Assembly: GCA_051294375.1 (NCBI GenBank)
Contig: CM119271.1
Coordinates: forward strand, 6,003,991 to 6,067,990
Direction: 5' to 3'
Length of the DNA stretch: 64,000 nucleotides
From: Paraspadella gotoi
Lineage: Eukaryota; Animalia; Chaetognatha
This document shows positions 1 through 64,000 of this stretch, one piece after another. Within the stretch, counting starts at the first letter, position 1. Each line of letters starts with the position of its first letter. The translations under genes were made by a program, and so were the position numbers. The notes below the pieces were generated by a model. It had not been told where the DNA came from, made no database searches, and was given only the letters and a program-made list of their open reading frames with translations.

Positions 1-183
1 GAAAAAACGAAAGAAAGAATATAAGAAAATAAATAAATAAAATTGAGGTTAAAGGAAAAGTATATGCTCAATGCTCATGCAATGATCTCATCCGTAACAA
101 CTGGGGATTCGGGATTCTCCAACAAAAAGAAGAACAAAGAACCAAAAAACAAAACAAATAATAAAACATTTATATTTGCGAAC

Positions 184-290
184 CCAAGCGGCGCAGTTCG
201 TGAAGGCATGTCGGGATCGATAAGAACGATCGTGTAGTAGTGATCGTCTAACATGCCGGGCCATGTCACGGACACGGGCTGGTAGCGAAC
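184..290 (-). CDS. Internal exon of EGF-PEBP gene (PEBP core: VRYQPVSVTWPGMLDDHYYTIVLIDPDMPSRTAPLG); gene continues beyond the left edge
   Basis: cccacag acceptor, GT donor, 107 nt phase 0/2; contains the PEBP signature Y-T-hydrophobic-D-P-D-x-P-S-R and follows a TPTQ exon end as in PEBP1-like genes. Confidence 0.9.
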
Positions 291-730
291 CTGTGGGATT
301 GAGAGGAAGGAAGGAAGGAATTTGAACAGAGTTGAAATCATTAGGATTCTGAAAAATGTGCAAAGTCGATCGATTTGATTCGACGACGAATCGTCGATCT
401 TTAATTAGGAATCGAACCTTCGATCGCATTTAAAAATGTTCAAACCGATTTTCAGAGGCCATGATAAATGTAGAGTTGGAAGACAACTCGGGATTTCGGG
501 TAAATATTCAATTCATTCATTCGCTCGTTCGTTCTTTCCTTTGGTGTAACTTATTTTTGTCACAGTAGGAGTGCTAACAAGAAACGACGAATTTCAAGGT
601 ATTGTAGCCAATCGGAGTGATCATTTGTCACAATCTTCGTTTCAAACCTCATTTGCATATTATAATTATATTATAATTATTTCTAGCTGCTCCATTTAAT
701 TATTAAATTATATTATTCTTTTAAACTAAC

Positions 731-858
731 TTGGGTGGGGGTGTTCTCCTTGCCGGTGTCTTCGTCCAGAGAGAGATAGCCGGTGTAGACGATTCGCATA
801 TTCGCTACTGGGGCTTCGTCAATCAATTCTGTAATCAAGCCGTTTCTGACGAACAACT
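731..858 (-). CDS. Exon of EGF-PEBP gene (PEBP N-terminus: ELFVRNGLITELIDEAPVANMRIVYTGYLSLDEDTGKENTPTQ)
   Basis: cgacag acceptor, gttagt donor, 128 nt phase 1/0; resembles PEBP N-terminal pattern (V/I-D-x-A-P...V-x-Y...G-x-E-x-T-P-T-Q) and joins exon 184-290 in frame. Confidence 0.85.
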
Positions 859-1029
859 CTGTCGCGGTGAAGAAAAATATCTTTAATCAATAAAGTTTTT
901 TAACATTTATCGATGTTAATATCGATAATGTAGTTTTTGTTATTAATAAAAAGTAATAAAATTATCAATGAAGTTTTTTAACATTTAACACTTGTTTGTA
1001 TTCAATTATGTTAATAACGCTTTTTTTAG

Positions 1030-1255
1030 GGTCAAACTTTGTCAATGGGGTAGGTCAAAAGTTTGATTTGGGAACCTTCTCAAATGGACCAAAATTTTCT
1101 AAAATAGCAAGAAGCAATAGTAATTAATTTTTTAATATTTATATATAGATAGGAAATGTCAAATTTTTTTTATTTTTAAAAGCAGATTCAGATAGCTTAT
1201 GAAAAGTTGTCTACACAAAGTATAATTCTTTTTTCAATATTTTGATGATTTTTGT
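1030..1255. repeat. Dispersed repeat, also at ~8480-8700 and ~50400-50660
   Basis: Shared caaacttt..tcaatgggg..ggtca.aagtttgatttgggaaccttc and gcagattcagatagcttat..aaagttgtctacacaaa blocks. Confidence 0.7.
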
Positions 1256-1402
1256 TATTAATAAAAAAAACATTTAAAAACAATGTTTTAAGGGTACGAA
1301 GGCGATTGAGTCAAATATTTAAAATAGTTAGAAATGCATATCTCTTCAACCCAAGTTTAAAGAAATAAAGTTATAATTAAAACTAAAAACAAATTTCCCG
1401 AC

Positions 1403-1637
1403 CTCGTTTCGACGATTGACTGTATTCGCAAAAGAGTCCAGAATATCCTTGTTGGCAGGAGCAGGTGTAGTACGGTCCCATCCAAGGAACGCATATTCCA
1501 CCGTTTCGGCAGAAAGAATTGGAGCAGGCCTTTGACTGCTGGGGGGCAGAAATGTCAGTGAGCGCGGCGGCCGGCGCATCGTCATTTTCCGCGGGAAGTG
1601 ACGAGGCCACGCCCACGAACACCGCCACGAGAATCGC
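1403..1637 (-). CDS. Exon with hydrophobic leader and EGF-like domain (AILVAVFVGVASS...CSNSFCRNGGICVPWMGPYYTCSCQQGYSGLFCE...SSKR)
   Basis: Six-cysteine EGF spacing with CxNGGxC and CxCxxGYxGxxC; tttcag acceptor; phase-1 donor G|gtcggg completes GAG with the AG starting exon 731-858. Confidence 0.85.
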
Positions 1638-1698
1638 CTGAAACCTGACGGGTAAGAGGAGGAAAATGTAATCTAAAAAAATATAATTATATAATAAT

Positions 1699-1790
1699 AT
1701 ACTCTGGGAGTGAATAAACAAGACTGTGAGAGAGTCTTGATTGAAAGCTTGCAGGGACCTGCTATGTCATTATCTTGTAAGAGTGATGGA
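1699..1790. repeat. Dispersed repeat, also at ~9155, ~41429 and ~46256
   Basis: tactctgggagtgaata.ac.agactgtgagagagtct.gattgaaagcttgcag shared; hairpin caagac/gtcttg versus cgagac/gtctcg covaries. Confidence 0.75.
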
Positions 1791-2144
1791 GGCCTTAAAC
1801 CACCAAAGCCTGTCCAAAGTCAGGGGCAAGATAGCTTATTTATTAAATGAATGGATAATTTTTATATTGGTTGTACCAATTTCATATAATAATATAATAT
1901 AATGATGGAGGTCTTAAACCACCAATGACTGTCCAAAGTCTGGGGCAAGATAGCTTATTTATTAAATGAATCGATAATGATTATTTTGGTTGTACCAATT
2001 TCATACTAAAGAAAAAATACTTTAGGCTTGAACAGGTGGAACTGGTCCATTTTCTATGCATTATTGATTATGTCAAATTTTTTATGGGCGATTAGTCAAC
2101 TTAATTTCTCATTCCTAAACTGGAGGCTCGTAAAAGGCAAAAAC

Positions 2145-2195
2145 CTGATTCGATGCTTCTAGCAAAAGAGCGAGAACGATTAATGGCCCGACCAT
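2145..2195 (-). CDS. Candidate first coding exon of EGF-PEBP gene (MVGPLIVLALLLEASNQ)
   Basis: ATG, hydrophobic stretch, CAG|gttttt donor in phase 0 matching the 1637 acceptor; other donors near 2341 and 2429 are alternatives. Confidence 0.3.
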
Positions 2196-5100
2196 GTCTG
2201 TCTGGTGCCAACCGGATCTAACTGGTCAAATTTTGAAGTCGGTCGTGAAAATTCCCGCACCTTTTGTCGATCATGCTGGCGGGGAAGATTTGGCAGAAAA
2301 TGTTGACCGGCAAATCCGATGGGGAATGCTGCTGAATTTACCTTTGTATAGGATTTTCGGTTTTTATTAAATTTTTTCGTTGTATTAAATCCCGCTTGGA
2401 AGAAGAGATCCCCTTCCTGCAGCTCTTACCTTGGATGAGATTTAAAGAAAAAAGTGGAGAACCCTCGGTTTTTCTTCTGAAAAAAAAACTCGCTCTTCTC
2501 ATCTTCCTTACTTTTTCATCTTCTTTATTCAATTTTATGTTTATTTGTCACACGGTGAGTGTGAAGAATGTCTAGGGTAAAAATTTTTTTTCGAAACTAA
2601 ATAGTTGAAGAACTAACTTTGTTAATTTTAGAATACAAAATAAATTATATAATTTGTTGACTGTTCTAATTTTTTATTTTTTATTTGGCTCTTTTTTGTT
2701 TAAAAAAAAAAAATTCTAAAACCCCGCGTGCGCATTGTGTCACTTTTGAGACCCCACACAAACTCTTCAATTTTCAAAAAGGACAACGGAAAACGGGTTT
2801 CTCGTTCAAATTTGTTCTTTGGTTGAGAAAAGCAATGATGCTCCATTGTGAAGTCGCATCTGTCAACACGTGAAAAAAGAAAAAGTGGAAAAATAAATAA
2901 TCGGGGGGGATAACCAAGGTGTGAATGAAAAAAAGAGATTAAGTGAATTAAAAAGAAAATTGATAACGCAGACAATTTCTTTTCCTCTTAACAAAATTTT
3001 TAAAATTCGGCTTGTTTAATGAAAAAATTAAAAAAAGGAAAGATACAAAGAATGAAAGGAAATGGAAAAAGGATCTCTTACATGGTTGCTATGACAAACA
3101 ATTAATGCTTGATTTCCAAAGAATACATGGAATCCATGATGGATCTATTCTAATCATTTACGGCATAAAGAAAGTAGACTTGCCGTGTTGCGCAATTTCT
3201 ACGATAAACTTTCCTATTAAATTGTATATATAAGTATATACATGTAATTTTTTGTTGTTTAAAATTCTAACAACGTTATTTTTTATTTTGTGCCTTGAGT
3301 TATGGCTCTTCGGGTAATTTACTGATTTAGTTCATTTTTATCATATTTTATGCGCGGTATTAAAATGATTTTGAATCGGACTTATAATATGATTAGGAAA
3401 TTATTCTCACAAAAGAATTTGGCCTCGCAATAGAATTTCGAATATCAATGTAACTCGAGGCTAATGCAGAGAAAAAGACGTTTAGACCTTGCCTTTCTTC
3501 TATTCAGATAAACAAGCGACAGTCAATACATTTCTTACATATTTCCTCCACAAGTAGATACATCTTTACTCCTAATTCACGATTTCTGCATCGAATACTT
3601 TGATTTTCCGAAATTAGTAATTTATTATTCATCGAAACTCCTAAAACGCAGTGAAAAAAAAACGTTTCTTCGCTTTCCTCTTGTTTATTTTATTTAATAC
3701 CGTTTACAAACATTTGTCACTCGAGAATTACTTTCCCAAACAGAATGACTAATGTCCATTGCTAAAGATTCTCTGTTAGCAAATATCAATCGTACAATTG
3801 ATCCGCCAGAAAGGAAAAAAAAAACTTTTTCAAGGACGCTTCGGTTGACTCGGCAAACAATTCGCTCTTTCCTCTCTCAGATTCAAAGAAGCGACGAATC
3901 ATTTCCCTGTTCCTCGGAATTCGTTCAAGATGTACACGATTCACTTTCAACCGAAGCTTGAATTAACCGAGGCGTCTCTTCCTTCCTCTCCTCTATTCAC
4001 ATCATAACTTCCACTCTTCATCTTCCCATTTCTCACGTTTTATATTTCCAAACCTTGTCTCCACGCCTTCTCACTTTTCCACTCCTCATCTGCCAACCTT
4101 TTAATTTCCACTCCTTTTCTTTCCTCATTTATATTTCCACTCCTATTTTTTTCCCAGGTATATTTCCAATTCTCATTTACTATTACTAATACTAACTTTT
4201 GTAATTCCAATCTGAGTCTTTCCCCTATCTTTTCACCCTTACAATTCTTTTCCCATATTTTTTAACATCATTACTTCCACTCCTAGTCTTCCCACATTTT
4301 TTATTTCAATTTCTTGTCTTTCCTCATTTATATTAAATTCCACTACTCCGTTTTCTAATCTTTCCGCTACTAATCCTCGCAGTCTTGCCAGTTTTGCTCC
4401 TTTTTTCTCCATCCCTTTCTCGTGTATTTTTGTTTGGGTATCTAAACATCTGTAGACTACATCCATTCATCTCGATTACCGGGTGGAACCTATCGATTTT
4501 CGAGGCGGAAGTCGGGAGAATGAATGGGGTGACGGTGGAGGGGGAACCCAAGGGAAAGAGAAAAGAAATATATGAAGATTGTATTGACTAATAAGTCTAT
4601 AAAAGAGAGAGAGCAAAGAGAGAAAAGAAAAAAGTAAATTATAGAAAAGAAAGAAGTCAAGAACCGAACCGAAAAATAAATTGATTACATCGACTCCCGG
4701 ATGCGAAGCGACATCACGTGAACAGCGATGGAGTGATTAATGCTCGGAATAACACGAATTGACGAGTCGCCTAATCGGTGAACCCGAGAGTGAACTTTTT
4801 TTTCTTTATCTGACGCAACATGTCTTCAATGTTCGCGATGTATGTAGTAAATTCCATCATCTCTAATAATCGTCTCGTCTCTTTTGACCCACTTTTTAAT
4901 CTTCACTTTTTCTTTCCTCAAAATTTTGTTTTTCAAATTAAATTTAATCCCTTTTCACTCGAACAAAGTTGGACGGGATGTGGAGCAGAAAAACACGTCA
5001 TTTTTGGTCGTCGTCGTCGTCGTCGTCATATCGGTTTGTTCGAAGGAGACGAGACACATAAATTTCGACAAATAGTGGGAGACCTTATCGCCTCTTTTCT

Positions 5101-5857
5101 ACTCTTTCTCGTTCTTAATAGTTAATTGGAAGGACGCGCGTTTATCTTAGTGTCCGACGAGGGGGTCCGCCCCCTCCCCCTGACCCCTTCTCCAAAGCAG
5201 CCTCTCCCACAAGGGTCTGAGGTTGTTAGACCGGCGATGACCGGTTTGGACGGGTTTTGACCAGTTGAGACTCTATTGTTCTTTTCTGTCAAATTGACAA
5301 ATACGACGATGGATCTATTAAAAAGTTATACTTGACAAGGTCTACATTATAAAATCCGATGCAGTGCATGTCGAACGCTCACGCGATCACCCGGAAATAC
5401 ACGCGAGAAGAACGTCACTGCGATGCAACACATTGGAATGATCGTTCTTGTTTTTAAAGCAGTAAAAGGGTTAAGATCAAATTAAAATCATATATCAAAT
5501 TCAATTTGCCCTTCGGAAGATAAGACATGCGTTCGTTATTGTTTCAATTAAAGCTGGACCGGTTTAGGACGCGCGAGGATCCATTACGGACGAACTCGCC
5601 GCTTAACTCTTTTAACGGTTAACACCTTGTTTTTCTCAAGAGCCCAAGCTCAAGCTTTTTAATCCTATTCCTCATGCCCCCCCCTTTTTTTTCTACTCTA
5701 CTCCTTCCATCTCTTTGCCTAACCCGTTCTTAATCCTCTTGTCCGATAATTTCTCACAAGTTTCACCATCCGATACTCGAGGAACTTTTAATTCATGGCA
5801 AGGAAATCATTTCGATCGATGGAGGGATCAATTCACTTTTGCGCGCCCCCAGGGGAG

Positions 5858-5962
<105 letters not shown>

Positions 5963-6200
5963 TCTTACACGAATGTAGGGGAAAGGGTTTCAAGGTTTGC
6001 GGCGCCGCCTTGTCGATCTCTGCCACGTGACCGAGTCACGTGACTGTGTCAGGTGATGACGTCACGTGAAATGACTTTTAACATCGAAGATCTTAGTTGG
6101 AATGATCATCCAAGAAAGATTTCTTTCATCGCATGCAGAATCGCAGATATCACGCTATAACGGAACACATCAGGTCCTTTTTGTCAATTAATCATTTTTA

Positions 6201-6258
<58 letters not shown>

Positions 6259-6308
6259 TCAGTAGATAGGCCCCGTCAGAATTAATTTTTACTGTGTATA
6301 AAGCGATT

Positions 6309-7772
<1,464 letters not shown>

Positions 7773-8179
7773 CTGCGCGGGGGGGAGGGACAATTTGATT
7801 AATAGCCTCTTGATTTTAGGACAAATTGGGCGGAGGAACCTATTTTGCCTCTTTTTTTGATCTCGATTTGTCTCGATCATTTGCGATTATTGAGATTAGA
7901 ATAAAAAAATTAAATGTAGAGTTGGAAGACAACTCGGGATTTCGGGTAAATATTCAATTCATTCATTCGCTCGTTCGTTCTTTTCCTTTGGTGTAACTTA
8001 TTTTTGTCACAGTAGGAGTGCTAACAAGAAACGACGAATTTCAAGGTATTGTAGCCAATCGGAGTGGATCATTTTGTCACAATCTTCGTTTCAAACCTCA
8101 TTTGCATATTATAATTATATTATAATTATTTCTAGCTGCTCCATTTAATTATTAAATTATATTATTCTTTTAAACTAAC

Positions 8180-9091
8180 TTGGGTGGGGGTGTTCTCCTT
8201 GCCGGTGTCTTCGTCCAGAGAGAGATAGCCGCGTGTAAGACGATTCGCATATTCCTACCTGGGGCTTCGTCAATCAATTCTGTAATCAAGCCGTTTCTGA
8301 CGAACAACTCTGTCGCGGTGAAGAAAAATATCTTTAATTCATAAAGTTTTTTAACATTTATCGATGTTAATATCGATAATGTAGTTTTTGTTATTAATAA
8401 AAAGTAATAAAATTATCAATGAAGTTTTTTAACATTTTAACACTTGTTTGTATTCATTATGTTAATAACGCTTTTTTTAGGGTCAAACTTTGTCAATGGG
8501 GTAGGTCAAAGTTGATTTGGGAACCTTCTCAAATGGACCAAAATTTTCTAAAATAGCAAGAAGCAATAGTAATTATTTTTTTAATATTTATATATAGATA
8601 GGAAATGTCAAATTTTTTTATTTTTAAAAGCAGGATTCAGATAGCTATGAAAAGTTGTCTACACAAAGTATAATTCTTTTTTCATATTTTGATGATTTTT
8701 GTTATTAATAAAAAAAACATTTAAAAACAATGTTTTAAGGGTACGAAGGCGATTGAGTCAAATATTTAAAAATAGTTAGAAATGCATATCTCTTCAACCC
8801 AAGTTTAAAGAAATAAAGTTATAAATTAAAACTAAAAACAAATTTCCCGACCTCGTTTCGACGATTGACTGTATTCGCAAAAGAGTCCAGAATATCCTTG
8901 TTGGCAGGAGCAGGTGTAGTACGGTCCCATCCAGAGGAACGCATATTCCACCGTTTCGGCAGAAAGAATTGGAGGCAGGCCTTTGAACGTGCTGGGGGGC
9001 AGAATGTCAGTGAGCTCGGCGGGCCGCGCATCTTCATTTTCCGCGGGAAGTGACGAGGCCACGCCCACGAACACGCGCCAACGAGAATCGC
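8180..9091 (-). pseudogene. Frameshifted duplicate of the EGF and first PEBP exons, lacking the downstream PEBP exon
   Basis: Homologous to 731-1637 with several indels; may be sequencing error rather than a true pseudogene. Confidence 0.6.
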
Positions 9092-12000
9092 CTGAAACGC
9101 ATGACGGGTAAGAGGAGGAAAAATGTAATCTAAAAAATATAATTATATATAATATACTCTGGGAGTGAATAAACAAGACTGTGAGAGAGTCTTGATTGAA
9201 AAGCTTGCAGGGACCTGCTATGTCATTATCTTGTAAGAGTGATGGAGGCCTTAAAGCACCAAAGCCTGTCCAAAGTCAGGGGCAAGATGCTTATTTATTA
9301 AATGAATGGATAATTTTTGTATTGGTTGTACCAATTTCATATAAATAATATAATATAATGATGGAGGTCTTAAGCCACCAATGACTGTCCAAAGTCTGGG
9401 GCAAGATAGCTTTATGTTATTAAAATGAATCGATAATGATTATTTGGTTGTACCAATTTCATACTAAAGAAAAATACTTTAGGCTTGAACAGGTGGAACT
9501 GGTCCATTTTCTATGCATTATTGTTATTTCAAATTTTTTATGGGCGATTATCACTTAATTTCTCATTCCTAACTGGAGGCTCGTAAAAGGCAAAACCTGG
9601 ATATCGATGCTTCTAGCAAATAGAGACGAGAACGATTAATGGCCAACGAACCATGACTGACTGATATTGCTGGTGCTCAACCGTGATCTAACTGGTCAAA
9701 TTTTGAAGTCGGTGGCGTGAAAATCCCCGCAGACCTGTTTGTCGAATTCATGCATGGCTGGGGAAGATTTGGCAGAGAATGTAGTACCGGCAAATCCGAT
9801 GGGGATGCTTGCTGGAATTTACCTTTGTATAGGATTTTCGGTTTTTAAATTAAAGTTTTTTCGTTGTATTAAATCCTGCGCTTGACAGAAGAGATCCCCT
9901 TCCTGCAGTCTCCTTACACTATGGATGAGGATTTAAAGAAAAAAGTGGAGAACCCTCTGGTTTTTCTTCTGAAAAAAAACTCGCTCTTCTCATCTTCCTT
10001 ACTTTGTTCATCTTCTTATTGCAATTTTTTTATGTTTATTTTGTCACACGGACGTGAGTGTGAAGAATAAGTCTAGGGTAAAAATTTTTTTTTCGAAACT
10101 AAATAGTTGAAGAACTAACTTTGGTATAATCCTTTATGAGATACAACAGATAAATTATATAATTTGTTGACTGTTCTAATTTTTATTTTGTATTTGGCTC
10201 TTTTTGTTTAAAAAAAAAATTCTAAACCCCGCGTGGCGGATGCATTGTGTCACTTTTGAGACCCCCACACAACTCTTCAATTTTCAAAAAACATACGGAA
10301 AAGCCGGGTTTCATTCGTTCAAGGGTATGTGTATTTCTGTGGTGGTTGAGAAAAGCAATGATGCTCCATTGTGAAGTCGCATGCTTGTCAACACGTGAAA
10401 AAGAAAAAGTGAAAAAAATAAATAATCGGGGGGATAACCAAGGTGTGAATGAAAAAAGAGATTAAGTGAATTAAAAAGATACAATTGATAACGCAGACAA
10501 TGGTTCTTTTCCTCTTAACACAGAAATTTTTAGAAATTCGGATCTTGTTTAATGAAAAATTAAAAAAGGAATAGATACAAGAATGAATGGAAATGCGAAT
10601 ACAAGTGTTGATTACTCAGTGGTTGCTAATGACAAACAATTAATGCTGATTTCCAAAGAATACATGGAATCCTATGGATGGAATCTATTCTAATCATTGT
10701 TACGGCATAAAGTAAAGCTAGACTTGCCGTGTTGTGCGCAATTATCTTACGATAAATTTCCTATTAAATTGTATATATAAAAGTATACTAACATATTTAT
10801 GTAATTTTTTTGTTGTTTTAAGAAAGTATCTAACAACGTTATTTTTATGTTTGTGCCATTGAGTTATGGCTCTTCGGTCGTGATTTACTGACTTTAGTTC
10901 ATTTTTATCATTAGTTTTATGCGCGCGTATTGTTACGGAAAAGTGAGATTTTGAATCGGACTTAATAATATGATATTAAGGAAATTAGTTCTCACAAGAA
11001 GAATTTGGCCTCGCAATAGAATTTCGAATATCAATGTACTCGAGCTAATAGCAGAGAAAAAACGTTTTAGACCTTGCTTTCTTCTATTCAGGAATAAACA
11101 AGCAGACAGTCCAATACATTTCTTACATATTTCCTCCACAAGTAATACAGTCTTTACTCCTAATTCACGATTTCTGCATCGAATACTTTGATTTTCCGAA
11201 TTAGTAATTTATGTATTCATCGAAACTCCTAAAACGCAGTGGAAAAAACGTTTCTTTCGCTTTCCTCTTGTTTATTTTATTTAATACCGTTTACAACATT
11301 TGTCACTCGAGAATTACTTTCCCAAACAGAATGACTAATGTCCATTGCTAAAGATTCTCTGTTAGCAAATATAATCGTACAATTGATCCGCCAGAAAGGA
11401 AAAAAAACTTTTTCAAAGGACGCTTCGGTTGACTCGGCAAACGCAATTCGCTCTTCCTCTCCTCAGATTCAAAGAAGCGACGATCGATTTCCCTGTTCCT
11501 CGGAAATTCGTTCAGATGTACACGATTCACTTTCAATCCGAAGCTTGAATGTAACCGAGGCGTCTCTTCTTCCATCTCCTCCTATTCACATCATAACTTC
11601 CACTCTTCATCTTCCCATTTCTCTTTACGTTTTATATTCCAACCTTGTTCCACAGCCTTCCTCACTTTTCCACTCCTCATCTGCCAACCTTTTAATTTCC
11701 ACTCCTTTTCTTCCTCATTTATATTTCACTCCTATTTTTTTCTCCAAGGTATATTTCCAATTCTCATTTACTATTACTAATATATACTTTTGTAATTCCA
11801 ATCTGAGTCTTTCCACCTATCTTTTCACCCTGTACAATTCTTTTCCCATAATTTTTTTAAACATCATTACTTCCATCCTAGTCTTCCACATTTTTTATTT
11901 CAATTTCTTGATCTTTCCTCACTTTATCTTAAATTCCACTACTCCGTTTCTAATCTTTCCGCTACTAATCCTCGCAGTCCTTGCCAGTTTTGCTTCCTTT

Positions 12001-13500
12001 TTTCTCCATCCTTCTCGTGTATTTTTGTTTTGGGGTATCTAAAACTCTGTAGACTACATCCAATTCCATCTCGATTACCGGGTGGAACCTAAATCGATTT
12101 TCGAGAGCGGAAGTCGGGAGAATGAATGGGGTGACGGTGGAGGGGGAACGAACCAAGGAAAGAAGAAAAGAAAATGATAGTGAAGATTGTATTGACTAAT
12201 AAGGGTCATAGAAATGAGAGAGAGCAAAGAGAGAAAAGAAAAAGTAAATTATAGAATAAGAAAGAAGTCCAAGAAGCCGAAGCCGAAAATTAAATTGATT
12301 ACATCGACTCCCGGATGCGAAGCGACATCACGTGAACAGCGATGGAGAGTGATTAATGCTCGGAAACACGAATTGAGAGTCGCCTAATCGGTGAATCCGA
12401 GAGTGAACTTTTTTTCTTTTATCTGACGCAACATGTCGTTCAAATGTTCGCGATGTATGTAGTAAATTCCATCATCTCTATAATCGTCTCGTCTCTTTTG
12501 ACTCACTTTTAATCTTCACTTTTTCTTCCTCAAAATTTTGTTTTTCAAAATAAATTTAATATGCCCTTTTACTCGAACAAAGTTGGACGTGGATGTGGAG
12601 CGCAGAAAAACACGTCATTTTTGGTCGTCGTCGTCGTCGTCGTCATATCGAGGTTTGTTCGAAGGAGACGAGACACATAAATTTCGACAAATGATGGGAG
12701 ACCGACTGATATCGCCTCTTTTCTACTCTTTCTCGTTCTAATTAGTTAATTGAAGGACGCCGCGGTTTATCTTAGTGTCCGACAAGGGGTCCGCCCCCTC
12801 ACCCTGACCCCTTCTCCAAGCAGCCTCTCCCAGCAAGGTCTGAGGTTGTTAGATCGGCGTATGACCGGTTTGGACGGGTTTGGACGCAGTTGAGACTTCT
12901 ATGTTCTTTTTGTCAAATTGACAAATACGACGATGGATCTATTAAAAGTTATACTCTGGACAAGGTCTACATTAGTAAAATCCGATGCAGTGCATGTGCC
13001 GAACGCTCACGCGAATGCACGCCGGAAATACACGCGAGAAGAACGTCACTGCGATGCAACACATTGGAATGATCGTTCTTGTGTTTTAAAGGCAGTAAAA
13101 GGGTTAAGCATCAAATTAAAATCATTATCAAATTCAATTGCCTTCGGAAGATAAGACGAATGCGTCTTCGTATTTGTTTCATTAAAGCTGGACCGGTTTC
13201 TAGCGCGCGAGGATCCATTACGGACGAACTCGCCGCTTAACTCTTTAACGGTTAACACTTGTTTTTCTCAGAGCCAAGCTCAGCTTTTTGATCCTATTCC
13301 CTCATGCCCCCCCCTTTTTTTTTTCTACCTCTACTCCTTCCATCTCTTTGCTAACCCGTTCTTAATCTCTTTGGTCCCGACTAATTGTCTCACAAGTTAT
13401 CAGCCATCCGATACTCGAGGAACTTTTAAGTTCATGCAAGTGAAATATTTGCGATCGAGATGGAGCGGATCAGATTCCTTTTCGCGCCTCCCCAGGGGAG

Positions 13501-13578
<78 letters not shown>

Positions 13579-13850
13579 AGAGAGAGGGAGCAGCCCTTCT
13601 ATAACACCGAAATGATAGGGGAAAGGTTTCAAGGTTTGCGCGGCGGCCGCCTTGTCGATCTCTGCACGTGACCGACGTCAACGTGACTGTGTCAGGTGAT
13701 GGCGTCACGTGAAATGACTTTATTAAAATCATGAAGATCTTAGTTGGAATGATCATCCAAGAAAGATTTCTTTCAATCGCATGCAGAAGTCGCAGATATC
13801 ACGCTATAACGGAACACATCCAGGTCCTTTTTGTCAATTAATCATTTTTA

Positions 13851-13905
<55 letters not shown>

Positions 13906-14439
13906 TTTCTAGTAGATAGGCCCCGTCAGAATTAATTTTTACTGTGTATAAAGCGATTTCAGCAACTCATCTAATAGCCCTGGAACGGGTCCTGGCCTGA
14001 AGTTTTCCACGCCCTCATGGGAGTCTACGGCGTTTTCACGCTTCCTGCAGGGGAGGTACACTTAGAGATCGAGAAAATGGTCAAATGGACAAGTACTGAT
14101 CGTATCACTCAATGAACCACCGGGTCACGAGAGAAGGTGTCATGCTTATAGGCGTGGTGAACTTTTAGCAATGCCCGACTACAATACTAATAAGTAAACA
14201 GTAAGTAATCATAGTTAAACAATGGAATAATGGCTTATACTAAGCTTTTATATTATACATAACTTAACCTTTCAAAACTAACCCAACGATGTTTTTTGAG
14301 GCTGTTTTTAAGATGAAACTCAATCGACCCCAGACGATCGAAGGGAGACGACGATATCTCGGCTCCGTCGCCACTCCACCCAAAGCTAACACACGTCTCC
14401 TTTTCTCTAACCCTATTCTTCGATAGGAAGATAAAACAA

Positions 14440-14546
<107 letters not shown>

Positions 14547-14982
14547 CCCCCCGAAATCTAGAAAAGAAAACGTACGAAAAGACCGGGGGTTTTTCCCGGT
14601 CAATCCAAATGTGAAAAGAAAAAAGTGAAACGAAGAACAAACTGTATAATATACGTATTATAAACTATTCATAAAGGAGTAGGGCGTTAGTATATTTAAT
14701 ATTTATATTCATATGATTAACGAAGCATTGCCAAAAATCACCTGGCCAAGCCGTTCTTTACTTAATATCTTGCATTAGTGTTAAATGTTTTAGATACTTA
14801 TTACTAATTGAAATTTAGAAAAAAATAAAAATAGCCGCTAGGTTATTATATATGAAAACGCTTATCCATAGATACCAACGTATCGTAAAAAAACAACAAT
14901 AATAACCATAAAATGGTTTTTTTGAAGGGCTTGGGTATTATTTTTACAACCGTAACCGAGAGAGAGAGTAAGAGAGAGAGAA

Positions 14983-15074
<92 letters not shown>

Positions 15075-15978
15075 TAGGTGTAAGCGGAAGCGACAGAGAT
15101 AGCGAGTTTCAAAGGTTAACCCTCATAAAATATTTCGTGATCCGAAAATTTGTTGATCTTCGGGGCAAAAGTTTAAGAGGATAAGGATCGAATGGATTAT
15201 CACAAGTAATGTACGTCCTTTATAATTTGGACATTTTGAAAATACCAAGAGACATTGTGAAAATTCTAACAAACAAAACATCATTTGAGATCATTTTTAA
15301 AAAAATATCATGATTCTCAAAGACATGAATGAAATTATACAACTTTACTGACAGATTCAAGAGACATGGCATAGATTTCTGATGAAGATTCACGATTTGA
15401 AGCAAAAGAATTAAAAAGCTCGCGGGGGGGAGGGACAATTTGATTAATAGCCTCTTGATTTTAGGACAAATTGGGCGGAGGAACCTATTTTGCCTCTTTT
15501 TTTGATCTCGATTTGTCTCGATCATTTGCGATTATTGAGATTAGAAAAAAAAAAAAAATATTTGATGTAAAATAGTATTCTGCCTCACTAATTTTTTTTA
15601 TCAATAAATCAAAGAGGCAAGAGTAAAAAGGTCAAAGTCTTTGACAAGAATGAAAAAAAATGAGGGAATAATGAGTAAACANNNNNNNNNNNNNNNNNNN
15701 NNNNNNTGTGTAAGAGATACTTGTTTATTGTTTCACGTAGGAGGTATCAGAAATGTAAAATTAAGAGTTGATAGTGGTGTAGAGCAAAATAGGTTGTGGT
15801 AGATAGAAGACAAGAAAAAATCCATTAATTGAGAAAAGAAAAACAGTAGAAAAGACCAAAGAAGCTAAACCTGGGAAAACTTGATCGAAGATGACAGTCA
15901 AGATCGCTTCTCTTCTCCCTCTGGCACCAATTAACTCTTATTGTGTCGTCAAAATCGTCCTCCTTTTCTGGTTGGCGT

Positions 15979-16040
<62 letters not shown>

Positions 16041-16208
16041 CTCTATAGGGACGTCAGCGGCCGAAATCAAAATAGTCTTCTTGATCTCCATAGGGGTAGC
16101 TGGACTCGTCGTTGTCGACATCAGCGCTTCACAGCGGTCGGCGGAGCCGATGACAACCGATAAAAACATCGAGAGACGGAATAGCGGCGTTCCATCTCTC
16201 TCGACCGG

Positions 16209-16283
<75 letters not shown>

Positions 16284-18733
16284 TGAAATTCGTTTTCCCA
16301 AAAAAGCCGGTTCCATTGGAGATTTAGGGTCTCTCTTGTCAGCTGGTCCGACAACGCCTTTTTGACATACATGGACTTTCGGTCAGTTCCGAGTGACGGA
16401 GATCGAGGTCACCGGCGAAGTTCGTATTGACTTTTTTTCGCAAATTTTATTCCTCGAGTATTGATACGGAATGGTAATGTGACGAGCGGTCTCACTCCGT
16501 GTCCTTTTTCATCGCCCTGGTTACCATTCTTTGTATCTAAGCCTTTTTAAATCTATTTTTTACTCAAAAAAGGAAAGAGGGATGTATACACAAACACTAA
16601 TGCCATTTGCTTGCGATCTGTTGACTTGATTTTTTTTCCCCCACTTAGTAAAAATATATCAGACTTTTATACCTTTTATCTCATAACTTTTTGAAGTGGG
16701 TTCCATAGATCAGTTTCAAAATTTGCAACCCGGCAACGGCTTCGCTTATCACATTTACGTTAATCATAATCAAACGATTTGTGAACTTTGGAGAGTCAAT
16801 ATCCTTTTGCCGTTCGAGAAAAAAAAGTATTTGCCCATGACTATGACCGCAACCACAAGCCAATTTATTGGATACTATCAATTAGATCCTAAATTTATTC
16901 TATATCAATTATATTAATTCGGTTACATTACACTTTTCCGAAACGGATATCTAACGTGGTGAAAGGGAAGCGTCGCTCTCCCATTTTTGTCAACTCCGCA
17001 TTCGGCAAGATGACAAACCTTGTTTATAATCGGATAAGCCGCTTTCTCGCCTCAGTCTCTCAGGCACGTCTTCACAAATTTCGTTGGAAAAGTCACACGG
17101 TGATCCCATCCGGCTGGCAGAGTATCGTCGGATAATATTAAGTTTTTTTCGGGAAAATTAAATTTCCGCTGATTGTGATTTTAAATACTATTTTGATGTA
17201 TAAAGTTTCCCGAAAAATTTTAAGCTTAAGTAAATTGGAGCATTAGAAGTTTGCAAGCGTGATTATGTGTTAATTGAGTCTTGACCTACAAACATCTAAG
17301 CAGTAAATTTTCGGATTTTTTTTTTTCAAAGATGAAGGAATGCTAAGTCGCAATCCATTGATGCGAACATTCTTGACAACCTTTCAATTATGTAGGTCAA
17401 ACAAGATTGAGCGTTGACAATGCAGACTGAAAATGGTTTAGGCCTTTCCATCAAAAACCCAAGAGAAGCCCTGGTAATTTAATTTACAAGAGTTGAAAAC
17501 AAGATTCTCTAGGTAACTGTTATTTTCGAAATTACATTTATTTTACAAAGTAAAAGCTGGAAACTAGTCCGCCGCACTCGAATAGCTACTTCTGTCTCTC
17601 GAAATAAGAATAGATTTATGGGAGAAAGTTTTGTTTATTACAATCAAGTCGTCGCATGGTAACAAAGGTCAACGGAACAATAGAAATACAAAATTTAGTT
17701 GATAACATTATCACCACGTGATGAACCAATCGGAATTTGTAAAAAGTTTCCGTTCAGCCGCTCACTAAGTATTTCTTAGGGTTTTCACTAATAATGATAA
17801 TGAAAATAATAATCGTAATAAAAATAAGAAACAAGTACATTCAGTTCCAGCTGAAAAAAAATTGATGCCTATATTTGGACTAGGGGGGGTATAACCGTAT
17901 ACGGAGACTCGTCCGATTACTTAGAAAATTATGATTTTTTTTAGAAGGCACTGCGGCTGCACAAACAAAGACGGAAATCTATGGTTCGTATAAGAAGTTT
18001 CGTTGTTAACTTGGGTCTTAGGAGCAAGTCTGGAAAACAGCTTGATAATTGAGCGACAACGACATTGACGAAAATATTTAATGACCGAAAAGCAAACCCT
18101 TCGATTTGAAATGAAACAAATTATTGTCTTGTACAGATTTTTTTTCTTTACAACTAGAAATTTTAATGAGCAATAGATATTCAACATATGTAGTTCAAAG
18201 GTATAAGGGAGAAGTTTTTTAGAACGCAACATCATTAGGCCATCATTCATACTGTTGTTACTTATATTACAAACCACGTTTCACTTCTAGCTCTCGATGT
18301 ACGTACGTACTATGTAATACAATTTTATTATTTATTTATTTATTATTACATATTTAATTTTTATGAATTACATTTTTAAGACTGAAGAAAATCCACAATT
18401 ATCCTTCAAGAAATATTGAAGCAAAAACCGATTATAACAAGCGACGCGGTGAAGAGTTTAAAATTAACTATCGTTACGAGAGCTCAATATTTGACTTAAT
18501 CACCGGAAGACATTAAAAGTCGGTTATTGCTTATTATTTTTAAAATGAAAACTAATTTTCCAATTACTTCAGACACGTCTTTTCATTAACGGGCAAAATG
18601 AGGTAAATGAGAACAGCCGATTATCCTAATATGGCGATAAAAAAACCCGAGACGTCAAATTGAGTCGAACGCCGCATTCGGTTTTTGGCGCCAAATCAAA
18701 CCCTTTCTCCTCCGGAACGAAGAAAAGAAACCG

Positions 18734-19556
18734 TCATTGCAACGCCGCTTCTTTTTGAGATGCGTCGCCGATTCTCCTCGACGAAGCATTGGAAAGGTTC
18801 GTTAACGAAGAAGGGACGACCGTTCGCGTCGACGCAGACGTTCCCTCATCTCCGCCGAATCCTTCCTGGCTGCAGTAGGTCATGTAGAGAAATCCGTCGT
18901 GGTCCTTTTCCTGATCGTAGATTTCGGCCAGAGTCAAGGAGAGAGTCGCCATCGAGCGTCGGTTGACGATGAAGAAAAACGCCTGTGTCTGCGAGACGGA
19001 CATCCGGCTCCGGATGATGGTGATGAATTGAGACATGGAGAGCTCCTGGGGGACGAGGAACTTGGTCTTGTCGAGTAGAGGCAGCTCCTTTTCTCGTCGG
19101 TATCGCTCGACGATGACGGGGATCTTCGTCGGGAACTTGGATCGAATGCCGTCAGTTTCTTCGCGCCGAGTCGCAAAGGACTTGCGCTGCTTGAAGGGCA
19201 GGAGGTTCTCGTGGAGGAAGCTCGGGGACTTGATGAGGGGCATCATGAAGGTCGGCATGGTGGAGGGTGGATGGCTGGGGGTGTCGGAGGAAGAGTAGGA
19301 AGAGGATAGGCTGGGGAAATAATTGAAAACTATTCATAATCTTAATTCGATGATCGAAGTTCAAATCCAATATTTCGCCCTTTATTAAAAAATATAAAAC
19401 TGCGGTATAATTGAAATTTATGTAAATTGATTAATAAAATCTAATTAAAAATTTATATAAAAAGGTAATTTATGAAACTTTCCCAATTCTACAACCTAAG
19501 AATAAAAAAAAGGAATAAAATGAAAGCTTTGCACGAATTGGTACTTACCTTTTCAT
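18734..19556 (-). CDS. MAP1LC3C: ATG8-family protein, LC3C type; main exon 18734-19310 plus probable micro first exon 19549-19556 (ATGAAAAG|gtaagt)
   Basis: PFKQRKS...KFPTKIPVIVERY...LDKTKFLVPQELSMSQF...DGFLYMTYCSQEGFG matches LC3C; upstream exon splices in frame adding MKSLSSSYSSSDTPSHPPST. Confidence 0.93.
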
Positions 19557-20846
19557 GCAATTTTTCTTTCGAGTTTTAGAGAGTTACGATGAAACACAGA
19601 AATGGCGTCAACAGCCAACAGAATTTGCCAACAGAAATGATAGTTTTTTTTTTGTTTGAATTTAAAATTGTGTTTTTAAAATTTTTTTTCCAAGGGAGGG
19701 ACGTTAGTTTTTTTTTTTTTTTTTCCCAACTGAATTTAACTTTTGGACGACTTTGGACGAAGAATATTTTTTTCTCGCAAGAGTTCCACGTCTGAAGAGA
19801 TCGTCGCCCGATGACAAAATGAAGACAATTTGCTAATCTTTTCTTCTCGAATCTCGAATGTTCTTTTTCGTCCGGTCTCTGTCTCTATATCGTTCTCCCT
19901 CCGCAGAGGACGCGGTCCGCCGAGGAGAGAGAAGAGTAGAGATCGCGATAAGCCTCCGAATATGAAGCGAAGAAAAATTAAGAATATTACGAAAAAAAAA
20001 GGCGAAGAGATCCAGGATTAGGAAATCCGTCGACTTGGAACTTTCTAATCTCTCTTTCCGAACCAAGTAACACGAACAAACAAATTAAAAATGAGTTGGT
20101 CCTACATCCTCATCCCAGCTGATTAAAGATGATATGTCTGACTCGACGAGTAAGAAACGCGGCTAGATCGGACCAATCGAGAACGAGGACTCTACCAATC
20201 GTCGTTACGAAACATAAGGATGTAGGTTAGAGTTCGAATTATGGTTTAACACTCAATCCAAAAGTTAACCATAACCTCGAATCTTCTTTTGGAATATTTT
20301 TCTAATGTATTTTACAAAAATATTATAGCGATCACTTCATATAATTTATTAACCGAATAATTTATAACTGATTAATGAATATTGAAAAGTAATATTTGTA
20401 GTTAATCTTAAAACAAATTTAAAGTCGTAGTTATTGCATTATAATAAGAACAAAACTAAGTCTGCTTGCTAAAAAATCGCAATATTACGATCCAATAACA
20501 ATATTAAAAAGATGAATATTTACATTAAAGGTGAATATAAAAATGAGCTTTAAAGAATATAGAAAAATATCCATTACTGTTCTCTATGCATGCGAGGGTC
20601 GCGCGTTCTAGACGTTAGTCAACTCAGATACTCAGTTAACTGAATATCTTTTAGAGAAAGATGATAATGTAGGAAATTTTGACCTCACGAGTTGATATCC
20701 AATTTCTCTCTCGAAATTGCCCGACTCTCATCTCTTTTCGCTCTTTCTTAGTTTTAGGGCTTTGCATGTAAAGATAAAAGGATTAAACGATACGTCTGTT
20801 ATTATACGTAGTTACAAATACGTTATTTAATAATAAAAAAAAAAGG

Positions 20847-21003
20847 TGTTGCACAGAGGGGGAAAGCATCATCCCATTCATGAGGTCCATCCACAGTCCT
20901 AACGATTTCCCAGCGATGGTACAAGCGAGACCGATCTTGGGTTATTGGGTATCCGCGCCAGTGACAGGTGATGGGCATCACGGGCAACCCAGCTGCTGCT
21001 ACA
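20847..21003 (-). mobile_element. Short degenerate LTR-like unit, possibly related to the twister-bearing family
   Basis: GC-rich island with inverted TG...CA termini (TGTAGCAGCA...CCCTCTGTGCAACA) resembling TGTGGCAGCA...CCTCCGTTGCCATA; no TSD and no intact ribozyme core. Confidence 0.35.
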
Positions 21004-21651
21004 TTAGTATGTATATTCTGTTATTTGACAAGGCCTATGAAGAGTTTTCATATTAGGTTTAAAAAATGATTGATTATAAAAAAATGTTTAAAAATATTTA
21101 ATTTAAGATTAAATCATTTATGTAAAAATATTTTTTTTAAAATAAGAAAATAAAAAAATTTGAAAAAGAAACCAATTAATTTTGGTAATTTTGATGGCTA
21201 AACTTAAAATAACTAAAACGGTCCTTCAATGTGTTTCGCCACAGAGACCTTTTTTCACGTATATTTCCGAGTGATCATGTGACTACATAATTATAAAAGA
21301 TATGTGTAACAATTGTTCAATGGTTTACTTCTCTGCAAACTTTCAACTAAAACAACTAAGTATTAATTAAAAATTCTCATAATACTATTATGAGAATTTT
21401 TAAATATGAAATATGCTTCATTTATTTAGTAATAACGTGACCGTAGTTTTGCGTGGCCACGTAATTATACACAAAAACAATAATAATAATAATTCACGGA
21501 TACCTTATTAGTCTGCCCAATATTAATTAAAATACCTTAATATTTCATTAGTTAGGATGCATTGAATATTAGGTCATGTGATCTCTGTTTAAGGTGATCA
21601 CTGATCAAGTGACCTTTCTGCTAAATATAAAGTATTACCCGAGTTATGAAT

Positions 21652-21738
21652 ATTTTTAACGTAAGTCAGACTGACAGACCGAACGACCAACCAAAAAAGG
21701 AGTTGCTCCGCGAGTACTCTCGCGAGTACTACTAAAAA
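21652..21738 (+). mobile_element. Helentron/DINE-1-like non-autonomous element 3' end
   Basis: gaca-type microsatellite followed by gagttgctccgcgagtactc palindrome and actaaaaa; homologous to 55362-55462. Confidence 0.5.
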
Positions 21739-23807
21739 TCGAGCCGGTAAAAATGGCTCAAACTAGCGGGAAAACACCTGGTCAAAGGCGGACACATCTT
21801 GACCGAGATGCTTTGTCGCCGATCAGTCAGGACCGAAGCGGCGAAGGTCGTCCGGTGTCATTTGGTGCGAGGATCCAAGCGAATAATCAAGAGTGGAGGC
21901 CTTGGAAAAAAATAGATCATTGCCTTTATTTTTTATTGATTTTCGATGCTTTATGGGTAACGGCTGCTTCACAAGATTCGATCAAGATAAGATTCGATTC
22001 TTTCGCGGGCGAGAAAAAAATATCTGGGAAACTAAATTCTTTTTTTCGAAAGTCGCCTTTTAGCTTTTCGCTTTTTCGTAGGCAAAAATTCTTTTACTTT
22101 CGCCGACCGGGCGTTTAAAAAAAAAATGTTTATTTAAAAATATATATATAAAAAAATTATTACTTTATTACCCTCACCTTAAACCCTTTGAACCCGAAAC
22201 ACTTCTAACCTCAAACCACTTTTAAACCACCCTTAACACTAAACCCCCTCTAACCCCCTTCGGCGAACGTAAAATTATGCCAATTCTTATTTAAAAACAT
22301 TAAAACAAATAATGAATTTAAAACATTTTCAAAATAAAAAGTTTGAAATGGTTTGAAGGTTTTTCATAATTGCAAAGCCTTTATTTCCTTCCTGATATCA
22401 ATTTATATCCTGATGAACCTACTAAAAATGAATCAAAATGAAGTAATTCCCATTACATTAGAGCTGGACCTTCCTGTATTTCTCCGGACGAGCCTTTTGT
22501 TTCGAAACTGATAAAAATTGATGGTTTACGTAGATGTCCTACCAAAGCGGCAAACGGTTAAATTTTGTTCGATATATTGAGAAATAGGAAAAGAGAACAA
22601 TAGTTTTGGGGGCAGCTATTAATAACAGATATACAATCACAAGTCACAAATCATTCAATCAAATTATTAACCTTATTCTCTTGGCTTTCGCTTCTGGTTC
22701 TTCTTTAGACAACAGCTACTACGTATTTCTCCGAAAATTGATATTTTATCATCATGAAAGCAAAAAGATTCTATTCTACGTATTTCTCCTTAAATCCTTA
22801 CTTTTTTCCGTAATATGTCTTTTGTTTTTACTTATGTCTTTCCGAGTTCCATTTCTCTAATTGTCATTCCATCTCTATCGATAATCTACATATATAGTAT
22901 CAAAATCTTTCTTTTTTTCATTTAATTAAAAATAGCTTCGTGAATTCTACTACTAAAACGCGACCAATAATTACAGTAAATAGTTCAACTATTGACTATT
23001 GCATTATCCGTAGTATCACTATATCAGTTTTGCATTGTGGTAAAAAATTATATTTAGCTTTCGTCATGAAACAAAACAACTTGAGTTATGCATTTGTATA
23101 TTGGATAAGGTACAAAAGCGTTTACTAAATACTATATCACAGGAAGTACACAACTGTACCGAACCGAAATGTTTCGTTTTTTACGGCTAAATCTGTTTAC
23201 AAAAATTTGAAAAAAATGAACAGTATGAGAAGCTTTATTTAAGGTGTTTGTTAAAATTGGTTTAATTTTTTTTTAAATCTTTTTACAAATTGTAAATATA
23301 TTGTACTTAGTCTAGATTCGTATTAATCAATTACCATCCACATAAAGCGATTAGATTATTTTACATGCCTCTACTGCCAAAACTACAAAAATAAGTGAAT
23401 AATTGTAAAACGGAACTTTTTACTTTTACCGACCAGGATTTATTTTTCGGTCCGTTATTTTTTCGCATCTTTTAAATTTAATATTAAAAGATATATAAAA
23501 AAGAATCTAATATGATAAATTTACCTATTTCTGACTACTTACTCTTTTATAAATGTTACCCTGACTTTTGACAACAAACTCCCTAACTTCCCAACCCCCT
23601 ACCGGTACAAAAAGAAAATCCAGAAAATCTATAATTATATCGAGAATAATAAAAGATGGCGACAAAAAATTACCGACCAGCGTCTGCTACGAAAGGTTCC
23701 GATCGGGGAAAGTCCAGAGGAAAAAAAATACAGAAAAAAAAAAGGATAAGGCCCATCGCCTGTTAGAGGACATTCAAAAGTTAATCTATACTCTCAACCC
23801 ATCCCCC

Positions 23808-26800
23808 TTAAGCCGTCTCCAAGACGGTTGACTGCTTATGGATTGACTTGTCCTCTCCATCAGGCGACACCAAGGTGGTGGTGATATCCGCACCGGATCC
23901 CCAGCTCGAGCTGCCGCGCCAAACGACCTGGAAGGGCGGGTCGTCGACTGCGTCGGCCACGGCCGCCCAGACCTTGATCGTGCCACCGCTGGGCATGACG
24001 AAGCCCACGGGGAACCTGTAGACGAGTGCGTCGTTGTTGTCGACTTTGCGGCGGAGGGAGAATCCGTCGAGACTCTGGTCCTTGCCCTTCTTGTTCTCCA
24101 GCATGACGAAGGTGCCGTCGGGGCAGCACTCCGTGATGGCTACGGGACCCTTGGAGGATCTCTGGAAGGTCTTCTTGGAAGCCATCTCGCTCTTGGTGAC
24201 CATGACCTGTTGAGAGGCTCCGCCGGCCGAGGCCATGGCGGAGCTGGATGAGCTCTGGACCAACATGCCGCCGCCGCCGCCGCCGCCCGCCGCGGAGAGG
24301 CCGGCGCCCGCCGTCGTGTCCCTCAGGCGAGATTCTTCTCCCATCAAGAGGCGCCTGTAGGTGGCGATCTCGGCGTCAAGAGCCAACTTGCTGTCCATCA
24401 GCTCCTTCAGTTCGAGGATCTGAGCCGCTAATTGAGCCCGGAGCCGTTCGATCTCTGCCGCCTGTTGGGGATTGTGACCGATACTGGTATTTTAGTATAC
24501 ACATTAATTTATAATTGTTGATTCTGAGGTTTCTTATATATTTGTTGCCAATTTTAATTGTTATCTCATTTCTTATAGTTGACAAATATTGCTGTAGGTT
24601 CACATAAATTTTGTCGTTAAAAATGAATGTATGATTTTCCTAAAGTAATACTAAATATTTTCTTATATCCAAACACTTCTTGATTCTTCCAAATTTTGTT
24701 TAAATTCGGAATTTTATAATTTATGGTAAAAGAATAGCAATTAAAAAATGAATACAATCAAGTATTATGGCTCAAACTCGTGTACCTGATCGTCCGAGGC
24801 AGCCTCCTGATTCTTGTTGAGGAATTCCAACTCGGCCTCCAACTGCGCCACCCTCTCCAGCAACTCGGCGTTGTTGGCTCGAAGTCGCGAGATCTCCGCC
24901 TGCAGCTCCGAATATTTGGCGCGCGCGCGTTTGATCTCCTCTTTCGACTCGACGAGCTCTTGACCGGAGCGTTGAGACGTCGTCAGCATTTCGTTGAATT
25001 TCGCCTTTGAAGAGGAAAAGAGAGGAACAGGGTGAGAGAAAGAGCAGAGATACCTGGAAAAGGGAATGATAAAATGATGGGAGAGGTGCGGTTCTTAAGG
25101 GAGCTGGGATTTTTATCGTAGCTGACTGTTTGGGGACATCTTATACACTGTACAGTGTACACAAAGTAATTATTATTTTATTTTCATTTTTCTCAATTTA
25201 TCACCTAAATTTAAACGTTCAAGTTGTTTCTTATTGCTTTCATTCGTTGTCATTGGTTTTTTTTGTCTTCGCTTTCCAACATTGTTATTGCAATAAGGCA
25301 TATGCCTTTAGTTATGCATTTCCAAGCTCATTATTTGTGGACTGCAAGTCTACAGATATCTGACGCCCTTACGATTCTCCATTCCTCTCACCTTGTACCA
25401 CGAGTCCGTGTCGGCGCCCTTCTGCGACTCCAAGATAGCGTCGTATTCGGCGCGAATGTCCCTCAACGCCAAGGCCAACTCGTTGGAGAACATCGTCCTC
25501 CAGTCTTCCGAATCGAAGTTCATGTCCATCAGCTGGAAAAAGGAAGCTCGAAATTCAGCAACAAATCGGACAAAAAATCCAAACACGCTCATTCTTCGAT
25601 CTACTTTTCCGAAAGCGCCCCAATTCAGCCAAAATTTTTAATTAGGGGGTTTAAGGTTTAGTATTAGAAGATAAGGATTAGAATTAATGATTAGGTTTTG
25701 ATATTAAAGATTAAGTTAGCGTTAAAAATGAGTTTAAACATATTATTAAAAAATATTAGGGTGAAGAGACAGTAATTATTGTTATGTGTTAGTGATAGAA
25801 CCGTTCAATATAAGCAGTCCCTGAGCTTTGGATCAGGCTGTAACACCATGTTACAGGCGGGTTAAGCGCCCCGTCCCTCTTAACTGCCAGACGACCATCG
25901 GGCTAGAACCCCGGACCTTGGGGTTGGGAGGCGAATGACTTGCCTCCGGCACCAATGGCCGCTGATGAACAGTTGGTGGATTTTAGTTCACCATACATCC
26001 CCCCCCCGTAGGGAGAAGTCTGTTACATCTCTTCAGTGAATTGTTGTTGTTGGTGGAAAGTTCGTCACCAAGTTGAGGCATATCGCCTGATGTGTTGTGG
26101 GCGGAAAGTGCATCGCCAGGTTAAGGCATGTCGCCTGAAAGTGTTGTTGTTGCTGTTGTGTTCGGAAGTCGGGCTTACCAATGAAGAAACAGTAATTATT
26201 GTTATGTGTTAGCGATAGAACCGTTCAATATAAGCAGTCTCTGAGCTTCGGATCAGGCTGTAACACCATGTTACAGGCGGGTTAAGCGCCCCGTCCCTCT
26301 TAACTGCCAGACGACCATCGGGCTAGAACCCCGGACCTTGGGGTTGGGAGGCGAATGACTTGCCTCCGGCACCAATGGCCGCTGATGAACGGTTGGTGGA
26401 TTTTAGTCCACCATAAGGGTTAATTTTTAGATTTAAAATTAGGTTCAGGTATTACGAACAGAAATGAGCGCTTTCGGAAAATAGAGCCCATTCTCCCTCA
26501 CCTGACGAATCTTCTCCTCGTACATGTTCCTGAGAAAGTTAATCTCATCGTCTTTGGTCTGCACCATGGATTCGAGCTCGATGCGCGCCACGATCTCGGC
26601 GTCGGCCGCAGTCTTCGAGTCGCGGAGGTCGCGTTGGCTGCGCGCCAAGTCTCCCTTTGCGCGCGCGCACTCTCGCTCCAACGCGTCCACGGTTTTGGTG
26701 AGGTATTCGATCTGGGCATCGCGTTCCGAGATTCCCTTTTCTAAGGCAGGGAGGCGTTCCTGTGGTTTGGTTGTTTTTCGGTCTTTGTTTATTTTTAAAA

Positions 26801-28070
26801 GAAAAATTCCTTCTCAATAATTTGAATATTTATTCATTGACAAATAAAACATTTCACCGCGTGTCTATTCATTTATTATTCATCGATTGATATTTATTAT
26901 TCATTGCCTTTCCTTTTCAGCTCTCAGCTATTTGTCTTTGATCTCACTCTTTCTCTATATCTTTCCTTTTTTCTCGGGTCTTTTCTGTCAATTTAAAAGA
27001 TTTTTGTAATTTTGTTCACATTTTCCACTCACATGAACTTTGAATTGTTACATGTTTTTAAGAGTGGCCCCAGCATTGCGCCCACCTAAAATTGCACGCA
27101 CAGTATTCCGCGCACATGGGATTTCCGCAATGCGGCAATCCTATGAGGGCGCAACACAAATCGGAAATCGTTTTTATTACCTCATTGAAATCACTTTCAG
27201 ATCTCTCTTCGATTTAATTTAACGTCACTCTTCCTTCACCTTGGTGATGGCGTGCTCTCTGGCTTCCTCTGCGTACTTGGCCCGGACATCCGCCAACTCC
27301 TCCTCCAGCCTGGCCAACCTCAACTCCACCTCAGCTTTGGCTTTGGTTGTCTCGTCGATAGTCGATCGCGCCGCCGTCAGCTCAGATTCGTACATTTCCT
27401 TCAGCGTCACCTCGAGCTGCTCGAACTTAACCTAAAGTGAGAAGAAGGGTGAGGCTAGAATTGCGACATTATTGTTTTTTTGTTTTGTTTTTTTCCTTTT
27501 GAAACTGTCACTCTGTTTACTTTTTTTTGGTCTTTTAAATAGATGACGATTTTTTTATTAAATTTTATTGAATCCCCACGAGGCAATCGTTTTCGATTTC
27601 AATACACCTTTTTTTGGACATCATTTTTTGCCCAATCTATTAGCCAAAACATAATTAGTCTAATCGACTATCAACTAAATCTTAAAGCGTCATCCTCGTG
27701 TCAAAACCTTAAGCGTATCGATGATGGATTGAAGCCTCTTGTTGTCCGCCTCCAAGAAGCGAACTCTCTCGATGTAGGAGGCGAATCGGTCGTTGAGTTC
27801 CTGCAAGTCGCGCTTCTCCTTTTCGCGTTGGGCGATGACGGCCGAAGGGTTTGACGCCACCTCGCGAACCGCGGCTGGGTACAATAATTTAAAAAACCAT
27901 ACGTGAATAAAATTATATATTCTATCCATAATGATATTAAAAAAAAGTAATGGAATATTGCGGAAAGCAGCAAAGACGTGAAGACAATTCCACGTTTTCA
28001 ACGCTACTAATGCGAAGTTTGTATGATTTGGCGGTAATTTTGACCAATTTAATGTCTTTTGTTTTTGAGT

Positions 28071-28161
<91 letters not shown>

Positions 28162-28431
28162 ACTAAGTCATTAATTCCTCACCCACCCTTCCCCTTAACA
28201 CTCACCCGTGATGCCACCACCGCTTCCGCCCAGCGAAGCCAGCGCCATCCGCAGCGACATTCCGCCGCCGCCGCCGCCTCCGCCGCCGCCCGAGCGGGAG
28301 ATGCTGGACTGCGTGATGGACATGCCGCCGCCGCCCATGCCGCCCATGCCTCCTTTGCGGATGGAGATATCCCGCGGGCGGATGGAGGATTTGGTGGAGG
28401 ACTCGTACGAGTAAGATGTCGACATCGACAT
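23808..28431 (-). CDS. Cytoplasmic intermediate filament protein with lamin-tail domain, 7 exons (28206-28431, 27708-27874, 27240-27431, 26502-26759, 25392-25532, 24786-25004, 23808-24461), 618 aa
   Basis: Coil 1a LQELNDRFASYIERVRFLE, coil 2 end KLALDAEIATYRRLLMGEESR, Ig-like tail (FVMLEN...YRFP...IKVW...WGSG...LVSPDGE); all junctions GT-AG and in phase; no CaaX or basic NLS so not a lamin. Confidence 0.95.
25814..25887 (-). ncRNA. Twister ribozyme fold, type P5, in 3' LTR
   Basis: Same as 26234-26307 but loop UCCAAAGC gives one T1 mismatch and P4 is CCUGA/UCAGG. Confidence 0.6.
26234..26307 (-). ncRNA. Twister ribozyme fold, type P5, in 5' LTR
   Basis: GCAGU UAAG AGG GA CGG GGCGCU UAA CCC GC C[UGUAACA-UGG-UGUUACA]G C CUGA UCCGAAGC UCAG AG ACUGC; T1 CGG/CCG intact, P2 weak; predicted cut between 26284 and 26283. 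Confidence 0.7.
26311..26382 (-). promoter_or_regulatory. tRNA-derived (Gly-like) segment with Pol III A and B boxes inside the LTR (also 25891-25962)
   Basis: GCGGCCAT/ATGGTCGT acceptor-like stem, TGGTGCCGGAGG A box, TTCGCCTCCCA, AGGTC variable loop, GGTTCTAGCCC B box; anticodon stem does not pair so not a functional tRNA. Confidence 0.65.
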
Positions 28432-28595
28432 TTTGGAGATTCAGATATTTTTTTTATCTTTACGAAGAAACTTTTTTGTGTCCCGAGGAAAGGGGAGATT
28501 CGACGTTCAAACGCTTTTTTTTTTGCGGAGATTGATTAGAATTTAGATGCGGGATTATCGAGTGAAATTAGTTTGTTTTCTTGGTTTGGGTTTTT

Positions 28596-29092
28596 NNNNN
28601 NNNNNNNNNNNNNNNNNNNNNNNNNNNNNNNNNNNNNNNNNNNNNNNNNNNNNNNNNNNNNNNNNNNNNNNNNNNNNNNNNNNNNNNNNNNNNNNNNNNN
28701 NNNNNNNNNNNNNNNNNNNNNNNNNNNNNNNNNNNNNNNNNNNNNNNNNNNNNNNNNNNNNNNNNNNNNNNNNNNNNNNNNNNNNNNNNNNNNNNNNNNN
28801 NNNNNNNNNNNNNNNNNNNNNNNNNNNNNNNNNNNNNNNNNNNNNNNNNNNNNNNNNNNNNNNNNNNNNNNNNNNNNNNNNNNNNNNNNNNNNNNNNNNN
28901 NNNNNNNNNNNNNNNNNNNNNNNNNNNNNNNNNNNNNNNNNNNNNNNNNNNNNNNNNNNNNNNNNNNNNNNNNNNNNNNNNNNNNNNNNNNNNNNNNNNN
29001 NNNNNNNNNNNNNNNNNNNNNNNNNNNNNNNNNNNNNNNNNNNNNNNNNNNNNNNNNNNNNNNNNNNNNNNNNNNNNNNNNNNNNNNNNNNN
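28596..29092. other. Assembly gap (497 N); other gaps at 15682-15706, 32021-32030, 32263-32287, 42686-42710
   Basis: Runs of n in the sequence. Confidence 1.
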
Positions 29093-29123
<31 letters not shown>

Positions 29124-31338
29124 TTGGGAGAGATTAAATTGGTCACGGTAAACATGGCTGGATTGGTTGGGTTAAAAAAAAAATAGATGTAGAAATAAAA
29201 AAACGTGAGTCGTAGTTTTTCAGAGTAATCATTGAAGAAAGGACCTTAGCTTATATTTGAATTGCTTTCATCCTTTGCTTGCCGTAAAAAAAAATTAGGA
29301 ATGTTATTCTTAAAGTTTTATTTCTATTAATGTAAAATAAATAAAATAAAATAAAATCAATAAATAAAATAAATAAAACGGATTCTATTTTAAATCTGAG
29401 GTGTAATCTCTCTCTGTTTTTCTAACACTCTCTTTCTCTCTCTCTCTCTTTGACTGCCTGGTTGACCCAGACGAAACTATGAGGGTTCGTCGTCAACATT
29501 AATTAAAATAATCCGGCGCCGTTGTTGTTGCTGTTGTCGTTGTTGTTTTCTCGTCCTCGTCGTTTATCAAAAAAATTCGTTGATCTTCGCCGTCGAGTCA
29601 TCGTCGATCGTTAAAACTGAAAAGACGACAGATTTTAGTTTTTTTGTTCTTCATTTTTTAAATCCTTTCTTATTCATCTCTCCCTCTCTCTCTCTCTCTC
29701 TCCCCCTCTCTTCCTCTCTCCCTTCATCTCTTCATAGTGCCGTATTTCTTTAAAGAACGTTTTTATCATTTATCTTTAGACTTTACTTGACGTGTCTTTA
29801 ATTTTCTCTCTCTCAAAAAAAAAAATCCTTAAACCAAACATTCTATACATACATTTCTTTCTCCTTTCTTTTTAAATCCAGCCTCCTCCTTTAAACGTGA
29901 AAAAACGTCCTCTCCATCGAAGGGATGGCATCACCCTCAGAAAAATGTCGCAAATTGGATGGCAAATTGGATGGCATCACTCTCAGAAAAATGTCACAAA
30001 TTAAAACGAGTTTACTGATTCTAACATCTCTGTGTCTTTTACTTCTTTTTTTAATTTTTTAAGTCTTTTACAGTATAAATCTAAGTTTTGAAGAGACAGT
30101 AATTATTGTTATATGTTAGTGACAGTCCCTGAGCTTCGGATCAGCCTGTAACACCGTGTTACAGGCCTGTTAGGCGCCCCGTCCCTCTTAACTGCGGGCT
30201 AGAACCCTGGACCTTTGTGTTGTGTTGACGAATGATTTGCCTCCGGCACCAATGGCCACTGATGAACGGTTAGTGGATTTTAGTCCACCAGTTTCTTGAA
30301 ATTCTGCATGATGCATTTTACAACAAAATTCTTTCAAGAGTTTTTTTATTTTTTCTTTTTGTTGCAAAAAATAAAACAAAAAAGAAAATGAACTGAACTT
30401 CGTCTCTTTAATAACTGCTCACAATGTATGGTTTTCCAAGGTTATATTTTCTTAGTCAGTTAAAAGGTTTTCCAAAATATTATTTAAAAAAAATGAAACA
30501 AACCAGAAACTCAGTCTTAACTTTTTTTTTTCACTGTAGAACAAAGAATTTCATTGTGAATCGTCATTCGAAAAATTCGTGAGTCTAAATTGAAAAGGAA
30601 GTGAAATCCGGAGGATGAGAAGAAAACGCCCGAATCTTCTTTGTACAGGCGATTCAAAAAAAAAGAGTGAAAGGATACATAAAATGCATATTGCATACTG
30701 CAAATAATACACAGATAATGCCAATATGGCGCCCGAGAAAGCGGTGGATCTCACTTGTTGACGTTACAGATCAATGATATTAACTGTCGCGGTTTAACAC
30801 GCACTGTCACGCTTCGCCAACAAAGCCGGAGACCTCCGGGAATAAACCCGGAACTCTCAAATAGTGGGTTAGACTACCGGTTTGTGGCGATTCCGTGGCC
30901 AATGGAAAAAGTCATTTTCCCTCCCATGACTGTTGAGCATGTCAAGGTGGCCAGCTCGCCGTGATTATAAACTGTTATTTAACTATGTAAAAAATGCATC
31001 ATGTTGATTTCGTCGATTGCTCTCTGAATCGCCGGATCGGTCTACAGTCGGCATGCTGACTTCCTTCAGATGCCCTTGCCGCTCGGAGGTCAGACCGACG
31101 CTTTCGAAAAGGGCGTCGCGAAAATTGAGCTGTTGTATGTCATAAAAAAATTGACTTGTATGTAAGAATATTGAATTTTTTAAAAAAACTTTTATTTGTC
31201 TTTTTTTTAACGTTTTCGACTTTGAAGGAATAAAAATGTTTGGTTCGGTTTTTTGATCGCGCGCGATCGCTCGCATTGAGAACGATGAGCGAAGTGAGAG
31301 AAGAATACGAGAGAGAGATAGACAAGAGAGAGATTTAA

Positions 31339-31371
<33 letters not shown>

Positions 31372-33095
31372 GAGAGCAGAGAGAGATCGGTGAGCGGTCT
31401 TAAACGAGGCCTACCATTTTTACGTAGCCTCAGGCAAAAATTCATCATCGCTGTATCATTACATTTTCCCCTCCTCCTCATTCTCCTCCATCTTGGCTAC
31501 CAAAACCTTTTTTTCTTGTTTTTGTGTAATTTTGTATTTTTGTTTTTTTTATTTTTTTGAGGAGAAAATTATTTTTTGTACCAACACCGATTTCATAATC
31601 TAATTTTTTTGAGGCCCGGTAAACGGCGATTCATGGGCTCCTACCGCCGTCCCGCCCCAAATCCTACAGGGTGTATTCAAAGTGTTACCAAAAGTATGAA
31701 TAGTGAAAAGTACGTATTTTCTGAAAAAAAACTTTTTTTCTTAACTATGTAATGATAAAAAGAAATATCCTCTTCAAATAACTTTTCTGAGAAATATAAA
31801 TTAAATTATTCCATCAAACATATATTGAATTAAATTAAAATTATTTCAATTTCATTTATAGTTTTTTTTTATTCAATTTTTATTCAAGCCTATGTGTACA
31901 AAATGTACAAATGTGTGCACATACACATAGTTTCTCTGACTCACGTCTCAAATTAAATGTCTTAAATTGTCTCACTCCCCTTCCTTAGAAATCAACTCTA
32001 TCTCTCCCTCACTTCTCCCTNNNNNNNNNNTTTATTCAAGCCTATGTGTACAAACTGTACAAATGAGTACACATAGCTTCTCTGACTCACGTCTCAAATT
32101 AAATGTCTTATATTGTTTCACTCCCTTTCCCTAGAAATCAAATCTATCTCTCCCTCTCTTCTCCCTCTTTCCTTTATCCTCGTTCTCAGATAACGGAAAC
32201 AGATAAACTCGAATTATTCCCCTGAGTTCGATTGTAAAAAATCGTAATCTGAAATAATAAAGNNNNNNNNNNNNNNNNNNNNNNNNNCAAAACTGAAACA
32301 ACGCTTTTGTCCATCAAGGCAATAAATGTTTCTTGTTGATAGTGAAGTTCATTTCTTTCTTTTAATTCTGCTTTATTATTTCAGATTACGATTTTTTACA
32401 ATCGAACTCAAGGGAATAATTCGAGTTTATCTGTTTCCGTTATCTGAGAACGAGGATAAAGGAAAGAGGGAGAAGTGAGGGAGAGATAGAGTTGATTTTC
32501 TAAGGAAGGGGAGTGAGACAATTTAAGACATTTAATTTGAGACGTGAGTCAGAGACAACTATGTGTAACACATTTGTACATTTGTACACATAGGCTTGAA
32601 TAAAAAAAATAAAGATAAATGAAATTGAAATAATTTTAATTTAATTAATTCAATATATGTTTGATGAAATGTTTAATTTATATTTCTCAGAAAAGTTTTA
32701 TCGACTACTGAGTATTCTTAAGTACATATTTAAGTGACAAAGAAGTTTTTTTTCAGAAAAATAACGTACTTTTCCAATTCATACTTTTTGTAACACTTTG
32801 AATACACCCTGTAGGATTTGGGGTGGGACGGCGGTAGGAGCCCATGAATCGCCGTTTACCGGGCCTCAAAAAAATTAGATTATGAAATCGGTGTTGGTAC
32901 AAAAAATAATTTTTCTCCTCAAAAAAATAAAAAAAAAAAAAATACAAAATTACACAAAAACAAGAAAAAAAGGTTTTGGTAGCCAAGATGGAGGAGACAT
33001 GAGGAGGAGGGGAAAATGTAATGATACAGCGATGATGAATTTTTGCCTGAGGCTACGTAAAAATGGTAGTGCCTCGTTTAAGACCGCTCACCGAT

Positions 33096-33165
<70 letters not shown>

Positions 33166-35111
33166 ATCTCTCTCTCACTTCCTCATCCGTTCTCCAATGC
33201 GAATTCAATGCGAGCGATCGCGCGGCGATCAAAAAAACCGAACCAAACATTTTTATTCCTTCAAAGTCGAAAGTTAAAAAAAAGACAAATAAAAGTAAAA
33301 AATTCAATATTCTAACATACAAGTCAATTTTTTTATGACATACAACAGCTCAATTTTCGCGACGCCCTTTTCGAAAGCGTCGGTCTGACTCCGAGCGGCA
33401 AGGGCATCTGAAGGAAGTCAGCATGCCGACTGTAGACCGATCCGGCGATTCAGAGAGCAATCGACGAAATCTACAACATGTACTAATGCAAATTTTTTAC
33501 ATATTTAAAATAATAGTTTATAATCACGGCGAGCTGGCCATCTTGACATGCTCAACAGTCATGGGAGGGAAAATGACTTTTTCCATTGGCCACAGAATCG
33601 CCACAAACCGGTAGTCTAACCCACTATTTGAAAGAGTTCCGGGTTTATTCCCGAGAGGTCTCCCGCTTTGTTGGCCAAGCCTGACAGTGCGTGTTAACCG
33701 CGACAGTTAATATCATTGATCTGTAACGTCAACAAGTGAGATCCACGCTTTCTCGGGCGCCATATTGGCATTATCTGTGTATTCTTTGCAGTATGCAATA
33801 TGCATTTTATGTATCCTTTCACTCTTTTTTTGAATCGCCTGTTACAAAGAAGATTCGGGCGTTTTCTTCTCATCCTCCGGATTTCACTTCGTTTTCAATT
33901 TAGACTCACGAATTTTTTCGAAATGACGATTCACAATGAAATTCTTTGTTCTACAGTGAAAAAAAAAGCTTAAGACTGAGTTTCTGGTTTGTTTCATTTT
34001 TTTAAATTAATATTTTGGAAAACCTTTTTAAACTGACTAAGAAAATATAACCTTGGAAAACCATACATTGTGGCAGTTATTAAAGAGACGAAGTTCAGTT
34101 CATTTTCTTTTTTGTTTATTTTTTGCTTTGAAAGAATTTTGTTGTAAAACGCATTATGCAGAATTTTAAGAAACTTTAGATTAGATACTGTAAAAGACTT
34201 AAAAGATAAAAAAAGAAGTAAAAGACACAGAGATGTTAGAATCAGTAAACTCGTTTTAATTTGCGACATTTTTCTGAGAGTATCATAATTGCATCCATTC
34301 ACATTCGAATGAGAGAGAGGACATTTTTTCACGTTTAAAGGAGGAGGCTGGATTTAAAAAGAAAGGAGAAAGAAATGTATGTATAGGAATGTTTGGTTTA
34401 AGGATTTTTTTTTTTGAGAGAGAGAGAAGATTGAAAGACACGTCAAGTAAAGTCTAAAGATAAATGATAAAAGCGTTCTTTAAAGAAATACGGCACTTTG
34501 AAGAGATGCAGGGAGAGAGAGAAGAGAGGGGGTAGAGAGGGAGAGAGCAGCAGAGAACAGAAGAGATGAATAAGACAGGATTTAAAAAAATCCGTCGTCT
34601 TTTTCAGCTTTAACGATCGACGATGACTCGACGAGCGAAAGATCAACGAATTTTTTTGATAAACGACGAGGACGAGAAAACAACAACGACAACAGCAACA
34701 ACACGGCGCCGGATTATTTTAATTAATGTTGACGACGAACCCTCATAGTTTCGTCTGGATCAACCAGGCAGTCAAAGAGAGAGAGAGAGAAAAAGAGAGT
34801 GTTAGAAAAACAGAGGAGATTACACCTCAGATTTAAAATAGAATCCGTTTTATTTATTTTATTATTGATTTTTATTTTATTTTATTTATTTTACATTAAT
34901 AGAAATAAAACTTTAAGAATAACATTACTACTACTATTTTTTTTTTACGCAAGCAAGGATGAAGCAATTCAAGATATAAGCTAAGGTCCTTTCTTCAATG
35001 ATTACTCTGAAAAACTACGACTCACGTTTTTTTATTTCTACATCTATTTTTTTTTTAACCGGGCAGCACCAATCCAGCCATGTTTACCGTGACCAATTTA
35101 ATCTCTCCCAA

Positions 35112-35140
<29 letters not shown>
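29093..35140. repeat. Inverted duplication with ~3 kb arms centred on the gaps at 32021-32287
   Basis: atgcttgggagagattaaattggtcacgg at ~29120 is the reverse complement of ~35085-35115, and homology continues to the centre; arms differ by substitutions and indels. Confidence 0.95.
30089..30290 (-). mobile_element. Solo LTR of the 25762 family with degenerate twister (30123-30195)
   Basis: TGAAGAGACAG...TAGTCCACCA flanked by GTTT on both sides; absent from the other arm (empty site at 34171-34174). Confidence 0.9.
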
Positions 35141-35155
<15 letters not shown>

Positions 35156-35364
35156 CCTCCTCTCTTCCCTCTCTCTCTCTCTCTCTCTTCTTCTTCTTTT
35201 TTTTTTTTCCGTTCTCATTTTTTCTTTTTCGACCCGGTTTTTTCTTCTTCTGTCTCTCTCCCTCTCTCTCACTTTATCTCTCTCGGTCTCTCTCTCTTCT
35301 CTCTCATACTTTTTTCTCCGTTCTCCTTTTTCATTTCCCCCCGGTTTTTTTTTCTTCTTCTTCT

Positions 35365-35395
<31 letters not shown>

Positions 35396-35405
35396 GTCTC
35401 TCTCA

Positions 35406-35436
<31 letters not shown>

Positions 35437-38400
35437 CTCTCTCTCTAATTTTACAGTTTTCTCACTCTTTTTTTTCCCGTAACGACGACGACGACGTACA
35501 TGACAAGTTAACCTTTTATAAAGTTGTCGTTGTACAATGAAGTAGGAAACAAAATTGTTTTGATTATCACCTTTTAAAATTATTATGCTTTTTGTCTCTC
35601 TCCAACCCCAGTATCATTTTGGAAAACAACAGCCATAGATTTTCACAAATGAGAAAAACCTGGTATAGAAAAACCTAATGTATCTGCTATAGCATTTAAA
35701 TACTTTTTGTAACAAAATTAAATCCAAGCCTTGAGAAAAAGAGAGATTGAAAGAGTGATATTCCGCATTTCCAAACGACTTTCAGGTGTGGGATGTTAAA
35801 CTAACACTCACTCTCAGTGACTGAAACGAATGTGAAAAAAAAAAAATTTTCTTGAGAGAATTTTTTTTCCTCTCTCTTTTCTGTCCGCGATAAATCATTC
35901 ACAAGGGGGGAAAATGAGCGAGTTTGTATAAACAGAAAAAGAAAAGCTTTTTTTTCCCTCGATTTAAGCACAAATATAGAAGAAAAAAAAATACTAGTTA
36001 GTTTTAAACAAATTTTTGTAACAAAAATTTTAAGCGGTCACCAACTCTCGATTTGAAAAGAGGAGAAAATTTAAAAACCGAATGACGAATTAAGGAATAA
36101 TTAAAATAATAATAATAATAATAATTAAAATAGTTAAAATCTTCCCATCCCCCCCCCCAAAAAAAACCTCGAGACTCGAATTTGTTTTTCTGTTTTGTTT
36201 GAGAAGAAACAGAAGCCGGCGAAAATTCAAAGATGAGGTTTTCTGGGCGATCGAGTGTATCGCATCTCCAAACAATGCATGAGTAACGGGCGACGGCCTT
36301 CGAAGGCGGAACGACCCGAAGAGAAAATTCGAGCAACGCCCTCAAAAACTGAAAAATCATTCAAAACTCGATACTTTCAATGATAATAAAAAAAAAGCAT
36401 TGCCTTGGTAAAGTTATAGCAACGATCATAAAATCGCTACAATTAAAATAAAAATTATCCGTTGATTCGAACCAAATTGATTGGGCTATGGTGGGTAATT
36501 GCCTAAGTCTCTAGCAAGAAAACAGCATGGCAAAACCCTAAAAACTAAAGTTAATAATAGGTTAAATACGTATTAGTGAATGATTCCGACAGTCAAATTC
36601 GTTTCTTTACAGTTGCGACATGCAACTTCAAGCTTGAATAACAGGCTTTGCAATCGTAAAAAAACTTTTCCTCATTTGAAAAAAAGACTGTTTCGCAGAA
36701 AATACCAAATATTTTTAGTTTGCCACACTGCATGTAAAAAAAACTATCTTATCAATACTTCGTATCAACGACCGAATTAAAAAAAAAGAAAGAAAAAAAA
36801 AAAGAAAAGAAAAAAAGCGTTCGATCGTCCATTATGGGATCGACGATCGCGGGGCGTCGTCGTCGTCGTCGGTTTCTTCCGCCACATTTTCGTCGTCTTT
36901 ATCGTCGTCGGTTTTGGCTCCCGAATCAATTTCCCGGTGATTAATTCGAAGGGGGGGGCGGGGGGCGGGTGAGTGAAAGAAAGGAGGCGGGAGAAGATGA
37001 GGTGGCGACGCGAGATTACTTCGGAGGAGATGAGGCGGAAGCGAGGATGGGTCGACCTTTTTTTTCTAAATGGGTGAGTCTGACCCCGAAGGCGAAGGGA
37101 CTGTGAGCGAAGATCGTCTATTGGGCGCCCGGCCGAGAATGGGAGGGGAGCAATCTCCGCCCCGGTGCGGAGTGGGAGGGGGGCAATCGGGGCAATCGGG
37201 CAATCGGGCTCTCCTGGCGGGAGAGAGAGCGTGAAGAGACGGTCGTAAAGATCTCGCAAGGAAAGGCGAAAATCTTTGGTCTTGGATTAAAAAGTAAAAA
37301 CAACGAAACTTATGTTTTCTTCGAAATAAGAAACAAAAAACATACGTACTATATATCTGAACGTTGTATGTAAATAGTTAGTAGTTTATTGATACTTAAT
37401 TCAGATTTTTTAGAGTTTGGTGAGTTTTATGTACTTTGCTGGTTAATACAACTACAGTTTGTTCCATTATCAAATTTACTAGCGAGGAAAAATATAGTAA
37501 GCTACAAGGTCAACAATACTATTATTAGTATTAATACTATCAACTATTACGACAAAAGGAGCCATGATACAATGGGACCAACAAGCCACAGTGAGTAATG
37601 TTTAAATCGCTCATGTTTTTTTCAAAACATATAGTGAACAATAAAAGTACTTCAATATTAAACGATAAAGAGCGAGAGGTCAGAAACTAGAAATAAGGAA
37701 AAAAAATGGCGAAACAGGAAAATAAAGGAGAAATAAAGGAAGGCGGAGAAAAAGGGGGGAGAAAAATAAACGGGGGGGAAATGTAAATTTTTTTTAAACG
37801 AAACTGAGCGATGAAGCGAAATCGAGAAAGTAAGATGGAAAAACGCGCGAAAAATCGATGACCGAAGCAAAAAAAAAAAAAAAAAAAAAAAAACGAGATA
37901 AGATTTACGTATTTTCGTTACGTTGTTTTTTTAATTTTATAGCAATTAGACAATTTTTTTAAAATATGTTTTTCTTGCTTACCTCTTACCCGCGATGCTG
38001 ATGTTTTTTAAAACTTGTAACGTTGTAAAAACAGTAAAATTACAAAAACAGAATTTGTTTCTCGCTCATGTACTCTCTGCATGTGTGTGTGTGTGTCACT
38101 CTTTCTCTTTCTCTCCTTTTTTTCTCTCTTTTTTTTTTTTTTTTCTAAACGGCCAAATTTCTCAAATGAAACGTAAATAATAAATTTTTATTCTTTCTAA
38201 ATTATTAAACAAAAAGAGTGAATGAAATTCCTCAATGAAAAAAAAAGAAAAAGAAAAAAAAAAACAAAGAAAATAAAACAAAAGAAAAACGTTTCATTTT
38301 AATTCAAAGCCTGATATTTTACGGATGAGTAATTTCGATAAAAAATCGTATTGTAGAAGGCATTTCATTTAGGTTTACATGAAATTTTAGTGCCTCACGG

Positions 38401-38919
38401 ATAAGACAAATTTATTTATTAAGCGGTTTGCGTCCGCCTTAGCATTGGCCACTGCACGATGGGGCGCCAAAACGAGGCGGGTCAAGAGAACCTTTATGAA
38501 CCAATTAGAAAAGATTCACAGGTTCTCTCTTTTTGAAATGCAATAAGTTAACAGTAAGGAGATCACCAGGCCATCAGGGCGGTTAGGCGTCAAACCAGTT
38601 ATTTGCCACAACCGGAGACAATAAAAATCGCTCTGTGAAATAGTAAAGATCGAAAATGACATCGTGTTTTGCCTTTCGGAAAAATATTTATCAGGACGAG
38701 GACGAAGAAGTCACGTCGTTCGACGAGCCTGAAAATTTTTGCTCGTTTAAATAATTAATTAATCGACCCACCCCCCGCATGTATTCGTATAGTTCTATTG
38801 ATAAGTTACACTCGTCGAAACATCAATTAATAGTGAGATATTAGTAAGATTAAAGGAAAATGCAGAGTTTAGAACTGTGAAGAAATAAATGTTAAAAGTC
38901 GAAGGCGCTTGTTTTTTCA

Positions 38920-40135
38920 TTTATGTTTCATATTTATCGTGCCGTCGACAGGTTTAGTTATTGCCCCCAAAAATCATTATGTATGTAACTCTCTTATGTT
39001 TCCCTGCTGTTTTTATAGCAAAAAGGTTTTCGAACCTTCGCGTAAAACGCACAAATTCAGAAATGCAGCGCCCGCGTAATCGACAAATTAAGAGAAATTT
39101 TAAATCGTTACAAAAAATTTTAAAAACTAATATTTTCAAGTATCCTAAAATTGTCAATGCGACGAGGGATATTGCTACCCAGATATGAAACGCCATTCGA
39201 TTCTTGAATATGTTTCATATTTATCGTGCCGTCGACAGGTTTAGTTATTGCCCAAAAAAATTTATTATGTATGTAACTCTCTTTATGTTCCCTTGCTGTT
39301 TTTATAGCAAAAAGGTTTTCGAACCTCGCATAAAACGCACAAATTCAGAAATGCAGCACCCGCCGGAATCGAACGATTAAAAGAGATTTTAAATTGTTTC
39401 AAAAAATTTTAAAAACTAATATTTCAAGTATCCTAAAATTGTCAATGCGACAAGGGATATTGCTACCCAGATATGAAACGCCATTCCGATTCTTGAATAT
39501 GTTTCATATTTATCGTGCCGTCGACAGGTTTAGTTATTGTCCAAAAAATTCATTATGTATGTAACTCTCTTATGTTTCCTTGCTGTTTTTATAGCAAAAA
39601 GGTTTTCGAACCTTCGCGTAAAACGCACAAATTCAAAAGCAGCGCCGCGGAATCGACGAATTAAAAGAGATTTTAAATTGTTTCAAAAAATTTTAAAAAC
39701 TAATATTTTCAAGTATCCTAAAATTGTCAATGCGACGAGTGATAGTGCTACCCAGATATGAACGGCATTCGCTACCTGAGGTGCTTATAACCATTTCCAT
39801 TCTTGAATATGTTTCATATTTATCGTGCCGTTGACAGGTTTGTTATTGCCCAGAAAAGTTCATATGTATGAATTGGTACAACCAATATAAAAATTATATG
39901 TATGTAACTCTCTTATGTTTCACGGCTGTTTTTAAAGCAAAAGGTTTTTGAACCTTCGCGTAATCGACGAATCGACGAATCAATAGAAATTTGAAATCGT
40001 TTTAAAAAATGTAAAAAAACTAATATTTACAAGTATCCTAAAATTGTCAATGCGACGAGTGATATTGCTACCCAGATATGAAACGACATTCGCCGCCTTG
40101 AGGTGCTTTTAAAACCATTTCCAGATTCTTGAATT
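38920..40135. repeat. ~290 bp tandem repeat, about 4 units
   Basis: tatgtttcatatttatcgtgccgtcgacaggtttagttattg recurs every ~290 bp. Confidence 0.93.
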
Positions 40136-40857
40136 GCCGAAGGCCGATCGCCGCCATAAACGTCAAAGATCATTCAACCAGATGACGGGATAAGTTAGTT
40201 TATTTTACTTTTATTTTTTTAAATTGTTCTTTCGGTTTTTCCCACAACTAAACTCACCGTTTTCCTATTTTACTTTTATCATTTAGTCTTATTTGTTTGT
40301 TTATTTTTCATCGATTATATCAAAATCTCGATCATTTGTTGCTTTTTTTAATTGTTTTATTATTTTTTTTTTTCGCTTTATACGTAGTCGACGTTATGTC
40401 CTATTATCTCACAGTCGGAATCTCTCGAGAAAAAAAAAACCTTCAAACATGTCGTTTCCCTTTTTTTCGCGCTCTCCAAAGCCGAGGAATATCGATCGAG
40501 GCGCCCTCTCCTAACCGCAGCCTCACACCTCGACGCGAAGACGATCTGGTCGCTGCGCCGTCACGTTTTGGTCGAAATTTATCAGGGAGTGCGAATTCAT
40601 GTAACGCTGAGGGCTGAGCCATTACTATTATAAGACAAAGATAATAATTGAAATGAAAAAAACGGTAACAACATCTGTTTTACTTGACTGATAAAAAAAA
40701 CTACAACTCATCGCATTACATAAAATTTACATTATCCTATATCTTCATCTAAATTCTCATACAGTAAGGCTTCGCAAAGCATGCACACTCGTTTCTGGTA
40801 ATGCGCTTGCCACACCAAAACACTCTGGCTTCCACTTTCTAATCTCCACGCCAAGAT

Positions 40858-42660
40858 TCAATTGGTGTTGAGCATAAGACACACCCTTGCAGGATCCAAT
40901 GGCTGGAGTGTTCGGTCTAAAGAGGTCGGCTTCGAAAACGAGACCGACTCCCATAGCGTTTCGTCGGTCGGAAGTGGTGTAGACCGGAGTACGAAGAGTG
41001 TTCTGTAGGAAAAGAGAAAATGAGTACCTTTGTTATATTCTGATTAACTCTACTTAGTACTTAATACAAGGGAAATACTTTTTTTTTGACTGTTCGGTAT
41101 TTGATAAGATAAGATATGCGTTTTTTTTCGTTCACAACAAATTTTTTGAAAAAGAACATTCAATATTCCATTACACACACAAAAAATAATTGCATTAATT
41201 GATTTTTTTACAATTCAAAACAATGTAAATAATAAAATTAACGAAGCATAGGTAACCCCAGCCCCCCCAAAAAAATTGAGTTAACTACGTATAATCAGCT
41301 AAATGACTAAATTTTATAACGCAATTTAATTTAGTACAACTGAAACATCGTCACAATTCTCACCTTCTTCTCACTTTTATTATTACTATTTTCGTCTTCT
41401 ACACCACTTCAGAGATAGGGAGGCCAAGTACTCTGGGAGTGAATACACGAGACTGTGAGAGAGTCTCGATTGAAAGCTTGCAGTATCCTGCTATGTTATT
41501 ATTCTGTAAGAGTGATGTCCGAAGTCACGGAAAATATTTATAGAAGATTTATTGAATGAATGAATAATTTTATATTTCAATTTCATAATAAGAAATACAT
41601 GAGTCTTCCATTTTTAAATATCATAAGTCGGAAAATCATATGTCATATATCATATGTCACTTTGCTGTCATTTGACTATAAAATAATATAATAAATATAT
41701 TAAATAATCAATCGTGCGCATCAGAGACCTTTTATATGTATTATTATGTTGTGTCATTGAATCTTTCATTGAAATGGCTAAATTTAGTATTCTTCAAATA
41801 AGAATTTAAAATTTTTTTATCTTAATTTTATTCAAAATCCGTGCAAAACAAAGCACCTGCAATTTGAGACGATGACTTCGATCGGAATGACTCTTGAGGA
41901 TGGGCAGCTCCTTTATCAGCTCCTTGGGTAGGGATCTCTCCAACCCCCCAATCGCGTAGTTCCATCCTGCGCCTTCCAAGTAGAGTCCGCGACGTATGAC
42001 CTAATAGAAAAAATATGAGTGTGATTAATCGCTTAAAGATTCTCGTAAAAGGGCTGAAATAAGGAATAAGGTTTTTTCAAAATAATTTAGAAAAAACATG
42101 TCGTTATTATTGTTTCAAATAAATCGTTGTTGAATTCATTTCAAACTTTTCTCTTAAATCTCAACCGCAACGAAACGAAGGATTATAATGTCTACAAAAT
42201 AATTATTCTGAACGGAGTCATTTAAAGTGTTTACAATTTTAAAGAAGGGACATGTTTTTAAGAAAAAAAATTGTTCAGTAAAAAAGTAACATTAATCCAA
42301 ACGCAGTATTTTACACAAATATGCAAATGAGATTTAGGGGACATAAGTGAGGCTGATGTTATAACATTATGATAAGACTGTGGAGTACGATGTTATGTAA
42401 AGTTGTGTGAGAGTTAGCAGGGGACGAGCGCCGTGTGATAGATCGCACGTCAAAATTTCACGAGTACCCGAGCTGGCGATCGTTCTTGAATCTCATCCGC
42501 CGTCGAGAACTGCGGTCCGGAAGTGGTACAGTCCGTCGACTGTGGAGAGCGCAATCCGGTCGTCGACGAGTCATGCTGTGGAGGGTGATGGGGGAGGGTT
42601 GCGCGAAGCGCTGTCTCGGAGACGCAGGCTCGTGTGCTGTGGAGCGCGTGCGTAATCCGA
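40858..42660 (-). pseudogene. DNAH10: Duplicate of the last three DNAH10 exons (probably redundant assembly)
   Basis: Contains [22 protein letters not shown] and GLYLEGAGW-type sequence with frameshifts; 42466-42660 is highly degraded. Confidence 0.6.
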
Positions 42661-43768
42661 GGTGAGGTCTCGTCTCTTTGGTGGGNNNNNNNNNNNNNNN
42701 NNNNNNNNNNAAAAAAAAAAAAAAAAAAACGAGATAAGATTATACGTATTTTCTGTTACGTTGTTTTTTTAATTTTTTTATAGCAATTAGACATTTTCTT
42801 TTAAAAATATTGTTTTTCTTGCTTACCTCTTACCCCGCGATGCTGAATGTTTTTTTAAAACTTGTAACGGTTGTAAAAACAGTAAATTACAAAAACAGAA
42901 TATTGTTTCTCGCTCATGTACTCTCTGCATGTGTGTGTGTGTGTCACTCTTTCTCTTTCTCTCCTTTTTTCGCTTCTTTTTTTTCTAAACGGCCAAATTT
43001 CTCAAATGAAACGTAAATAATAAATTTTTATTCTTTCTAAATTATTAAACAAAAAAGAGTGAATGAAATTCCTCAATGAAAAAAAAAGAAAAAGAAAAAA
43101 AAAACAAAGAAAATAAAACAAAAGAAAAACGTTTCCATTTAAATTCAAAGCCTGATATTTTACGGATGAGTAATTTCGATAAAAATCGTATTCGTACGAA
43201 GGCATTTCATTTAGGTTTACATGAAATTTTAGTGCCTCACGGATAAGACAAATTTATTTATTAAGCGGTTTGCGTCCGCCTTAGCATTGGCCACTGCACC
43301 GATGGGGCGCCAAAACGAGGCGGGTCAAGAGAACCTTTATGAACCAATTAGAAAAGATTCACAGGTTCTCTCTCTTTTGAAATGCAATAAAGTTAACAGT
43401 AAGGAGATCACCAGGCCATCAGGGCGGTTAGGCGTCAAACCAGTTATTTGCCACAACCGGAGACAATAAAAATCGCTCTGTGAAATAGTAAAGATCGAAA
43501 ATGACATCGTGTTTTGCCTTTCGGAAAAATATTTATCAGGACGAGGACGAAGAAGTCACGTCGTTCGACGAGCCTGAAAATTTTTTGCTCGTTTAAATAA
43601 TTAATTAATCGACCCACCCCCCGCATGTATTCGTATAGTTCTATTGATAAGTTACACTCGTCGAAACATCAATTAATAGTGAGATATTAGTAAGATTAAA
43701 GGAAAAATGCAGAGTTTAGAACTGTGAAGAAATAAATGTTAAAAGTCGAAGGGCGTGTTCATATCATT

Positions 43769-44996
43769 TATGTTTCATATTTATCGTGCCGTCGACAGGT
43801 TTAGTTATTGCCCCCAAAAATTCATTATGTATGTAACTCTCTTATGTTTCCCTGCTGTTTTTATAGCAAAAAGGTTTTCGAACCTTCGCGTAAAACGCAC
43901 AAATTCAGAAATGCAGCGCCCGCGTAATCGACAAATTAAGAGAGATTTTAAATCGTTACAAAAAATTTTAAAAACTAATATTTTCAAGTATCCTAAAATT
44001 GTCAATGCGACGAGGGATATTGCTACCCAGATATGAAACGCCATTCTGGATTCTTGAATATGTTTCATATTTATCGTGCCGTCGACAGGTTTAGTTATTG
44101 CCCAAAAAAATTTATTATGTATGTAACTCTCTTATGTTTCCCTGCTGTTTTTATAGCAAAAAGGTTTTCGAACCTTCGCATAAAACGCACAAATTCAGAA
44201 ATGCAGCACCCGCGGAATCGACGAATTAAAAGAGATTTTAAATTGTTTCAAAAAATTTTAAAAACTAATATTTTCAAGTATCCTAAAATTGTCAATGCGA
44301 CAAGGGATATTGCTACCCAGATATGAAACGCCATTCCGGATTCTTGAATATGTTTCATATTTATCGTGCCGTCGACAGGTTTAGTTATTGTCCAAAAAAA
44401 TTCATTATGTATGTAACTCTCTTATGTTTCCTTGCTGTTTTTATAGCAAAAAGGTTTTCGAACCTTCGCGTAAAACGCACAAATTCAGAAATGCAGCGCC
44501 CGCGGAATCGACGAATTAAAAGAGATTTTAAATTGTTTCAAAAAATTTTAAAAACTAATATTTTCAAGTATCCTAAAATTGTCAATGCGACGAGTGATAG
44601 TGCTACCCAGATATGAAACGGCATTCGCTACCTTGAGGTGCTTTTAAAACCATTTCCTGATTCTTGAATATGTTTCATATTTATCGTGCCGTTGACAGGT
44701 TTAGTTATTGCCCAGAAAAGTTCATTATGTATGAAATTGGTACAACCAATATAAAAATTATATGTATGTAACTCTCTTATGTTTCACGGCTGTTTTTAAA
44801 GCAAAAGGTTTTTGAACCTTCGCGTAATCGACGAATCGACGAATCAATAGAAATTTGAAATCGTTTTAAAAAATGTAAAAAACTAATATTTACAAGTATC
44901 CTAAAATTGTCAATGCGACGAGTGATATTGCTACCCAGATATGAAACGACATTCGCCGCCTTGAGGTGCTTTTAAAACCATTTCCAGATTCTTGAA
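43769..44996. repeat. ~290 bp tandem repeat, about 4 units (second copy)
   Basis: Same unit; ORF track shows near-identical peptides at a 290 bp period. Confidence 0.93.
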
Positions 44997-45721
44997 TTGC
45001 CGAAGGCCGATCGCCGCCATAAACGTCAAAGATCATTCAACCAGATGACGGGATAAGTTAGTTTATTTTACTTTTATTTTTTTAAATTGTTTCTTTCGGT
45101 TTTTCCCACAACTAAACTCACCGTTTTCCTATTTTACTTTTATCATTTAGTCTTATTTGTTTGTTTATTTTTCATCGATTATATCAAAATCTCGATCATT
45201 GTTGCTTTTTTTAATTGTTTTATTATTTTTTTTTTCGCTTTATACGTAGTCGACGTTATGTCCTATTTATCTCAAGTCGGAATCTCTCGAGAAAAAAAAA
45301 ACCTTCAAACATGTCGTTTCCCTTTTTTTTTCGCGCTCTCCAAAGCCGAGGAATATCGATCGAGGCGCCCTCTCCTAACCGCAGCCTCACACCTCGACGC
45401 GAAGACGATCTGGTCGCTGCGCCGTCACGTTTGGTCGAAATTTATCAGGGAGTGCGAATTCAATGTAACGCTGAGGGCTGAGCCATTACTATTATAAGAC
45501 AAAGATAATAATTGAAATGAAAAAAACGGTAACAACATCTGTTTTACTTGACTGATAAAAAAAACTACAACTCATCGCATTACATAAAATTTACATTATC
45601 CTATATCTTCATCTAAATTCTCATACAGTAAGGCTTCGCAAAAGCAATGCACTCGTTTCTGGTAATGCGCTTGCCACACCAAAACACTCTGGCTTCCACT
45701 TTCTAATCTCCACGCCAAGAT

Positions 45722-48700
45722 TCAATTGGTGTTGAGCATAAGACACACCCCTTGCAGGATCCAATGGCTGGAGTGTTCGGTCGTAAAGAGGTCGGCTTCG
45801 AAAACGAGACCGACTCCCATAGCGTTTCGTCGGTCGGAAGTGGTGTAGACCGGAGTACGAAGAGTGTTCTTAGGAAAAGAGAAAATGAGTACCTTTGTTA
45901 TATTCTGATTAACTCTACTTAGTACTTAATACAAGGGAAATACTTTTTTTTTTGACTGTTCGGATATTTGATAAGATAAGATATGCGTTTTTTTCGTTCA
46001 CAACAAATTTTTGAAAAAGAACATTCAATATTCCATTCACACACACAAAAATAATTGCATTAATTGATTTTTTTACAATTGAAAACAATGTAAATAATAA
46101 ATTAAAGAAGCATAGGTAACCCCAGCCCCCCCAAAAAAAATTGAGTTAACTACGTACAATCAGCTAAATGACTAAATTTTTATAACGCAATATAATTTAG
46201 TACAACTGAAACATTCCTTGAAAAATTATACTACTTCAGAGATAGGGAGGCCAGGTACTCTGGGAGTGAATACACGAGACTGTGAGAGAGTCTCGATTGA
46301 AAGCTTGCAGTATCCTGCTATGTTATTATCTTGTAATAGTGATGTCCGAAGTCACGGAAAATATTTATAGAAGATTTATTGAATGAATGAATAATTTTAT
46401 ATTTCAATTTCATAATAAGAAATACATGAGTCTTCAATTTTTAAATATCATAAGTCGGAAAAATCATATGTCATATATCATATGTCACTTTGCTGTCATT
46501 TGACTAATAAAATAATATAATATAATAATATAATAATCAAGTCGTGCAATCAGAGACCTTTCTATATGTATTATTATGTTGTGTCATTGAATCCTTTCAT
46601 TGAAATGGCTAAATTTAGTATTCTTTCAAATAAGAATTTAAAATATTTTTTTATCTTAATTTGATTCAAATCCGTGCAAACAAAGCACCTGCAATTTGAG
46701 ACGATGACTCTCGATCGGAATGACTTTGAGGATGGGCAGCTCCTTTATCAGCTCCTTGGGTAGGGATCTCTCCAACCCCCCAATCGCGTAGTTCCATCCT
46801 GCGCCTTCCAAGTAGAGTCCGCGGACGTATGAACCTAATAGAAAAAAATATGAGTGTGATAAATTCGCTTAAAGATTCTCGTAAAAAAGGGCTGAAATAA
46901 GGAATAAGGTTTTTCAAAATAATTTAGAAAAAACATGTCCGTTATTATTGTTTCAAATAAATCGTTGTTGAATTCATTTCAAACTTTTCTCTAAATCTCA
47001 ACCGCAACGAAACGAAAGGATTATAATGTCTACAAAATAATTAGATTCGAACGGAGTCATTTAAAGTGTTTACAATTTTAAAGAACGGGACATGTTTTTA
47101 AGAAAAAAAATTGTTCAGTAAAAAAGTAACATTAATCCAAACGCAGTATTTTACACAAATATGCAAATGAGATTTAGGAACTTATAACATTATAACATTA
47201 TGTAACTTATTACATTATGTAAATTCTTTAATTAAGACTAGGAGAGCGCGCTATAATCCGTCAAAATTGTCACGTACCCGAGTGCGATCGTTCTTGAATC
47301 TCATCCGCCGATCGAAACTGCGTCACGGAAGTGTACAGCGTCGACTTGTCGAGAGGCCAACCGTTTCGTCGACACGTCGCTTGCACCAACGCTGTCAGGA
47401 ACGACTCTGGGATGTGGAGGCCGGAAAGCCAGATGACCGCCGGTTCGCCTTCGATCACCTAGAAGGAACGAGACGGGATTTTCTCTCTCTCTCTGTTTCG
47501 CTGAAGTTTAAATAAACGAGTTGCGTCCACACGAGCCCCTTATCAAATTTTTTACCTCATCGAGTTAAGGGATCAATAAACCCTTACAGCAACAAGACTA
47601 CTTTTCGACAGCACATTTTTTTCCCTTCAGTTCCATTAGTTTAATATATTTGACCTTTAAAGAGTTCTGAACATTAGGCTTTTCTTCCTAATTTTTTTCT
47701 TTTAAATTTTCAATATTTCTTTAATGTTTAATAAGTGGAAGGAGTGAAATGGGGTGGGCCTTAAAAATATTAATAAAAGCAGCATGAGTGTTGACGGTTT
47801 TTTCCTTAAAGTTTCCCCAGAAACAATTTTTTTAGGTTTTCCATTATCAGTTACTACAGTATAAATTTCTTTTAAATTGCTCGTACCACTCTTAAATTTT
47901 TATTCGTCAAACAAAAGAGGTAAGTTTAATAATAACGCTGTCTTTGGTCTTTAAGTTTTAAAATTTATTAAAGATTTTTGAATGATTAAATTTTACAGCA
48001 TCATTTGCAGCATCAGCAGCATTTACAGCATCATAGTTGATCGGCTCACATTGATACAAAATAATTAAACTACTTCATGATAATTTGAAACCGACCGCAA
48101 AAAGAAAAATGGTCACAATTTTTTTTCAAAATAGTCCTGCGATATTATTCCCTTTCTTCCAAAACTAGAGTAAACTAAACATAATGACATAATAAGAAGT
48201 CACGATATGTATATTAAGGTGGATCGAGTAAGGAGTTAAGGTTTACCTCTCGGTTATTTCGTTACTAGTCATGGACGAGAATGAAAATATAAAACTGTGG
48301 CGAATCCTAAATTCGACTCCCGTATAGCTTGGTGAAACTCAGCTCGTCCCTTTGGCTTGGACAGCTAAGTAGTAAGTACTCATTCACCAACCGTGAGTTC
48401 CGGGTTCGATCCCCTCACGGTCACGCTGGTTAAAGTGTGATGGTGTCGGCATAAACACGCCAGAGATATGGTGAGGTCACTGCAGGTCCAAAGCCCTGAG
48501 TGCCAGCTGTTGGGAGATGCCTGACACCCCAGGCATCATACATGTCCCTCCGTTGCCATAAAACTAACTTTTTATAACTATTACACACATTAGGCATTTT
48601 TAACTATATGCAAATTATAATATGCAAATGAGATTAAGATACATAATTTAATTTAATTAATTTAATTCGATTTTTTTTCTTTCTCCTCTTTATGTTCCTC

Positions 48701-51700
48701 TCTATCTCAAATGTTATAATGGCCAAATGAAATGTCTCTAAATTGATCTTGAATTTTTTTCTTACTAAAAATTCCATCCTCCACTAGGTTGTAAAGTATT
48801 TTTCTTGCTTCACAATCAAGTATTAAAGATTATAACGGCGTTAGATTCAGAAATTTAGCTGAATAGCAAGGCGATTGATGAATAAAAGGTCGCGAAATTC
48901 AGACAGGTTCTATTTTTTACAATAAAGGCCGTAAAATCCCATAAAACTGAGGTTGATTGAGTACAAAATACGAAAAATAAAGGCAGCTCATTTCTCTATA
49001 AATTTTAACTACGGCTAAGCAAAAGACCAGTAAAAATATAGTACAAGCGAATCAAATACCACACAAATGAAAATATTAGCGTTAACTCATGACTGAGTTA
49101 AGGAGACAGAGAGACAAAAAATTAAAAAAGGGAAATGCATAACATTTTTCATATATAGTTAAAGAAAAAAATTAAAAGAATTTACAAATACATGAAAAAG
49201 AGATAGGAAATTGTGAGAGAGTGAGAAAGATTTAAAGGGTAAAAAATAGTGCCCTGGGCTTCCTTGATACCAAAACAGCTCAGCTTTTGTTGTAGGCTGC
49301 GCTATCATCTGGAAAGGGACAAGATAATGCTTCTTATTAAAAAAACCCAAGTCAATGAATGGGTGATAAGGTTCAATATTGGTCATCAACTCTGTATCAT
49401 TTTATTTTAATTGTAATTAACTTGTGAGACCATGTTATAAATTATTCCTTATATCGCCTATCATTCACCAGACATTTTTCAAATATAGAGAGAATGAGAG
49501 TTTATGCCTGATACCAAAAAAATTTACTGGACTCCTTGTCGATCTATGTCATGAGAGAGAGAGAGAAAGATGTAACAGGGATATTTTCGGTTTCTCATTT
49601 GCAGTTGAATCAAATGAATGTAAAAACAAAATATTTTTCATTCATCGTTTTTGGCAAATTTAATGGCAGATCTTTCCTTTTCAAATTTTGTTTTCCGACA
49701 GCAATAAAGAGTTGGTATGTGGGACTGAATCTGATTCGGGAAACAAAATTAAAACAATGAAAGTTGCGGCGCTGGCCATTGTTGGGCTAAACTCCAGTTT
49801 ACACTTATTATAATAATATATGGAAATACAATGAATACAACTCATTCATAGACATTTATCAAAATTAGTAATTTAAAAACTTGGAGTCTTTCCTCCAATC
49901 TTTTCATTTGATCTTCAACGATCTGACAAATTTCGTTGATGAGCTACTTGGGAGATGAGGTTAAATCCAAGTTTGAAGATGAATCCACAAAAGATATACC
50001 CGTTTTACTGTGAGAAACGTTTATGACAATTGCGACTTATTCTCTTAATCTGTTTTTTTTAGATAAGTGATGATGACGTTGATGACAACAAAGACAACAA
50101 TGAGGCGACAACAAAGTCTTAAACGAGGGTTAGGAAACTAGGCAGTTTATGATACAAAAAGGAGAAGAAAAGACAAGGAAGTGAGATTAAGGGAAAAAGA
50201 ATGAAGAGAGATATGCACGTTAAGTAAGAGAGAGAGAGAGAGAAAAGAGCGATAAAGAGAGGAAATTCAGGTATTATTTGCCAGGTTGATGAGTTTGGCT
50301 TTCTTTTGCTTTGTTCTCTCGTTGATATTGTTTACAAATTTTTGTCAATTGTTTTGTGTGAAATAATCATTCCAAAATAACTTTTTACCCTAAAATAGAG
50401 CCAAACTTTATCAATGGGGTGGGTCAGAAGTTTGATTTGGGAACCTTCCCAAATGAAACTTCATACATTTCTAAGAAAACTTTCAATGGACCAATTTTTT
50501 TTAAAATGGCTAAAAGCATTAGTAATTAATTTTTTAATATTTATTTATAGATGGGAAATGTCAAAACAATTTTTTGGAATTTTTTTTCAAGCAGATTCAG
50601 ATAGCTTATAAAAAGTTGTCTACACAAAATATGATTCTTTTTTCAATATTTTGATGATAAGTGGGTCAAAATTGGGAAAAACCTGAAAAAATCATCCTCA
50701 TCATCATCATCATCATCATCAAATAATTTTAGTAGCTTTTGCTCATTTTTTGTGACAAAACATCAAAATTTTAAAAAGTTGTAATTATATTGTTTGCCTA
50801 ACTTTTTTAGCTCTATCAGAATCAATTAAAAAAACTTAAAATGTAAAAAAAAATTTTTTACATTATATAGAAAAATAATAATTTTAATTAGCGAATTACT
50901 TATGGTTCGGAACATTTTTGCAAAAAAATATTTTAACACAATAACTAATACCAATAATGGATTCGTTTAATACTGTTCCCATTAAAATTTGAATATAAAA
51001 AAATCTTTAAAATACAAAGATTTTAAGATCACGTGACCGATTTGCTATTTTTTTATGAATTGAAATGCGTGTGATCCCGAATATTTATTTAATAATCAAT
51101 TGCTGTTGTGAAATGAAAGAAAAGTACAAAGGGCAAAGAAAAAATCGGGAGGTAAAAGATTTTGAAAAAAATTATACGACAGAGATCCGCCTTAAATGTA
51201 TATATGTATATATTTTTTTAAATCTCTACGTGTTTTTTTTTTAGTCACGGCTTTCAAATTTTCATTATGTACATAATTTTTTTTCTGCAGGGAAGTTTTC
51301 CAACGAATGCAATGAATCTGCAGAAAGGATTTTCGACGCTGCTCTTGTTCGTTTTGCTCAAGTCAAAGGTCGAGAGTATGAAATGTTGGGGATCAGATGT
51401 TCGTTCAATTAACCGAAAAGTTTGCACGGTAAGTTTGCGTTTAAAAAAAAACAAACAAAAAAACAAGAAGGCAAAAAAAAAAAACAAAAACAAACGAAAA
51501 AACAGGTTACGTCGTTATGATTGAGAAAGCAAAACAAATTATTCCTTTTAGTGGAAGGACGAACGAACGATCGATACATCTCACTGTGCAGTTGATACTT
51601 GTCGAAATCCAGAGGTAATTAGACAAATCTACACTAAAAACTAACGTAGAAATACTCAAGCTCTTCGCAATTATTAAATTCTCAGCGATTCGTGAATGTT

Positions 51701-52834
51701 AAAGTTTCCGCAGGATTAAAAAAAACAGCAGTTTTTAACATACGTTTTTGAAATAGAAAACTTTCCAATAAACCATGGTGCTTTTGAATGCACCGGCCGG
51801 ACAAATTATCACCAGAATCATGTTGGTTGAAAACACATTGGCGAGAGAAAATGCTCTCTCTTATTCAATCGGTATTCCCTTGATGAAATTAGGCGGGTGG
51901 CGAGAATAAATACTGATTAATAAGTAGTGATTGTGCAATATGCAATTTTTATGCATCCTCACAATCTTCAGTGTAGATGCAATATAGATGCAACTACGGA
52001 TAATATTTTCTCATAGGATAAATGCGGTCGAATGGTGACAAGAGATTCAAGTGAAATTAACGTCGGTTTGCTGGGATGCAAACTGATAAATAAAACTGAC
52101 TGTCAAAAACAGCATGACAATTCTCTAGGAATAGGTAATCATCTAACAAAGTAATATTTAATCTGATCGCAAAATTACTTGTTTCACTATTTTCATTTTT
52201 TAGATTTAAAATAACTATTATTTATGATTTTATTTATTTGTTAAGATATTTTTGTGTTAAATATTTAAATATAATATTATTTATCCGTTTGGGATGGGGA
52301 CGTTAGCGTTGTCTTCTGGAAATAGAGGGTGCATCTACTTTCTGTTCCCAGTTTTCTTAAAAGATTTTTTATGGTCCTTTGCTAGGAACCTTTTGGTTTT
52401 TCATTAAATCAATTAATTAATCAGCTTAATGTCAGCCATGTTTTCTCTTCACAGAGATCGAAATGTGTTATTGCGATGACAAGGATTTCTGCAACGGCGC
52501 CACCAGACTCTGGTGGTCCAGAGCTGCCCTTTCTTTCTTTTCTCTCGCCGTCGCTTTGGTCGTCAGCGTTTTCATGGCCAAAGAATGAAGCTAGGCTTAG
52601 CCAATATCATTGCACAATCGATCAAATTTACAAATATGGCCGAGTTAAATAATATGTTTACTAGCTCAATAATTTTTTTCTCTCATAGCTTTTGCAATCG
52701 TTTCCCTAAAAGAAATACGTCTTGTACAATCGCAACAAAAATTAAAATACTGTGGCTACGAAGGTTTCGTAGCCACGGGGTCAACCCTCGGTGGTCATTA
52801 TGTTTAGCGGTCGCGAAGGAGGCCGGTTAATGAC

Positions 52835-52867
<33 letters not shown>

Positions 52868-53147
52868 TACTTTATCTGTGCCGTGCTCTCTCTTTTTAGT
52901 CTCGTCTGATGATCTTCCATGTTCTACATGTGTTCTCTGTATTACATCAATGTTATTCGCCAATAATATATGATTATGACCGCTACAATACTCCTAATGA
53001 ATTAAAAATAACAGCGGTCATTTTTTGGTGTCATGAGAAAGAGGTCAATAGCTTCCTAGCTTTCCTTGCTATAGTCAAACAAAGCGGGCAAAAAATCTGG
53101 AGGACGTTCTTCTTATTCAGGATTTATTGATAAGCGTTGTATTGTAC

Positions 53148-53241
<94 letters not shown>

Positions 53242-55063
53242 ATTTCTTGTACTGATCGTATCTGGCCAGAAGATGCACCATCCAGTTTCCCAGACTCTTC
53301 AACGTCGCAGGCGCCAGTCTTCGCCAGATGAAAGGAATCTGCCCGTTGTACAGGCATCTAAAGAAACGAGATCGAGAATTGGGGAAACGTTGCGACCACG
53401 TTATTTTAACGGCTACTGATTATTGATTATTGATACGTCCATGGTGCCTTTGCGCCATCGTATGGGTGTCACTAGGCGTTACAAAAATTACGCTAGTCGG
53501 TCGATCTTAATCATCACCTGGCGACATCGTCCAACTCGTTGCTCATCCCAACTTCTCCTGCGAGCGCCTGCGGTAGTAAAAATATTGATGACGGACTTTT
53601 TTTAAGGAATAAGAAAGCTTTAACTTATACTGTGTTAAATCTTCGTTACATATGCTTTTTTTTTTCGTATTTAATATAAAAAATAAGAAAATTTACACGA
53701 TCTACTCTCACTTCTAATAAACCAATAACGAAAATAGAAAACTAGTTAAACAATTTTGAAGAATAGTGAAACCGGAGCATGGATCGAAATTCTAAGGTCA
53801 ACAGCGTCAACAGGTCTCAAGAGCCCTCTCGCTCACCCTCCTCAAATTGATAATGGAGAAGCGCATGCGCGTCAAGAGTTTGTTGAAGCGTTCGATCTCT
53901 TGCAGCAGCACCACCGTCGTCGGGTGGATGTCGATCCCGTACTTTTTCCGGATCTCTTCGTACTTGAAATTTTCCGGGAGTTTCTCCAGGATGTCTCTGA
54001 GAAGGCGAGCATCAGTCGAAACGAGGTCACGACGGACGTCTTTGTATTTGTTGTTGTCGGCGTTAGTCACCGATTTTAAGACTCACTTGGCGATCAAATC
54101 GATGAAGTCTTCGCGCGAGATCTTTGATCCGCTGTCGCCAGTTTGCGGTTGAAGCTCAACCTAAGATCAAAGTGGGTCATTGCTCAGAATTATAATAAAT
54201 AATATCCAATTATGGAAAATCTATTTTAATATTAAAATATATTACCACTTATCAGTTATCACGGTAACGTGATCTCTGGGAAAAGTGACTGCAGCGCAAT
54301 TACGCAATTACCGTTTTTGTTAATTAATTGTAAGTCAATTAAATACAAGACGACCAAATAAAAAAAAAAAAAAACTACGCACCATGTGTTGCCAGGTATC
54401 GCGCGCTGCTTTGGTAAAGTAGCCGATCTCAGCGTTCGGATGCAGACCGAACACGTCGGGCTTGTTTGCCAGCGGTAGCGATTCGATGTATTCTAAAGAG
54501 GAGCCGACAAATTCATCAAGTTTATCCTAATTATCATTATTACTATTACAAACAAAATATCGTCACCCGTGTAAAGTTCCTTGACGAATTTCCCGTCCGT
54601 CGGCTCCGGAATTTTGTAATCGACCGTGGCGTCGTGATAAAAGTGAAAAGGTTGAAAAGTGTCGAAGAGGAAATCCCCCATGTATTCGTCCATGTAGGTC
54701 ATCACCACGCGGCGATCGAAATCGTCGATGACCCGACCGCCGTACATCACCTGGGGTGCGAGTGTGGGGCAAAGATGTGACGGTGGAATGGAGTGATGCA
54801 GATCTTAATGCAGCTCTTGGGAAAACTTTCGTTCTCTCCCTCTCTGTCGCTATCTTTCGCCCTCACTCTCACTCACTTTTACCTCGCCTATTAAATATTT
54901 TAAGCTATTCCACGGGATCTTGGGTTCGTTGTTCTGATGCGCTTTCGTCAAGTAAGTGTTGAGGATCGTCATGCAAACTCGGAAATCCGAGTCGTTAAAA
55001 TCGTAGCAGATGTTCCAACCGATCTTATCGTACTTGCGACGTTCCTGAGGACGTAGAGACGTT

Positions 55064-55148
<85 letters not shown>

Positions 55149-58100
55149 CTGCACGACCGCATGGAAAAAGGAAAGTACGAACACGAGAGATGGAAATCCT
55201 GGATGCGGACACATTCCAGACTGACGAAAAGTAAAACAATGAACGGTTATTCCAAGGTGTTGCGCCGCATTACTTTTTTTTTACTTATCATGTCATTTAT
55301 TCCTTATAGTTTATAAGATTTCTTTAAAAATAAAAGGCGGCGCCATTAGTCGCTTAGATTTGTTTTTAACGTAAGTGGGACAGACCGATGGACAGACGGA
55401 CCGATCGATCGAAAAGTGACTTATAGAGTTGCTCCGCGAGTACTCGCGGCGCAACTAAAAAAACTTAAGACAATATTTAAAAGTGGAACCGACATTTCAG
55501 ATGGCGCGAATATTGTTACAAAAAAAAATCTGTTTTTAGTTTATTTCGAGTTTAAACAAAGATGGCGACGCCTACTCACGATGTTGGGCGGGATTCTAGT
55601 GTAGGTGGCACGGAGGTTGAGCTTCAACCCGTTCGGAGGCTCAGTTACGACCTTCAGCGATCTGAATATTGGCAGTGAGATTTATCTGTCTTTTTTATAT
55701 TTTCACGCCGCCGTTCGTTGACTTTTAGTTAGTCATTCACACAAGTTTACATTTCACAAGTAATCACTACCTCTGCAAAATCCCGATAGGAAACGCGGGG
55801 GTTGGATCTGTCGTCAGCCACAAGCGAAAATCGGGATGCGGCTTCGCCAATTTCTCCAGCACCTTCTCCAGCTCCTTTAGCCACTTGACGAGCAAATGGC
55901 AATTTTGCAGCATCAACCAGTGGCCGCGAGAGATAGCCGTCTCCAACAGTTGCAGGGCAACCTTCTCCTGACCTGCACGGCGCATGGTCCGAGTTATTTA
56001 ACGTTATCAGATTAATTTATTTTTTAAATTTTTTTTATTTTCAATCAATCAATCACCCTGTCCATTTTCAATCAATCAATCACCCTGTCCCATAGAGAGG
56101 AGCTTGAGTCTGTTTCCGCCGAAGCCGCTTCGCTCGGCCAGCTTGATGAGTTCGGAAGCGGGATCGGAGCCCGGGGACAGGATGAAGACGATCGGAGAGA
56201 AGGGCGTGCTCTGTTCCAGAATGTTCTGTAGCGGGGGGGGGGAGGTATTTGAAAGAATAGGGTTGAATTTATGGAAAAATTATGGACGCAAACGCATGCT
56301 CAATTTTAATCAATTGCTCATGCATGATTAAACTTTAGGATGAGAGCAACTTTATTTTTTGGCTCAGTCGGAAAGAAGTTACAAAGACTTTCTCTATCTC
56401 GTATCGCTCTGCACCGCTTAACCTTAATTTCCACAATCCACGCTCATCACCTCGAAGGAGACGACCGGCGGCATGACGTATTTCTCGCTCATTCGTTTCG
56501 TCACGTAATCGGAGATGGCGCGGTAGACGCGATCCACTCGCCAACAACGCAGCATCATCAGTTGGGAAAAATCGTCGAGTTCGCTGGAAAAATTCACGTT
56601 CGCCTCAGACATGATAATGATTATTTTTAATAATAAATATTTTTTTTTTAATTTTAAAGTTCTAAAGGTTAAATATGAACAATGTTCTATACAGCTATAT
56701 TATTTTATTATTTTATAAATAGAAATATATTTTTCTAAATCGTCGTATTGGGCTATATTAATTTAAAATACTGGGACTGGGACTGTAAAACGTCCCAAAT
56801 TTTATGGTTCAAAAAAATTAGCATGGTGTGGACGAACGACGAACGACTCTCCGTTGTAAAACCGTTGACCTTGTAAATACCTTTGTTTTAGACTTTTATT
56901 GTTATTGTTTGTAACCTCATATTGAAGAATAAATTCATTTTAATCTGAAAAATCGTTGCGTCTACAAAGGCATATTTAATTAGTTAATGAAATAAAATAT
57001 AAATCATCTTTTCTAAACTTTTGCATTTTGGTTTAGAGTTAAATTAATATCAAAAGTAAATTTTCATGACCTTTTCATAGTCTAGATTGTGAAACTGAAA
57101 TATAAAATAGGGAAGATCAAACTCACTCGTATCCGCATGGAAACGGGATCGACTCGGGACTGTCCGACTCGTACCACTCCCGCCACTCGGCCTCGTTCCA
57201 CGTGATGTCGTCCAACAACTTCTGAAACGAGTCCGGGAAATCCTCGTGCAGCTGGACCAGGTCCTCCCATCCTTGTTCGGGGATCCACGAGTGGGGGCGG
57301 GACTGAAGAGTTCGAGATCGATCGGGGGATCGGAATTAGCGGGAAAAGAATAAATATTCGCGAAATAGCATTCCTCTCCCTTAAAATCCTTTAATATCTT
57401 TGTTCTGTTTTCCCTAACGTATTTTCCTTATTAAATTTACAGACAGATAGCGAAAGCTTCGATCCAAGTTACGGATAGCCGCGTCTTAAAACACCATACT
57501 AATTCGAATAAAAAATATTATTCCCTACCTTGGGACTCTTCTCCAAAGCGATGCTGCCTTTGATGAAAAAGTCGATTTGCGACTGTGTCACGTGACCCTC
57601 GTTCTTTTCCAGATTCAACGTGATTTGAAGAGAGAACAACAGTTTGTGACGCTCGAAAATTCCTTGAAAGAGGGAAAAGGTTAAGGGGAGAGGCGAAAGC
57701 TTTCTTCGCCGCGTCGCGAGACTTACCCGTGCAACCGTAATTGTAAACGTTGTAAGTGAGGGTGTCCATGATGTTCTTGATTCTCTTGGGTACGTAGGTG
57801 TCGGGAACGGAACGTCGCAGCGAGATTTCGAAGACGCCCAGGTAGGAACCCAGGGAATACTGTATAAGTGTATACTGTGTATAAGTGTATACTGTATAGT
57901 GTATATAATGTATAGTTTATTATGTATGAAATTTTTTTTTCCGGTTTTTGTTTGATTATAATCAGAATATAATCTACAGATACAAATTGAGATTTGAATT
58001 GAACCATGAAAAAATTAATAAAAATCGGCCAACACACTAAAATTAATTAAAAAAAAAAAAAAGCACCTTATTGCCAAAAAGAAAAAAACATCCTCGCCTG

Positions 58101-60010
58101 ATACATCGTGTTGATGCTGGCCATCTCAGCCAGAACGAAAAACAAAATGGCGCCTCGTCTGGCGGCCAATCGATATCCGTCCCGCAATCTGTCGATGTCA
58201 ATCGCGGTCTTGGAGGCCAGCTTCAGTTTCTCCATCACCTAAAGGGACGCGTGCTTTGATGTTGTTATTGTAGGTGTGTTTTGTTATGGTTAACTGTTGA
58301 TGTTGTTAACTTTTGCTTTTATTAGCTATTGTTTGTTGTTGTTTTGTTATGGAGTTACTGCATTTTTCATTGTTGTTCTTGTTGATTACTGTAGGTTGTT
58401 GTTATAGTTTGTTTTTGTGCGTGTGTTTTGTTGCTGTTGTTTGCTTGTTTTTTTTTGTTGTTGTTGTTAGTGTCGTGGTGGCGCAAATGGCGACCCATCA
58501 CCTCAGCGGCCTTCGTCTTCGTCTCCTCCAACGTTTCCACGAGCTCCACGTTGTCCAACATGTTTCCGGTCGACGTCGCCAACTCTCGCAACAACGCGTC
58601 CTCCAATTCCTTCAGCAGAGCCTTGTTCGCGCTTGAAAAGGGGGGGAAGGGGAAGAATGGGAACGAGTGAATTTTGAAGAAGTCAACCTTTTGAATAAGT
58701 AAAAAATAATGTGACCTATTGAAGTTAAATCAATAATACGCAAGAGTAAAGATGTCAATAATGTGAATAAGTAAGAATAGAATATTGTGAATATAAAAAT
58801 GGAAATTAGGTTTGGATAAGATACAATATAAAAGGATGTATTGAAAAAAAAAAAGGAAGCAACATAAAAAATTAGGAAGAAATGAGGACTTTACCGTCTA
58901 AGAAAAGATAGAAAAACTACTCCAAAGATAAACAAACAAAAATGCAATGAGAAAAAAAAAAACCCTCCAAAGACCTGGTCTCCTGAATCAACTTCTCCCT
59001 CGTCTCTTCTAACTCTCTCCTCTCGATCCCAACGATGACGCTGAGCAGCTGATCCTCCAGACCTTTCAGCGTCACTGTGTAATTAATGACCATCGACTTG
59101 CCGAACACGGTGGGCGTGTACTTGGGGTTGGGGAGTTTGGAGTTGAGGTACAAGCGGAAGTTCGGGTCGTAGTCGACTTCTTTGTCGCCAAGGAGGATGT
59201 ATTCACGTCCGGCGGCGCCTAGGAAATGGAAGGGGGGGGGAGATATCAAGGGTTTAAATCTTACGGCTGCCACCAAGTGGAGACTTTAAATCAACTACTG
59301 TCACTACGAAGGGGTAGACAATCGCCAAAGACAAATATCTATTTTATTATTACAGCCCCACAATAAAATATTACGATTCCTGATAATATTCTCAGTCAAA
59401 CTCGCCTTTAATGTTCTTCTCGAGAACGTTGTCAATAACCGGGTCTATGTATTCGTCGACGTCTTGGAAGAGACAAGGGAACCCGTACTTGATTGACATC
59501 TCCAATTGTTTGATAAAGTCGGAGTCGTTGAAGGTCACCACCTGATGAGTGGGAACACGTGTTAGGGATAGAAGATTTTAACCAGAAACACAAAACAGTT
59601 GAAACAGTTGACAAATATTATACCTTTTCGTTGATGAGTAAGCTTAACATACTAAGGATGAGTAAAATTTCATATTGGTTTTTCCAATCTCATTGACCGA
59701 CAGTCTCAAAGTGTGAGAACGTAATAAATCATATCACGCTAGCCTCGAAACCGTTTAATTGCTACTTTTTGCAATCTCAGATCGACAAATTTGGAATTTA
59801 TCAAGAACTCGCCTTGAGATTGTGCTCTTCCTCCCTTCGCTTGATCCAATTCAAGGCCTGCTGCTGCGGATCAATGCAGAGCGGCGAACGTGACGCTCTC
59901 ATCGTCAAAATCCCGTTTTGAACGGAAAGCTCATCGGGGGGGAGACCTTCTGAGTTCCATCTGAATAAAGATTATGGAGTATGGTTTCCATATTCTCTTT
60001 CTCTTTCTCT

Positions 60011-60064
<54 letters not shown>

Positions 60065-62450
60065 TGCTGATCTCCACTTCGTTCGTCAAGAGGTCCTCCA
60101 CCCTGAAGGGGTGCGACAAAGGTATCGCTCTTTCCTTTGCGTCGTTCTCCCATTCTTCCCTGAGGAGGGAGTGGCGATACTCCCAGGAGAACGCCCCGAG
60201 GTAAGATAGGAATCCGGCGCAGAGAAGGCAGTCGCCTAGAAGGCGAATGCGCATCGAGCGTAATTCGGCAAGGTCTACTTTCCATCTGAAGAGGAAGTGG
60301 AAAACAATAGGCTAACGTGGGGATTATATTTTAATGTATATTAACTTCCACATTGTTTCTTTCGTGTTTTGTGATTTTTATTTTTATAAGTCAACAAATT
60401 TAACAGTCTCAACTTATTTTTTGCCCAAATTATTTACATTCGTTTTCTATAGTTTAATTTATCTCAATGCTTCATCGCACTTTTAAATAAATACAAATAC
60501 AAATATTTGTTAATGTATTCTCTCTTTATTAACCATTTTTCACCACCGGGCGCCTTCCGAACTACAGACCCCGATTCAGCTTTCCGCGGCGATGGCGCGA
60601 CGCTCCATTAGGTCGGCCTCTCCTGGAGCTTATCCGCCTCCAGCATTGGCGTTCGTACTTTTCGCCCAACAGCCCTCAGCTGCTCTTCGATTTTGTATCG
60701 TTTCTTAGCGTCAACGATAATAGAAAATAATAAGAAAACTTAAAAATATCCGATATGGTTTGCAGATTTTTCGTACTTATAATGGTGAAAATAAAGGGCG
60801 AACCCGAAAACAAACTACATACGTATTCAAAAGAACAGAAAATTTAACGATACTGTCAATAACTTACTACAATATGCAAATGAGCATGACGACCTTAGTT
60901 AAGCTCATTCTGACATTAAACCCAAAATCGCTTGCAATATATAACCGAGAAGACCTCATTTGCTTTTACAAGTCTTCTGAATTTGTAAAATGCTCTTGAC
61001 AACAAAAACAACAAAGAAAGAAAAAAAAACTAACCGGCGATGACTTTGTCAAGATCTTTTTCTTGTTTTGCGCGGAAAGTTTTCTCCAGCGCGGCCACCT
61101 TCATCTTCTATCGGCTGACCTCCTTGTAGACGGCGCACAGTTATCCATCACCGCCACCACGAACGAGCAGTCCTCCGCCGGCTTTCGAGATGACCGTCAC
61201 TTCCTCCACGGTATGGCTAAGCCCATCGAAGTCGATTTGATTTTGAGATCGTCGAGAGAAGGACGAGATTGGCTGGGAAATCATTCAATAAACTTATTTT
61301 TTGAGAATAAGTTTAAGTTATAAGGAATGACCCTTTTAAAGCGTTGTACTTCAATGACCGACAGAGTTTAGACGGCATATTTGTTTTCTAGGAGCCTCAC
61401 TTTCAGCCTCGTTAGCATAATATTTCTTATTTTATAAAAAACTAGGATTTGTGTTTCGACTTTCTTTTCGTTGCGTTTAAATTTTTCAATAAAAATCGTT
61501 GTTTCTTACAAAAAAACGAGGATGAAAACAATTTTTTTACTTTCATAACAAAAATGAAAGATAAGCATAAAAAGCGTCTCTTCGTATAACAGCTTGTATA
61601 ACATTATATAACATGTATAACATTATCAATGCGCATTTAAATATAAGTGGGAAAGACAGACTGATAAAGTGATAAAGCGACAGCAAACTAAATAGACCAA
61701 ACGCATTTTTGAGCGAGTTAGCCGTTTAAGTAACCAAGTATGATATAACCAATCCCACTAAAAATACTAGGAAATTAATATCACTTTTAACAGTCTTTTG
61801 TTGAGCCTGAGTAATCGCGTCGCAGTCCATCTCCTTCAATTCCTTCAAAAAATTTACGTCCGCCATGAGACCCTTCGCCGATTTCCAGGAAATGTCTTTT
61901 AAACTAGAAATTTATGAGAGAAGAGTAATGAGTAATACTCATTAGTCATTAGTCAGTTAGTATATGAGACAGAGAGAGAGAGAGAGAGGCAGTAAAAAAA
62001 AACATTCAGATACCGAAGATCGATTTCAACTACTAATAATCCACGCCTTACCCCAATTCCCTCCCACTCACTCACCCTTTCAACGCGACCACGCATTCGC
62101 AGACTTTCTCCACGGCCTTGGGCGGCTTCGCGAAACTCCGGATCTCCGTGATGTCGGACTTTTCGAGATTGTCCAGCGCCCGCGCCGCCTCCTCCAGCGC
62201 CGGAAGCGCCTCCGCCAGTGCCTCCTCCGCGTCCGCCTGACAAGAGACTCGAATGATCGAAAGACGACGACGATCACAACGGAACACTTCCCCTTCGCCC
62301 CATCCCTCTCTCTCACCTTCTCGACGTTGATCTCCCTGGAAAAGACGATGATCTCTCTCTCCTTTTGATTCGCGGCCGCCTTCTTCTCCGTGGCTATTTT
62401 GGTCCCCGCCACGATCTCGCCCAGCAGCAGTTCGCAAGCCTTCGATTTTT
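45722..62450 (-). CDS. DNAH10: Axonemal inner-arm dynein heavy chain 10, 3' portion (stalk, AAA5, AAA6, C-terminus; about 28 exons); 5' part lies beyond the window
   Basis: [65 protein letters not shown]...[57 protein letters not shown], terminal [13 protein letters not shown]...HWILQG; some exons (~60545-60700, ~46690-46835, last exon) have indels likely due to sequence error. Confidence 0.93.
48296..48560 (+). mobile_element. Solo 265-bp LTR-like unit with tRNA head and twister ribozyme
   Basis: Imperfect inverted termini TGTGGCGA...TTGCCATA, flanking AAAC duplication (could be read as ATAAAAC), A-box-like CAGCTAAGTAG 48362-48372, B box GGTTCGATCCC 48403-48413. Confidence 0.85.
48425..48507 (+). 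ncRNA. Twister ribozyme, type P5
   Basis: GCUGGU UAAA GUGU GA UGG UGUCGGCA UAA ACAC GC C[P3]G CAGG UCCAAAGC CCUG AGU GCCAGC: P5, P2, P4, T1 (UGG/CCA) and T2 (GC/GC) all pair; predicted cut 48452/48453. Confidence 0.85.
51312..52588 (+). CDS. Nested Ly6/uPAR three-finger (quiver-like) protein, 4 coding exons (51312-51428, 51552-51614, 52017-52134, 52455-52588), 143 aa
   Basis: Signal peptide [22 protein letters not shown], 10 cysteines from MKCW to [12 protein letters not shown], hydrophobic GPI-type tail; all junctions GT-AG and in phase. Confidence 0.85.
55362..55462 (+). mobile_element. Helentron/DINE-1-like non-autonomous element 3' end
   Basis: gacagac repeats, aaagtgacttatag, palindrome agttgctccgcgagtactcgcggcgcaact, poly-A. 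Confidence 0.55.
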
Positions 62451-63099
62451 CTGACCGAGACAAACGTCGTTGTCATTCTTATCAATAAATGTTTAGTACT
62501 TTTTTTTTTATCACTAAGATTTTTCGAAGATTTTTTACGTATATCGTACATATATATATATCGTTTACAAGATTCTAAATGATTTCAATAAAGATGAGTA
62601 ATGCTCTCCAGCATGGTTGAAAACAAAAAGATGTGGCACAGCTTAAAGCTGCTCAGCTGGCTGTCCGTCCCTCAGGCCCTCGTCTCAATGGTGAGCAGGC
62701 TAAATCTATTATATCCGATCCTGCGTTGCGTCGGTTAAATCCCTGGGTATTCGCGTTCTGGCTTAAATGTGACGGTGCGGTATGGAAATGCAGTGACAGG
62801 AGCGGTGCAGGTAGGGTCCGCAGCCCTACGCCAGTGGTGAGATACGGCCTGGCCCACGCGGTATCACAGGCTATCCTCCCGTTGCCCATAATATAATATA
62901 TATATATCGTTTACAAGATTCTAAATGATTTCAATAAAAGATGAGTAATCTCTACCAGATGGTTGGAAAACAAAGAGTGTGGCAGCAAGACTAAAGCTGC
63001 CTCACTGCTGTCCGTCCTCAGCTCGTCTCAATGCGTAGCAGGCCTAAATCATCTCATTCCATCCGTGCGTCCCGGGTTCAATCCCTGGTATCCCGGTTT

Positions 63100-63180
63100 C
63101 TGGCTTAAATGTGACGGTGCCGGTATAAACATGCCAGTGACAGGAGGCGGTTCACTGAGGGTCCGCAGCCCCTACGCCAG
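63100..63180 (+). ncRNA. Twister ribozyme, type P5 (array unit 2)
   Basis: CUGGC UUAA AUGU GA CGG UGCCGGUA UAA ACAU GC C[P3]G AGGG UCCGCAGC CCCU AC GCCAG; predicted cut 63126/63127. Confidence 0.85.
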
Positions 63181-63443
63181 TTGGTGAGATACCCCGCGCC
63201 CCGGTATCACAGGCTATCCTCCGTTGCCATAATATTATATATATATATCGTTTACCAGATTCTAAATGATTTCAATAATAAGACGAGTAATCTCTACCAG
63301 ATGGTTGGAAAACAAAAGAGTGTGGCAGCAAGACTTAAAGCTGCCTACTGCTGTCCGTCCTCAGCCTCGTCTCAATGGCTGAGCAGGCTAAATCATCTCA
63401 TTCCATCCGTGCGTCCGGGTTCAATCCCCGGGTATCCCGTGTT

Positions 63444-63524
63444 CTGGCTTAAATGTGACGGTGCCGGTAATAAACATGCCAGTGACAGGAGGCGGTCACT
63501 GAGGGTCCGCAGCCCCTACGCCAG
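63444..63524 (+). ncRNA. Twister ribozyme, type P5 (array unit 3)
   Basis: As unit 2 with perfect P3 CAGUGAC/GUCACUG and one extra A next to P1; units 1 (62758-62834) and 4 (~63810-63892) are noisier. Confidence 0.75.
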
Positions 63525-64000
63525 TTTGTAGATACCGCGCCCCGGGTATCACAGGCTATCCTCCCGTTCCATAAATATGATATATATATATATCGTTACA
63601 AATTCTAATGATTTTCAATAAAAGACGAGTAATCTCTACCAGATTGGTTGGAAGACAAAAGAGTGTGCAGCAAGACTTAAAGCTGTCCTCACTGCGTCCG
63701 TCCCAGCCTTCGTGCTCAATGGGTTGCTGGCTTCAGCAGCGCTCATATCATCTCATTCCGATTTCCGTGCGCGTCTCCGGGTTCATCCCGCGGGCTATCC
63801 CGGGTTCTCGGCTTAAATGTGACGGTTGCCGGGTCTACAAACATGCCAGTGACAGGAGGCGGTCACTGACGGTCCCGCAGCCCCTACGCCGAGTTGGTTG
63901 TATATTATCTTTCCCTGCCTTCTGGGTATCTACAGGCTAGTCCTCTTGTTGTTGCCATAAATTATATTATATATATCGTTTACATAGATTTCTAAATTGA

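What the first reader, a model, noticed from the sequence alone, without database searches (positions are those of the whole stretch)
184..1637. Secreted-type EGF-PEBP fusion protein with a dibasic site between the domains
Seen: a hydrophobic leader plus EGF exon ends in phase 1 and completes a Glu codon with the next exon, giving ...CEYSQSSKR-ELFVRNG...TPTQ-VRYQP...DPDMPSR without a break. Known: PEBP/RKIP proteins are mostly single-domain; secreted ones exist (PEBP4, Ov-16, and Toxocara TES-26 with ShK modules). Inference: EGF+PEBP is an architecture I do not recognise, and the KR at the junction could let a convertase release a free EGF peptide and a PEBP.
Basis: partly seen in the sequence, partly recalled or inferred. 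Interest (0 to 1): 0.7.

Follow-up and report, generated by a model that had tools for sequence, protein, structure and literature searches.

The report
Secreted EGF-PEBP fusion protein family
A spliced animal gene joins a predicted secretion signal, one EGF module and a phosphatidylethanolamine-binding (PEBP) domain; the same fusion recurs in 13 unnamed related protein clusters that lack the proposed cutting site, so it likely works as one intact secreted protein rather than as a precursor of two.

Summary
The fusion is real; the convertase idea is not supported. One contig of run X1 covers the EGF exon and two PEBP exons and skips exactly the GT-AG introns 859-1402 and 291-730. It also moves the acceptor to 1644 and adds a first exon with the ATG at 2274. 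Relatives with leader + the same EGF + PEBP form 13 clusters at 90% identity. They lie in a PEBP subfamily (44 clusters seen, support 100/100) with no NCBI or UniRef entry among 43 rows listed. EGF occurs in 16 of 44 subfamily clusters and 0 of 196 other PEBPs. The junction KR is in 0 of 13 relatives and maps to the first turn of PEBP helix A in models of two relatives. The EGF fails three ErbB-ligand criteria. The PEBP pocket keeps D70/H86/H118/R119/Y120 but has E83Q, W84V, Y181W and a 2-residue insertion. Best reading: an intact secreted two-domain binder with a retuned anion pocket, like Toxocara TES-26 with EGF in place of ShK. Ligand and host phylum were not determined. New variant of a known kind.

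The parts
2261..2274 (-). Coding part of first exon; ATG at 2274; ends in phase 2. 5' UTR runs upstream (to about 2383 if the contig's 121-nt loose end is colinear)
   Evidence: Loose end behind 1646 matches 2263-2292; donor GTGCGG and no other ATG in 2275-2501
1645..2260 (-). Intron 1 (616 nt, GT-AG); holds a 103-nt direct repeat at 1784-1886 and 1903-2005
1403..1644 (-). Exon 2: rest of the predicted signal peptide (to about 1599), Ala/Pro/acidic spacer, EGF module, short linker; ends in phase 1
   Evidence: Covered by the contig; best 9-residue hydropathy 3.26 at residue 9; GC 0.56 against 0.24-0.36 in introns; SignalP not run
1428..1526 (-). EGF module, six Cys spaced 4-5-9-1-8, Phe before Cys6, no intron inside
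1404..1409 (-). Lys-Arg codons; not conserved in relatives; align with the first turn of PEBP helix A
859..1402 (-). Intron 2 (544 nt, GT-AG, phase 1) between EGF and PEBP; holds a repeated element at about 1027-1249
   Evidence: Joint 858/1403 and very high depth at 1030-1279; second copy at 50396-50658
731..858 (-). Exon 3: N-terminal part of the PEBP domain, ending at the TPTQ motif (phase 0)
   Evidence: 13-24 identities over 37-42 aligned residues with 13 relatives
291..730 (-). Intron 3 (440 nt, GT-AG)
   Evidence: Joint 287/728, cut +3
184..290 (-). Exon 4: PEBP strand and DPDMP motif (human D70-P74); ends in phase 2; later exons lie outside the window
   Evidence: the continuation was not found in the window
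7911..15554 (.). Second, indel-ridden copy of 465-7909 with frameshifted exons 1-3 and no exon 4; likely an assembly artefact
   Evidence: 92.7% identity, 137 substitutions against 433 gap bases, mostly 1-nt and insertion-biased

Best explanation
The gene encodes a spliced leader + EGF + PEBP protein of about 284 residues that is likely secreted and likely stays uncut, with the EGF predicted to act as a docking module and the altered PEBP pocket predicted to bind an anionic ligand outside the cell. Shown: the splicing, the domain order, the family, the non-conserved KR and the pocket substitutions. Inferred: secretion (hydrophobic leader, no later membrane segment); no cleavage; origin by exon shuffling at the phase-1 intron; EGF docking through its conserved hydrophobic C3-C4 hairpin onto a surface, matrix protein or its own PEBP; and a lipid head group or a phosphorylated or sulphated group as ligand. 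Odds: one gene 0.97, secreted 0.9, uncut 0.8, docking plus anion-pocket binding about 0.5 overall.
For: Spliced contig. 13 clusters with leader + same-type EGF + PEBP; PF01161 in all 13, PF00008 above cut-off in 11, just under in P0194 and not hit in P0199. The EGF is as conserved as the PEBP core: 20-25 identities of 37-39 in 12 relatives, 16 of 38 in P0033, against 20-25 of 35 for exon 4. The C3-C4 loop has Pro followed by hydrophobic or aromatic residues in 13 of 14. Linkers are 12-18 residues with no KR/RR, and two carry 100- and 232-residue inserts at this point. No 19-residue window after residue 45 exceeds hydropathy 1.32. The P0002 model matches Tm16 and human PEBP at TM 0.9 of the target. 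Of 35 subfamily domains, D70 and H86 are kept in 34 and GxHRY in 35; position 83 is Q in 34, 84 is V in 35, 181 is W in 32 of 32 readable, and D70-H86 is 18 residues apart in 34, against 16 in 33 of 34 other PEBPs. The window gene shows the same spacing and QVLHW. Precedent: TES-26 is a secreted PE-binding PEBP with two six-Cys ShK modules (PMC3611597 passages); ShK, WAP, SVWC and PAN fusions are among the hits.
Against: No ligand, partner or localisation was tested. 28 of 44 subfamily clusters lack EGF and many lack a leader, so the EGF is not needed for the subfamily's core job. RK or KK pairs occur in 4 of 13 linkers, at differing places. The first turn of a helix can fray, and the window's own protein was not folded. 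The EGF part of the models is only moderately confident (pLDDT 56-77), so its orientation is unknown. The C-terminal 120 or so residues, with GxHRY and position 181, lie outside the window and are read from relatives.
Confidence: 0.5

Rival explanations
1. Intact secreted protease inhibitor: the PEBP domain blocks a serine protease or carboxypeptidase, and the EGF adds an exosite contact.
For: Serine protease inhibition is a listed PEBP function (PMC5573103 passages); the yeast carboxypeptidase Y inhibitor 1wpx_B is a structural hit; other animals fuse PEBP to WAP, TIL and thyroglobulin modules (P0059, P0064).
Against: No inhibitor-type module was found in this subfamily. The yeast inhibitor uses its free N-terminus (recalled), which here is occupied by the EGF. 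Leaderless tandem-PEBP paralogues share the same pocket.
Confidence: 0.2
2. The EGF is a passenger or spacer acquired by exon shuffling; all function lies in the PEBP domain.
For: 28 of 44 subfamily clusters lack EGF; others carry F5/8C-like domains, unrelated EGFs, a different Cys-rich module or a second PEBP.
Against: The EGF is conserved as strongly as the PEBP core, beyond its cysteines (mean score 131-187 within the family against 65-76 for 243 unrelated EGFs).
Confidence: 0.14
3. One reading: a convertase cuts at KR and frees an EGF peptide and a PEBP.
For: KR lies at the domain boundary in a protein with a leader. [quoted passage not shown] 4 of 13 relatives have RK or KK somewhere in the linker.
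Against: KR/RR in 0 of 13 clusters and 0 of 54 sequences; chance about 10%; no furin motif. The pair aligns with T75-S76 of helix 74-81 (P0002) and S80-G81 of helix 80-86 (P0192). It could still be a species-specific site.
Confidence: 0.1
4. The EGF is a receptor ligand (ErbB or Notch type) and the PEBP a carrier or lipid anchor.
For: EGF fold in a leader-bearing protein; best sequence hits are Delta-like and Notch repeats.
Against: Phe for Arg41 in 14 of 14, no intron between Cys4 and Cys5, no membrane segment. O-fucose motif in 1 of 14 and O-glucose motif in 0 of 14 (motifs recalled). The Notch-type hits score by many weak repeats.
Confidence: 0.05
5. Artefact: two separate genes, or a retrocopy or chimeric contig.
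For: One contig from one run whose RNA status is a guess; the assembly is noisy nearby.
Against: Joints fall exactly on GT-AG; 13 separate clusters have the same fusion with the same EGF type.
Confidence: 0.01

Closest known systems
Toxocara canis TES-26 / Tc-PEB-1
   Same: Secreted animal PEBP with an N-terminal six-cysteine module (PMC3611597 passages); a 262-aa ShK + PEBP protein is among the hits (P0099).
   Different: Two ShK modules there, one EGF here. TES-26 is shown to bind PE; binding is untested here.
Trichuris Tm16 (PDB 5TVD) and Ov-16-like nematode PEBPs
   Same: Best sequence and structure match of relative P0002: E 1.9e-33, TM 0.91 of the target, 35% identity.
   Different: Single domain; canonical REWHHW and Tyr181 against QVLHW and Trp; no 2-residue insertion; shorter external loop.
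Human PEBP1 / RKIP
   Same: Fold (TM 0.88-0.90); D70, D72, P74, H86, G110, H118, R119, Y120 kept.
   Different: RKIP is cytosolic and single-domain (recalled). E83 and Y181, whose Ala mutants sharply lower C-Raf binding (PMC8194344 passages citing Wu 2014), are Q and W here; W84 is V.
Other module + PEBP fusions (WAP, SVWC, PAN, thyroglobulin/TIL/WAP)
   Same: Extracellular Cys-rich module in front of a PEBP (P0059, P0064, P0040, P0175, P0165).
   Different: Outside this subfamily by motif and, for P0059 and P0175, in the tree; none carries an EGF.
ErbB ligands (EGF, TGF-alpha, spitz, vein)
   Same: Six-Cys EGF fold; weak hits to 1egf and 1gk5.
   Different: No Arg41, no C4-C5 intron, no transmembrane precursor.

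Membership tests
PEBP (PF01161) | Pfam PBP above gathering score | tested here: met
   Met in full-length relatives, 51-60 bits against 24. The window's single exons give no Pfam hit, but exon 4 hits PEBP1 at E 1.4e-5.
PEBP (PF01161) | DPDxP motif and pocket His86 | tested here: met
   DPDMP in exon 4; His in the contig's continuation; 34 of 35 subfamily domains keep both D70 and H86.
PEBP (PF01161) | GxHRY motif | tested here: inconclusive
   Outside the window for this gene; present in 35 of 35 subfamily domains read (the read-out kept only domains with this motif).
PEBP (PF01161) | PEBP fold | tested here: met
   Model of relative P0002 (pLDDT 82.9) matches 5tvd and 1beh, E about 1e-18, rmsd 2.1-2.2.
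PEBP (PF01161) | Binds phosphatidylethanolamine or small anions | not testable with these tools
   Needs a binding assay.
RKIP / PEBP1 (Raf inhibitor) | E83, W84, Y181 at the pocket | tested here: not met
   Q 34/35, V 35/35, W 32/32.
RKIP / PEBP1 (Raf inhibitor) | Cytosolic single domain without leader | tested here: not met
   Hydrophobic leader and EGF.
EGF-like domain (PF00008) | Six Cys with EGF spacing, Pfam hit | tested here: met
   Spacing 4-5-9-1-8; 21.4 bits against 21.5 in the window; above cut-off in 11 of 13 relatives.
ErbB ligand | Arg before Cys6 (Arg41) | tested here: not met
   Phe in 14 of 14; criterion from PMC1618406.
ErbB ligand | Splice site between Cys4 and Cys5 | tested here: not met
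   EGF lies in one exon. Some fly ligands also lack it.
ErbB ligand | EGF next to a transmembrane segment | tested here: not met
   No hydrophobic 19-mer after the leader in 13 full-length relatives.
Notch-type / calcium-binding EGF | Acidic Ca-binding residues before Cys1; O-fucose and O-glucose motifs (recalled) | tested here: not met
   QSKA-type residues before Cys1; O-fucose 1 of 14, O-glucose 0 of 14; no EGF_CA hit.
Convertase-processed precursor | Conserved KR/RR in an exposed linker | tested here: not met
   0 of 13 clusters; aligns with a helix start.
Convertase-processed precursor | Cleavage products seen | not testable with these tools
   Needs peptidomics or an in vitro digest.

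The most novel reading that the evidence does not exclude
One under-sampled invertebrate lineage has turned PEBP into a family of modular extracellular recognition or signalling proteins: a fixed new pocket (Q83/V84/W181, +2 insertion) binds a ligand unknown for PEBPs, and EGF modules were bolted on up to three separate times (the common QSKAC type, the P0212 type, and the repeats behind F5/8C-like domains in P0210/P0211) to aim it at cell surfaces. That would make it a cell-to-cell PEBP signal in an animal.
Probability: 0.15. Interest if true: 0.75.

Novelty: new variant of a known kind. Interest (0 to 1): 0.45.

Why it matters
What secreted PEBPs do outside cells is poorly known. This family offers a natural series on one fixed, altered pocket: leaderless tandem forms, leader-only forms, EGF forms and F5/8C-EGF forms. 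They can be compared directly for ligand and localisation. The EGF + PEBP architecture was in none of the named PEBPs or papers searched, and it recurs with unrelated EGF types, which points to repeated selection for this pairing. It is a new architecture of two well-known domains, not a new mechanism, and the released-peptide idea did not hold.

Tried and rejected
No whole genome is held, so exons beyond the window start could not be mapped; a search of the window for the next exon found 0 matches. Two other candidate first exons (ATG 2050, ATG 2195) were tried with acceptors 1637 and 1644 and dropped when the contig pointed to 2261/1644. Exon 3 as query found 4 candidates and no hit at E 10 and only chance ubiquitin-like hits in PDB. 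ESM Atlas: generic EGF clusters under 0.9 for exon 2, no usable hit for P0002; neither shows novelty. No RNA holder on record was listed; X1 is a guessed RNA run. The complex prediction of EGF on its own PEBP was not available, and the wide VIA fold search had not finished when last asked. EGF as the ancestral state of the subfamily: suggested by the quick tree (P0033 basal, SH-aLRT 93) but unresolved in the careful tree. One clade of 12 QSKAC-type EGF-PEBPs was neither rejected nor shown (p-AU 0.067), so repeated loss is not established. Five outgroup rows gave no domain and were left out; one search used 36 domains without the partial window row. P0212 was dropped from the linker count (anchor failed); by eye it has KK but no KR/RR. 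[quoted passage not shown] The guess stays untested. Earlier findings of the scan: none.

Full report
Gene structure. Run X1, the only holder listed (0.24 of sampled words), has one 1086-nt contig at depth 105.9 that lies on 184-287, 728-858 and 1403-1646, with joints that skip 544 and 440 bases between GT and AG. Non-repeat intron bins have no depth. The contig differs at 2 of 479 aligned bases; the one listed (779) is the third base of a Gly codon. Its loose end behind 1646 matches 2263-2292, so the acceptor is 1644 and a first exon ends at 2261 with the ATG at 2274. Its other loose end continues the frame into the PEBP His-Trp motif; 486 nt lie beyond 184, enough for the 120 or so remaining codons of relatives, which gives about 284 residues (inference). 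The run is only guessed to be RNA, and this is one contig.

Domains. The N-terminus has a basic start and a hydrophobic core (9-mer hydropathy 3.26); a cut after residue 20 is my reading, SignalP was not run. An Ala/Pro/acidic spacer leads to an EGF with Cys spacing 4-5-9-1-8 (PF00008 21.4 bits, cut-off 21.5). Exon 4 matches PEBP1 at E 1.4e-5. The intron between EGF and PEBP is phase 1, the phase typical of shuffled extracellular modules (recalled).

The fusion is a family. Exon 4 found 3 hits among 3 candidates, all with PF00008 + PF01161. A profile of these against 1.84 billion representatives (best 150 of 2906 listed) and a second search (best 120 of 1176 listed) gave 258 representatives. 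By motif 240 are PEBPs: 44 form a subfamily and 196 do not (three further PEBPs escaped the motif, none with EGF). EGF is in 16 of the 44 and 0 of the 196 (one pattern hit, P0064, is TIL by Pfam). The subfamily is one side of a 100/100 branch, and the partial window row falls inside it in the quick tree. None of its 43 rows has an NCBI or UniRef source; they come from JGI, Logan and merc contigs of 0.9-2.1 kb. Of 147 cluster members read, 2 carry a name, both generic. Thirteen clusters have leader + one EGF of the window's type + PEBP (P0033 is the most distant; P0195 is cut at its start). P0212 and P0210/P0211 carry EGFs no closer to this type than 243 unrelated EGFs, so EGF was probably recruited more than once. 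Other members have F5/8C-like domains (below Pfam cut-off), a leader only, or two PEBPs without a leader. The order of gains and losses is unresolved. Only the top of each list was seen, so EGF-PEBP fusions among distant PEBPs are not excluded.

The dibasic site. KR/RR occurs between Cys6 and the PEBP start in 0 of 13 clusters and 0 of 54 sequences (55 held, one dropped; members of a cluster are near-copies). RK or KK occurs in 4 of 13 at differing positions. From the family's own PEBP composition (14 of 2097 pairs) a 15-pair stretch holds a KR/RR about 10% of the time. Linkers vary from 12 to 18 residues, and two hold inserts of 100 and 232 residues. Counting back without gaps from the conserved Gly-Leu, the window's Lys-Arg aligns with residues 75-76 of helix 74-81 in the P0002 model and 80-81 of helix 80-86 in the P0192 model. 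A helix start can fray, and the window protein itself was not folded, so a species-specific cut is not excluded (0.1).

The EGF. It has Phe before Cys6 in 14 of 14, lies in one exon and has no membrane segment behind it, so it fails the three ErbB-ligand marks in PMC1618406 (passages). It lacks Ca-binding and, but for P0033, O-glycan motifs (motifs recalled). It is as conserved as the PEBP core and keeps a Pro-hydrophobic hairpin between Cys3 and Cys4 in 13 of 14, which suggests a binding surface (inference). Whether it packs on its own PEBP could not be tested.

The PEBP pocket. The P0002 model has the PEBP fold (pLDDT 82.9; TM 0.9 to Tm16 and human PEBP). Against human numbering, 35 subfamily domains keep D70 and H86 (34), G110 and H118-R119-Y120, but have Q83 (34), V84 (35), W181 (32 of 32 readable) and two extra residues between D70 and H86 (34); 34 other PEBPs mostly have E83 (28), W84 (19) and Y181 (18 of 30). 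E83 and Y181 matter for Raf binding by RKIP (PMC8194344 passages). The anion site thus looks intact with a changed rim. Leaderless paralogues share it, so the change is not tied to secretion.

Mechanism. Most likely (0.5) the protein is secreted whole, the EGF docks it on a surface or partner, and the pocket binds an anionic head group or modified residue. Rivals: protease inhibitor (0.2), passenger EGF (0.14), convertase precursor (0.1), receptor ligand (0.05), artefact (0.01). The gene structure, family, KR test and pocket residues are shown; secretion, integrity, docking and ligand are inferred.

Known relatives and novelty. It works most like Toxocara TES-26, a secreted PE-binding PEBP with two ShK modules (PMC3611597 passages), and module + PEBP fusions recur in other animals. 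It is a PEBP by Pfam, motif and fold, but not an RKIP and not an ErbB ligand. Paper searches for the architecture found 0 papers; one search listed 25 of 136 papers, none on it by title or abstract start. Searches were seen as listings. PMC5573103 and PMC12460157 (with 3 supplementary files) were read as passages. Subscription papers and InterPro were not searched. The host is an animal; a neighbouring intermediate filament gene with a lamin tail domain and no CaaX end fits a non-arthropod invertebrate (distribution recalled). The phylum was not determined.

Verdict. Observation confirmed, with a corrected 5' end. Architecture real, conserved and apparently undescribed; convertase release not supported. 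New variant of a known kind; interest 0.45.

Noticed in passing
window 465-7909 against 7911-15554; also 37875-42567 against 42711-47373, and 29093-32020 against 32467-35142 (inverted): Long duplicates at 88-95% identity with more gap bases than substitutions, near short N runs: likely raw long-read gap fills, so frameshifts and copy numbers in this window are unreliable.
   Followed up: partly
window 23808-28178, minus strand: Intermediate filament gene with a lamin tail domain (Pfam Filament and LTD), ending without a CaaX box and with no clear basic nuclear signal before the tail: likely a cytoplasmic IF. A 234-nt stretch is duplicated at 25762-25995 and 26182-26415.
   Followed up: partly
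window 18734-19333, minus strand: ATG8/LC3-family domain in a single open frame (PF02991 E 1.9e-36), apparently without introns and with a C-terminal extension after the Gly.
   Followed up: no
window 57499-62584, minus strand: Exons of a dynein heavy chain (PF12777 stalk at 62075-62584; the 57502-58014 frame looks dynein-like by eye but gave no Pfam hit).
   Followed up: no
window 1027-1249: Repeated element in intron 2: contig depth in the thousands in X1, another copy at 50396-50658, flanked by 19-20-nt AT-rich direct and inverted repeats; possibly a MITE.
   Followed up: no
P0001 residues about 90-170; P0200 residues about 110-320: Unannotated inserts between EGF and PEBP: a 4-Cys segment of about 90 residues, and a two-repeat segment of about 100 residues per repeat; no Pfam hit.
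   Followed up: no
P0035 and P0212: About 40-residue Asp-rich insert with DxDxDG-like repeats in the external loop of the PEBP domain, possibly calcium-binding.
   Followed up: no
P0033 residues 32-37: A furin-type RNRR lies before the EGF, not after it: a propeptide cut that would leave EGF and PEBP joined.
   Followed up: no
P0030, P0179-P0191: Tandem double-PEBP members of the subfamily, mostly leaderless, one cluster with 52 members.
   Followed up: partly

Follow-up and report, generated by a model that had tools for sequence, protein, structure and literature searches.

A 654-bp LTR Element in an Intermediate-Filament Gene

The 64,000-nt window (the whole stretch of Paraspadella gotoi DNA that was analysed) harbours a non-coding LTR element of 654 bp, the size of a TRIM, at 25762..26415 on the minus strand. 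It is read in the same direction as its host, an intermediate-filament gene, and sits in an intron of that gene at 25533..26501 (minus strand), whose putative borders follow from GT/AG and reading frame. The host protein matches unnamed intermediate filaments, with identities reaching 76% across most of the query. None of the public runs with element contigs is recorded as RNA; among them run X9, guessed to be RNA, covers this host gene; such contigs show no level, strand or RNA ends.

Repeat comparison places a 5' LTR at 26182..26415 and a 3' LTR at 25762..25995 (both minus strand, 234 bp, offset by 420), which differ by six mismatches, all of them transitions. The element is flanked by a TSD of 4 bp, AGGG, read on the plus strand at 25758..25761 and 26416..26419. 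A PBS that begins with TGG (TGGTAAGCCCGAC, 26168..26180, minus strand) follows the 5' LTR after a single T, and a G-rich PPT (G9-A, 25998..26007, minus strand) is followed by TG (25997-25996) and then directly by the 3' LTR. The two LTRs with six mismatches, the 4-bp TSD, the PBS-like site and the PPT had been reported, from the letters alone, in a first-pass annotation of this DNA, and all were reproduced, as was its claim that the element has no ORF: a frame scan of the 186-bp internal region (25996..26181, minus strand) yielded none, and the longest ATG-started frame of the whole element is 40 codons. The internal region contains a 48-nt unit repeated 2.1 times (26045-26147) and CAA-rich linkers, and one may guess that it serves packaging. 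With its length of less than 1 kb, two LTRs, lack of coding capacity and LTR-adjacent PBS and PPT, the element resembles a TRIM, from which it departs in its termini: this copy and its family read TA...CA, and TG...CA is found in a solo LTR described below. The earlier description of a mini LTR element thus stands in its anatomy, subject to a minus-strand reading and to TA...CA ends in place of TG...CA. An alternative delimitation, with LTRs of 232 bp, TG...CA termini and a 6-bp TSD, is ruled out by the ends of the family.

Copies, Ends and a Solo LTR

Public contigs revealed many copies with precise ends: about 200 different flanks were found for each end of the element, with TA...CA termini and ATAT-like targets; in consensus, the left flank ends in ATAT and the right flank starts with NTAT. 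The ends are fixed at 25762 and 26415 in four runs: contigs leaving the element number at least 166+34+20 at the left end and at least 110+116 at the right end in run X2, at least 157+39+27 and at least 99+92 in run X1, at least 68+16+12 and at least 40+39 in run X5, and at least 47 and at least 22+21 in run X9. None of the 15 joints listed, out of 128, skips the whole element. Summed contig depth, which is no copy number, is several times greater over the LTR than over internal sequence, as many solo LTRs would lead one to expect. With 12 variable LTR places in run X5, the family is young and homogeneous. Runs X10 and X11 hold two and one element contigs, respectively, near-identical and of low depth, and X12 holds none; these contigs, being near-identical and few or absent, therefore provide no cross-species covariation.

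One solo LTR of an older subfamily lies in the window itself (30089..30290, minus strand). It has TG...CA ends and a 4-bp TSD, GTTT, and its insertion site is empty in an inverted paralogous segment near 34171. Its twister core (see below) is kept and its P2 is broken. The element is a high-copy, non-autonomous LTR mini-retrotransposon with precise ends and 4-bp targets.

A Twister Motif in Each LTR

The 5' LTR contains a type-P5 twister motif (26232..26309, minus strand), recognised by descriptor, covariance model, folding and alignment. The core elements that had been noticed in each LTR, GA-CGG, U^AA, GC and the loop UCCGAAGC, were all found again, with the same predicted cut at 26284/26283. 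In the 5' LTR, P5 pairs 26307-26302 with 26240-26235 and closes the motif, P3 has 8 bp, P4 closes an 8-nt loop (26252-26245), PK1 joins GC (26278-26277) to GC (26246-26245), and PK2 joins CGG (26293-26291) to CCG (26251-26249). The general acid would be A26283, followed by A26282, and the general base G26295. P2, formed by GAGG (26299-26296) and CCC (26281-26279), has a 5' strand of 3 nt, compared with 4 in the Rfam consensus, and falls short of 4 bp; it can be drawn as two Watson-Crick pairs plus a mismatch or as three pairs with a bulged A. P1 amounts to 1-2 bp at most, less than a helix. The 3' LTR motif (25812..25889, minus strand; 27.1 bits with the model below) reads UCCAAAGC in the present copy, which loses one pair of PK2 to a private G>A at 25829, whereas both pseudoknots are intact in the 5' LTR, the solo LTR and the family majority. 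The earlier claim of a twister core in each LTR is supported, with the broken PK2 pair of the 3' LTR and the shortened P2 and P1 as qualifications.

The Infernal check proposed together with that claim failed: Rfam twister-P5 gave no match at the element at E up to 10, even though Rfam detected 8/8 phage twister motifs used as a positive control (42.6-56.4 bits). This miss is not a refutation because Rfam also misses the twisters of two other families in the window, A and B (see below), with no match at E up to 1 for five such motifs. Other searches support the motif. A P5 descriptor requiring a P3 of at least 6 bp found nothing in 1.3 Gb of random sequence at GC 0.37 and nothing in 1.6 Gb at GC 0.52. 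A covariance model trained on four non-LTR twisters of the window scored the 5' LTR at 30.4 bits (E about 1e-5, by rough calibration), and its best matches outside the training families were the three LTR copies (30.4, 27.1 and 15.5 bits), followed by one at 13.2; the same model did not retrieve six phage twister motifs, and a MAFFT alignment of phage and window twisters was misaligned. In a model-fitted alignment of nine related motifs, in which covariation is between families, 17/24 pairs show two-sided change, 94% of cells pair compared with 27-40% in slid controls, and the unfitted PK2 pair is CG in six, UA in two and broken only in the 3' LTR of the present copy. Such covariation would speak for the ancestry of the motif better than for its present activity.

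Conservation within the LTR points in the same direction. Between 26235 and 26307, the sole change reaching at least 2% in run X5, besides the private one at 26240, falls in the P3 loop (26268). The subfamilies agree at each of the 17 catalytic and pseudoknot bases and at each of the 36 stem positions of P3, P4 and P5; core and stems thus differ from the solo LTR at 0/53 positions, and sequence outside the twister at 10/128 (one-sided p 0.028), a post hoc test that rests mostly on a decayed tRNA arm (8/62), without which the comparison is 0/53 to 2/66. Judged from its sequence, each LTR holds a real type-P5 twister motif despite the absent Rfam match.

Several other candidates were set aside. 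Rfam matches at the element to sR38 and TMV (E 2-3) were taken as chance, and two plus-strand readings fell away on inspection and have no Rfam match: a hammerhead (CUGAUGA) is missing the GAAA that should accompany it, and an HDV-like candidate amounts to a simple hairpin. Rfam found no hammerhead at the element, and the motif in its LTRs is a twister. Twister patterns in viral contigs (20+27+5 loci) look like chance: a 4-bp P4 occurs in 1/47, and in 0/20 of the pattern-only matches whose P2 strand has 3 nt, and Rfam matched 0/20 and 0/5 in the two sets on which it was run. A twister-core scan of metagenomes gave 0 loci.

According to the twister consensus (PMC8501958), cleavage is predicted at U^A in 26283..26284 (5' LTR) and, by the same consensus, in 25863..25864 (3' LTR), both on the minus strand, and folds together with inference yield a doubly cleaved monomer of 420 nt without terminal redundancy (25864..26283, minus strand). 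The junction of the predicted circle would be LTR sequence. Natural twisters tolerate imperfections of P1 and P2 and do not tolerate the loss of a pseudoknot or catalytic base (PMC11662667 and PMC5113685); P1 is reported there as dispensable, though twisters without it were inefficient according to PMC8501958. Self-cleavage of the LTR twister is predicted, and we regard it as fairly probable, with confidence held down by the short P1 and P2, the competing fold described below and the PK2 mismatch of the 3' LTR.

A tRNA-like Head and Related Units

Directly upstream of the twister, each LTR carries a decayed tRNA-like head (26310..26381 in the 5' LTR, called as a Gly|Trp pseudogene, and its equivalent at 25890..25961 in the 3' LTR; minus strand, relaxed ARAGORN calls). 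The head has a 7-bp acceptor stem, a 5-bp T stem and a broken anticodon arm, together with an A-box-like sequence (26374-26363) and a B-box-like sequence (26330-26320). A tRNA-derived LTR sequence with a GGTTC B box is a hallmark of Helenus/TRIMp3 elements, and it is present here; the A-box-like TGGTG...AGG is at the expected spacing and departs from their consensus, TRGCY...YGG (PMC10886601). ARAGORN calls the cloverleaf at a relaxed threshold of 80 and loses it at 81, with no call at its default settings or by Rfam; shuffled sequences gave a cloverleaf call with a B box in 9/3000 cases and any call in 273/3000. The tRNA-like pattern occurred at 0 loci in viral contigs. We predict from its boxes that the head is a Pol III promoter, and Pol III transcription of Helenus itself is likewise putative (PMC10886601). 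With its tRNA head, the element is Helenus-like, i.e., a TRIM with a tRNA promoter.

Families A and B consist of SINE-like units, tRNA plus twister, located elsewhere in the window at 20-40 kb from the element. The order of a B box followed by a twister is common to the LTR and these two families, and the element probably arose through capture of such a unit.

Proposed Life Cycle and Alternatives

The captured SINE may have supplied the LTR mini-element with both a promoter and a processing enzyme. The twister would then cut in both LTRs to release a 420-nt RNA, which would likely circularise and, primed by tRNA-Trp, be reverse transcribed with no need for an R repeat or a first strand transfer; since in the P5 permutation the ribozyme spans the cut, it would be complete again in the circle, and the short P2 and competing hairpin could slow it enough for circles to last. 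Plant LTR retrozymes provide a documented case of this circle route (PMC4918200), and in vitro the monomers of animal retrozymes are made circular by RtcB (PMC7229834). A CsRn1-like Gypsy partner would likely copy and integrate the RNA. The family-majority PBS (26176 T>C on the plus strand) equals the published tRNA-Trp PBS of the CsRn1 clade, whose elements also have 4-bp TSDs (PMC2582038). The autonomous Gypsy-like partner postulated earlier is therefore kept as a type and narrowed by this PBS, and no partner was found: the window contains no RT, integrase or gag motif, and a metagenome scan for the LTR end plus PBS gave 116 loci, none with more than 24 matching bases, a repeated LTR end or an RT motif, which were treated as chance.

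On sequence alone, the features of an LTR retrozyme are assembled here: a self-cleaving motif in both LTRs, a PBS, a PPT and a 4-bp TSD. Our preferred reading, which we hold tentatively, is that the twister-cut RNA is circularised, copied and integrated by a CsRn1-like partner; the element would then possibly be an animal LTR retrozyme built on twister, with a SINE-captured promoter and processing enzyme, a 420-nt circle and tRNA-Trp priming, in effect a hybrid of Helenus and a retrozyme. Four points that the first-pass annotation did not mention, namely the tRNA head, the related units, the weak P2 with its competing fold and the damage to the 3' copy, make efficient cleavage in both LTRs less likely. 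As a counterpoint to the circle route, Helenus elements move without any reported ribozyme, so a ribozyme is not needed for movement.

It is rather unlikely, although a serious competitor, that the element took up the SINE as a source of a Pol III promoter and the twister was then switched off, leaving a Helenus-type TRIM that moves through linear RNA; here cutting would have harmed the template, so that the shortened P2 and competing hairpin disabled the ribozyme. P2 is indeed the only unconserved stem, differing from the solo LTR at 2/7 positions, and its 3-nt strand is common to the young family and this older copy. Folding, computed without pseudoknots, is consistent with silencing: the gap from the minimum-energy fold up to the one compatible with twister is 7.7 kcal/mol in the 5' LTR and 15.4 in the solo LTR, compared with 2.0-3.6 in family A, 8.7 in family B and 0.5-2.5 in six phage twisters. 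Moreover, intact stems need little selection in so young and homogeneous a family, Helenus works without a ribozyme, and the element is sense-oriented in the intron of a gene covered by run X9. Against silencing, the 17 catalytic and pseudoknot positions and 36 stem positions stayed unchanged while the tRNA anticodon arm decayed, and P2 defects were tolerated in a large test of natural twisters (PMC11662667).

More doubtful still is a slow, active twister that replaces the Pol III terminator as a 3'-end former, with circles as by-products at most. With a cut in the 3' LTR only, some 100 nt (26381-26284) would remain as an R repeat, and the linear RNA would be suited to ordinary LTR reverse transcription. 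By eye, many published Helenus LTRs show a T-rich tract after the tRNA part, the place occupied here by the twister, and a weak P2 with a competing fold fits partial cutting. The minus strand of the element has no T4 run, but this absence is not significant (327/2000 shuffles); the fish Helenus LTRs inspected also lack the T tract, and show no twister, and nothing obvious would favour the 3' cut in two locally identical LTRs. A SINE dimer or Penelope-type repeat that mimics an LTR element and is not mobilised by integrase, as the SINE-like head and the one non-canonical end (TA) might suggest, is very improbable: both ends are fixed in four runs, the targets are 4 bp long, the PBS and PPT sit 1 nt past the 5' LTR and 2 nt short of the 3' LTR, respectively, and the solo LTR has its own 4-bp TSD. 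Finally, a chance resemblance to twister, for which the absent Rfam match could be cited, is scarcely credible in view of a descriptor that finds nothing in 2.9 Gb of random sequence, an independent model with E about 1e-5 (rough calibration) and the recurrence of the B box-then-twister order in two other families, which Rfam misses too.

Comparison With Known Elements

Helenus/TRIMp3 elements (Kojima, 2024, PMC10886601) share with the present one a size below 1 kb, the lack of an ORF, two LTRs with a GGTTC B-box tRNA sequence, a PPT, a Gypsy-type PBS, solo LTRs and, in animal Helenus, a 4-bp TSD. The differences lie in the twister that follows the tRNA head here, an A box off TRGCY and a 5' end of TA instead of TG. 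That paper mentions twister 0 times; in its consensus file, six loop-4 octamers occur at 6 places, by eye none in a twister context, and parts 1, 5, 6 and 7 of its 11-part supplement contain no twister recognisable by eye.

Plant LTR retrozymes (Cervera, 2016, PMC4918200) are likewise non-autonomous, with a ribozyme at an equivalent place in both LTRs and partly blocked in the folded RNA, a PBS, a PPT, a 4-bp TSD, a Gypsy helper and a monomer between the cut sites. The present element differs in its animal host, its twister-P5 in place of a type III hammerhead, its tRNA-derived head, its tRNA-Trp rather than tRNA-Met PBS and a monomer of 420 instead of 600-1000 nt; circles were shown for the plant elements, whereas here a circle is predicted from sequence. 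Animal non-LTR retrozymes and the Schistosoma SINEs with a promoter and a hammerhead (PMC7229834, PMC6765202) are also small repeats in which the promoter precedes the ribozyme, and families A and B resemble their twister counterparts; these known elements carry type I hammerheads and, by the account of both papers, have neither LTRs nor a PBS or PPT.

As for the ribozyme, the present motif agrees with Rfam Twister-P5 (RF02684) in the order of its strands and in the conserved GA-N-GG, UAA, GC and UCCNAAGC, and departs from it in having no 8-bp P1 hairpin, a 3-nt P2 strand and a long P3, so that it stays below any Rfam threshold. The twister T-variants of Perere-3 (Liu, 2021, PMC8501958) provide another reduced-P1 twister in an animal retrotransposon, but Perere-3 is an autonomous non-LTR RTE with one ribozyme at its 5' end, compared with a P5 permutation in both LTRs of an element without coding capacity. 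CsRn1-clade Gypsy elements (PMC2582038) share the tRNA-Trp PBS of the family majority, the 4-bp TSD and one non-canonical LTR end; they are autonomous, their altered end is the 3' one, and they are the likely helper class.

In the literature covered, LTR retrozymes are described only in plants and only with hammerheads, animal retrozymes are stated to lack LTR, PBS and PPT (PMC7229834, PMC6765202), and eukaryotic twisters are tied only to non-LTR elements; the literature searched contained no description of a mini-element with a tRNA-like remnant and a twister in both LTRs. An active twister in both LTRs would assign this ribozyme a definite role in a genome, reveal how a SINE module can convert a TRIM into a retrozyme, and add an animal example of a natural circular RNA with tandem twisters. 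If the circle route holds, the retrozyme life cycles of plants, with hammerheads, and of animals, with twisters, would have independent origins, and the SINE-like source families would coexist in this genome with the LTR product. P1-short P5 twisters also constitute a group that Rfam does not detect. Even if silent, the element documents a SINE captured into an LTR, which is how Cassandra and Helenus are proposed to have arisen, and relatives of the captured unit can still be seen at a distance of 20-40 kb.

Anatomy and family of the element

The element, a 654-bp LTR mini-retrotransposon with a twister motif in each LTR, occupies 25762-26415 on the minus strand, where it reads as 5' LTR (26182-26415, starting TA), a single T, a TGG-initiated primer binding site (PBS; 26180-26168), the internal part, a G9-A tract, TG and 3' LTR (25762-25995, ending CA). 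The LTRs are 234 nt each and differ at six positions, all transitions; the internal sequence is non-coding and comprises 186 bp, and AGGG flanks both sides as a 4-bp target-site duplication (TSD). The repeat coordinates, LTR length and mismatch count, the TSD, the PBS-like site and the G-rich polypurine tract (PPT) of the first-pass annotation were thereby all reproduced. The element is inserted, in the sense direction, into an intron (boundaries inferred) of an intermediate-filament gene that encodes Filament and LTD (lamin-tail) domains (23808-28214, minus strand), which makes the host an animal. The insertion site (25640-25761, 26416-26450) is a degenerate TTAGG-like, T/A/G-rich intron tract. 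At the 26494 junction of this gene, public sequencing run X9 shows splicing in a contig that derives from an allele or a close paralog.

The element is contained in nine public runs from one organism and three studies, the best of which may be the window's own sample, and termini were read from contigs of four of them (X1, X2, X5 and X9). In all four, contigs exit the element into dissimilar sequence at 25760-25762 and 26415-26416, with, among the exits listed, at least 220 at the left end and at least 226 at the right in X2, at least 223 and 191 in X1, at least 96 and 79 in X5, and at least 47 and 43 in X9. The flank consensus is ATAT at the left end and NTAT at the right start; thus, the TA end is the element's own and the targets are ATAT-like 4-mers. 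The family is young, since LTR variation at 2% or more in X5 is confined to 12 places; at six of these the family is nearly fixed for a letter other than the one in this copy.

A third, diverged copy from an older subfamily, the solo LTR (30089-30290, minus strand), has TG...CA ends, a GTTT duplication, two deletions compared with the full-length element, and a 5' end 2 nt shorter than that of the young family, suggesting that end processing shifted between the subfamilies. An inverted segmental duplication (29093-32020/32467-35142, 88-91% identity) supplies its empty site, with a single GTTT at the corresponding position. The majority PBS (most frequent letters among family copies in run contigs) has C at 26176 (plus strand) and exactly matches the tRNA-Trp PBS of CsRn1-clade Gypsy elements, which also produce 4-bp TSDs (PMC2582038). 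The autonomous partner anticipated in the first-pass annotation was found neither within the window nor in two metagenome scans.

A tRNA-like head and a twister motif in the LTR

Directly upstream of the twister, 26381-26310 adopts a tRNA pseudogene fold (ARAGORN, relaxed threshold); 9 of 3000 shuffles yield a comparable call that includes a B box. The B-box pattern occurs at seven places in the window (both strands), and at six of these a twister follows closely: three in LTR copies, two in family A and one in family B, both non-LTR repeats. Thus, the LTR holds a unit of tRNA head and twister laid out as in nearby SINE-like families. Because blastn found no similarity between this unit and families A and B beyond the shared layout, the latter are best read as relatives of the source and not as the source itself. 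The window's best-scoring tRNA-like call (Thr; 54382-54459, minus strand) passes the relaxed threshold of 92, fails the default and is a possible pseudogene or SINE head.

Rfam, put forward as a check on the motif, returned no twister match there and likewise missed the motifs of families A and B, while scoring eight of eight type-P5 twisters in viral contigs (phage controls L048-L055) at 42.6-56.4 bits. Compared with the Rfam type-P5 consensus, the strands of the 5' LTR motif follow the P5 order, with general acid A26283, A26282 and general base G26295, pseudoknots PK1 (GC/GC) and PK2 (CGG/CCG), an 8-bp P3, P4 closing an 8-nt loop, and P5 of 6-7 bp; P1 has only 1-2 bp and the 5' strand of P2 is 3 nt. 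A descriptor permitting a 3-nt P2 strand matches this motif, all eight phage controls and three more window motifs, which belong to families A and B and have a 4-bp P2 and a short P1. Under a covariance model built from four A/B motifs (E-values rough), LTR copies rank directly below these families (30.4, 27.1 and 15.5 bits). A model-fitted alignment of nine related rows, with pseudoknots left unfitted, has two-sided changes at 17 of 24 pairs. In PK2, the variable pair reads CG in six rows and UA in two and is disrupted in this copy's 3' LTR alone, where G>A at 25829 is the minority letter in all four runs. The twister core claimed for each LTR is thus present as an architecture, with one PK2 pair lost in the 3' LTR. 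The alignment shows descent of the motif from real twisters and, because its rows are few and related, speaks to ancestry and not to present cutting.

Predicted activity and replication route

The young family and the solo LTR share all catalytic, pseudoknot, P3, P4 and P5 bases (0/53 differences in core and stems versus 10/128 outside the twister; one-sided p 0.028, post hoc); eight of the ten outside differences fall within the tRNA part, and P2 differs at two of seven positions. Among approximately 1950 natural twisters tested, P1/P2 defects were tolerated whereas pseudoknot or catalytic defects were not (PMC11662667), a result that agrees with those from mutants of the rice ribozyme (PMC5113685). 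A GGGGCG/CGCC hairpin competes with the LTR twister; the twister-compatible fold lies 7.7 kcal/mol above the minimum (solo LTR, 15.4; family A, 2.0-3.6; family B, 8.7; phage, 0.5-2.5). On balance, majority copies are more likely than not to cleave measurably, whereas the twister of the solo LTR has probably lost activity and the 3' motif at this locus is probably impaired.

On the leading, though tentative, reading the element may replicate through a circle. Pol III would initiate at the tRNA head, the twisters of both LTRs would release a 420-nt RNA (26283-25864) without the R repeat, an RtcB-type ligase would close it, and a CsRn1-like helper would reverse transcribe across the junction from a tRNA-Trp primer. 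Twister cleavage leaves 5'-OH and cyclic-phosphate ends. A T4 run is absent from the element's strand, as it is from 327 of 2000 shuffles. The route is modelled on plant LTR retrozymes (PMC4918200, PMC7761336, PMC5680766) and, for its ligation step, on animal retrozymes, whose monomers RtcB circularises in vitro (PMC7229834).

A less probable reading, to be weighed between the competing hairpin and the unchanged core, makes the twister a silenced passenger within a plain Helenus-type TRIM. Helenus elements are TRIMs whose LTRs contain tRNA-derived sequence and which, in animals, make 4-bp TSDs; they are proposed to originate when a SINE inserts into an LTR and to rely on helpers of the Gypsy type (PMC10886601). 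This element resembles them in its tRNA-like head and 4-bp TSD. The consulted text of that paper mentions no twister, a motif search of its whole supplement found none, and none was seen by eye in parts 1, 5, 6 and 7 of 11. Unlikelier again, a slow twister would form the 3' end of a linear template. That this is no LTR element is very improbable beside its paired LTRs and TSD, and chance twister resemblance, the Rfam result aside, is the least credible: with P3 of at least 6 bp, the descriptor had no match in 2.9 Gb of random sequence.

As far as the sources consulted describe them, twister-retroelement links are non-LTR (PMC8501958, PMC7761336), animal retrozymes carry no LTR, PBS or PPT (PMC7229834), and promoter-plus-hammerhead SINEs exist in Schistosoma (PMC6765202); the portions consulted of PMC10085705 and PMC3286476 hold nothing decisive. 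No description of a twister in an LTR was found in the literature searched, which lay outside Repbase and most subscription journals, in keeping with the earlier remark that no such animal element was known. Every part of the element is already known; their combination appears new.

Other twister units and repeats in the window

Family A is a plus-strand tandem repeat (62550-63997; approximately 344 bp, 3.9 copies) with type-P5 twisters at 62756-62836, 63098-63182, 63442-63526 and 63806-63894. The repeat has a tRNA-like B box followed by the twister, with an AT run between units, and copies differ by many small indels; it seems to be the twister-based equivalent of either animal non-LTR retrozymes or promoter-plus-ribozyme SINEs. 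Family B is a single plus-strand unit (48331-48590), 67% identical to the family A repeat, with a tRNA-like head (48345-48424) and a perfect B box; its P5 twister (48424-48508) looks canonical and shows compensatory changes in P2 and PK2. A third twister-like family (1772-1832 and 9228-9288, plus strand) lacks P3, has a pseudoknot of AC/GU instead of GC/GC and scores 25.8 bits (E 0.32) with Rfam P5. A partial duplicate of 119 bp comes after it, and the core is missing from related repeats at 41429 and 46256. Tandem repeats of approximately 290 bp (38922-40134 and 43769-44997, 3-4 copies) contain no ribozyme motif detectable by the descriptor or Rfam. Tandem segmental duplications of 93-95% identity (465-7909/7911-15554 and 37875-42567/42711-47373, the second interrupted by an N gap) could be genuine or could reflect haplotypes left uncollapsed.

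Follow-up and report, generated by a model that had tools for sequence, protein, structure and literature searches.

A tRNA-derived head and a twister ribozyme fold side by side in the LTRs of a Helenus-type TRIM of the chaetognath Paraspadella gotoi

The animal TRIMs described as Helenus or TRIMp3 (Kojima 2024) carry tRNA-derived sequence in their LTRs and produce 4-bp TSDs (PMC10886601). The use of Pol III by these elements was inferred in that paper without validation. The word "twister" is absent from its main text, in which "ribozyme" occurs in one reference title only. A Pol III promoter taken from a small-RNA gene is also present in the LTRs of the Cassandra and Ajax TRIMs, where it is 5S-derived and where the same source reports no ribozyme (PMC10886601). 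Plant LTR retrozymes, on the other hand, are non-coding elements with a ribozyme in both LTRs, a primer-binding site (PBS), a polypurine tract (PPT), a 4-bp TSD and a Gypsy helper (Cervera et al. 2016, PMC4918200; PMC7761336). Their ribozyme is a type III hammerhead, their PBS corresponds to tRNA-Met and their monomer measures 600-1000 nt; they are described in these sources without a promoter (PMC4918200; PMC7761336), but an LTR promoter has been reported for a retrozyme of N. benthamiana (PMC9695139).

The retrozymes of animals have been described without LTR, PBS and PPT, and retrozymes in general without a promoter of their own (PMC7229834; PMC7761336). In the SINE-like repeats of Schistosoma a Pol III promoter is followed by a hammerhead, and after cleavage this promoter forms the 3' part of the RNA (PMC6765202; PMC7229834), and tandem copies supply the promoter to each other (PMC6765202). 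Retrozymes and ribozyme-bearing repeats are further treated in bioRxiv 10.1101/2022.07.19.500677. As for twisters, the T-variants of Perere-3 are linked to a retroelement, but they are found in a LINE, at its 5' end, and not in LTRs (Liu et al. 2021, PMC8501958).

The stretch of P. gotoi DNA analysed here (64 kb, hereafter the window) comes from a noisy assembly. It includes ATG8, a dynein exon and an intermediate-filament gene that encodes a lamin-tail domain. In a protein atlas placement, the product of the intermediate-filament gene groups with lamin/intermediate-filament clusters from chordates and nematodes. The reading frame of this gene is uninterrupted once an intron of 969 nt (25533-26501, minus strand, GT-AG) is taken out, and within this intron lies a complete TRIM of 654 bp (25762-26415, minus strand), designated F1, which is oriented in the sense of its host gene.

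Read along the minus strand, F1 consists of a TSD CCCT (26416-26419), the 5' LTR (26182-26415, 234 bp, TA...CA, without the leading TG that is present in the 3' LTR), a PBS (26168-26180), a short internal part, a PPT of the form G9A (25998-26007) immediately 5' of the 3' LTR, the 3' LTR (25762-25997, TG...CA) and the second TSD CCCT (25758-25761). The two direct repeats, 234 nt each and 420 nt apart, differ at 6 positions (97% identity). The PBS agrees at 11 of 12 positions with that of CsRn1-clade elements for tRNA-Trp and is the sole site of this type in the window. Elements of the CsRn1 clade also produce 4-bp TSDs (PMC2582038), and both the PBS and the TSD of F1 are of CsRn1 type. No ORF of 150 or more amino acids was found in F1. 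As an element of less than about 1 kb with two LTRs, no protein, PBS, PPT, a 4-bp TSD and tRNA-derived LTR sequence, F1 agrees with the definition of Helenus, and Gypsy-type PBSs, including those for tRNA-Trp, are also found in Helenus (PMC10886601). The feature that sets F1 apart from the Helenus elements of that paper is the twister fold after the head.

A solo F1 LTR (30089-30290, minus strand; TSD AAAC) is decayed by two deletions and has a broken P2. An inverted duplication provides the paralogous site, near 34170 in its second arm; this site is empty, carrying a single AAAC with no insert, which confirms the insertion. The window therefore records at least two transpositions of the F1 TRIM, and decay is seen in two of the three F1 copies.

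The original prediction placed a tRNA-derived Pol III promoter at 26311-26382, and the minus strand of this segment is tRNA-like indeed. The head of the 5' LTR extends over 26312-26381 (tRNA position 1 at 26381), and that of the 3' LTR over 25892-25961. In both, 18 of the 20 tRNA positions taken as invariant or semi-invariant are present at canonical spacing; the next-best site among about 128,000 positions in the window reaches 16, and 18 is reached by the two LTR copies only. The misses are A14 (C), the one mismatch of the A box (26363-26374, tRNA positions 8-19), and R57 (T), the one mismatch of the B box GGTTCTAGCCC (26320-26330). Of the motifs typical of Helenus, GGTTC is present in the B box, and TRGCY and YGG of the A box are matched at 3 of 5 and 2 of 3 positions, respectively. 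ARAGORN called no tRNA in the window. The D and anticodon stems are lost (1 of 4 and 2 of 5 pairs), and since the boxes and their spacing have been retained, the pattern is that expected of a promoter and not of a tRNA. An acceptor-like stem of F1 pairs at all 7 positions if the T arm is taken as 2 nt shorter (predicted pairing probability 1.0), yet it is not kept in the solo LTR or in the F2 and F3 families described below, with at most 5 of 7 pairs in any register tried. A glycine origin of the head was considered on account of the CCC at the anticodon position and rejected, as this triplet is merely what is read out there and does not fix the parent tRNA.

When the distance between the boxes was left free at 41-50 nt, 8 sites with at most two mismatches were found in the window, and 7 of them immediately precede a twister fold. 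The boxes are imperfect, with the two substitutions in F1 and two mismatches in the A box of F2. Taken together, the sequence evidence supports a tRNA-derived head located in the LTR immediately before a twister fold. The novelty implied for such a head in an LTR, however, is not upheld, because tRNA-derived LTR sequence is the defining trait of Helenus (PMC10886601), a group which the original prediction did not cite.

At the 5' end of the LTR there is a hairpin of 7 bp with a CTAAAA loop (26394-26413, minus strand). Its energy amounts to -10.4 kcal/mol in the 5' LTR and -5.2 kcal/mol in the 3' LTR of F1, and the corresponding values are -3.8 kcal/mol in F2 and about -12 kcal/mol in F3. The regions upstream of the heads align no better than shuffled sequences (116-495 of 1000), and the distance from TAAA to the A box varies (31, 40 and 54 nt); hence the hairpin does not emerge as a conserved part of the promoter. 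The variable spacing also rules out its reading as a TATA element at fixed distance. The order of elements claimed for all three subfamilies therefore stands in part: head followed by twister is found in F1, F2 and F3, but the TAAA hairpin preceding them is unequal.

The segment that follows the head of the 5' LTR can be folded as a type-P5 twister (26233-26308, minus strand) with a predicted cut at the U-A bond 26284/26283 and a P1 segment at 26285-26290. P2, P4, P5, the two pseudoknots, the UAA/GA cleavage loop and the L4 motif were all found, P2 being 3 bp with a bulge. The twister of the 3' LTR (~25813-25888) has a C-A mismatch at one of its pseudoknot pairs (25829), and P2 is gone from the solo LTR. 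According to PMC11662667, P1 is dispensable in natural twisters, bulges in stems are tolerated and C-A is relatively tolerated in the longer pseudoknot. F1 shares with the type-P5 twister of Rfam (RF02684) P2, P4, both pseudoknots, the UAA and GA elements and the P5 permutation; it differs in that P1 is cut down to a self-complementary stretch of 6-8 nt, P3 is present and the score remains under the threshold. Indeed, no twister (RF02684) was detected in the window at the gathering score, and with E values up to 5 F1 was still missed, the only match being F4 (Twister-P5, 25.8 of the 37.6 bits). Hammerheads were matched neither at gathering nor at E up to 5. A hammerhead reading of the CTGATGA on the plus strand of F1 was rejected by eye, as it is not followed by GAAA.

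A descriptor that demanded P5, P2, both pseudoknots, P4, GA and NAA, and that was written after these copies had been seen, found 5 matches in the window and 3 in 300 block-shuffled windows (0.01 expected per window). In an alignment of 9 copies, which represent about three lineages only, the two pseudoknots together with P4 comprise 80 cells, of which 78 are paired, and double, compensatory changes occur in 6 of the 9 pairs, across both pseudoknots and P4; when the partners are slid out of register, pairing falls to 18-50%. Descriptor and alignment were made from the same copies, so these scores are biased in favour of the fold. The model built from the 9 copies has 12 matches in the window (3 in F1, 1 in F2, 4 in F3 and 4 in F4), 9 of which are the training copies, and a tRNA head precedes 8 of the 12. 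Exact degenerate twister patterns gave no match in metagenome or viral contigs, collections which are mostly microbial. In a nested-fold model, which leaves the pseudoknots uncounted, a rival hairpin masks a pseudoknot strand with a probability of 0.73-0.77, the probability of P2 is 0, and the twister-compatible fold lies 10 kcal/mol above the minimum. By descriptor and alignment, the twister is a real fold, and self-cleavage by it is predicted.

P1 of F1 is a self-complementary stretch of 6 nt (6-8 nt across the families) that forms no hairpin by itself. It is fully self-complementary in F1, F2, F3b and F4 and not so in two noisy F3 copies. Some hammerheads cut as dimers (PMC7229834), and the palindromic P1 may recall them by analogy, but P1 is dispensable in twisters and the likeness is taken as a lead only. 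Within the folded precursor the P1-P1 dimer has a probability of 0, and the two LTRs pair via P3 instead (0.91).

Three further families with twister folds occur in the window. F2 (48296-48558, plus strand) is a single TG...CA unit flanked by TAAAAC direct repeats, which give a TSD of 4-6 bp according to the end chosen; its B box, at 48403, is perfect, and its twister occupies 48425-48507. F3 (62550-64000, plus strand) is a tandem array of about four 343-bp units that continues beyond the window, in each of which head and twister are accompanied by a (TA)n spacer and by a purine tract. The B boxes announced at 48403 in F2 and at 63418 in F3 were found in their places, and in F3c both the B box and the 12-nt A box are perfect. 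The array, which is antisense to the adjacent dynein exon, starts inside its spacer, and the spacer contains no TGG-type PBS, hence F3 is not counted as an LTR element here; its layout rather resembles the promoter-ribozyme repeats of Schistosoma (PMC6765202). F4 (1770-1834 and 9226-9289) is a twister family without a tRNA head.

The twister of F4 is close to that of F1, with a related P2 region and an alignment score between the two that beats 1000 of 1000 shuffles. F2 and F3 align over head, twister and tail and, as judged from this alignment, are clearly sisters. The similarity of F1 to them is confined to head and twister; their tails and upstream parts are unalignable with F1, and the order of head and then twister is repeated in F2 and F3. 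Among F1-F3, a two-LTR element with a PBS is demonstrated for F1 only. The earlier view, in which one LTR element has three subfamilies, is thus supported in part: two are sister families, and the third is similar to them in head and twister.

The preferred reading of F1, to which about an even chance is given, is that of a Helenus-type mini LTR retrotransposon that likely acts as a self-promoted LTR retrozyme of animals, with a start by Pol III, a 420-nt monomer cut out by the twisters and a circular intermediate. Pol III would start near 26381 in the head of the 5' LTR and proceed through the element. Cuts at 26284/26283 and 25864/25863 would drop a head fragment of 98 nt and free the 420-nt monomer, made up of U5, PBS, internal part, PPT and, from the 3' LTR, the head with what lies upstream of it. 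As the head of the 3' LTR is inside the monomer, the promoter would travel along. The proposal that the released RNA obtains its promoter from the next repeat is thus borne out geometrically, and such an arrangement is known from the hammerhead elements of Schistosoma (PMC6765202). That the twister trims the precursor is, by contrast, an incomplete description: with cuts in both LTRs the monomer has no terminal repeat, ordinary strand transfer fails, and reverse transcription needs a circle or partial cutting. As has been proposed for hammerhead retrozymes, whose closure by tRNA ligase was shown in vitro (PMC7229834), a circular monomer may be reverse transcribed beyond a single round. The primer at the PBS would be tRNA-Trp, and reverse transcriptase and integrase would be provided in trans by a CsRn1-like Gypsy element.

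In agreement with transcription through the whole element, a search for T-run terminators suggested by the original prediction revealed no T4 in 620 nt of the F1 sense strand, the first T6 being situated 8 nt beyond the element. Such a T4-free stretch is found in 13 of 292 window tiles, but 43% of composition-matched shuffles are equally T4-free, for which reason the absence of T4 was rejected as strong evidence and the outcome of this check has to be considered weak. After the B box, T4 is lacking in F1, F2 and F3b and present in one noisy F3 unit.

The set of LTRs, PBS, PPT and TSD, the boxes at tRNA spacing, the covarying twister, the position of seven of the eight best A and B box sites before a twister, the repetition of the head-twister order in F2 and F3 and, by eye, a hammerhead in the same slot of two wasp Helenus, described below, are all counted for the retrozyme reading. 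Counted against it are the scores below the Rfam threshold, the competing hairpin, the C-A mismatch in the pseudoknot of the 3' LTR, the A14C and R57T substitutions, and the departures from TRGCY and YGG, motifs that most Helenus have kept. The circular 420-nt monomer, moreover, is only 53% paired, and with F1 in sense orientation in an intron, Pol II could provide the precursor.

The last of these points leads to a different account, in which the head is a relic, the precursor derives from Pol II read-through (here of the host intron) and the monomer is excised by the twisters. The two non-consensus box bases of F1, its sense orientation in a spliced intron, the existence of headless F4 twisters and the read-through proposed for promoter-less retrozymes (PMC7761336) all agree with it. 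Yet box positions and spacing have been retained despite the loss of the tRNA stems, F2 and F3c have perfect B boxes, the latter with a perfect A box as well, and F3 is antisense to the dynein exon; the relic account is regarded as distinctly unlikely. Somewhat less so, though still improbable, is a scheme in which no circle is needed: the twister would serve as a leaky 3'-end maker in place of a T-run terminator, and those RNAs that start in the 5' head, pass the first site uncut and are cleaved at the second would be linear, with the 98-nt head as terminal repeat for normal strand transfer. The frequent misfolding predicted for the F1 twister would make for partial cutting, and in many published animal Helenus LTRs, inspected by eye, the head is shortly followed by a T-rich tract (PMC10886601), T4 being absent from this place in F1, F2 and F3b. 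Against this, the ribozymes of the two LTRs are near-identical, which would leave kinetic selectivity only and cap the yield at ~1/4 of transcripts, and the pseudoknot mismatch sits in the 3' copy, the very one that would have to cut. Fish Helenus in the same source, moreover, also appear by eye to have no obvious T run, and yet they have no ribozyme.

It is quite improbable, too, that F1 is an ordinary Helenus TRIM with an acquired twister module (for instance from a Penelope-like tail) as an inactive or neutral passenger. Such a passenger would fit the scores under the Rfam thresholds, the decay of two of the three F1 copies, the headless F4 of related P2 region in the same window and the fact that most published Helenus are without a ribozyme (PMC10886601). 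However, the compensatory changes in both pseudoknots and P4 point to selection for the fold, part of which may predate the capture, and an apparent hammerhead occupies the same slot in two Helenus of gall wasps. Least probable by far is the retention of the head as a tRNA-like structure for processing by RNase P/Z and not as a promoter: the complete acceptor-like stem of F1, with its predicted probability of 1.0, would suit it, but the T arm lacks 2 nt and the stem is not kept in the solo LTR, F2 and F3.

The wasp elements in question, Helenus-2_SyJa and Helenus-2_SyUm, have in their LTRs, after the B box, what by eye is an apparent type III hammerhead, unremarked in the main text of PMC10886601. 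Its parts are GUC, a 7-bp helix I, CUGAUGA, a 4-bp helix II, GAAA and a 6-bp helix III, together with a 12-bp loop-loop pairing, likewise recognised by eye. The PBS of both elements is assigned to tRNA-Trp and agrees with that of F1 at 12 of 14 positions. None of six twister loop 8-mers was found in any LTR of the supplement of that paper, in which line breaks and variants could mask some. A broader proposal, tentative and rather doubtful, would be that a recurrent class of Trp-primed LTR-retrozyme TRIMs with their own promoters has gone unrecognised in animals. Its members would combine a tRNA-type Pol III promoter with an exchangeable ribozyme (a twister here, a hammerhead in the gall-wasp Helenus-2) and replicate via circular RNA, and their twisters with palindromic P1 would cut as dimers, so that cleavage awaits transcription of the second LTR.

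Returning to the retrozyme reading of F1, the element is predicted to work like an LTR retrozyme but is not filed as one. It has in common with the plant LTR retrozymes the motif of a self-cleaving ribozyme in each LTR and a monomer expected to span from one cut site to the next, and differs from them in being animal and in its twister, Trp-type PBS, monomer of 420 nt and internal boxes of tRNA type. The repeats of Schistosoma and the metazoan non-LTR retrozymes have a hammerhead and are without LTR, PBS and PPT (PMC6765202; PMC7229834), whereas in F1 the LTR pair restores the two-copy layout at each insertion. From tRNA-derived SINEs, with the head at the 5' end, a LINE-type tail and neither LTR nor PBS, F1 is distinguished by its LTRs, PBS, PPT and internal head. 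Helenus had already shown that animal LTRs can contain a tRNA head, the SINEs of Schistosoma that a Pol III head can be joined to a hammerhead, and plant retrozymes that LTRs can carry a ribozyme; the combination of a tRNA head and a twister in an animal LTR element appears to be new, and its function is predicted. In the literature searched, which is largely open access, no twister in an LTR element and no ribozyme in Helenus was found, and Repbase notes or the supplements of twister surveys could hold such cases.

If cleavage fails, F1 is an ordinary new family of Helenus. If F1 is active, it would join the Helenus and retrozyme types, give the twister a defined job in the replication cycle of an LTR element and show a Pol III transcript that keeps its promoter through a step of cutting and circularisation, and it would be a small source of circular RNA in animals. 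It is also suggested that ribozymes may have been overlooked in the catalogued consensus sequences of TRIMs.

In addition to the three families with tRNA-derived heads (F1-F3), the window harbours a fourth twister family (F4), represented by copies at 1700-2005 and 9155-9463 and by decayed copies near 41429-41600 and 46256-46420. The copies in the window lack the tRNA head; they contain a 119-bp partial tandem repeat, a palindromic P1 helix segment and an AT-rich tail, and the family is possibly a remnant of a Penelope/Naiad-type tail. Tandem repeats of 288-290 bp occupy 38922-39770 and 43769-44626, and a 32-nt F4-tail fragment also lies, reversed, within these repeats (44761-44730, 39897-39867). 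The interior of the F1 TRIM (26045-26147) consists mostly of a 48-bp unit in about two copies; its linkers are rich in CAA, and its sense strand forms small hairpins.

Two large direct duplications, 465-7909/7911-15554 (93%) and 37875-41348/42711-46214 (97%), contain many indels and may both be uncollapsed haplotypes from a noisy long-read assembly. The arms of an inverted duplication (29093-32020 and 32467-35142, 90-94% identical) are distinguished by the insertion of the solo LTR, a decayed F1 copy; they represent either a genuine inverted repeat or a pair of haplotypes joined by the assembly. As for host genes, an unbroken ATG8/LC3 reading frame lies at 18734-19333 (minus strand), and a dynein heavy-chain exon (62072-62480, minus strand) is adjoined in antisense by the F3 twister array (62550-64000, plus strand).

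Outside the window, by-eye reading of the PMC10886601 supplement revealed, immediately 3' of the tRNA head in Helenus-2_SyJa-LTR and Helenus-2_SyUm-LTR, what looks like a type III hammerhead in which a 12-bp pairing links the loops. The paper gives both elements a tRNA-Trp PBS and does not comment on the apparent hammerhead.

In all four twister families of the window, P1 is self-complementary and leaves no space for a loop (26290-26285 in the F1 5' LTR, 30178-30173 in the solo LTR, 48444-48451 in F2, 63118-63125 in F3 and 1790-1795 in F4), which hints that cleavage may involve two copies acting as a dimer.

Follow-up and report, generated by a model that had tools for sequence, protein, structure and literature searches.

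Our preferred reading, held with moderate confidence and built on sequence comparison, is that a type-P5 twister lies in the LTR-like end of a high-copy noncoding TRIM and likely cuts its RNA in both LTRs, giving a unit-length RNA which would be circularised and reverse transcribed. The window, i.e., the whole 64-kb stretch of DNA that was analysed, contains four lineages with the motif. These are family A (the copy at 48425), family B (an array at 62550-64000), family C (minus strand, three LTRs) and family D (1772-1832, with a duplicate near 9230). The features of the family A locus are:

48292-48295 (left) and 48561-48564 (right), plus strand: 4-bp target site duplication (TSD), from the sequence and an empty-site contig
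48296-48560, plus strand: family A element, a 265-bp solo-LTR-like insertion with ends TG..TA, from contig ends and the empty site
48353-48413, plus strand: tRNA-derived promoter-like region with a box A-like motif (48353-48364) and box B (48403-48413), from motif match with 50-nt spacing
48425-48507, plus strand: type-P5 twister with P3, from Rfam alignment, descriptor and covariation; cut predicted at U48452/A48453
48444-48451, plus strand: P1 segment, a fully self-complementary 8-mer and predicted dimer helix (duplex -9.5, hairpin +2.9 kcal/mol)
48516-48537, plus strand: hairpin 3' of the ribozyme, from sequence and minimum-energy folding, with a covarying counterpart in family B

By alignment, the stretch 48425-48507 is a type-P5 twister in its stems, its two pseudoknots and its catalytic nucleotides; it has a P3 in addition, and cleavage is predicted. 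It reads P5 (6 bp), the linker UAAA, the 3' strand of P2, GA (48439-40), the 3' strand of T1, an 8-nt P1 segment, UAA (48452-54), the 5' strand of P2, GC, P3, P4, L4 and P5. A first-pass annotation of this DNA had proposed a functional type-P5 twister cleaved at 48452/48453, and both the type and the predicted site are supported by the Rfam alignment and the covariation. The stems P5 (GCUGGU/GCCAGC), P2 (GUGU/ACAC), T1 (UGG/CCA) and P4 (CAGG/CCUG) are present exactly as it had written them, and so are the GA, the UAA, T2 (GC/GC) and the L4 UCCAAAGC. Its P3 (CAGUGAC/GUCACUG) does not occur in this copy, where the stem is CAGAGAU/GUCACUG and contains a mismatch and a wobble; the quoted stem is that of family B and of most family A copies. 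Most family A copies are paired at both of the deviating places, and the mismatch is private to the copy at 48425. P2 and P4 have four of four pairs each, and the pseudoknots T1 (3 bp) and T2 (2 bp), which each covary between lineages, are Watson-Crick throughout. The chain ends in the 6-bp P5 with a pair probability of 0.96 in the isolated motif. Aligned to the Rfam consensus, the conserved nucleotides of L1 and L4 are present, including the catalytic G and the cleavage-site A, and the putative general base is G48439.

The best of 4227 Rfam families on 48280-48580 was Twister-P5 (RF02684, clan CL00120) at 48435-48498, with 22.6 bits (E 0.0097) against a gathering score of 37.6. The Rfam alignment treats P3 as an insertion. 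At the gathering score no Rfam family matched in the whole window, with E up to 10 the motif at 48425 was absent from the whole-window output, and the family C motif gave no twister match in the Rfam search. The elements share with RF02684 the chain ending in P5, P2, P4, T1, T2, GA, UAA, L4 and the predicted cleavage between U and A. They differ from it by scoring under the gathering score, by a P3 that the Rfam model is without, and by a P1 cut down to a palindrome of 6-8 nt; in addition, P2 has 3 bp and a bulge in families C and D, the inner P4 pair is A-U in family C and T2 is AC/GU in family D. The Rfam P5 model misses motifs of this kind. The P4 pair that is A-U in family C is described as an essentially invariant G-C (PMC5408937), and natural twisters are reported to tolerate imperfections in P1, P2 and P4 and the A-to-C change found in family B (PMC11662667). 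In folding calculations that do not model pseudoknots, the nested twister fold of the 48425 copy (-16.5 kcal/mol) is 9.5 kcal/mol worse than the minimum-energy fold (-26.0 kcal/mol), P3 being unformed; the motifs of families B and C likewise have lower-energy nested alternatives when pseudoknots are not scored. The strand with the cleavage-site U (48448-48452) can pair with 48517-48521 on the 3' side of P5, and the latter segment can alternatively form a hairpin of its own, an option that covaries in family B; this choice of pairing is a possible folding switch.

Three subfamilies had been claimed in the first-pass annotation. The first two sets, family A and the 344-nt array of family B (plus strand), stand as such with LTRs that are 66% identical; the third is family C (minus strand, 26307-26234, 25887-25814 and 30195-30122), a distant family whose LTRs are 55-59% identical to those of A or B. 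The stems given for this third set hold only in part, as its P2 is imperfect (a 3-nt 5' strand and a bulge in the 3' strand), one P4 pair is A-U, and two of the three window copies are broken, one in T1 and one in P2. The bulged 3-bp P2 is the norm in family C (no variant at 10% or above over 26307-26270 in the contig sets), and family D shares it with one pair compensated. The GCC and AGC said to be invariant are not, the fourth lineage at 1772-1832 having a compensated T2 (AC/GU). None of the four lineages has lost the catalytic G, the A of the cleavage site or either pseudoknot.

A descriptor independent of family has four matches in the window, and 1731 shuffled windows gave nine matches to the core, two to the core with P5 and none to the core with P5 and P3; with T2 left free there are five matches against eight in 1092 shuffles. 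These rates are somewhat flattering because the descriptor, which permits a bulged P2, was written after the copies had been seen. Covariation was counted on seven copies from the four lineages, from which the structure itself was derived. Only ten pairs lie in well-aligned columns; in these 68 of 70 cells are paired, seven of the ten pairs have double changes, none of 500 shuffles matches the score, and slid controls are 14-44% paired. P3, P5 and most of P2 were counted separately by coordinates. On that basis 25 pairs can be compared between families A and B, of which 18 are the same, two have a one-sided compatible change, four a two-sided change and one is broken. Two-sided changes are found in 9 of 21 pairs between B and C and in 9 of 14 between C and D. 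A neutral divergence of 20-31% would according to simulation break 6.6-9.4 pairs on average, and the chance of at most one broken pair is P 0.005 and 0.0001.

The idea that selection has kept the fold is borne out by this covariation between element lineages and not by the genomic copy at 48425. The latter differs from most family A copies at 12 of 265 positions; two of these differences lie in stems or core, where 3.1 would be expected. Selection acted on the source elements and is not visible at the 48425 locus. In contig set X6 a single high-depth contig over 48381-48481 has, at matching depth, changes in the catalytic G and in T1, which suggests an amplified dead subfamily. A pattern scan of viral contigs gave no match; seven matches in metagenome contigs, which all lack both the stems and any resemblance to the elements, were taken as chance.

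The carrier of the motif was analysed by aligning public contig sets to the locus, using four of nine runs per comparison. The first-pass annotation had recognised neither the carrier nor the self-complementarity of P1. Loose contig ends number 77 at 48296 (contig set X1) and 28 + 20 at 48560/48561. A contig in each of the four runs joins 48291 to 48561 and skips 269 bases, which is the element of 265 plus the 4-bp duplication. The loose flanks of family A copies average to an ATAT-like site. In X1 the summed depth, which is not a copy number, is 1.1e5-7.8e5 across the element and 1.3e3-6.8e3 where the flanks are covered. Contig set X9, conceivably from RNA, resembles those from DNA and is uninformative on expression. 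Families A, B and C all have a GGTTC box B with a degenerate box A-like motif 42-50 nt upstream; ARAGORN finds no intact tRNA in family A, and we infer that the A/B-box region is used by Pol III. In the window and the contig sets family A was seen as a solo copy only, with no internal region, PBS or second LTR. Frames free of stops for 100 aa do not reach into either the A or the C elements. The copy at 48425 is a solo LTR in decay, and its cutting may be poor. The flanking segments 48200-48295 and 48561-48640 are themselves repeated about tenfold, mostly without the insertion.

The other families contribute the following features:

25762-26415, minus strand: complete family C TRIM of 654 bp with 5' LTR (26415-26182), internal part (26181-25996), 3' LTR (25995-25762) and 4-bp TSD
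26168-26181, minus strand: family C primer-binding site (PBS), one base after the 5' LTR, 12 of 14 letters as in a tRNA-Trp PBS
25999-26008, minus strand: family C polypurine tract (PPT), G-rich, ahead of the 3' LTR
30089-30290, minus strand: family C solo LTR with two internal deletions, a 4-bp TSD and a twister at 30195-30122
62550-64000, plus strand: family B array of about four head-to-tail units, each a 254-bp LTR-like part and an 89-bp spacer, in noisy sequence
1772-1832, plus strand: family D twister-like motif without P3, with a bulged 3-bp P2, a compensated T2 and a palindromic 6-nt P1

The complete family C element has one twister per LTR (26307-26234 and 25887-25814). Its LTRs are 234 bp each with 6/234 differences, and the internal part is 186 bp. 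The PBS was compared to the tRNA-Trp PBS of Gypsy-32_NVi and Helenus-2_SyJa. Summed depth in X1 is about 0.9e6-4.5e6 over the LTR, 0.4e6-1.1e6 over the internal part and 264 over the adjacent exon. Contig ends are found at 26182 and 26415/16, with ATAT-like flanks, and the empty site of the solo LTR is present in an inverted duplicate near 34170. An intron of an intermediate-filament gene contains the complete element in sense orientation, and the twisters, if active, would cut the pre-mRNA.

The LTR-like parts of family B (e.g., 62978-63231 and 63321-63573) carry twisters at 63100-63180 and 63444-63524, and the spacer terminates in a purine run and has no PBS. The array opens with a spacer, starts in (AT)n and runs off the window; it may be a real tandem or a product of noisy assembly. 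It adjoins dynein heavy chain exons of the opposite strand and is probably intronic. When family B is read as type P1, P2 and T1 do not work out, and this reading was dropped. In family D (1700-2005, plus strand; duplicate 9155-9463) the motif has behind it a diverged tandem copy that is truncated at its 5' end; the DNA is AT-rich. Neither box B nor TSD was seen at 1700-2005, and the family may belong to a Penelope-type element. Upstream parts related to it are found at 41429-41517 and 46256-46344; a 5S-like origin of the upstream part has no Rfam support.

The insertion features of family A and the complete LTR-PBS-internal-PPT-LTR order of family C make the carriers probable Helenus-like TRIM LTRs with a twister. 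Helenus/TRIMp3 elements are described as noncoding and below 1 kb, with tRNA-like A/B boxes in the LTRs, PBS, PPT, 4-bp TSDs and solo LTRs (Kojima 2024, PMC10886601), and a TA at one LTR end is also seen in published consensus sequences. Judged by sequence, family C has all Helenus features examined and family A all but the internal part. Animal Helenus are reported to have 4-bp TSDs and to depend on Gypsy (PMC10886601). A twister after the tRNA-like part is a feature of the elements here. In the supplement to PMC10886601 two gall wasp sequences, Helenus-2_SyJa-LTR and Helenus-2_SyUm-LTR, have by eye a complete type III hammerhead directly after the tRNA-like part; both have a Trp PBS, and the hammerhead loops 1 and 2 are complementary. 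The main text of that paper names a ribozyme in a reference only, and none in Helenus. Six twister L4 strings had no match in the supplement, where wrapped lines may hide matches.

We picture the replication of these elements as follows. Pol III would transcribe from the 5' LTR, and twister cleavage in both LTRs would release a unit-length RNA (420 nt for family C). This unit would be ligated into a circle by a host ligase, and reverse transcription primed by a tRNA would proceed across the junction. Integration would be of the Gypsy type, as modelled for plant retrozymes (PMC4918200).

By analogy the elements may work like the plant LTR retrozymes (Cervera 2016, PMC4918200). Common to both are a ribozyme in each LTR, PBS, PPT, 4-bp TSD, solo LTRs, tandem forms and a presumed Gypsy helper. 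The elements here differ by the animal host, a twister in place of the type III hammerhead, an internal promoter of Pol III type, a Trp-like and not a Met PBS, a smaller unit and weaker self-pairing; abundant circular RNA is described for the plant elements. The unit-length circles are predicted to be 53% and 57% paired (z -2.0 and -0.4), under the >70% of retrozymes (PMC4918200). An Rfam search of the window gave no hammerhead family, and because there is no hammerhead the elements are not members of the plant group.

The P1 segment is self-complementary throughout in all four lineages, over 8 nt in A and B and 6 nt in C and D, with predicted energies of -8.3 to -11.7 kcal/mol as duplex and +2.9 to +5.6 kcal/mol as hairpin. 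The copy at 48425 would form 2 bp as a hairpin and 8 bp as a dimer. Of the five descriptor matches four have a self-complementary P1 (the fifth has a one-base insertion), against none of eight shuffled matches; given the outer pairs, the chance of self-complementarity is 14%. Families A and B differ at two places in P1 and two family C variants at one, all compatibly. Since P1 can pair with itself and is not long enough for a hairpin to be stable, cleavage as a dimer, a domain-swapped double twister, is predicted, and the twister probably works as a pair through the palindrome. In Penelope elements, minimal hammerheads whose short stem III is palindromic are cleaved as dimers (PMC6765202). A dimer may be unnecessary because P1 is reported to be dispensable for cleavage in other twisters (PMC5408937, PMC11662667).

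An active twister in a Helenus-like LTR might also only trim the RNA, as a stand-in for a terminator or a limit to read-through, with transposition through linear RNA and no circle. This rests on the same anatomy and would fit the modest self-pairing of the predicted circle. A T-run after the tRNA-like part is present in most published Helenus (by eye) and in none of the LTRs here. T4 terminators are absent from 0.16-0.97 of shuffles too, and their absence here carries no significance. Against trimming, both LTRs have the same ribozyme, so that cutting of both would leave no terminal redundancy for strand transfer, and the palindromic P1 favours paired cutting. We regard trimming as unlikely.

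There is still less reason to regard the repeats as merely LTR-like parts of non-LTR elements, either SINEs with a tRNA promoter, such as Sm-alpha of schistosomes, or non-autonomous partners of Naiad-type Penelope elements. The family B array starting in (AT)n and the partial tandem of family D in AT-rich DNA do recall the Naiads, which are reported to target (TA)n, to form partial tandems and to have a non-autonomous relative that had at one time been taken for an LTR element (PMC8557442). Elements dependent on SINE or Penelope mechanisms are marked by 5' truncation, a variable TSD and a tail or microsatellite target, and families A and C do not fit this; the reading may yet hold for B and D. 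Families A and C have sharp 5' ends without 5' depth loss, the TSD is 4 bp at all three insertions with both ends in the window, PBS and PPT are present in family C, and the tRNA-like part begins some 55 nt into the element. Sm-alpha SINEs and animal non-LTR retrozymes resemble the elements here in tandem units and a short helix prone to dimerise, and Sm-alpha also in a tRNA-type promoter followed by a ribozyme; theirs are type I hammerheads, and LTR, PBS and PPT are lacking (PMC7761336, PMC6765202). The twister variants of Schistosoma Perere-3 (PMC8501958) likewise have a P3 and a weak P1 and reside in an animal retrotransposon, but they belong to type P1 and stand at the 5' end of a non-LTR element that is autonomous, with a P1 derived from the TSD, and not of type P5 inside an LTR.

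It is improbable that the fold persists as an RNA structure without cutting activity, e.g., a dimerisation or packaging signal for helper particles. The palindromic segment would suit such a role, LTR retrotransposon RNAs being reported to dimerise through palindromes, and deviations from the consensus in P2 and P4 characterise family C as a whole. Against such a role, both pseudoknots as well as the catalytic G and the A of the cleavage site persist in every lineage. Chance pairing in a repeat or an assembly artefact, which the noise and the duplicated segments of the window might suggest, is refuted for families A and C by the shuffle tests and by independent contig sets that contain them, and has next to no probability.

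The preferred reading, cleavage in both LTRs followed by circularisation, can be extended to a more general model in which animals have true LTR retrozymes that are driven by Pol III, depend on Gypsy and form circles, the class of ribozyme being exchangeable and the twister an obligate dimer. This extension is drawn by analogy, and we put it forward tentatively, as conceivable rather than probable. If it is true, the exchange would be between the twister here and the hammerhead in gall wasps, and the dimer mode would apply outside the hammerheads for which it has so far been described. Reviews describe animal retrozymes as being without LTRs, PBS and PPT, and one review announces work in preparation on insect elements with type III hammerheads. 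The open-access papers and preprints covered did not describe a twister within any LTR or TRIM element, nor a twister that is dimeric in nature's own sequences; such elements may already be contained in Repbase or in unpublished work. Few roles are known for eukaryotic twisters, the one study being of a non-LTR element. A TRIM present in an animal at high copy number, with a twister per LTR, would offer a direct test of the role of a ribozyme in retrotransposition. It suggests how an LTR element driven by Pol III could replicate without terminator or terminal redundancy, and it predicts twister cleavage that depends on dimers.

The window encodes intermediate filament, ATG8 and dynein heavy chain domains, which show the host to be an animal, and 18734-19333 (minus strand) is an apparently single-exon reading frame of the ATG8/LC3 family. 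Tandem arrays of 288-290 nt at 38922-40100 and 43769-45000 have no relation to the twister elements. At 624-15134, 28600-35500 and 38500-47200 there are large duplications, both direct (spacing 7.45 and 4.85 kb) and inverted, with indel noise; they are likely to be uncollapsed haplotypes or assembly artefacts.

Follow-up and report, generated by a model that had tools for sequence, protein, structure and literature searches.

Type-P5 twister-like motifs with a short palindromic P1 in small non-coding elements of Paraspadella gotoi: candidates for cleavage as dimers

In a stretch of 64,000 nucleotides from the chaetognath Paraspadella gotoi (the whole of it is called the window below), several repeats carry what looks like a twister ribozyme in which a palindrome of a few nucleotides stands in the place of the helix P1. 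Does this palindrome serve to pair two copies of the repeat, so that cleavage would be favoured in transcripts holding two of them? Searches with a descriptor, with BLAST and with profiles found 12 twister-like motifs in the window, in four families which we call A to D; beyond these 12 copies, the profile search of the window returned nothing at E<1.

62.7-63.9 kb: four copies of the motif, family A
48.4 kb: one copy, family B
25.8, 26.2 and 30.1 kb, minus strand: three copies, family C
1.8-1.9 and 9.2-9.4 kb: four copies, family D, the second pair within a 7.4-kb duplicate

Copies beyond the window are known through assembled public contigs only. The genes of the window are those of a lamin-tail intermediate filament protein, of ATG8 and of a dynein heavy chain; the ATG8/LC3-type gene (18734-19333, minus strand) is a single intronless open frame with long extensions at both ends. 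The assembly behind the window is error-prone; the window contains five N gaps and large duplications, some direct and some inverted. One can notice a direct duplication of about 7.4 kb (465-15554, 93%) and another of about 4.8 kb (37875-47373, 91-97%); both have an N gap close to the end or right at it, and they are probably uncollapsed haplotypes or assembly duplicates. There is also an inverted duplication at 29093-35142, with arms 90-92% identical and a centre near the N gaps at 32.0-32.3 kb.

The fold of the motifs is of the type-P5 twister-like kind, and it was followed in the copies A2, B, C1, C2 and D1, where P2, P4 and the terminal P5 pair with covariation. The parts of the A2 and B motifs are the following.

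63100..63180, plus strand: type-P5 twister-like fold of copy A2, in which P5, P2, T1, T2, P3 and P4 all pair
63118..63125, plus strand: P1 palindrome UGCCGGUA of copy A2, with cleavage predicted between 63126 and 63127
48425-48507, plus strand: twister of family B, with P1 at 48444-48451 (UGUCGGCA) and a B box at 48403-48413

Between families, the letters of P2, P4 and P5 differ throughout while the pairing is kept; the pseudoknots covary as well, T1 as CCG/CGG versus CCA/UGG and T2 as GC/GC versus AC/GU. In 10 aligned copies, the GA-GG and AA of L1 and the L4 bases vary little or not at all, and among these conserved positions are the general-base G and the A following the cut. The imperfections are a P2 with only 2 of 3 pairs in families C and D, one T1 mismatch in C2 (the 3' LTR copy of family C) and a damaged UAA in A1 and A4. 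A MAFFT alignment of the copies left the helices out of register, and no pair counts were drawn from it. Rfam gave no match in the window at the gathering level, for hammerheads included. At two copies the best family was Twister-P5 (RF02684), with 22.6 bits at 48435-48498 (family B) and 25.8 bits at 1782-1824 (family D), below the gathering threshold of 37.6 bits. As the helices change letters from one family to another and yet stay paired, we regard the fold as real and, judging from the sequences, the motifs as very probably twisters.

In A and B, the word GCCAG (63129-63137, 48455-48463) occurs after P2 and again as the 3' strand of P5. The 5' strand of P5 has two possible partners there, one of which would hide T2, and this might act as a folding switch.

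P1 is 6-8 nt long and fills exactly the interval from the GANGG strand of L1 to the UAA of the cleavage site. The palindromes named in the sequence-only reading are found at this place: UGCCGGUA at 63118-63125 (A2), UGUCGGCA at 48444-48451 (B) and, on the minus strand, GGCGCU at 26290-26285 and 25870-25865 and GGCGCC at 30178-30173 (family C). Family D, with AGGCCU or AGGUCU, was missing from that list and is therefore a fresh, out-of-sample case. The accompanying claim that P1 is a palindrome in every copy holds for 9 copies out of 12 if G-U pairs are allowed (A2, B, C1-C3, D1, D2 and the duplicates D1b and D2b) but not for the three others: P1 is broken in A1 (62776-62782) and in A4 (63826-63837), and that of A3 consists of the intact 8-mer plus one additional A. 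The units of the array to which these copies belong differ mainly by indels (6 substitutions and 16 gap columns between units 2 and 3), and the additional A of A3 is missing from the public contigs of 3 of the 4 runs; hence, the breaks are probably read errors.

P1 had also been described as too short to fold by itself and able to pair with a second copy, and the energies agree with both statements: the forced hairpin has 1-2 bp and costs +2.9 to +5.6 kcal/mol, while the self-duplex is worth -8.3 to -11.7 kcal/mol, with the exception of the D2-type AGGUCU (-0.8 kcal/mol). This means that the stable P1 hairpin, which is a criterion of type P5, is found in none of the families.

A hairpin would need the outer pairs of P1 too, so that the dimer idea can be tested only at the inner four bases. 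With the outer pair or pairs granted, the chance that the inner four nucleotides are self-complementary is p=3.5e-4 when four families are counted, p=2.6e-3 for three lineages and 0.019 for two; the four families being related, there are perhaps only two independent cases (p=0.019). Five different inner tetramers occur in the palindromic copies, and the background of fully self-complementary 6-mers in the window is 5%. The loose-end consensus of the public contigs, AACCGGUU, is still palindromic (9 contigs, 0.67 agreement). In the best-supported rows of these contigs, the outer positions of P1 are substituted and inner changes appear in 1-2 contigs each; the changes observed in the outer pairs suit a hairpin and a duplex equally. 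We concluded that the P1 feature is real and non-random, and we think it probable that the palindrome was retained for pairing between copies.

Is such a P1 common in twisters of this type? A viral scan with a general P5 pattern gave at least 120 loci, to which a strict pairing filter was then applied; it was passed by 33 among the 120 loci listed (19 distinct sequences), and in all of these 33 phage twisters P1 is a hairpin of 17-26 nt with 6-11 bp. Two further viral scans, with P1 restricted to 4-12 nt, gave 197 loci, 4 of which passed the structure filter. None of the 197 is a true short-P1 type-P5 twister: on inspection, one of the four (L173) is a tandem pair of type-P1 twisters, another (L206) is a row identical to it, the third (L216) is a long-hairpin P5 and in the last T1 fails. 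The filter was passed by 0 of 73 pattern matches in bacterial genomes and by 0 of 3 in metagenomes. The viral control scans show that a short palindromic P1 is not the norm in type P5. In the tandem pair just mentioned (L173:99-200, minus strand, a phage contig), the two type-P1 twisters stand back to back, the 3' strand of P1 of the first running directly into the second.

The dimer idea requires a transcript with two copies, and the natural one is the LTR-internal-LTR element of family C, whose parts are listed here together with a solo copy.

26182..26415, minus strand: 5' LTR of family C (234 bp), with the twister at 26307-26234 and P1 GGCGCU at 26290-26285
25996..26181, minus strand: internal region (186 bp), with a PBS-like site right after the LTR and a G-rich PPT at 26007-25996
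25762..25995, minus strand: 3' LTR, with the twister at 25887-25814, P1 at 25870-25865 and 6 substitutions relative to the 5' LTR
30089..30290, minus strand: solo LTR of family C, with AAAC on both sides, P1 GGCGCC at 30178-30173 and a partly unpaired P2
34171..34174, plus strand: empty site for the solo copy, with a single AAAC, in the other arm of the inverted duplication

The full element (26415-25762, minus strand) measures 654 bp, that is 234 for the first LTR, 186 for the internal region and 234 for the second LTR. It is bordered on both sides by CCCT, a 4-bp target duplication, and lies within the intermediate-filament gene, in one of its introns and with the same orientation. Its PBS-like site shares 13 of 16 letters with the published tRNA-Trp PBS and is not of the Met type; the LTR ends are TA...CA or TG...TA rather than plain TG...CA. 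It is the only full two-LTR element in the window, where A, B and D have none, and only in family C is a ribozyme motif found in both LTRs around a non-coding internal region. The 35 open frames of at least 130 aa in the window include no RT-like frame, and a YxDD motif is absent from its open frames over 80 aa. The solo copy is present in just one arm of the inverted duplication at 29093-35142.

Families A and B are represented by other kinds of copies.

62978..63231, plus strand: family A element, solo-LTR-like, with ends TGT...ATA and a 9-bp imperfect terminal inverted repeat
63075..63085, plus strand: tRNA-type B box of copy A2, upstream of the twister; the A box is weakly matched
63232..63320, plus strand: array spacer, which begins in a (TA)n run and has low depth in public runs
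62550..64000, plus strand: tandem array of about four 344-bp units (spacer plus family A element), which leaves the window; A1, A3 and A4 are indel-rich
48296..48560, plus strand: family B element, solo, with AAAC on both sides and inverted TGT...ATA ends

A and B are about 70% identical, B being a diverged relative of A, and both resemble solo LTRs and contain a tRNA-type B box. This box stands shortly before the twister in A, B and C; an A box is matched only in the solo copy of C and weakly in A, and ARAGORN reports no tRNA. The missing TTTT, the terminator of RNA polymerase III, was rejected as a signal, since units without it are frequent among shuffles (P 0.23-0.71). A, B and C also have in common a short hairpin whose loop is rich in A; it stands at their starts (62978-63007, 48296-48320 and 26415-26395), ahead of the promoter boxes.

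The sequence-only reading implied head-to-tail repeats cut into monomers, and for family A this fits poorly. In public DNA runs the summed depth, which does not measure copy number, is 10^4-10^5 for the A element and 0-110 for the 80-nt spacer. This contrast in depth indicates that family A is a very abundant dispersed element and that the spacer is flanking DNA rather than an internal region shared by the family. The 344-bp array is then either a local duplication of the element and its flank or a read artefact; no public contig spans the array junction with 31 letters on each side. The pattern of animal non-LTR retrozymes (a head-to-tail mobile unit, a type I hammerhead, no PBS or PPT) was not found here.

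Family D is organised as pairs.

1700..2004, plus strand: family D pair, made of a 186-bp copy and, behind it, a copy truncated at its 5' end, in AT-rich/TA-rich DNA
1772-1832, plus strand: family D twister, with P1 AGGCCU at 1790-1795 and AGGUCU at 1909-1914
9155..9462, plus strand: second family D pair, in the 7.4-kb duplicate, with P1 at 9246-9251 and 9365-9370

The second pair is probably an assembly or haplotype duplicate of the first region, and no B box was found in family D. Relatives of D which lack the middle of the twister (P1, P2 and the 5' side of P4) and still have L4-like letters lie at 41429-41576 and 46256-46403, and in a tandem repeat of 288-290 bp (38922-39770, 43769-44626) 30 bp in inverted orientation match the 3' end of D.

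What would two copies do in one RNA? The copies can swap P5, P2 and P1 with one another, and the structure stays fully nested. For the natural two-copy sequences, in cis, the swapped double fold is better than two monomer twister folds by 3.9 kcal/mol in family C and by 6.6 kcal/mol in family A. Unconstrained folding did not recover the twister fold in most constructs: the P1-P1 helix has a probability of 0.27 in the A dimer and 0.0 in family C, where neither the monomer nor the dimer twister appears (pseudoknots not counted), and the free minimum is lower than the monomer and dimer twister folds by 15-23 kcal/mol, again with pseudoknots not counted. The idea of cleavage as dimers receives indirect support from palindromes of different letters in four families, from the long P1 of phages and from the favoured swapped fold; against it stands the reported dispensability of P1. 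Cleavage may well be clearly favoured in dimers, for which we would give slightly better than even odds. Our main reading, to which we assign a probability of roughly 0.55, is that small non-coding retroelements have these twister folds in their terminal repeats, and that the palindromic P1 would be the handle through which two copies assemble a swapped double ribozyme, cleaving much better than a lone copy.

This reading has to be weighed against the simpler one of a monomer ribozyme with a minimal P1 (1-2 bp with a 4-nt loop, or none), the palindrome being incidental or a small boost. According to the accessible text of two papers (PMC5408937, PMC11662667), P1 is dispensable and twisters without it cleave at an almost wild-type rate, so that monomers may be active; the accessible text of a third (PMC8501958) describes natural Schistosoma variants which cleave with a poor P1. 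The constructs in question are, as far as those texts go, open-ended type-P1 molecules and not molecules with a closed 6-nt linker, and the monomer reading stays alive. Moreover, a monomer fold can be drawn for each family, and in the alignment of copy B to the Rfam P5 model P1 has 2 bp. What this reading leaves unexplained is the self-complementarity of the inner bases, with different letters in each family (p 3.5e-4 to 0.019), and the presence of palindromes at the corresponding place in two records of Naiad elements, to which we return below. The P1 loops would be CCGG, GCGC and GGCC, none of which, to our knowledge, belongs to the stable tetraloop classes. We therefore regard a purely monomeric ribozyme as unlikely.

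A second possibility concerns the origin of A, B and D, which might be non-autonomous derivatives of Naiad Penelope-like elements, of the pseudo-LTR or retrozyme type; two-copy transcripts would then arise from partial tandems, of which the 344-bp array and the D pair are examples. Six variants of the L4 motif were searched in the Naiad supplement (Craig et al. 2021, PMC8557442), and the 18 places found were read by eye. Twister-like folds were recognised in this way at 2 of the 18 places, the 3' end of Naiad-1_Movir and a record which is probably Naiad-4_Chem; both have P5, P2, T1, T2 and P4, and two palindromes in the place of P1. The accessible text of the same paper mentions a preference for (TA)n targets and partial tandems, and on ribozymes it reports only the lack of canonical hammerheads. 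These two traits are seen at D, a full copy followed by a 5'-truncated one in TA-rich DNA, and at the A array junction, but not at B or C: the 4-bp duplication of B is exact and its ends are inverted, and C has a PBS, a PPT, 4-bp duplications and an empty site. The window contains no RT-like frame and, near the motifs, no frame of the Naiad GIY-YIG/RT type; the window's own L4 letters found no twister in the Naiad supplement, and the Naiad folds differ from ours in T1 and in having two palindromes. For the three families taken together we consider a Naiad origin rather improbable, while for family D it is likely; the dimer mechanism could be compatible with it.

Several other Naiad records (PMC8557442, File S5) were seen by eye to end in GAAAC and later to show CTGATGA/G, that is the two halves of a hammerhead core in swapped order; in some of these, GGCC immediately precedes GAAAC.

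The palindrome might also be an RNA dimerisation or packaging signal in a P1 loop, comparable to the dimer-initiation sites of retroviruses and Ty1, with cleavage independent of it. Short GC-rich palindromes serve LTR retroelements in packaging their RNA as dimers, the family C element has LTRs, a PBS and a PPT, and the self-duplex energies reach -8 to -12 kcal/mol. Here, the whole P1 segment is the palindrome and no stem supports it; besides, the palindrome occurs in family D, where no LTR, PBS or PPT was seen, and in the Naiad records. We find a packaging signal improbable. That the motifs are dead relics or chance matches is very improbable: although no Rfam match reaches the gathering threshold and several copies are damaged, five helices covary across the four families, and the structure filter let through none of the bacterial or metagenome pattern matches.

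Coming back to the swapped double ribozyme, we can sketch the cycle of a family C element. The fold, the palindromes and the LTR-PBS-internal-PPT-LTR arrangement with its 4-bp duplications can be read directly in the window; the rest of the cycle we infer, and for transcription by RNA polymerase III, circularisation and mobilisation by a Gypsy-type partner we do so from the accessible texts on plant retrozymes (PMC4918200) and on Helenus (PMC10886601). RNA polymerase III would start at the tRNA-like boxes of the first LTR and read into the second. The two LTR palindromes would then pair, so that each active site would be made of the GANGG strand of one LTR and the UAA strand of the other. Cutting at both sites would release a unit of 420 nt holding the PBS, the PPT and the promoter boxes, which a host ligase may circularise and which a Gypsy-type partner may reverse-transcribe and integrate. 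The circle and the solo copies, including those within host transcripts, would have one weak ribozyme each and would mostly stay uncut; a dimer requirement would in this way keep the circle intact and leave host RNAs with a single copy unharmed. A precedent exists in axolotl hammerheads with one base pair and a palindromic tetraloop: dimers of these cleave well, monomers poorly (PMC7229834, accessible text).

More tentatively, family C could stand for a class of animal LTR-retrozymes with a tRNA-derived promoter of RNA polymerase III and Gypsy-type ends. Its obligate dimeric twister would fire only when both LTRs are in one transcript, cutting out and then protecting a circular monomer, and host RNAs would come to no harm from the thousands of solo copies. 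A palindrome gate would have arisen by convergence in twisters and hammerheads, and it would account for the ribozyme missing from some Naiads. We hold this larger picture to be possible, though somewhat doubtful.

In the literature, where subscription papers were thinly covered and older twister supplements may list short-P1 cases, neither a twister that cleaves as a dimer nor an LTR element with a twister came to light. The accessible parts of PMC10085705, PMC7761336 and PMC8782182 contain nothing on twister dimers, those of bioRxiv 10.64898/2026.07.22.740005 do not mention the twister, and the word "dimer" is absent from PMC8501958. If the main reading is true, it gives a natural role to a helix which is conserved and yet reported to be dispensable, it is a case of convergence of twisters with double hammerheads, and it provides a simple two-copy switch for RNA engineering.

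It remains to compare these elements with known systems. They share with the type-P5 twister (RF02684) the order of strands, L1 (GANGG / UAA), L4, T1 and T2, P2, P4 and the ending in P5. They differ from it by their sub-threshold scores and by a P1 which is a palindrome of 6-8 nt instead of the 6-11-bp hairpin of the 33 phage examples. The Perere-3 / RTE variants of Schistosoma are, like them, weak-P1 twisters in animal retrotransposons, but their P1 is open-ended, stands at the 5' end of a LINE and is formed with the target site (PMC8501958, accessible text). The Naiads resemble them by a P5 twister-like fold, by palindromes at the P1 position and, in the accessible text of PMC8557442, by (TA)n targets and partial tandems; the Naiad folds differ in carrying two palindromes and in sitting behind an RT gene.

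Family C is built like two known kinds of elements and is filed under neither, because its ribozyme is not a hammerhead and because its likeness to Helenus was judged by layout. Helenus or TRIMp3 elements (Kojima 2024, PMC10886601, accessible text) are TRIMs 311-1263 bp long whose LTR contains tRNA-derived boxes; they have a PBS, a PPT and, in animals, a 4-bp duplication, they are held to have arisen several times, and a PBS of the Trp type is known among them in wasps. With its 654 bp, two LTRs, PBS, PPT and 4-bp duplication, family C falls within these limits as far as layout is compared. The difference is the twister, which is not mentioned in the accessible text of that paper; in the Helenus consensus file, where line breaks can hide matches, the six L4 variants gave 5 matches and no twister in an LTR. 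The LTR-retrozymes, described mainly from plants (Cervera et al. 2016, PMC4918200, accessible text), have in common with family C a ribozyme in both LTRs, a non-coding internal region, a PBS, a PPT, a 4-bp duplication and solo LTRs. In contrast, the element of the window belongs to an animal, has a twister and not a type III hammerhead, has a Trp-like and not a Met PBS, is smaller (654 bp) and has tRNA-type promoter boxes.

Hammerheads are a ribozyme class unrelated to twisters and need their stem III, whereas P1 is reported to be dispensable in twisters. With this difference in mind, the double hammerheads of newt and axolotl retrozymes and of Penelope-like elements (PMC7229834, PMC6765202, accessible texts) are the predicted working model for the motif.
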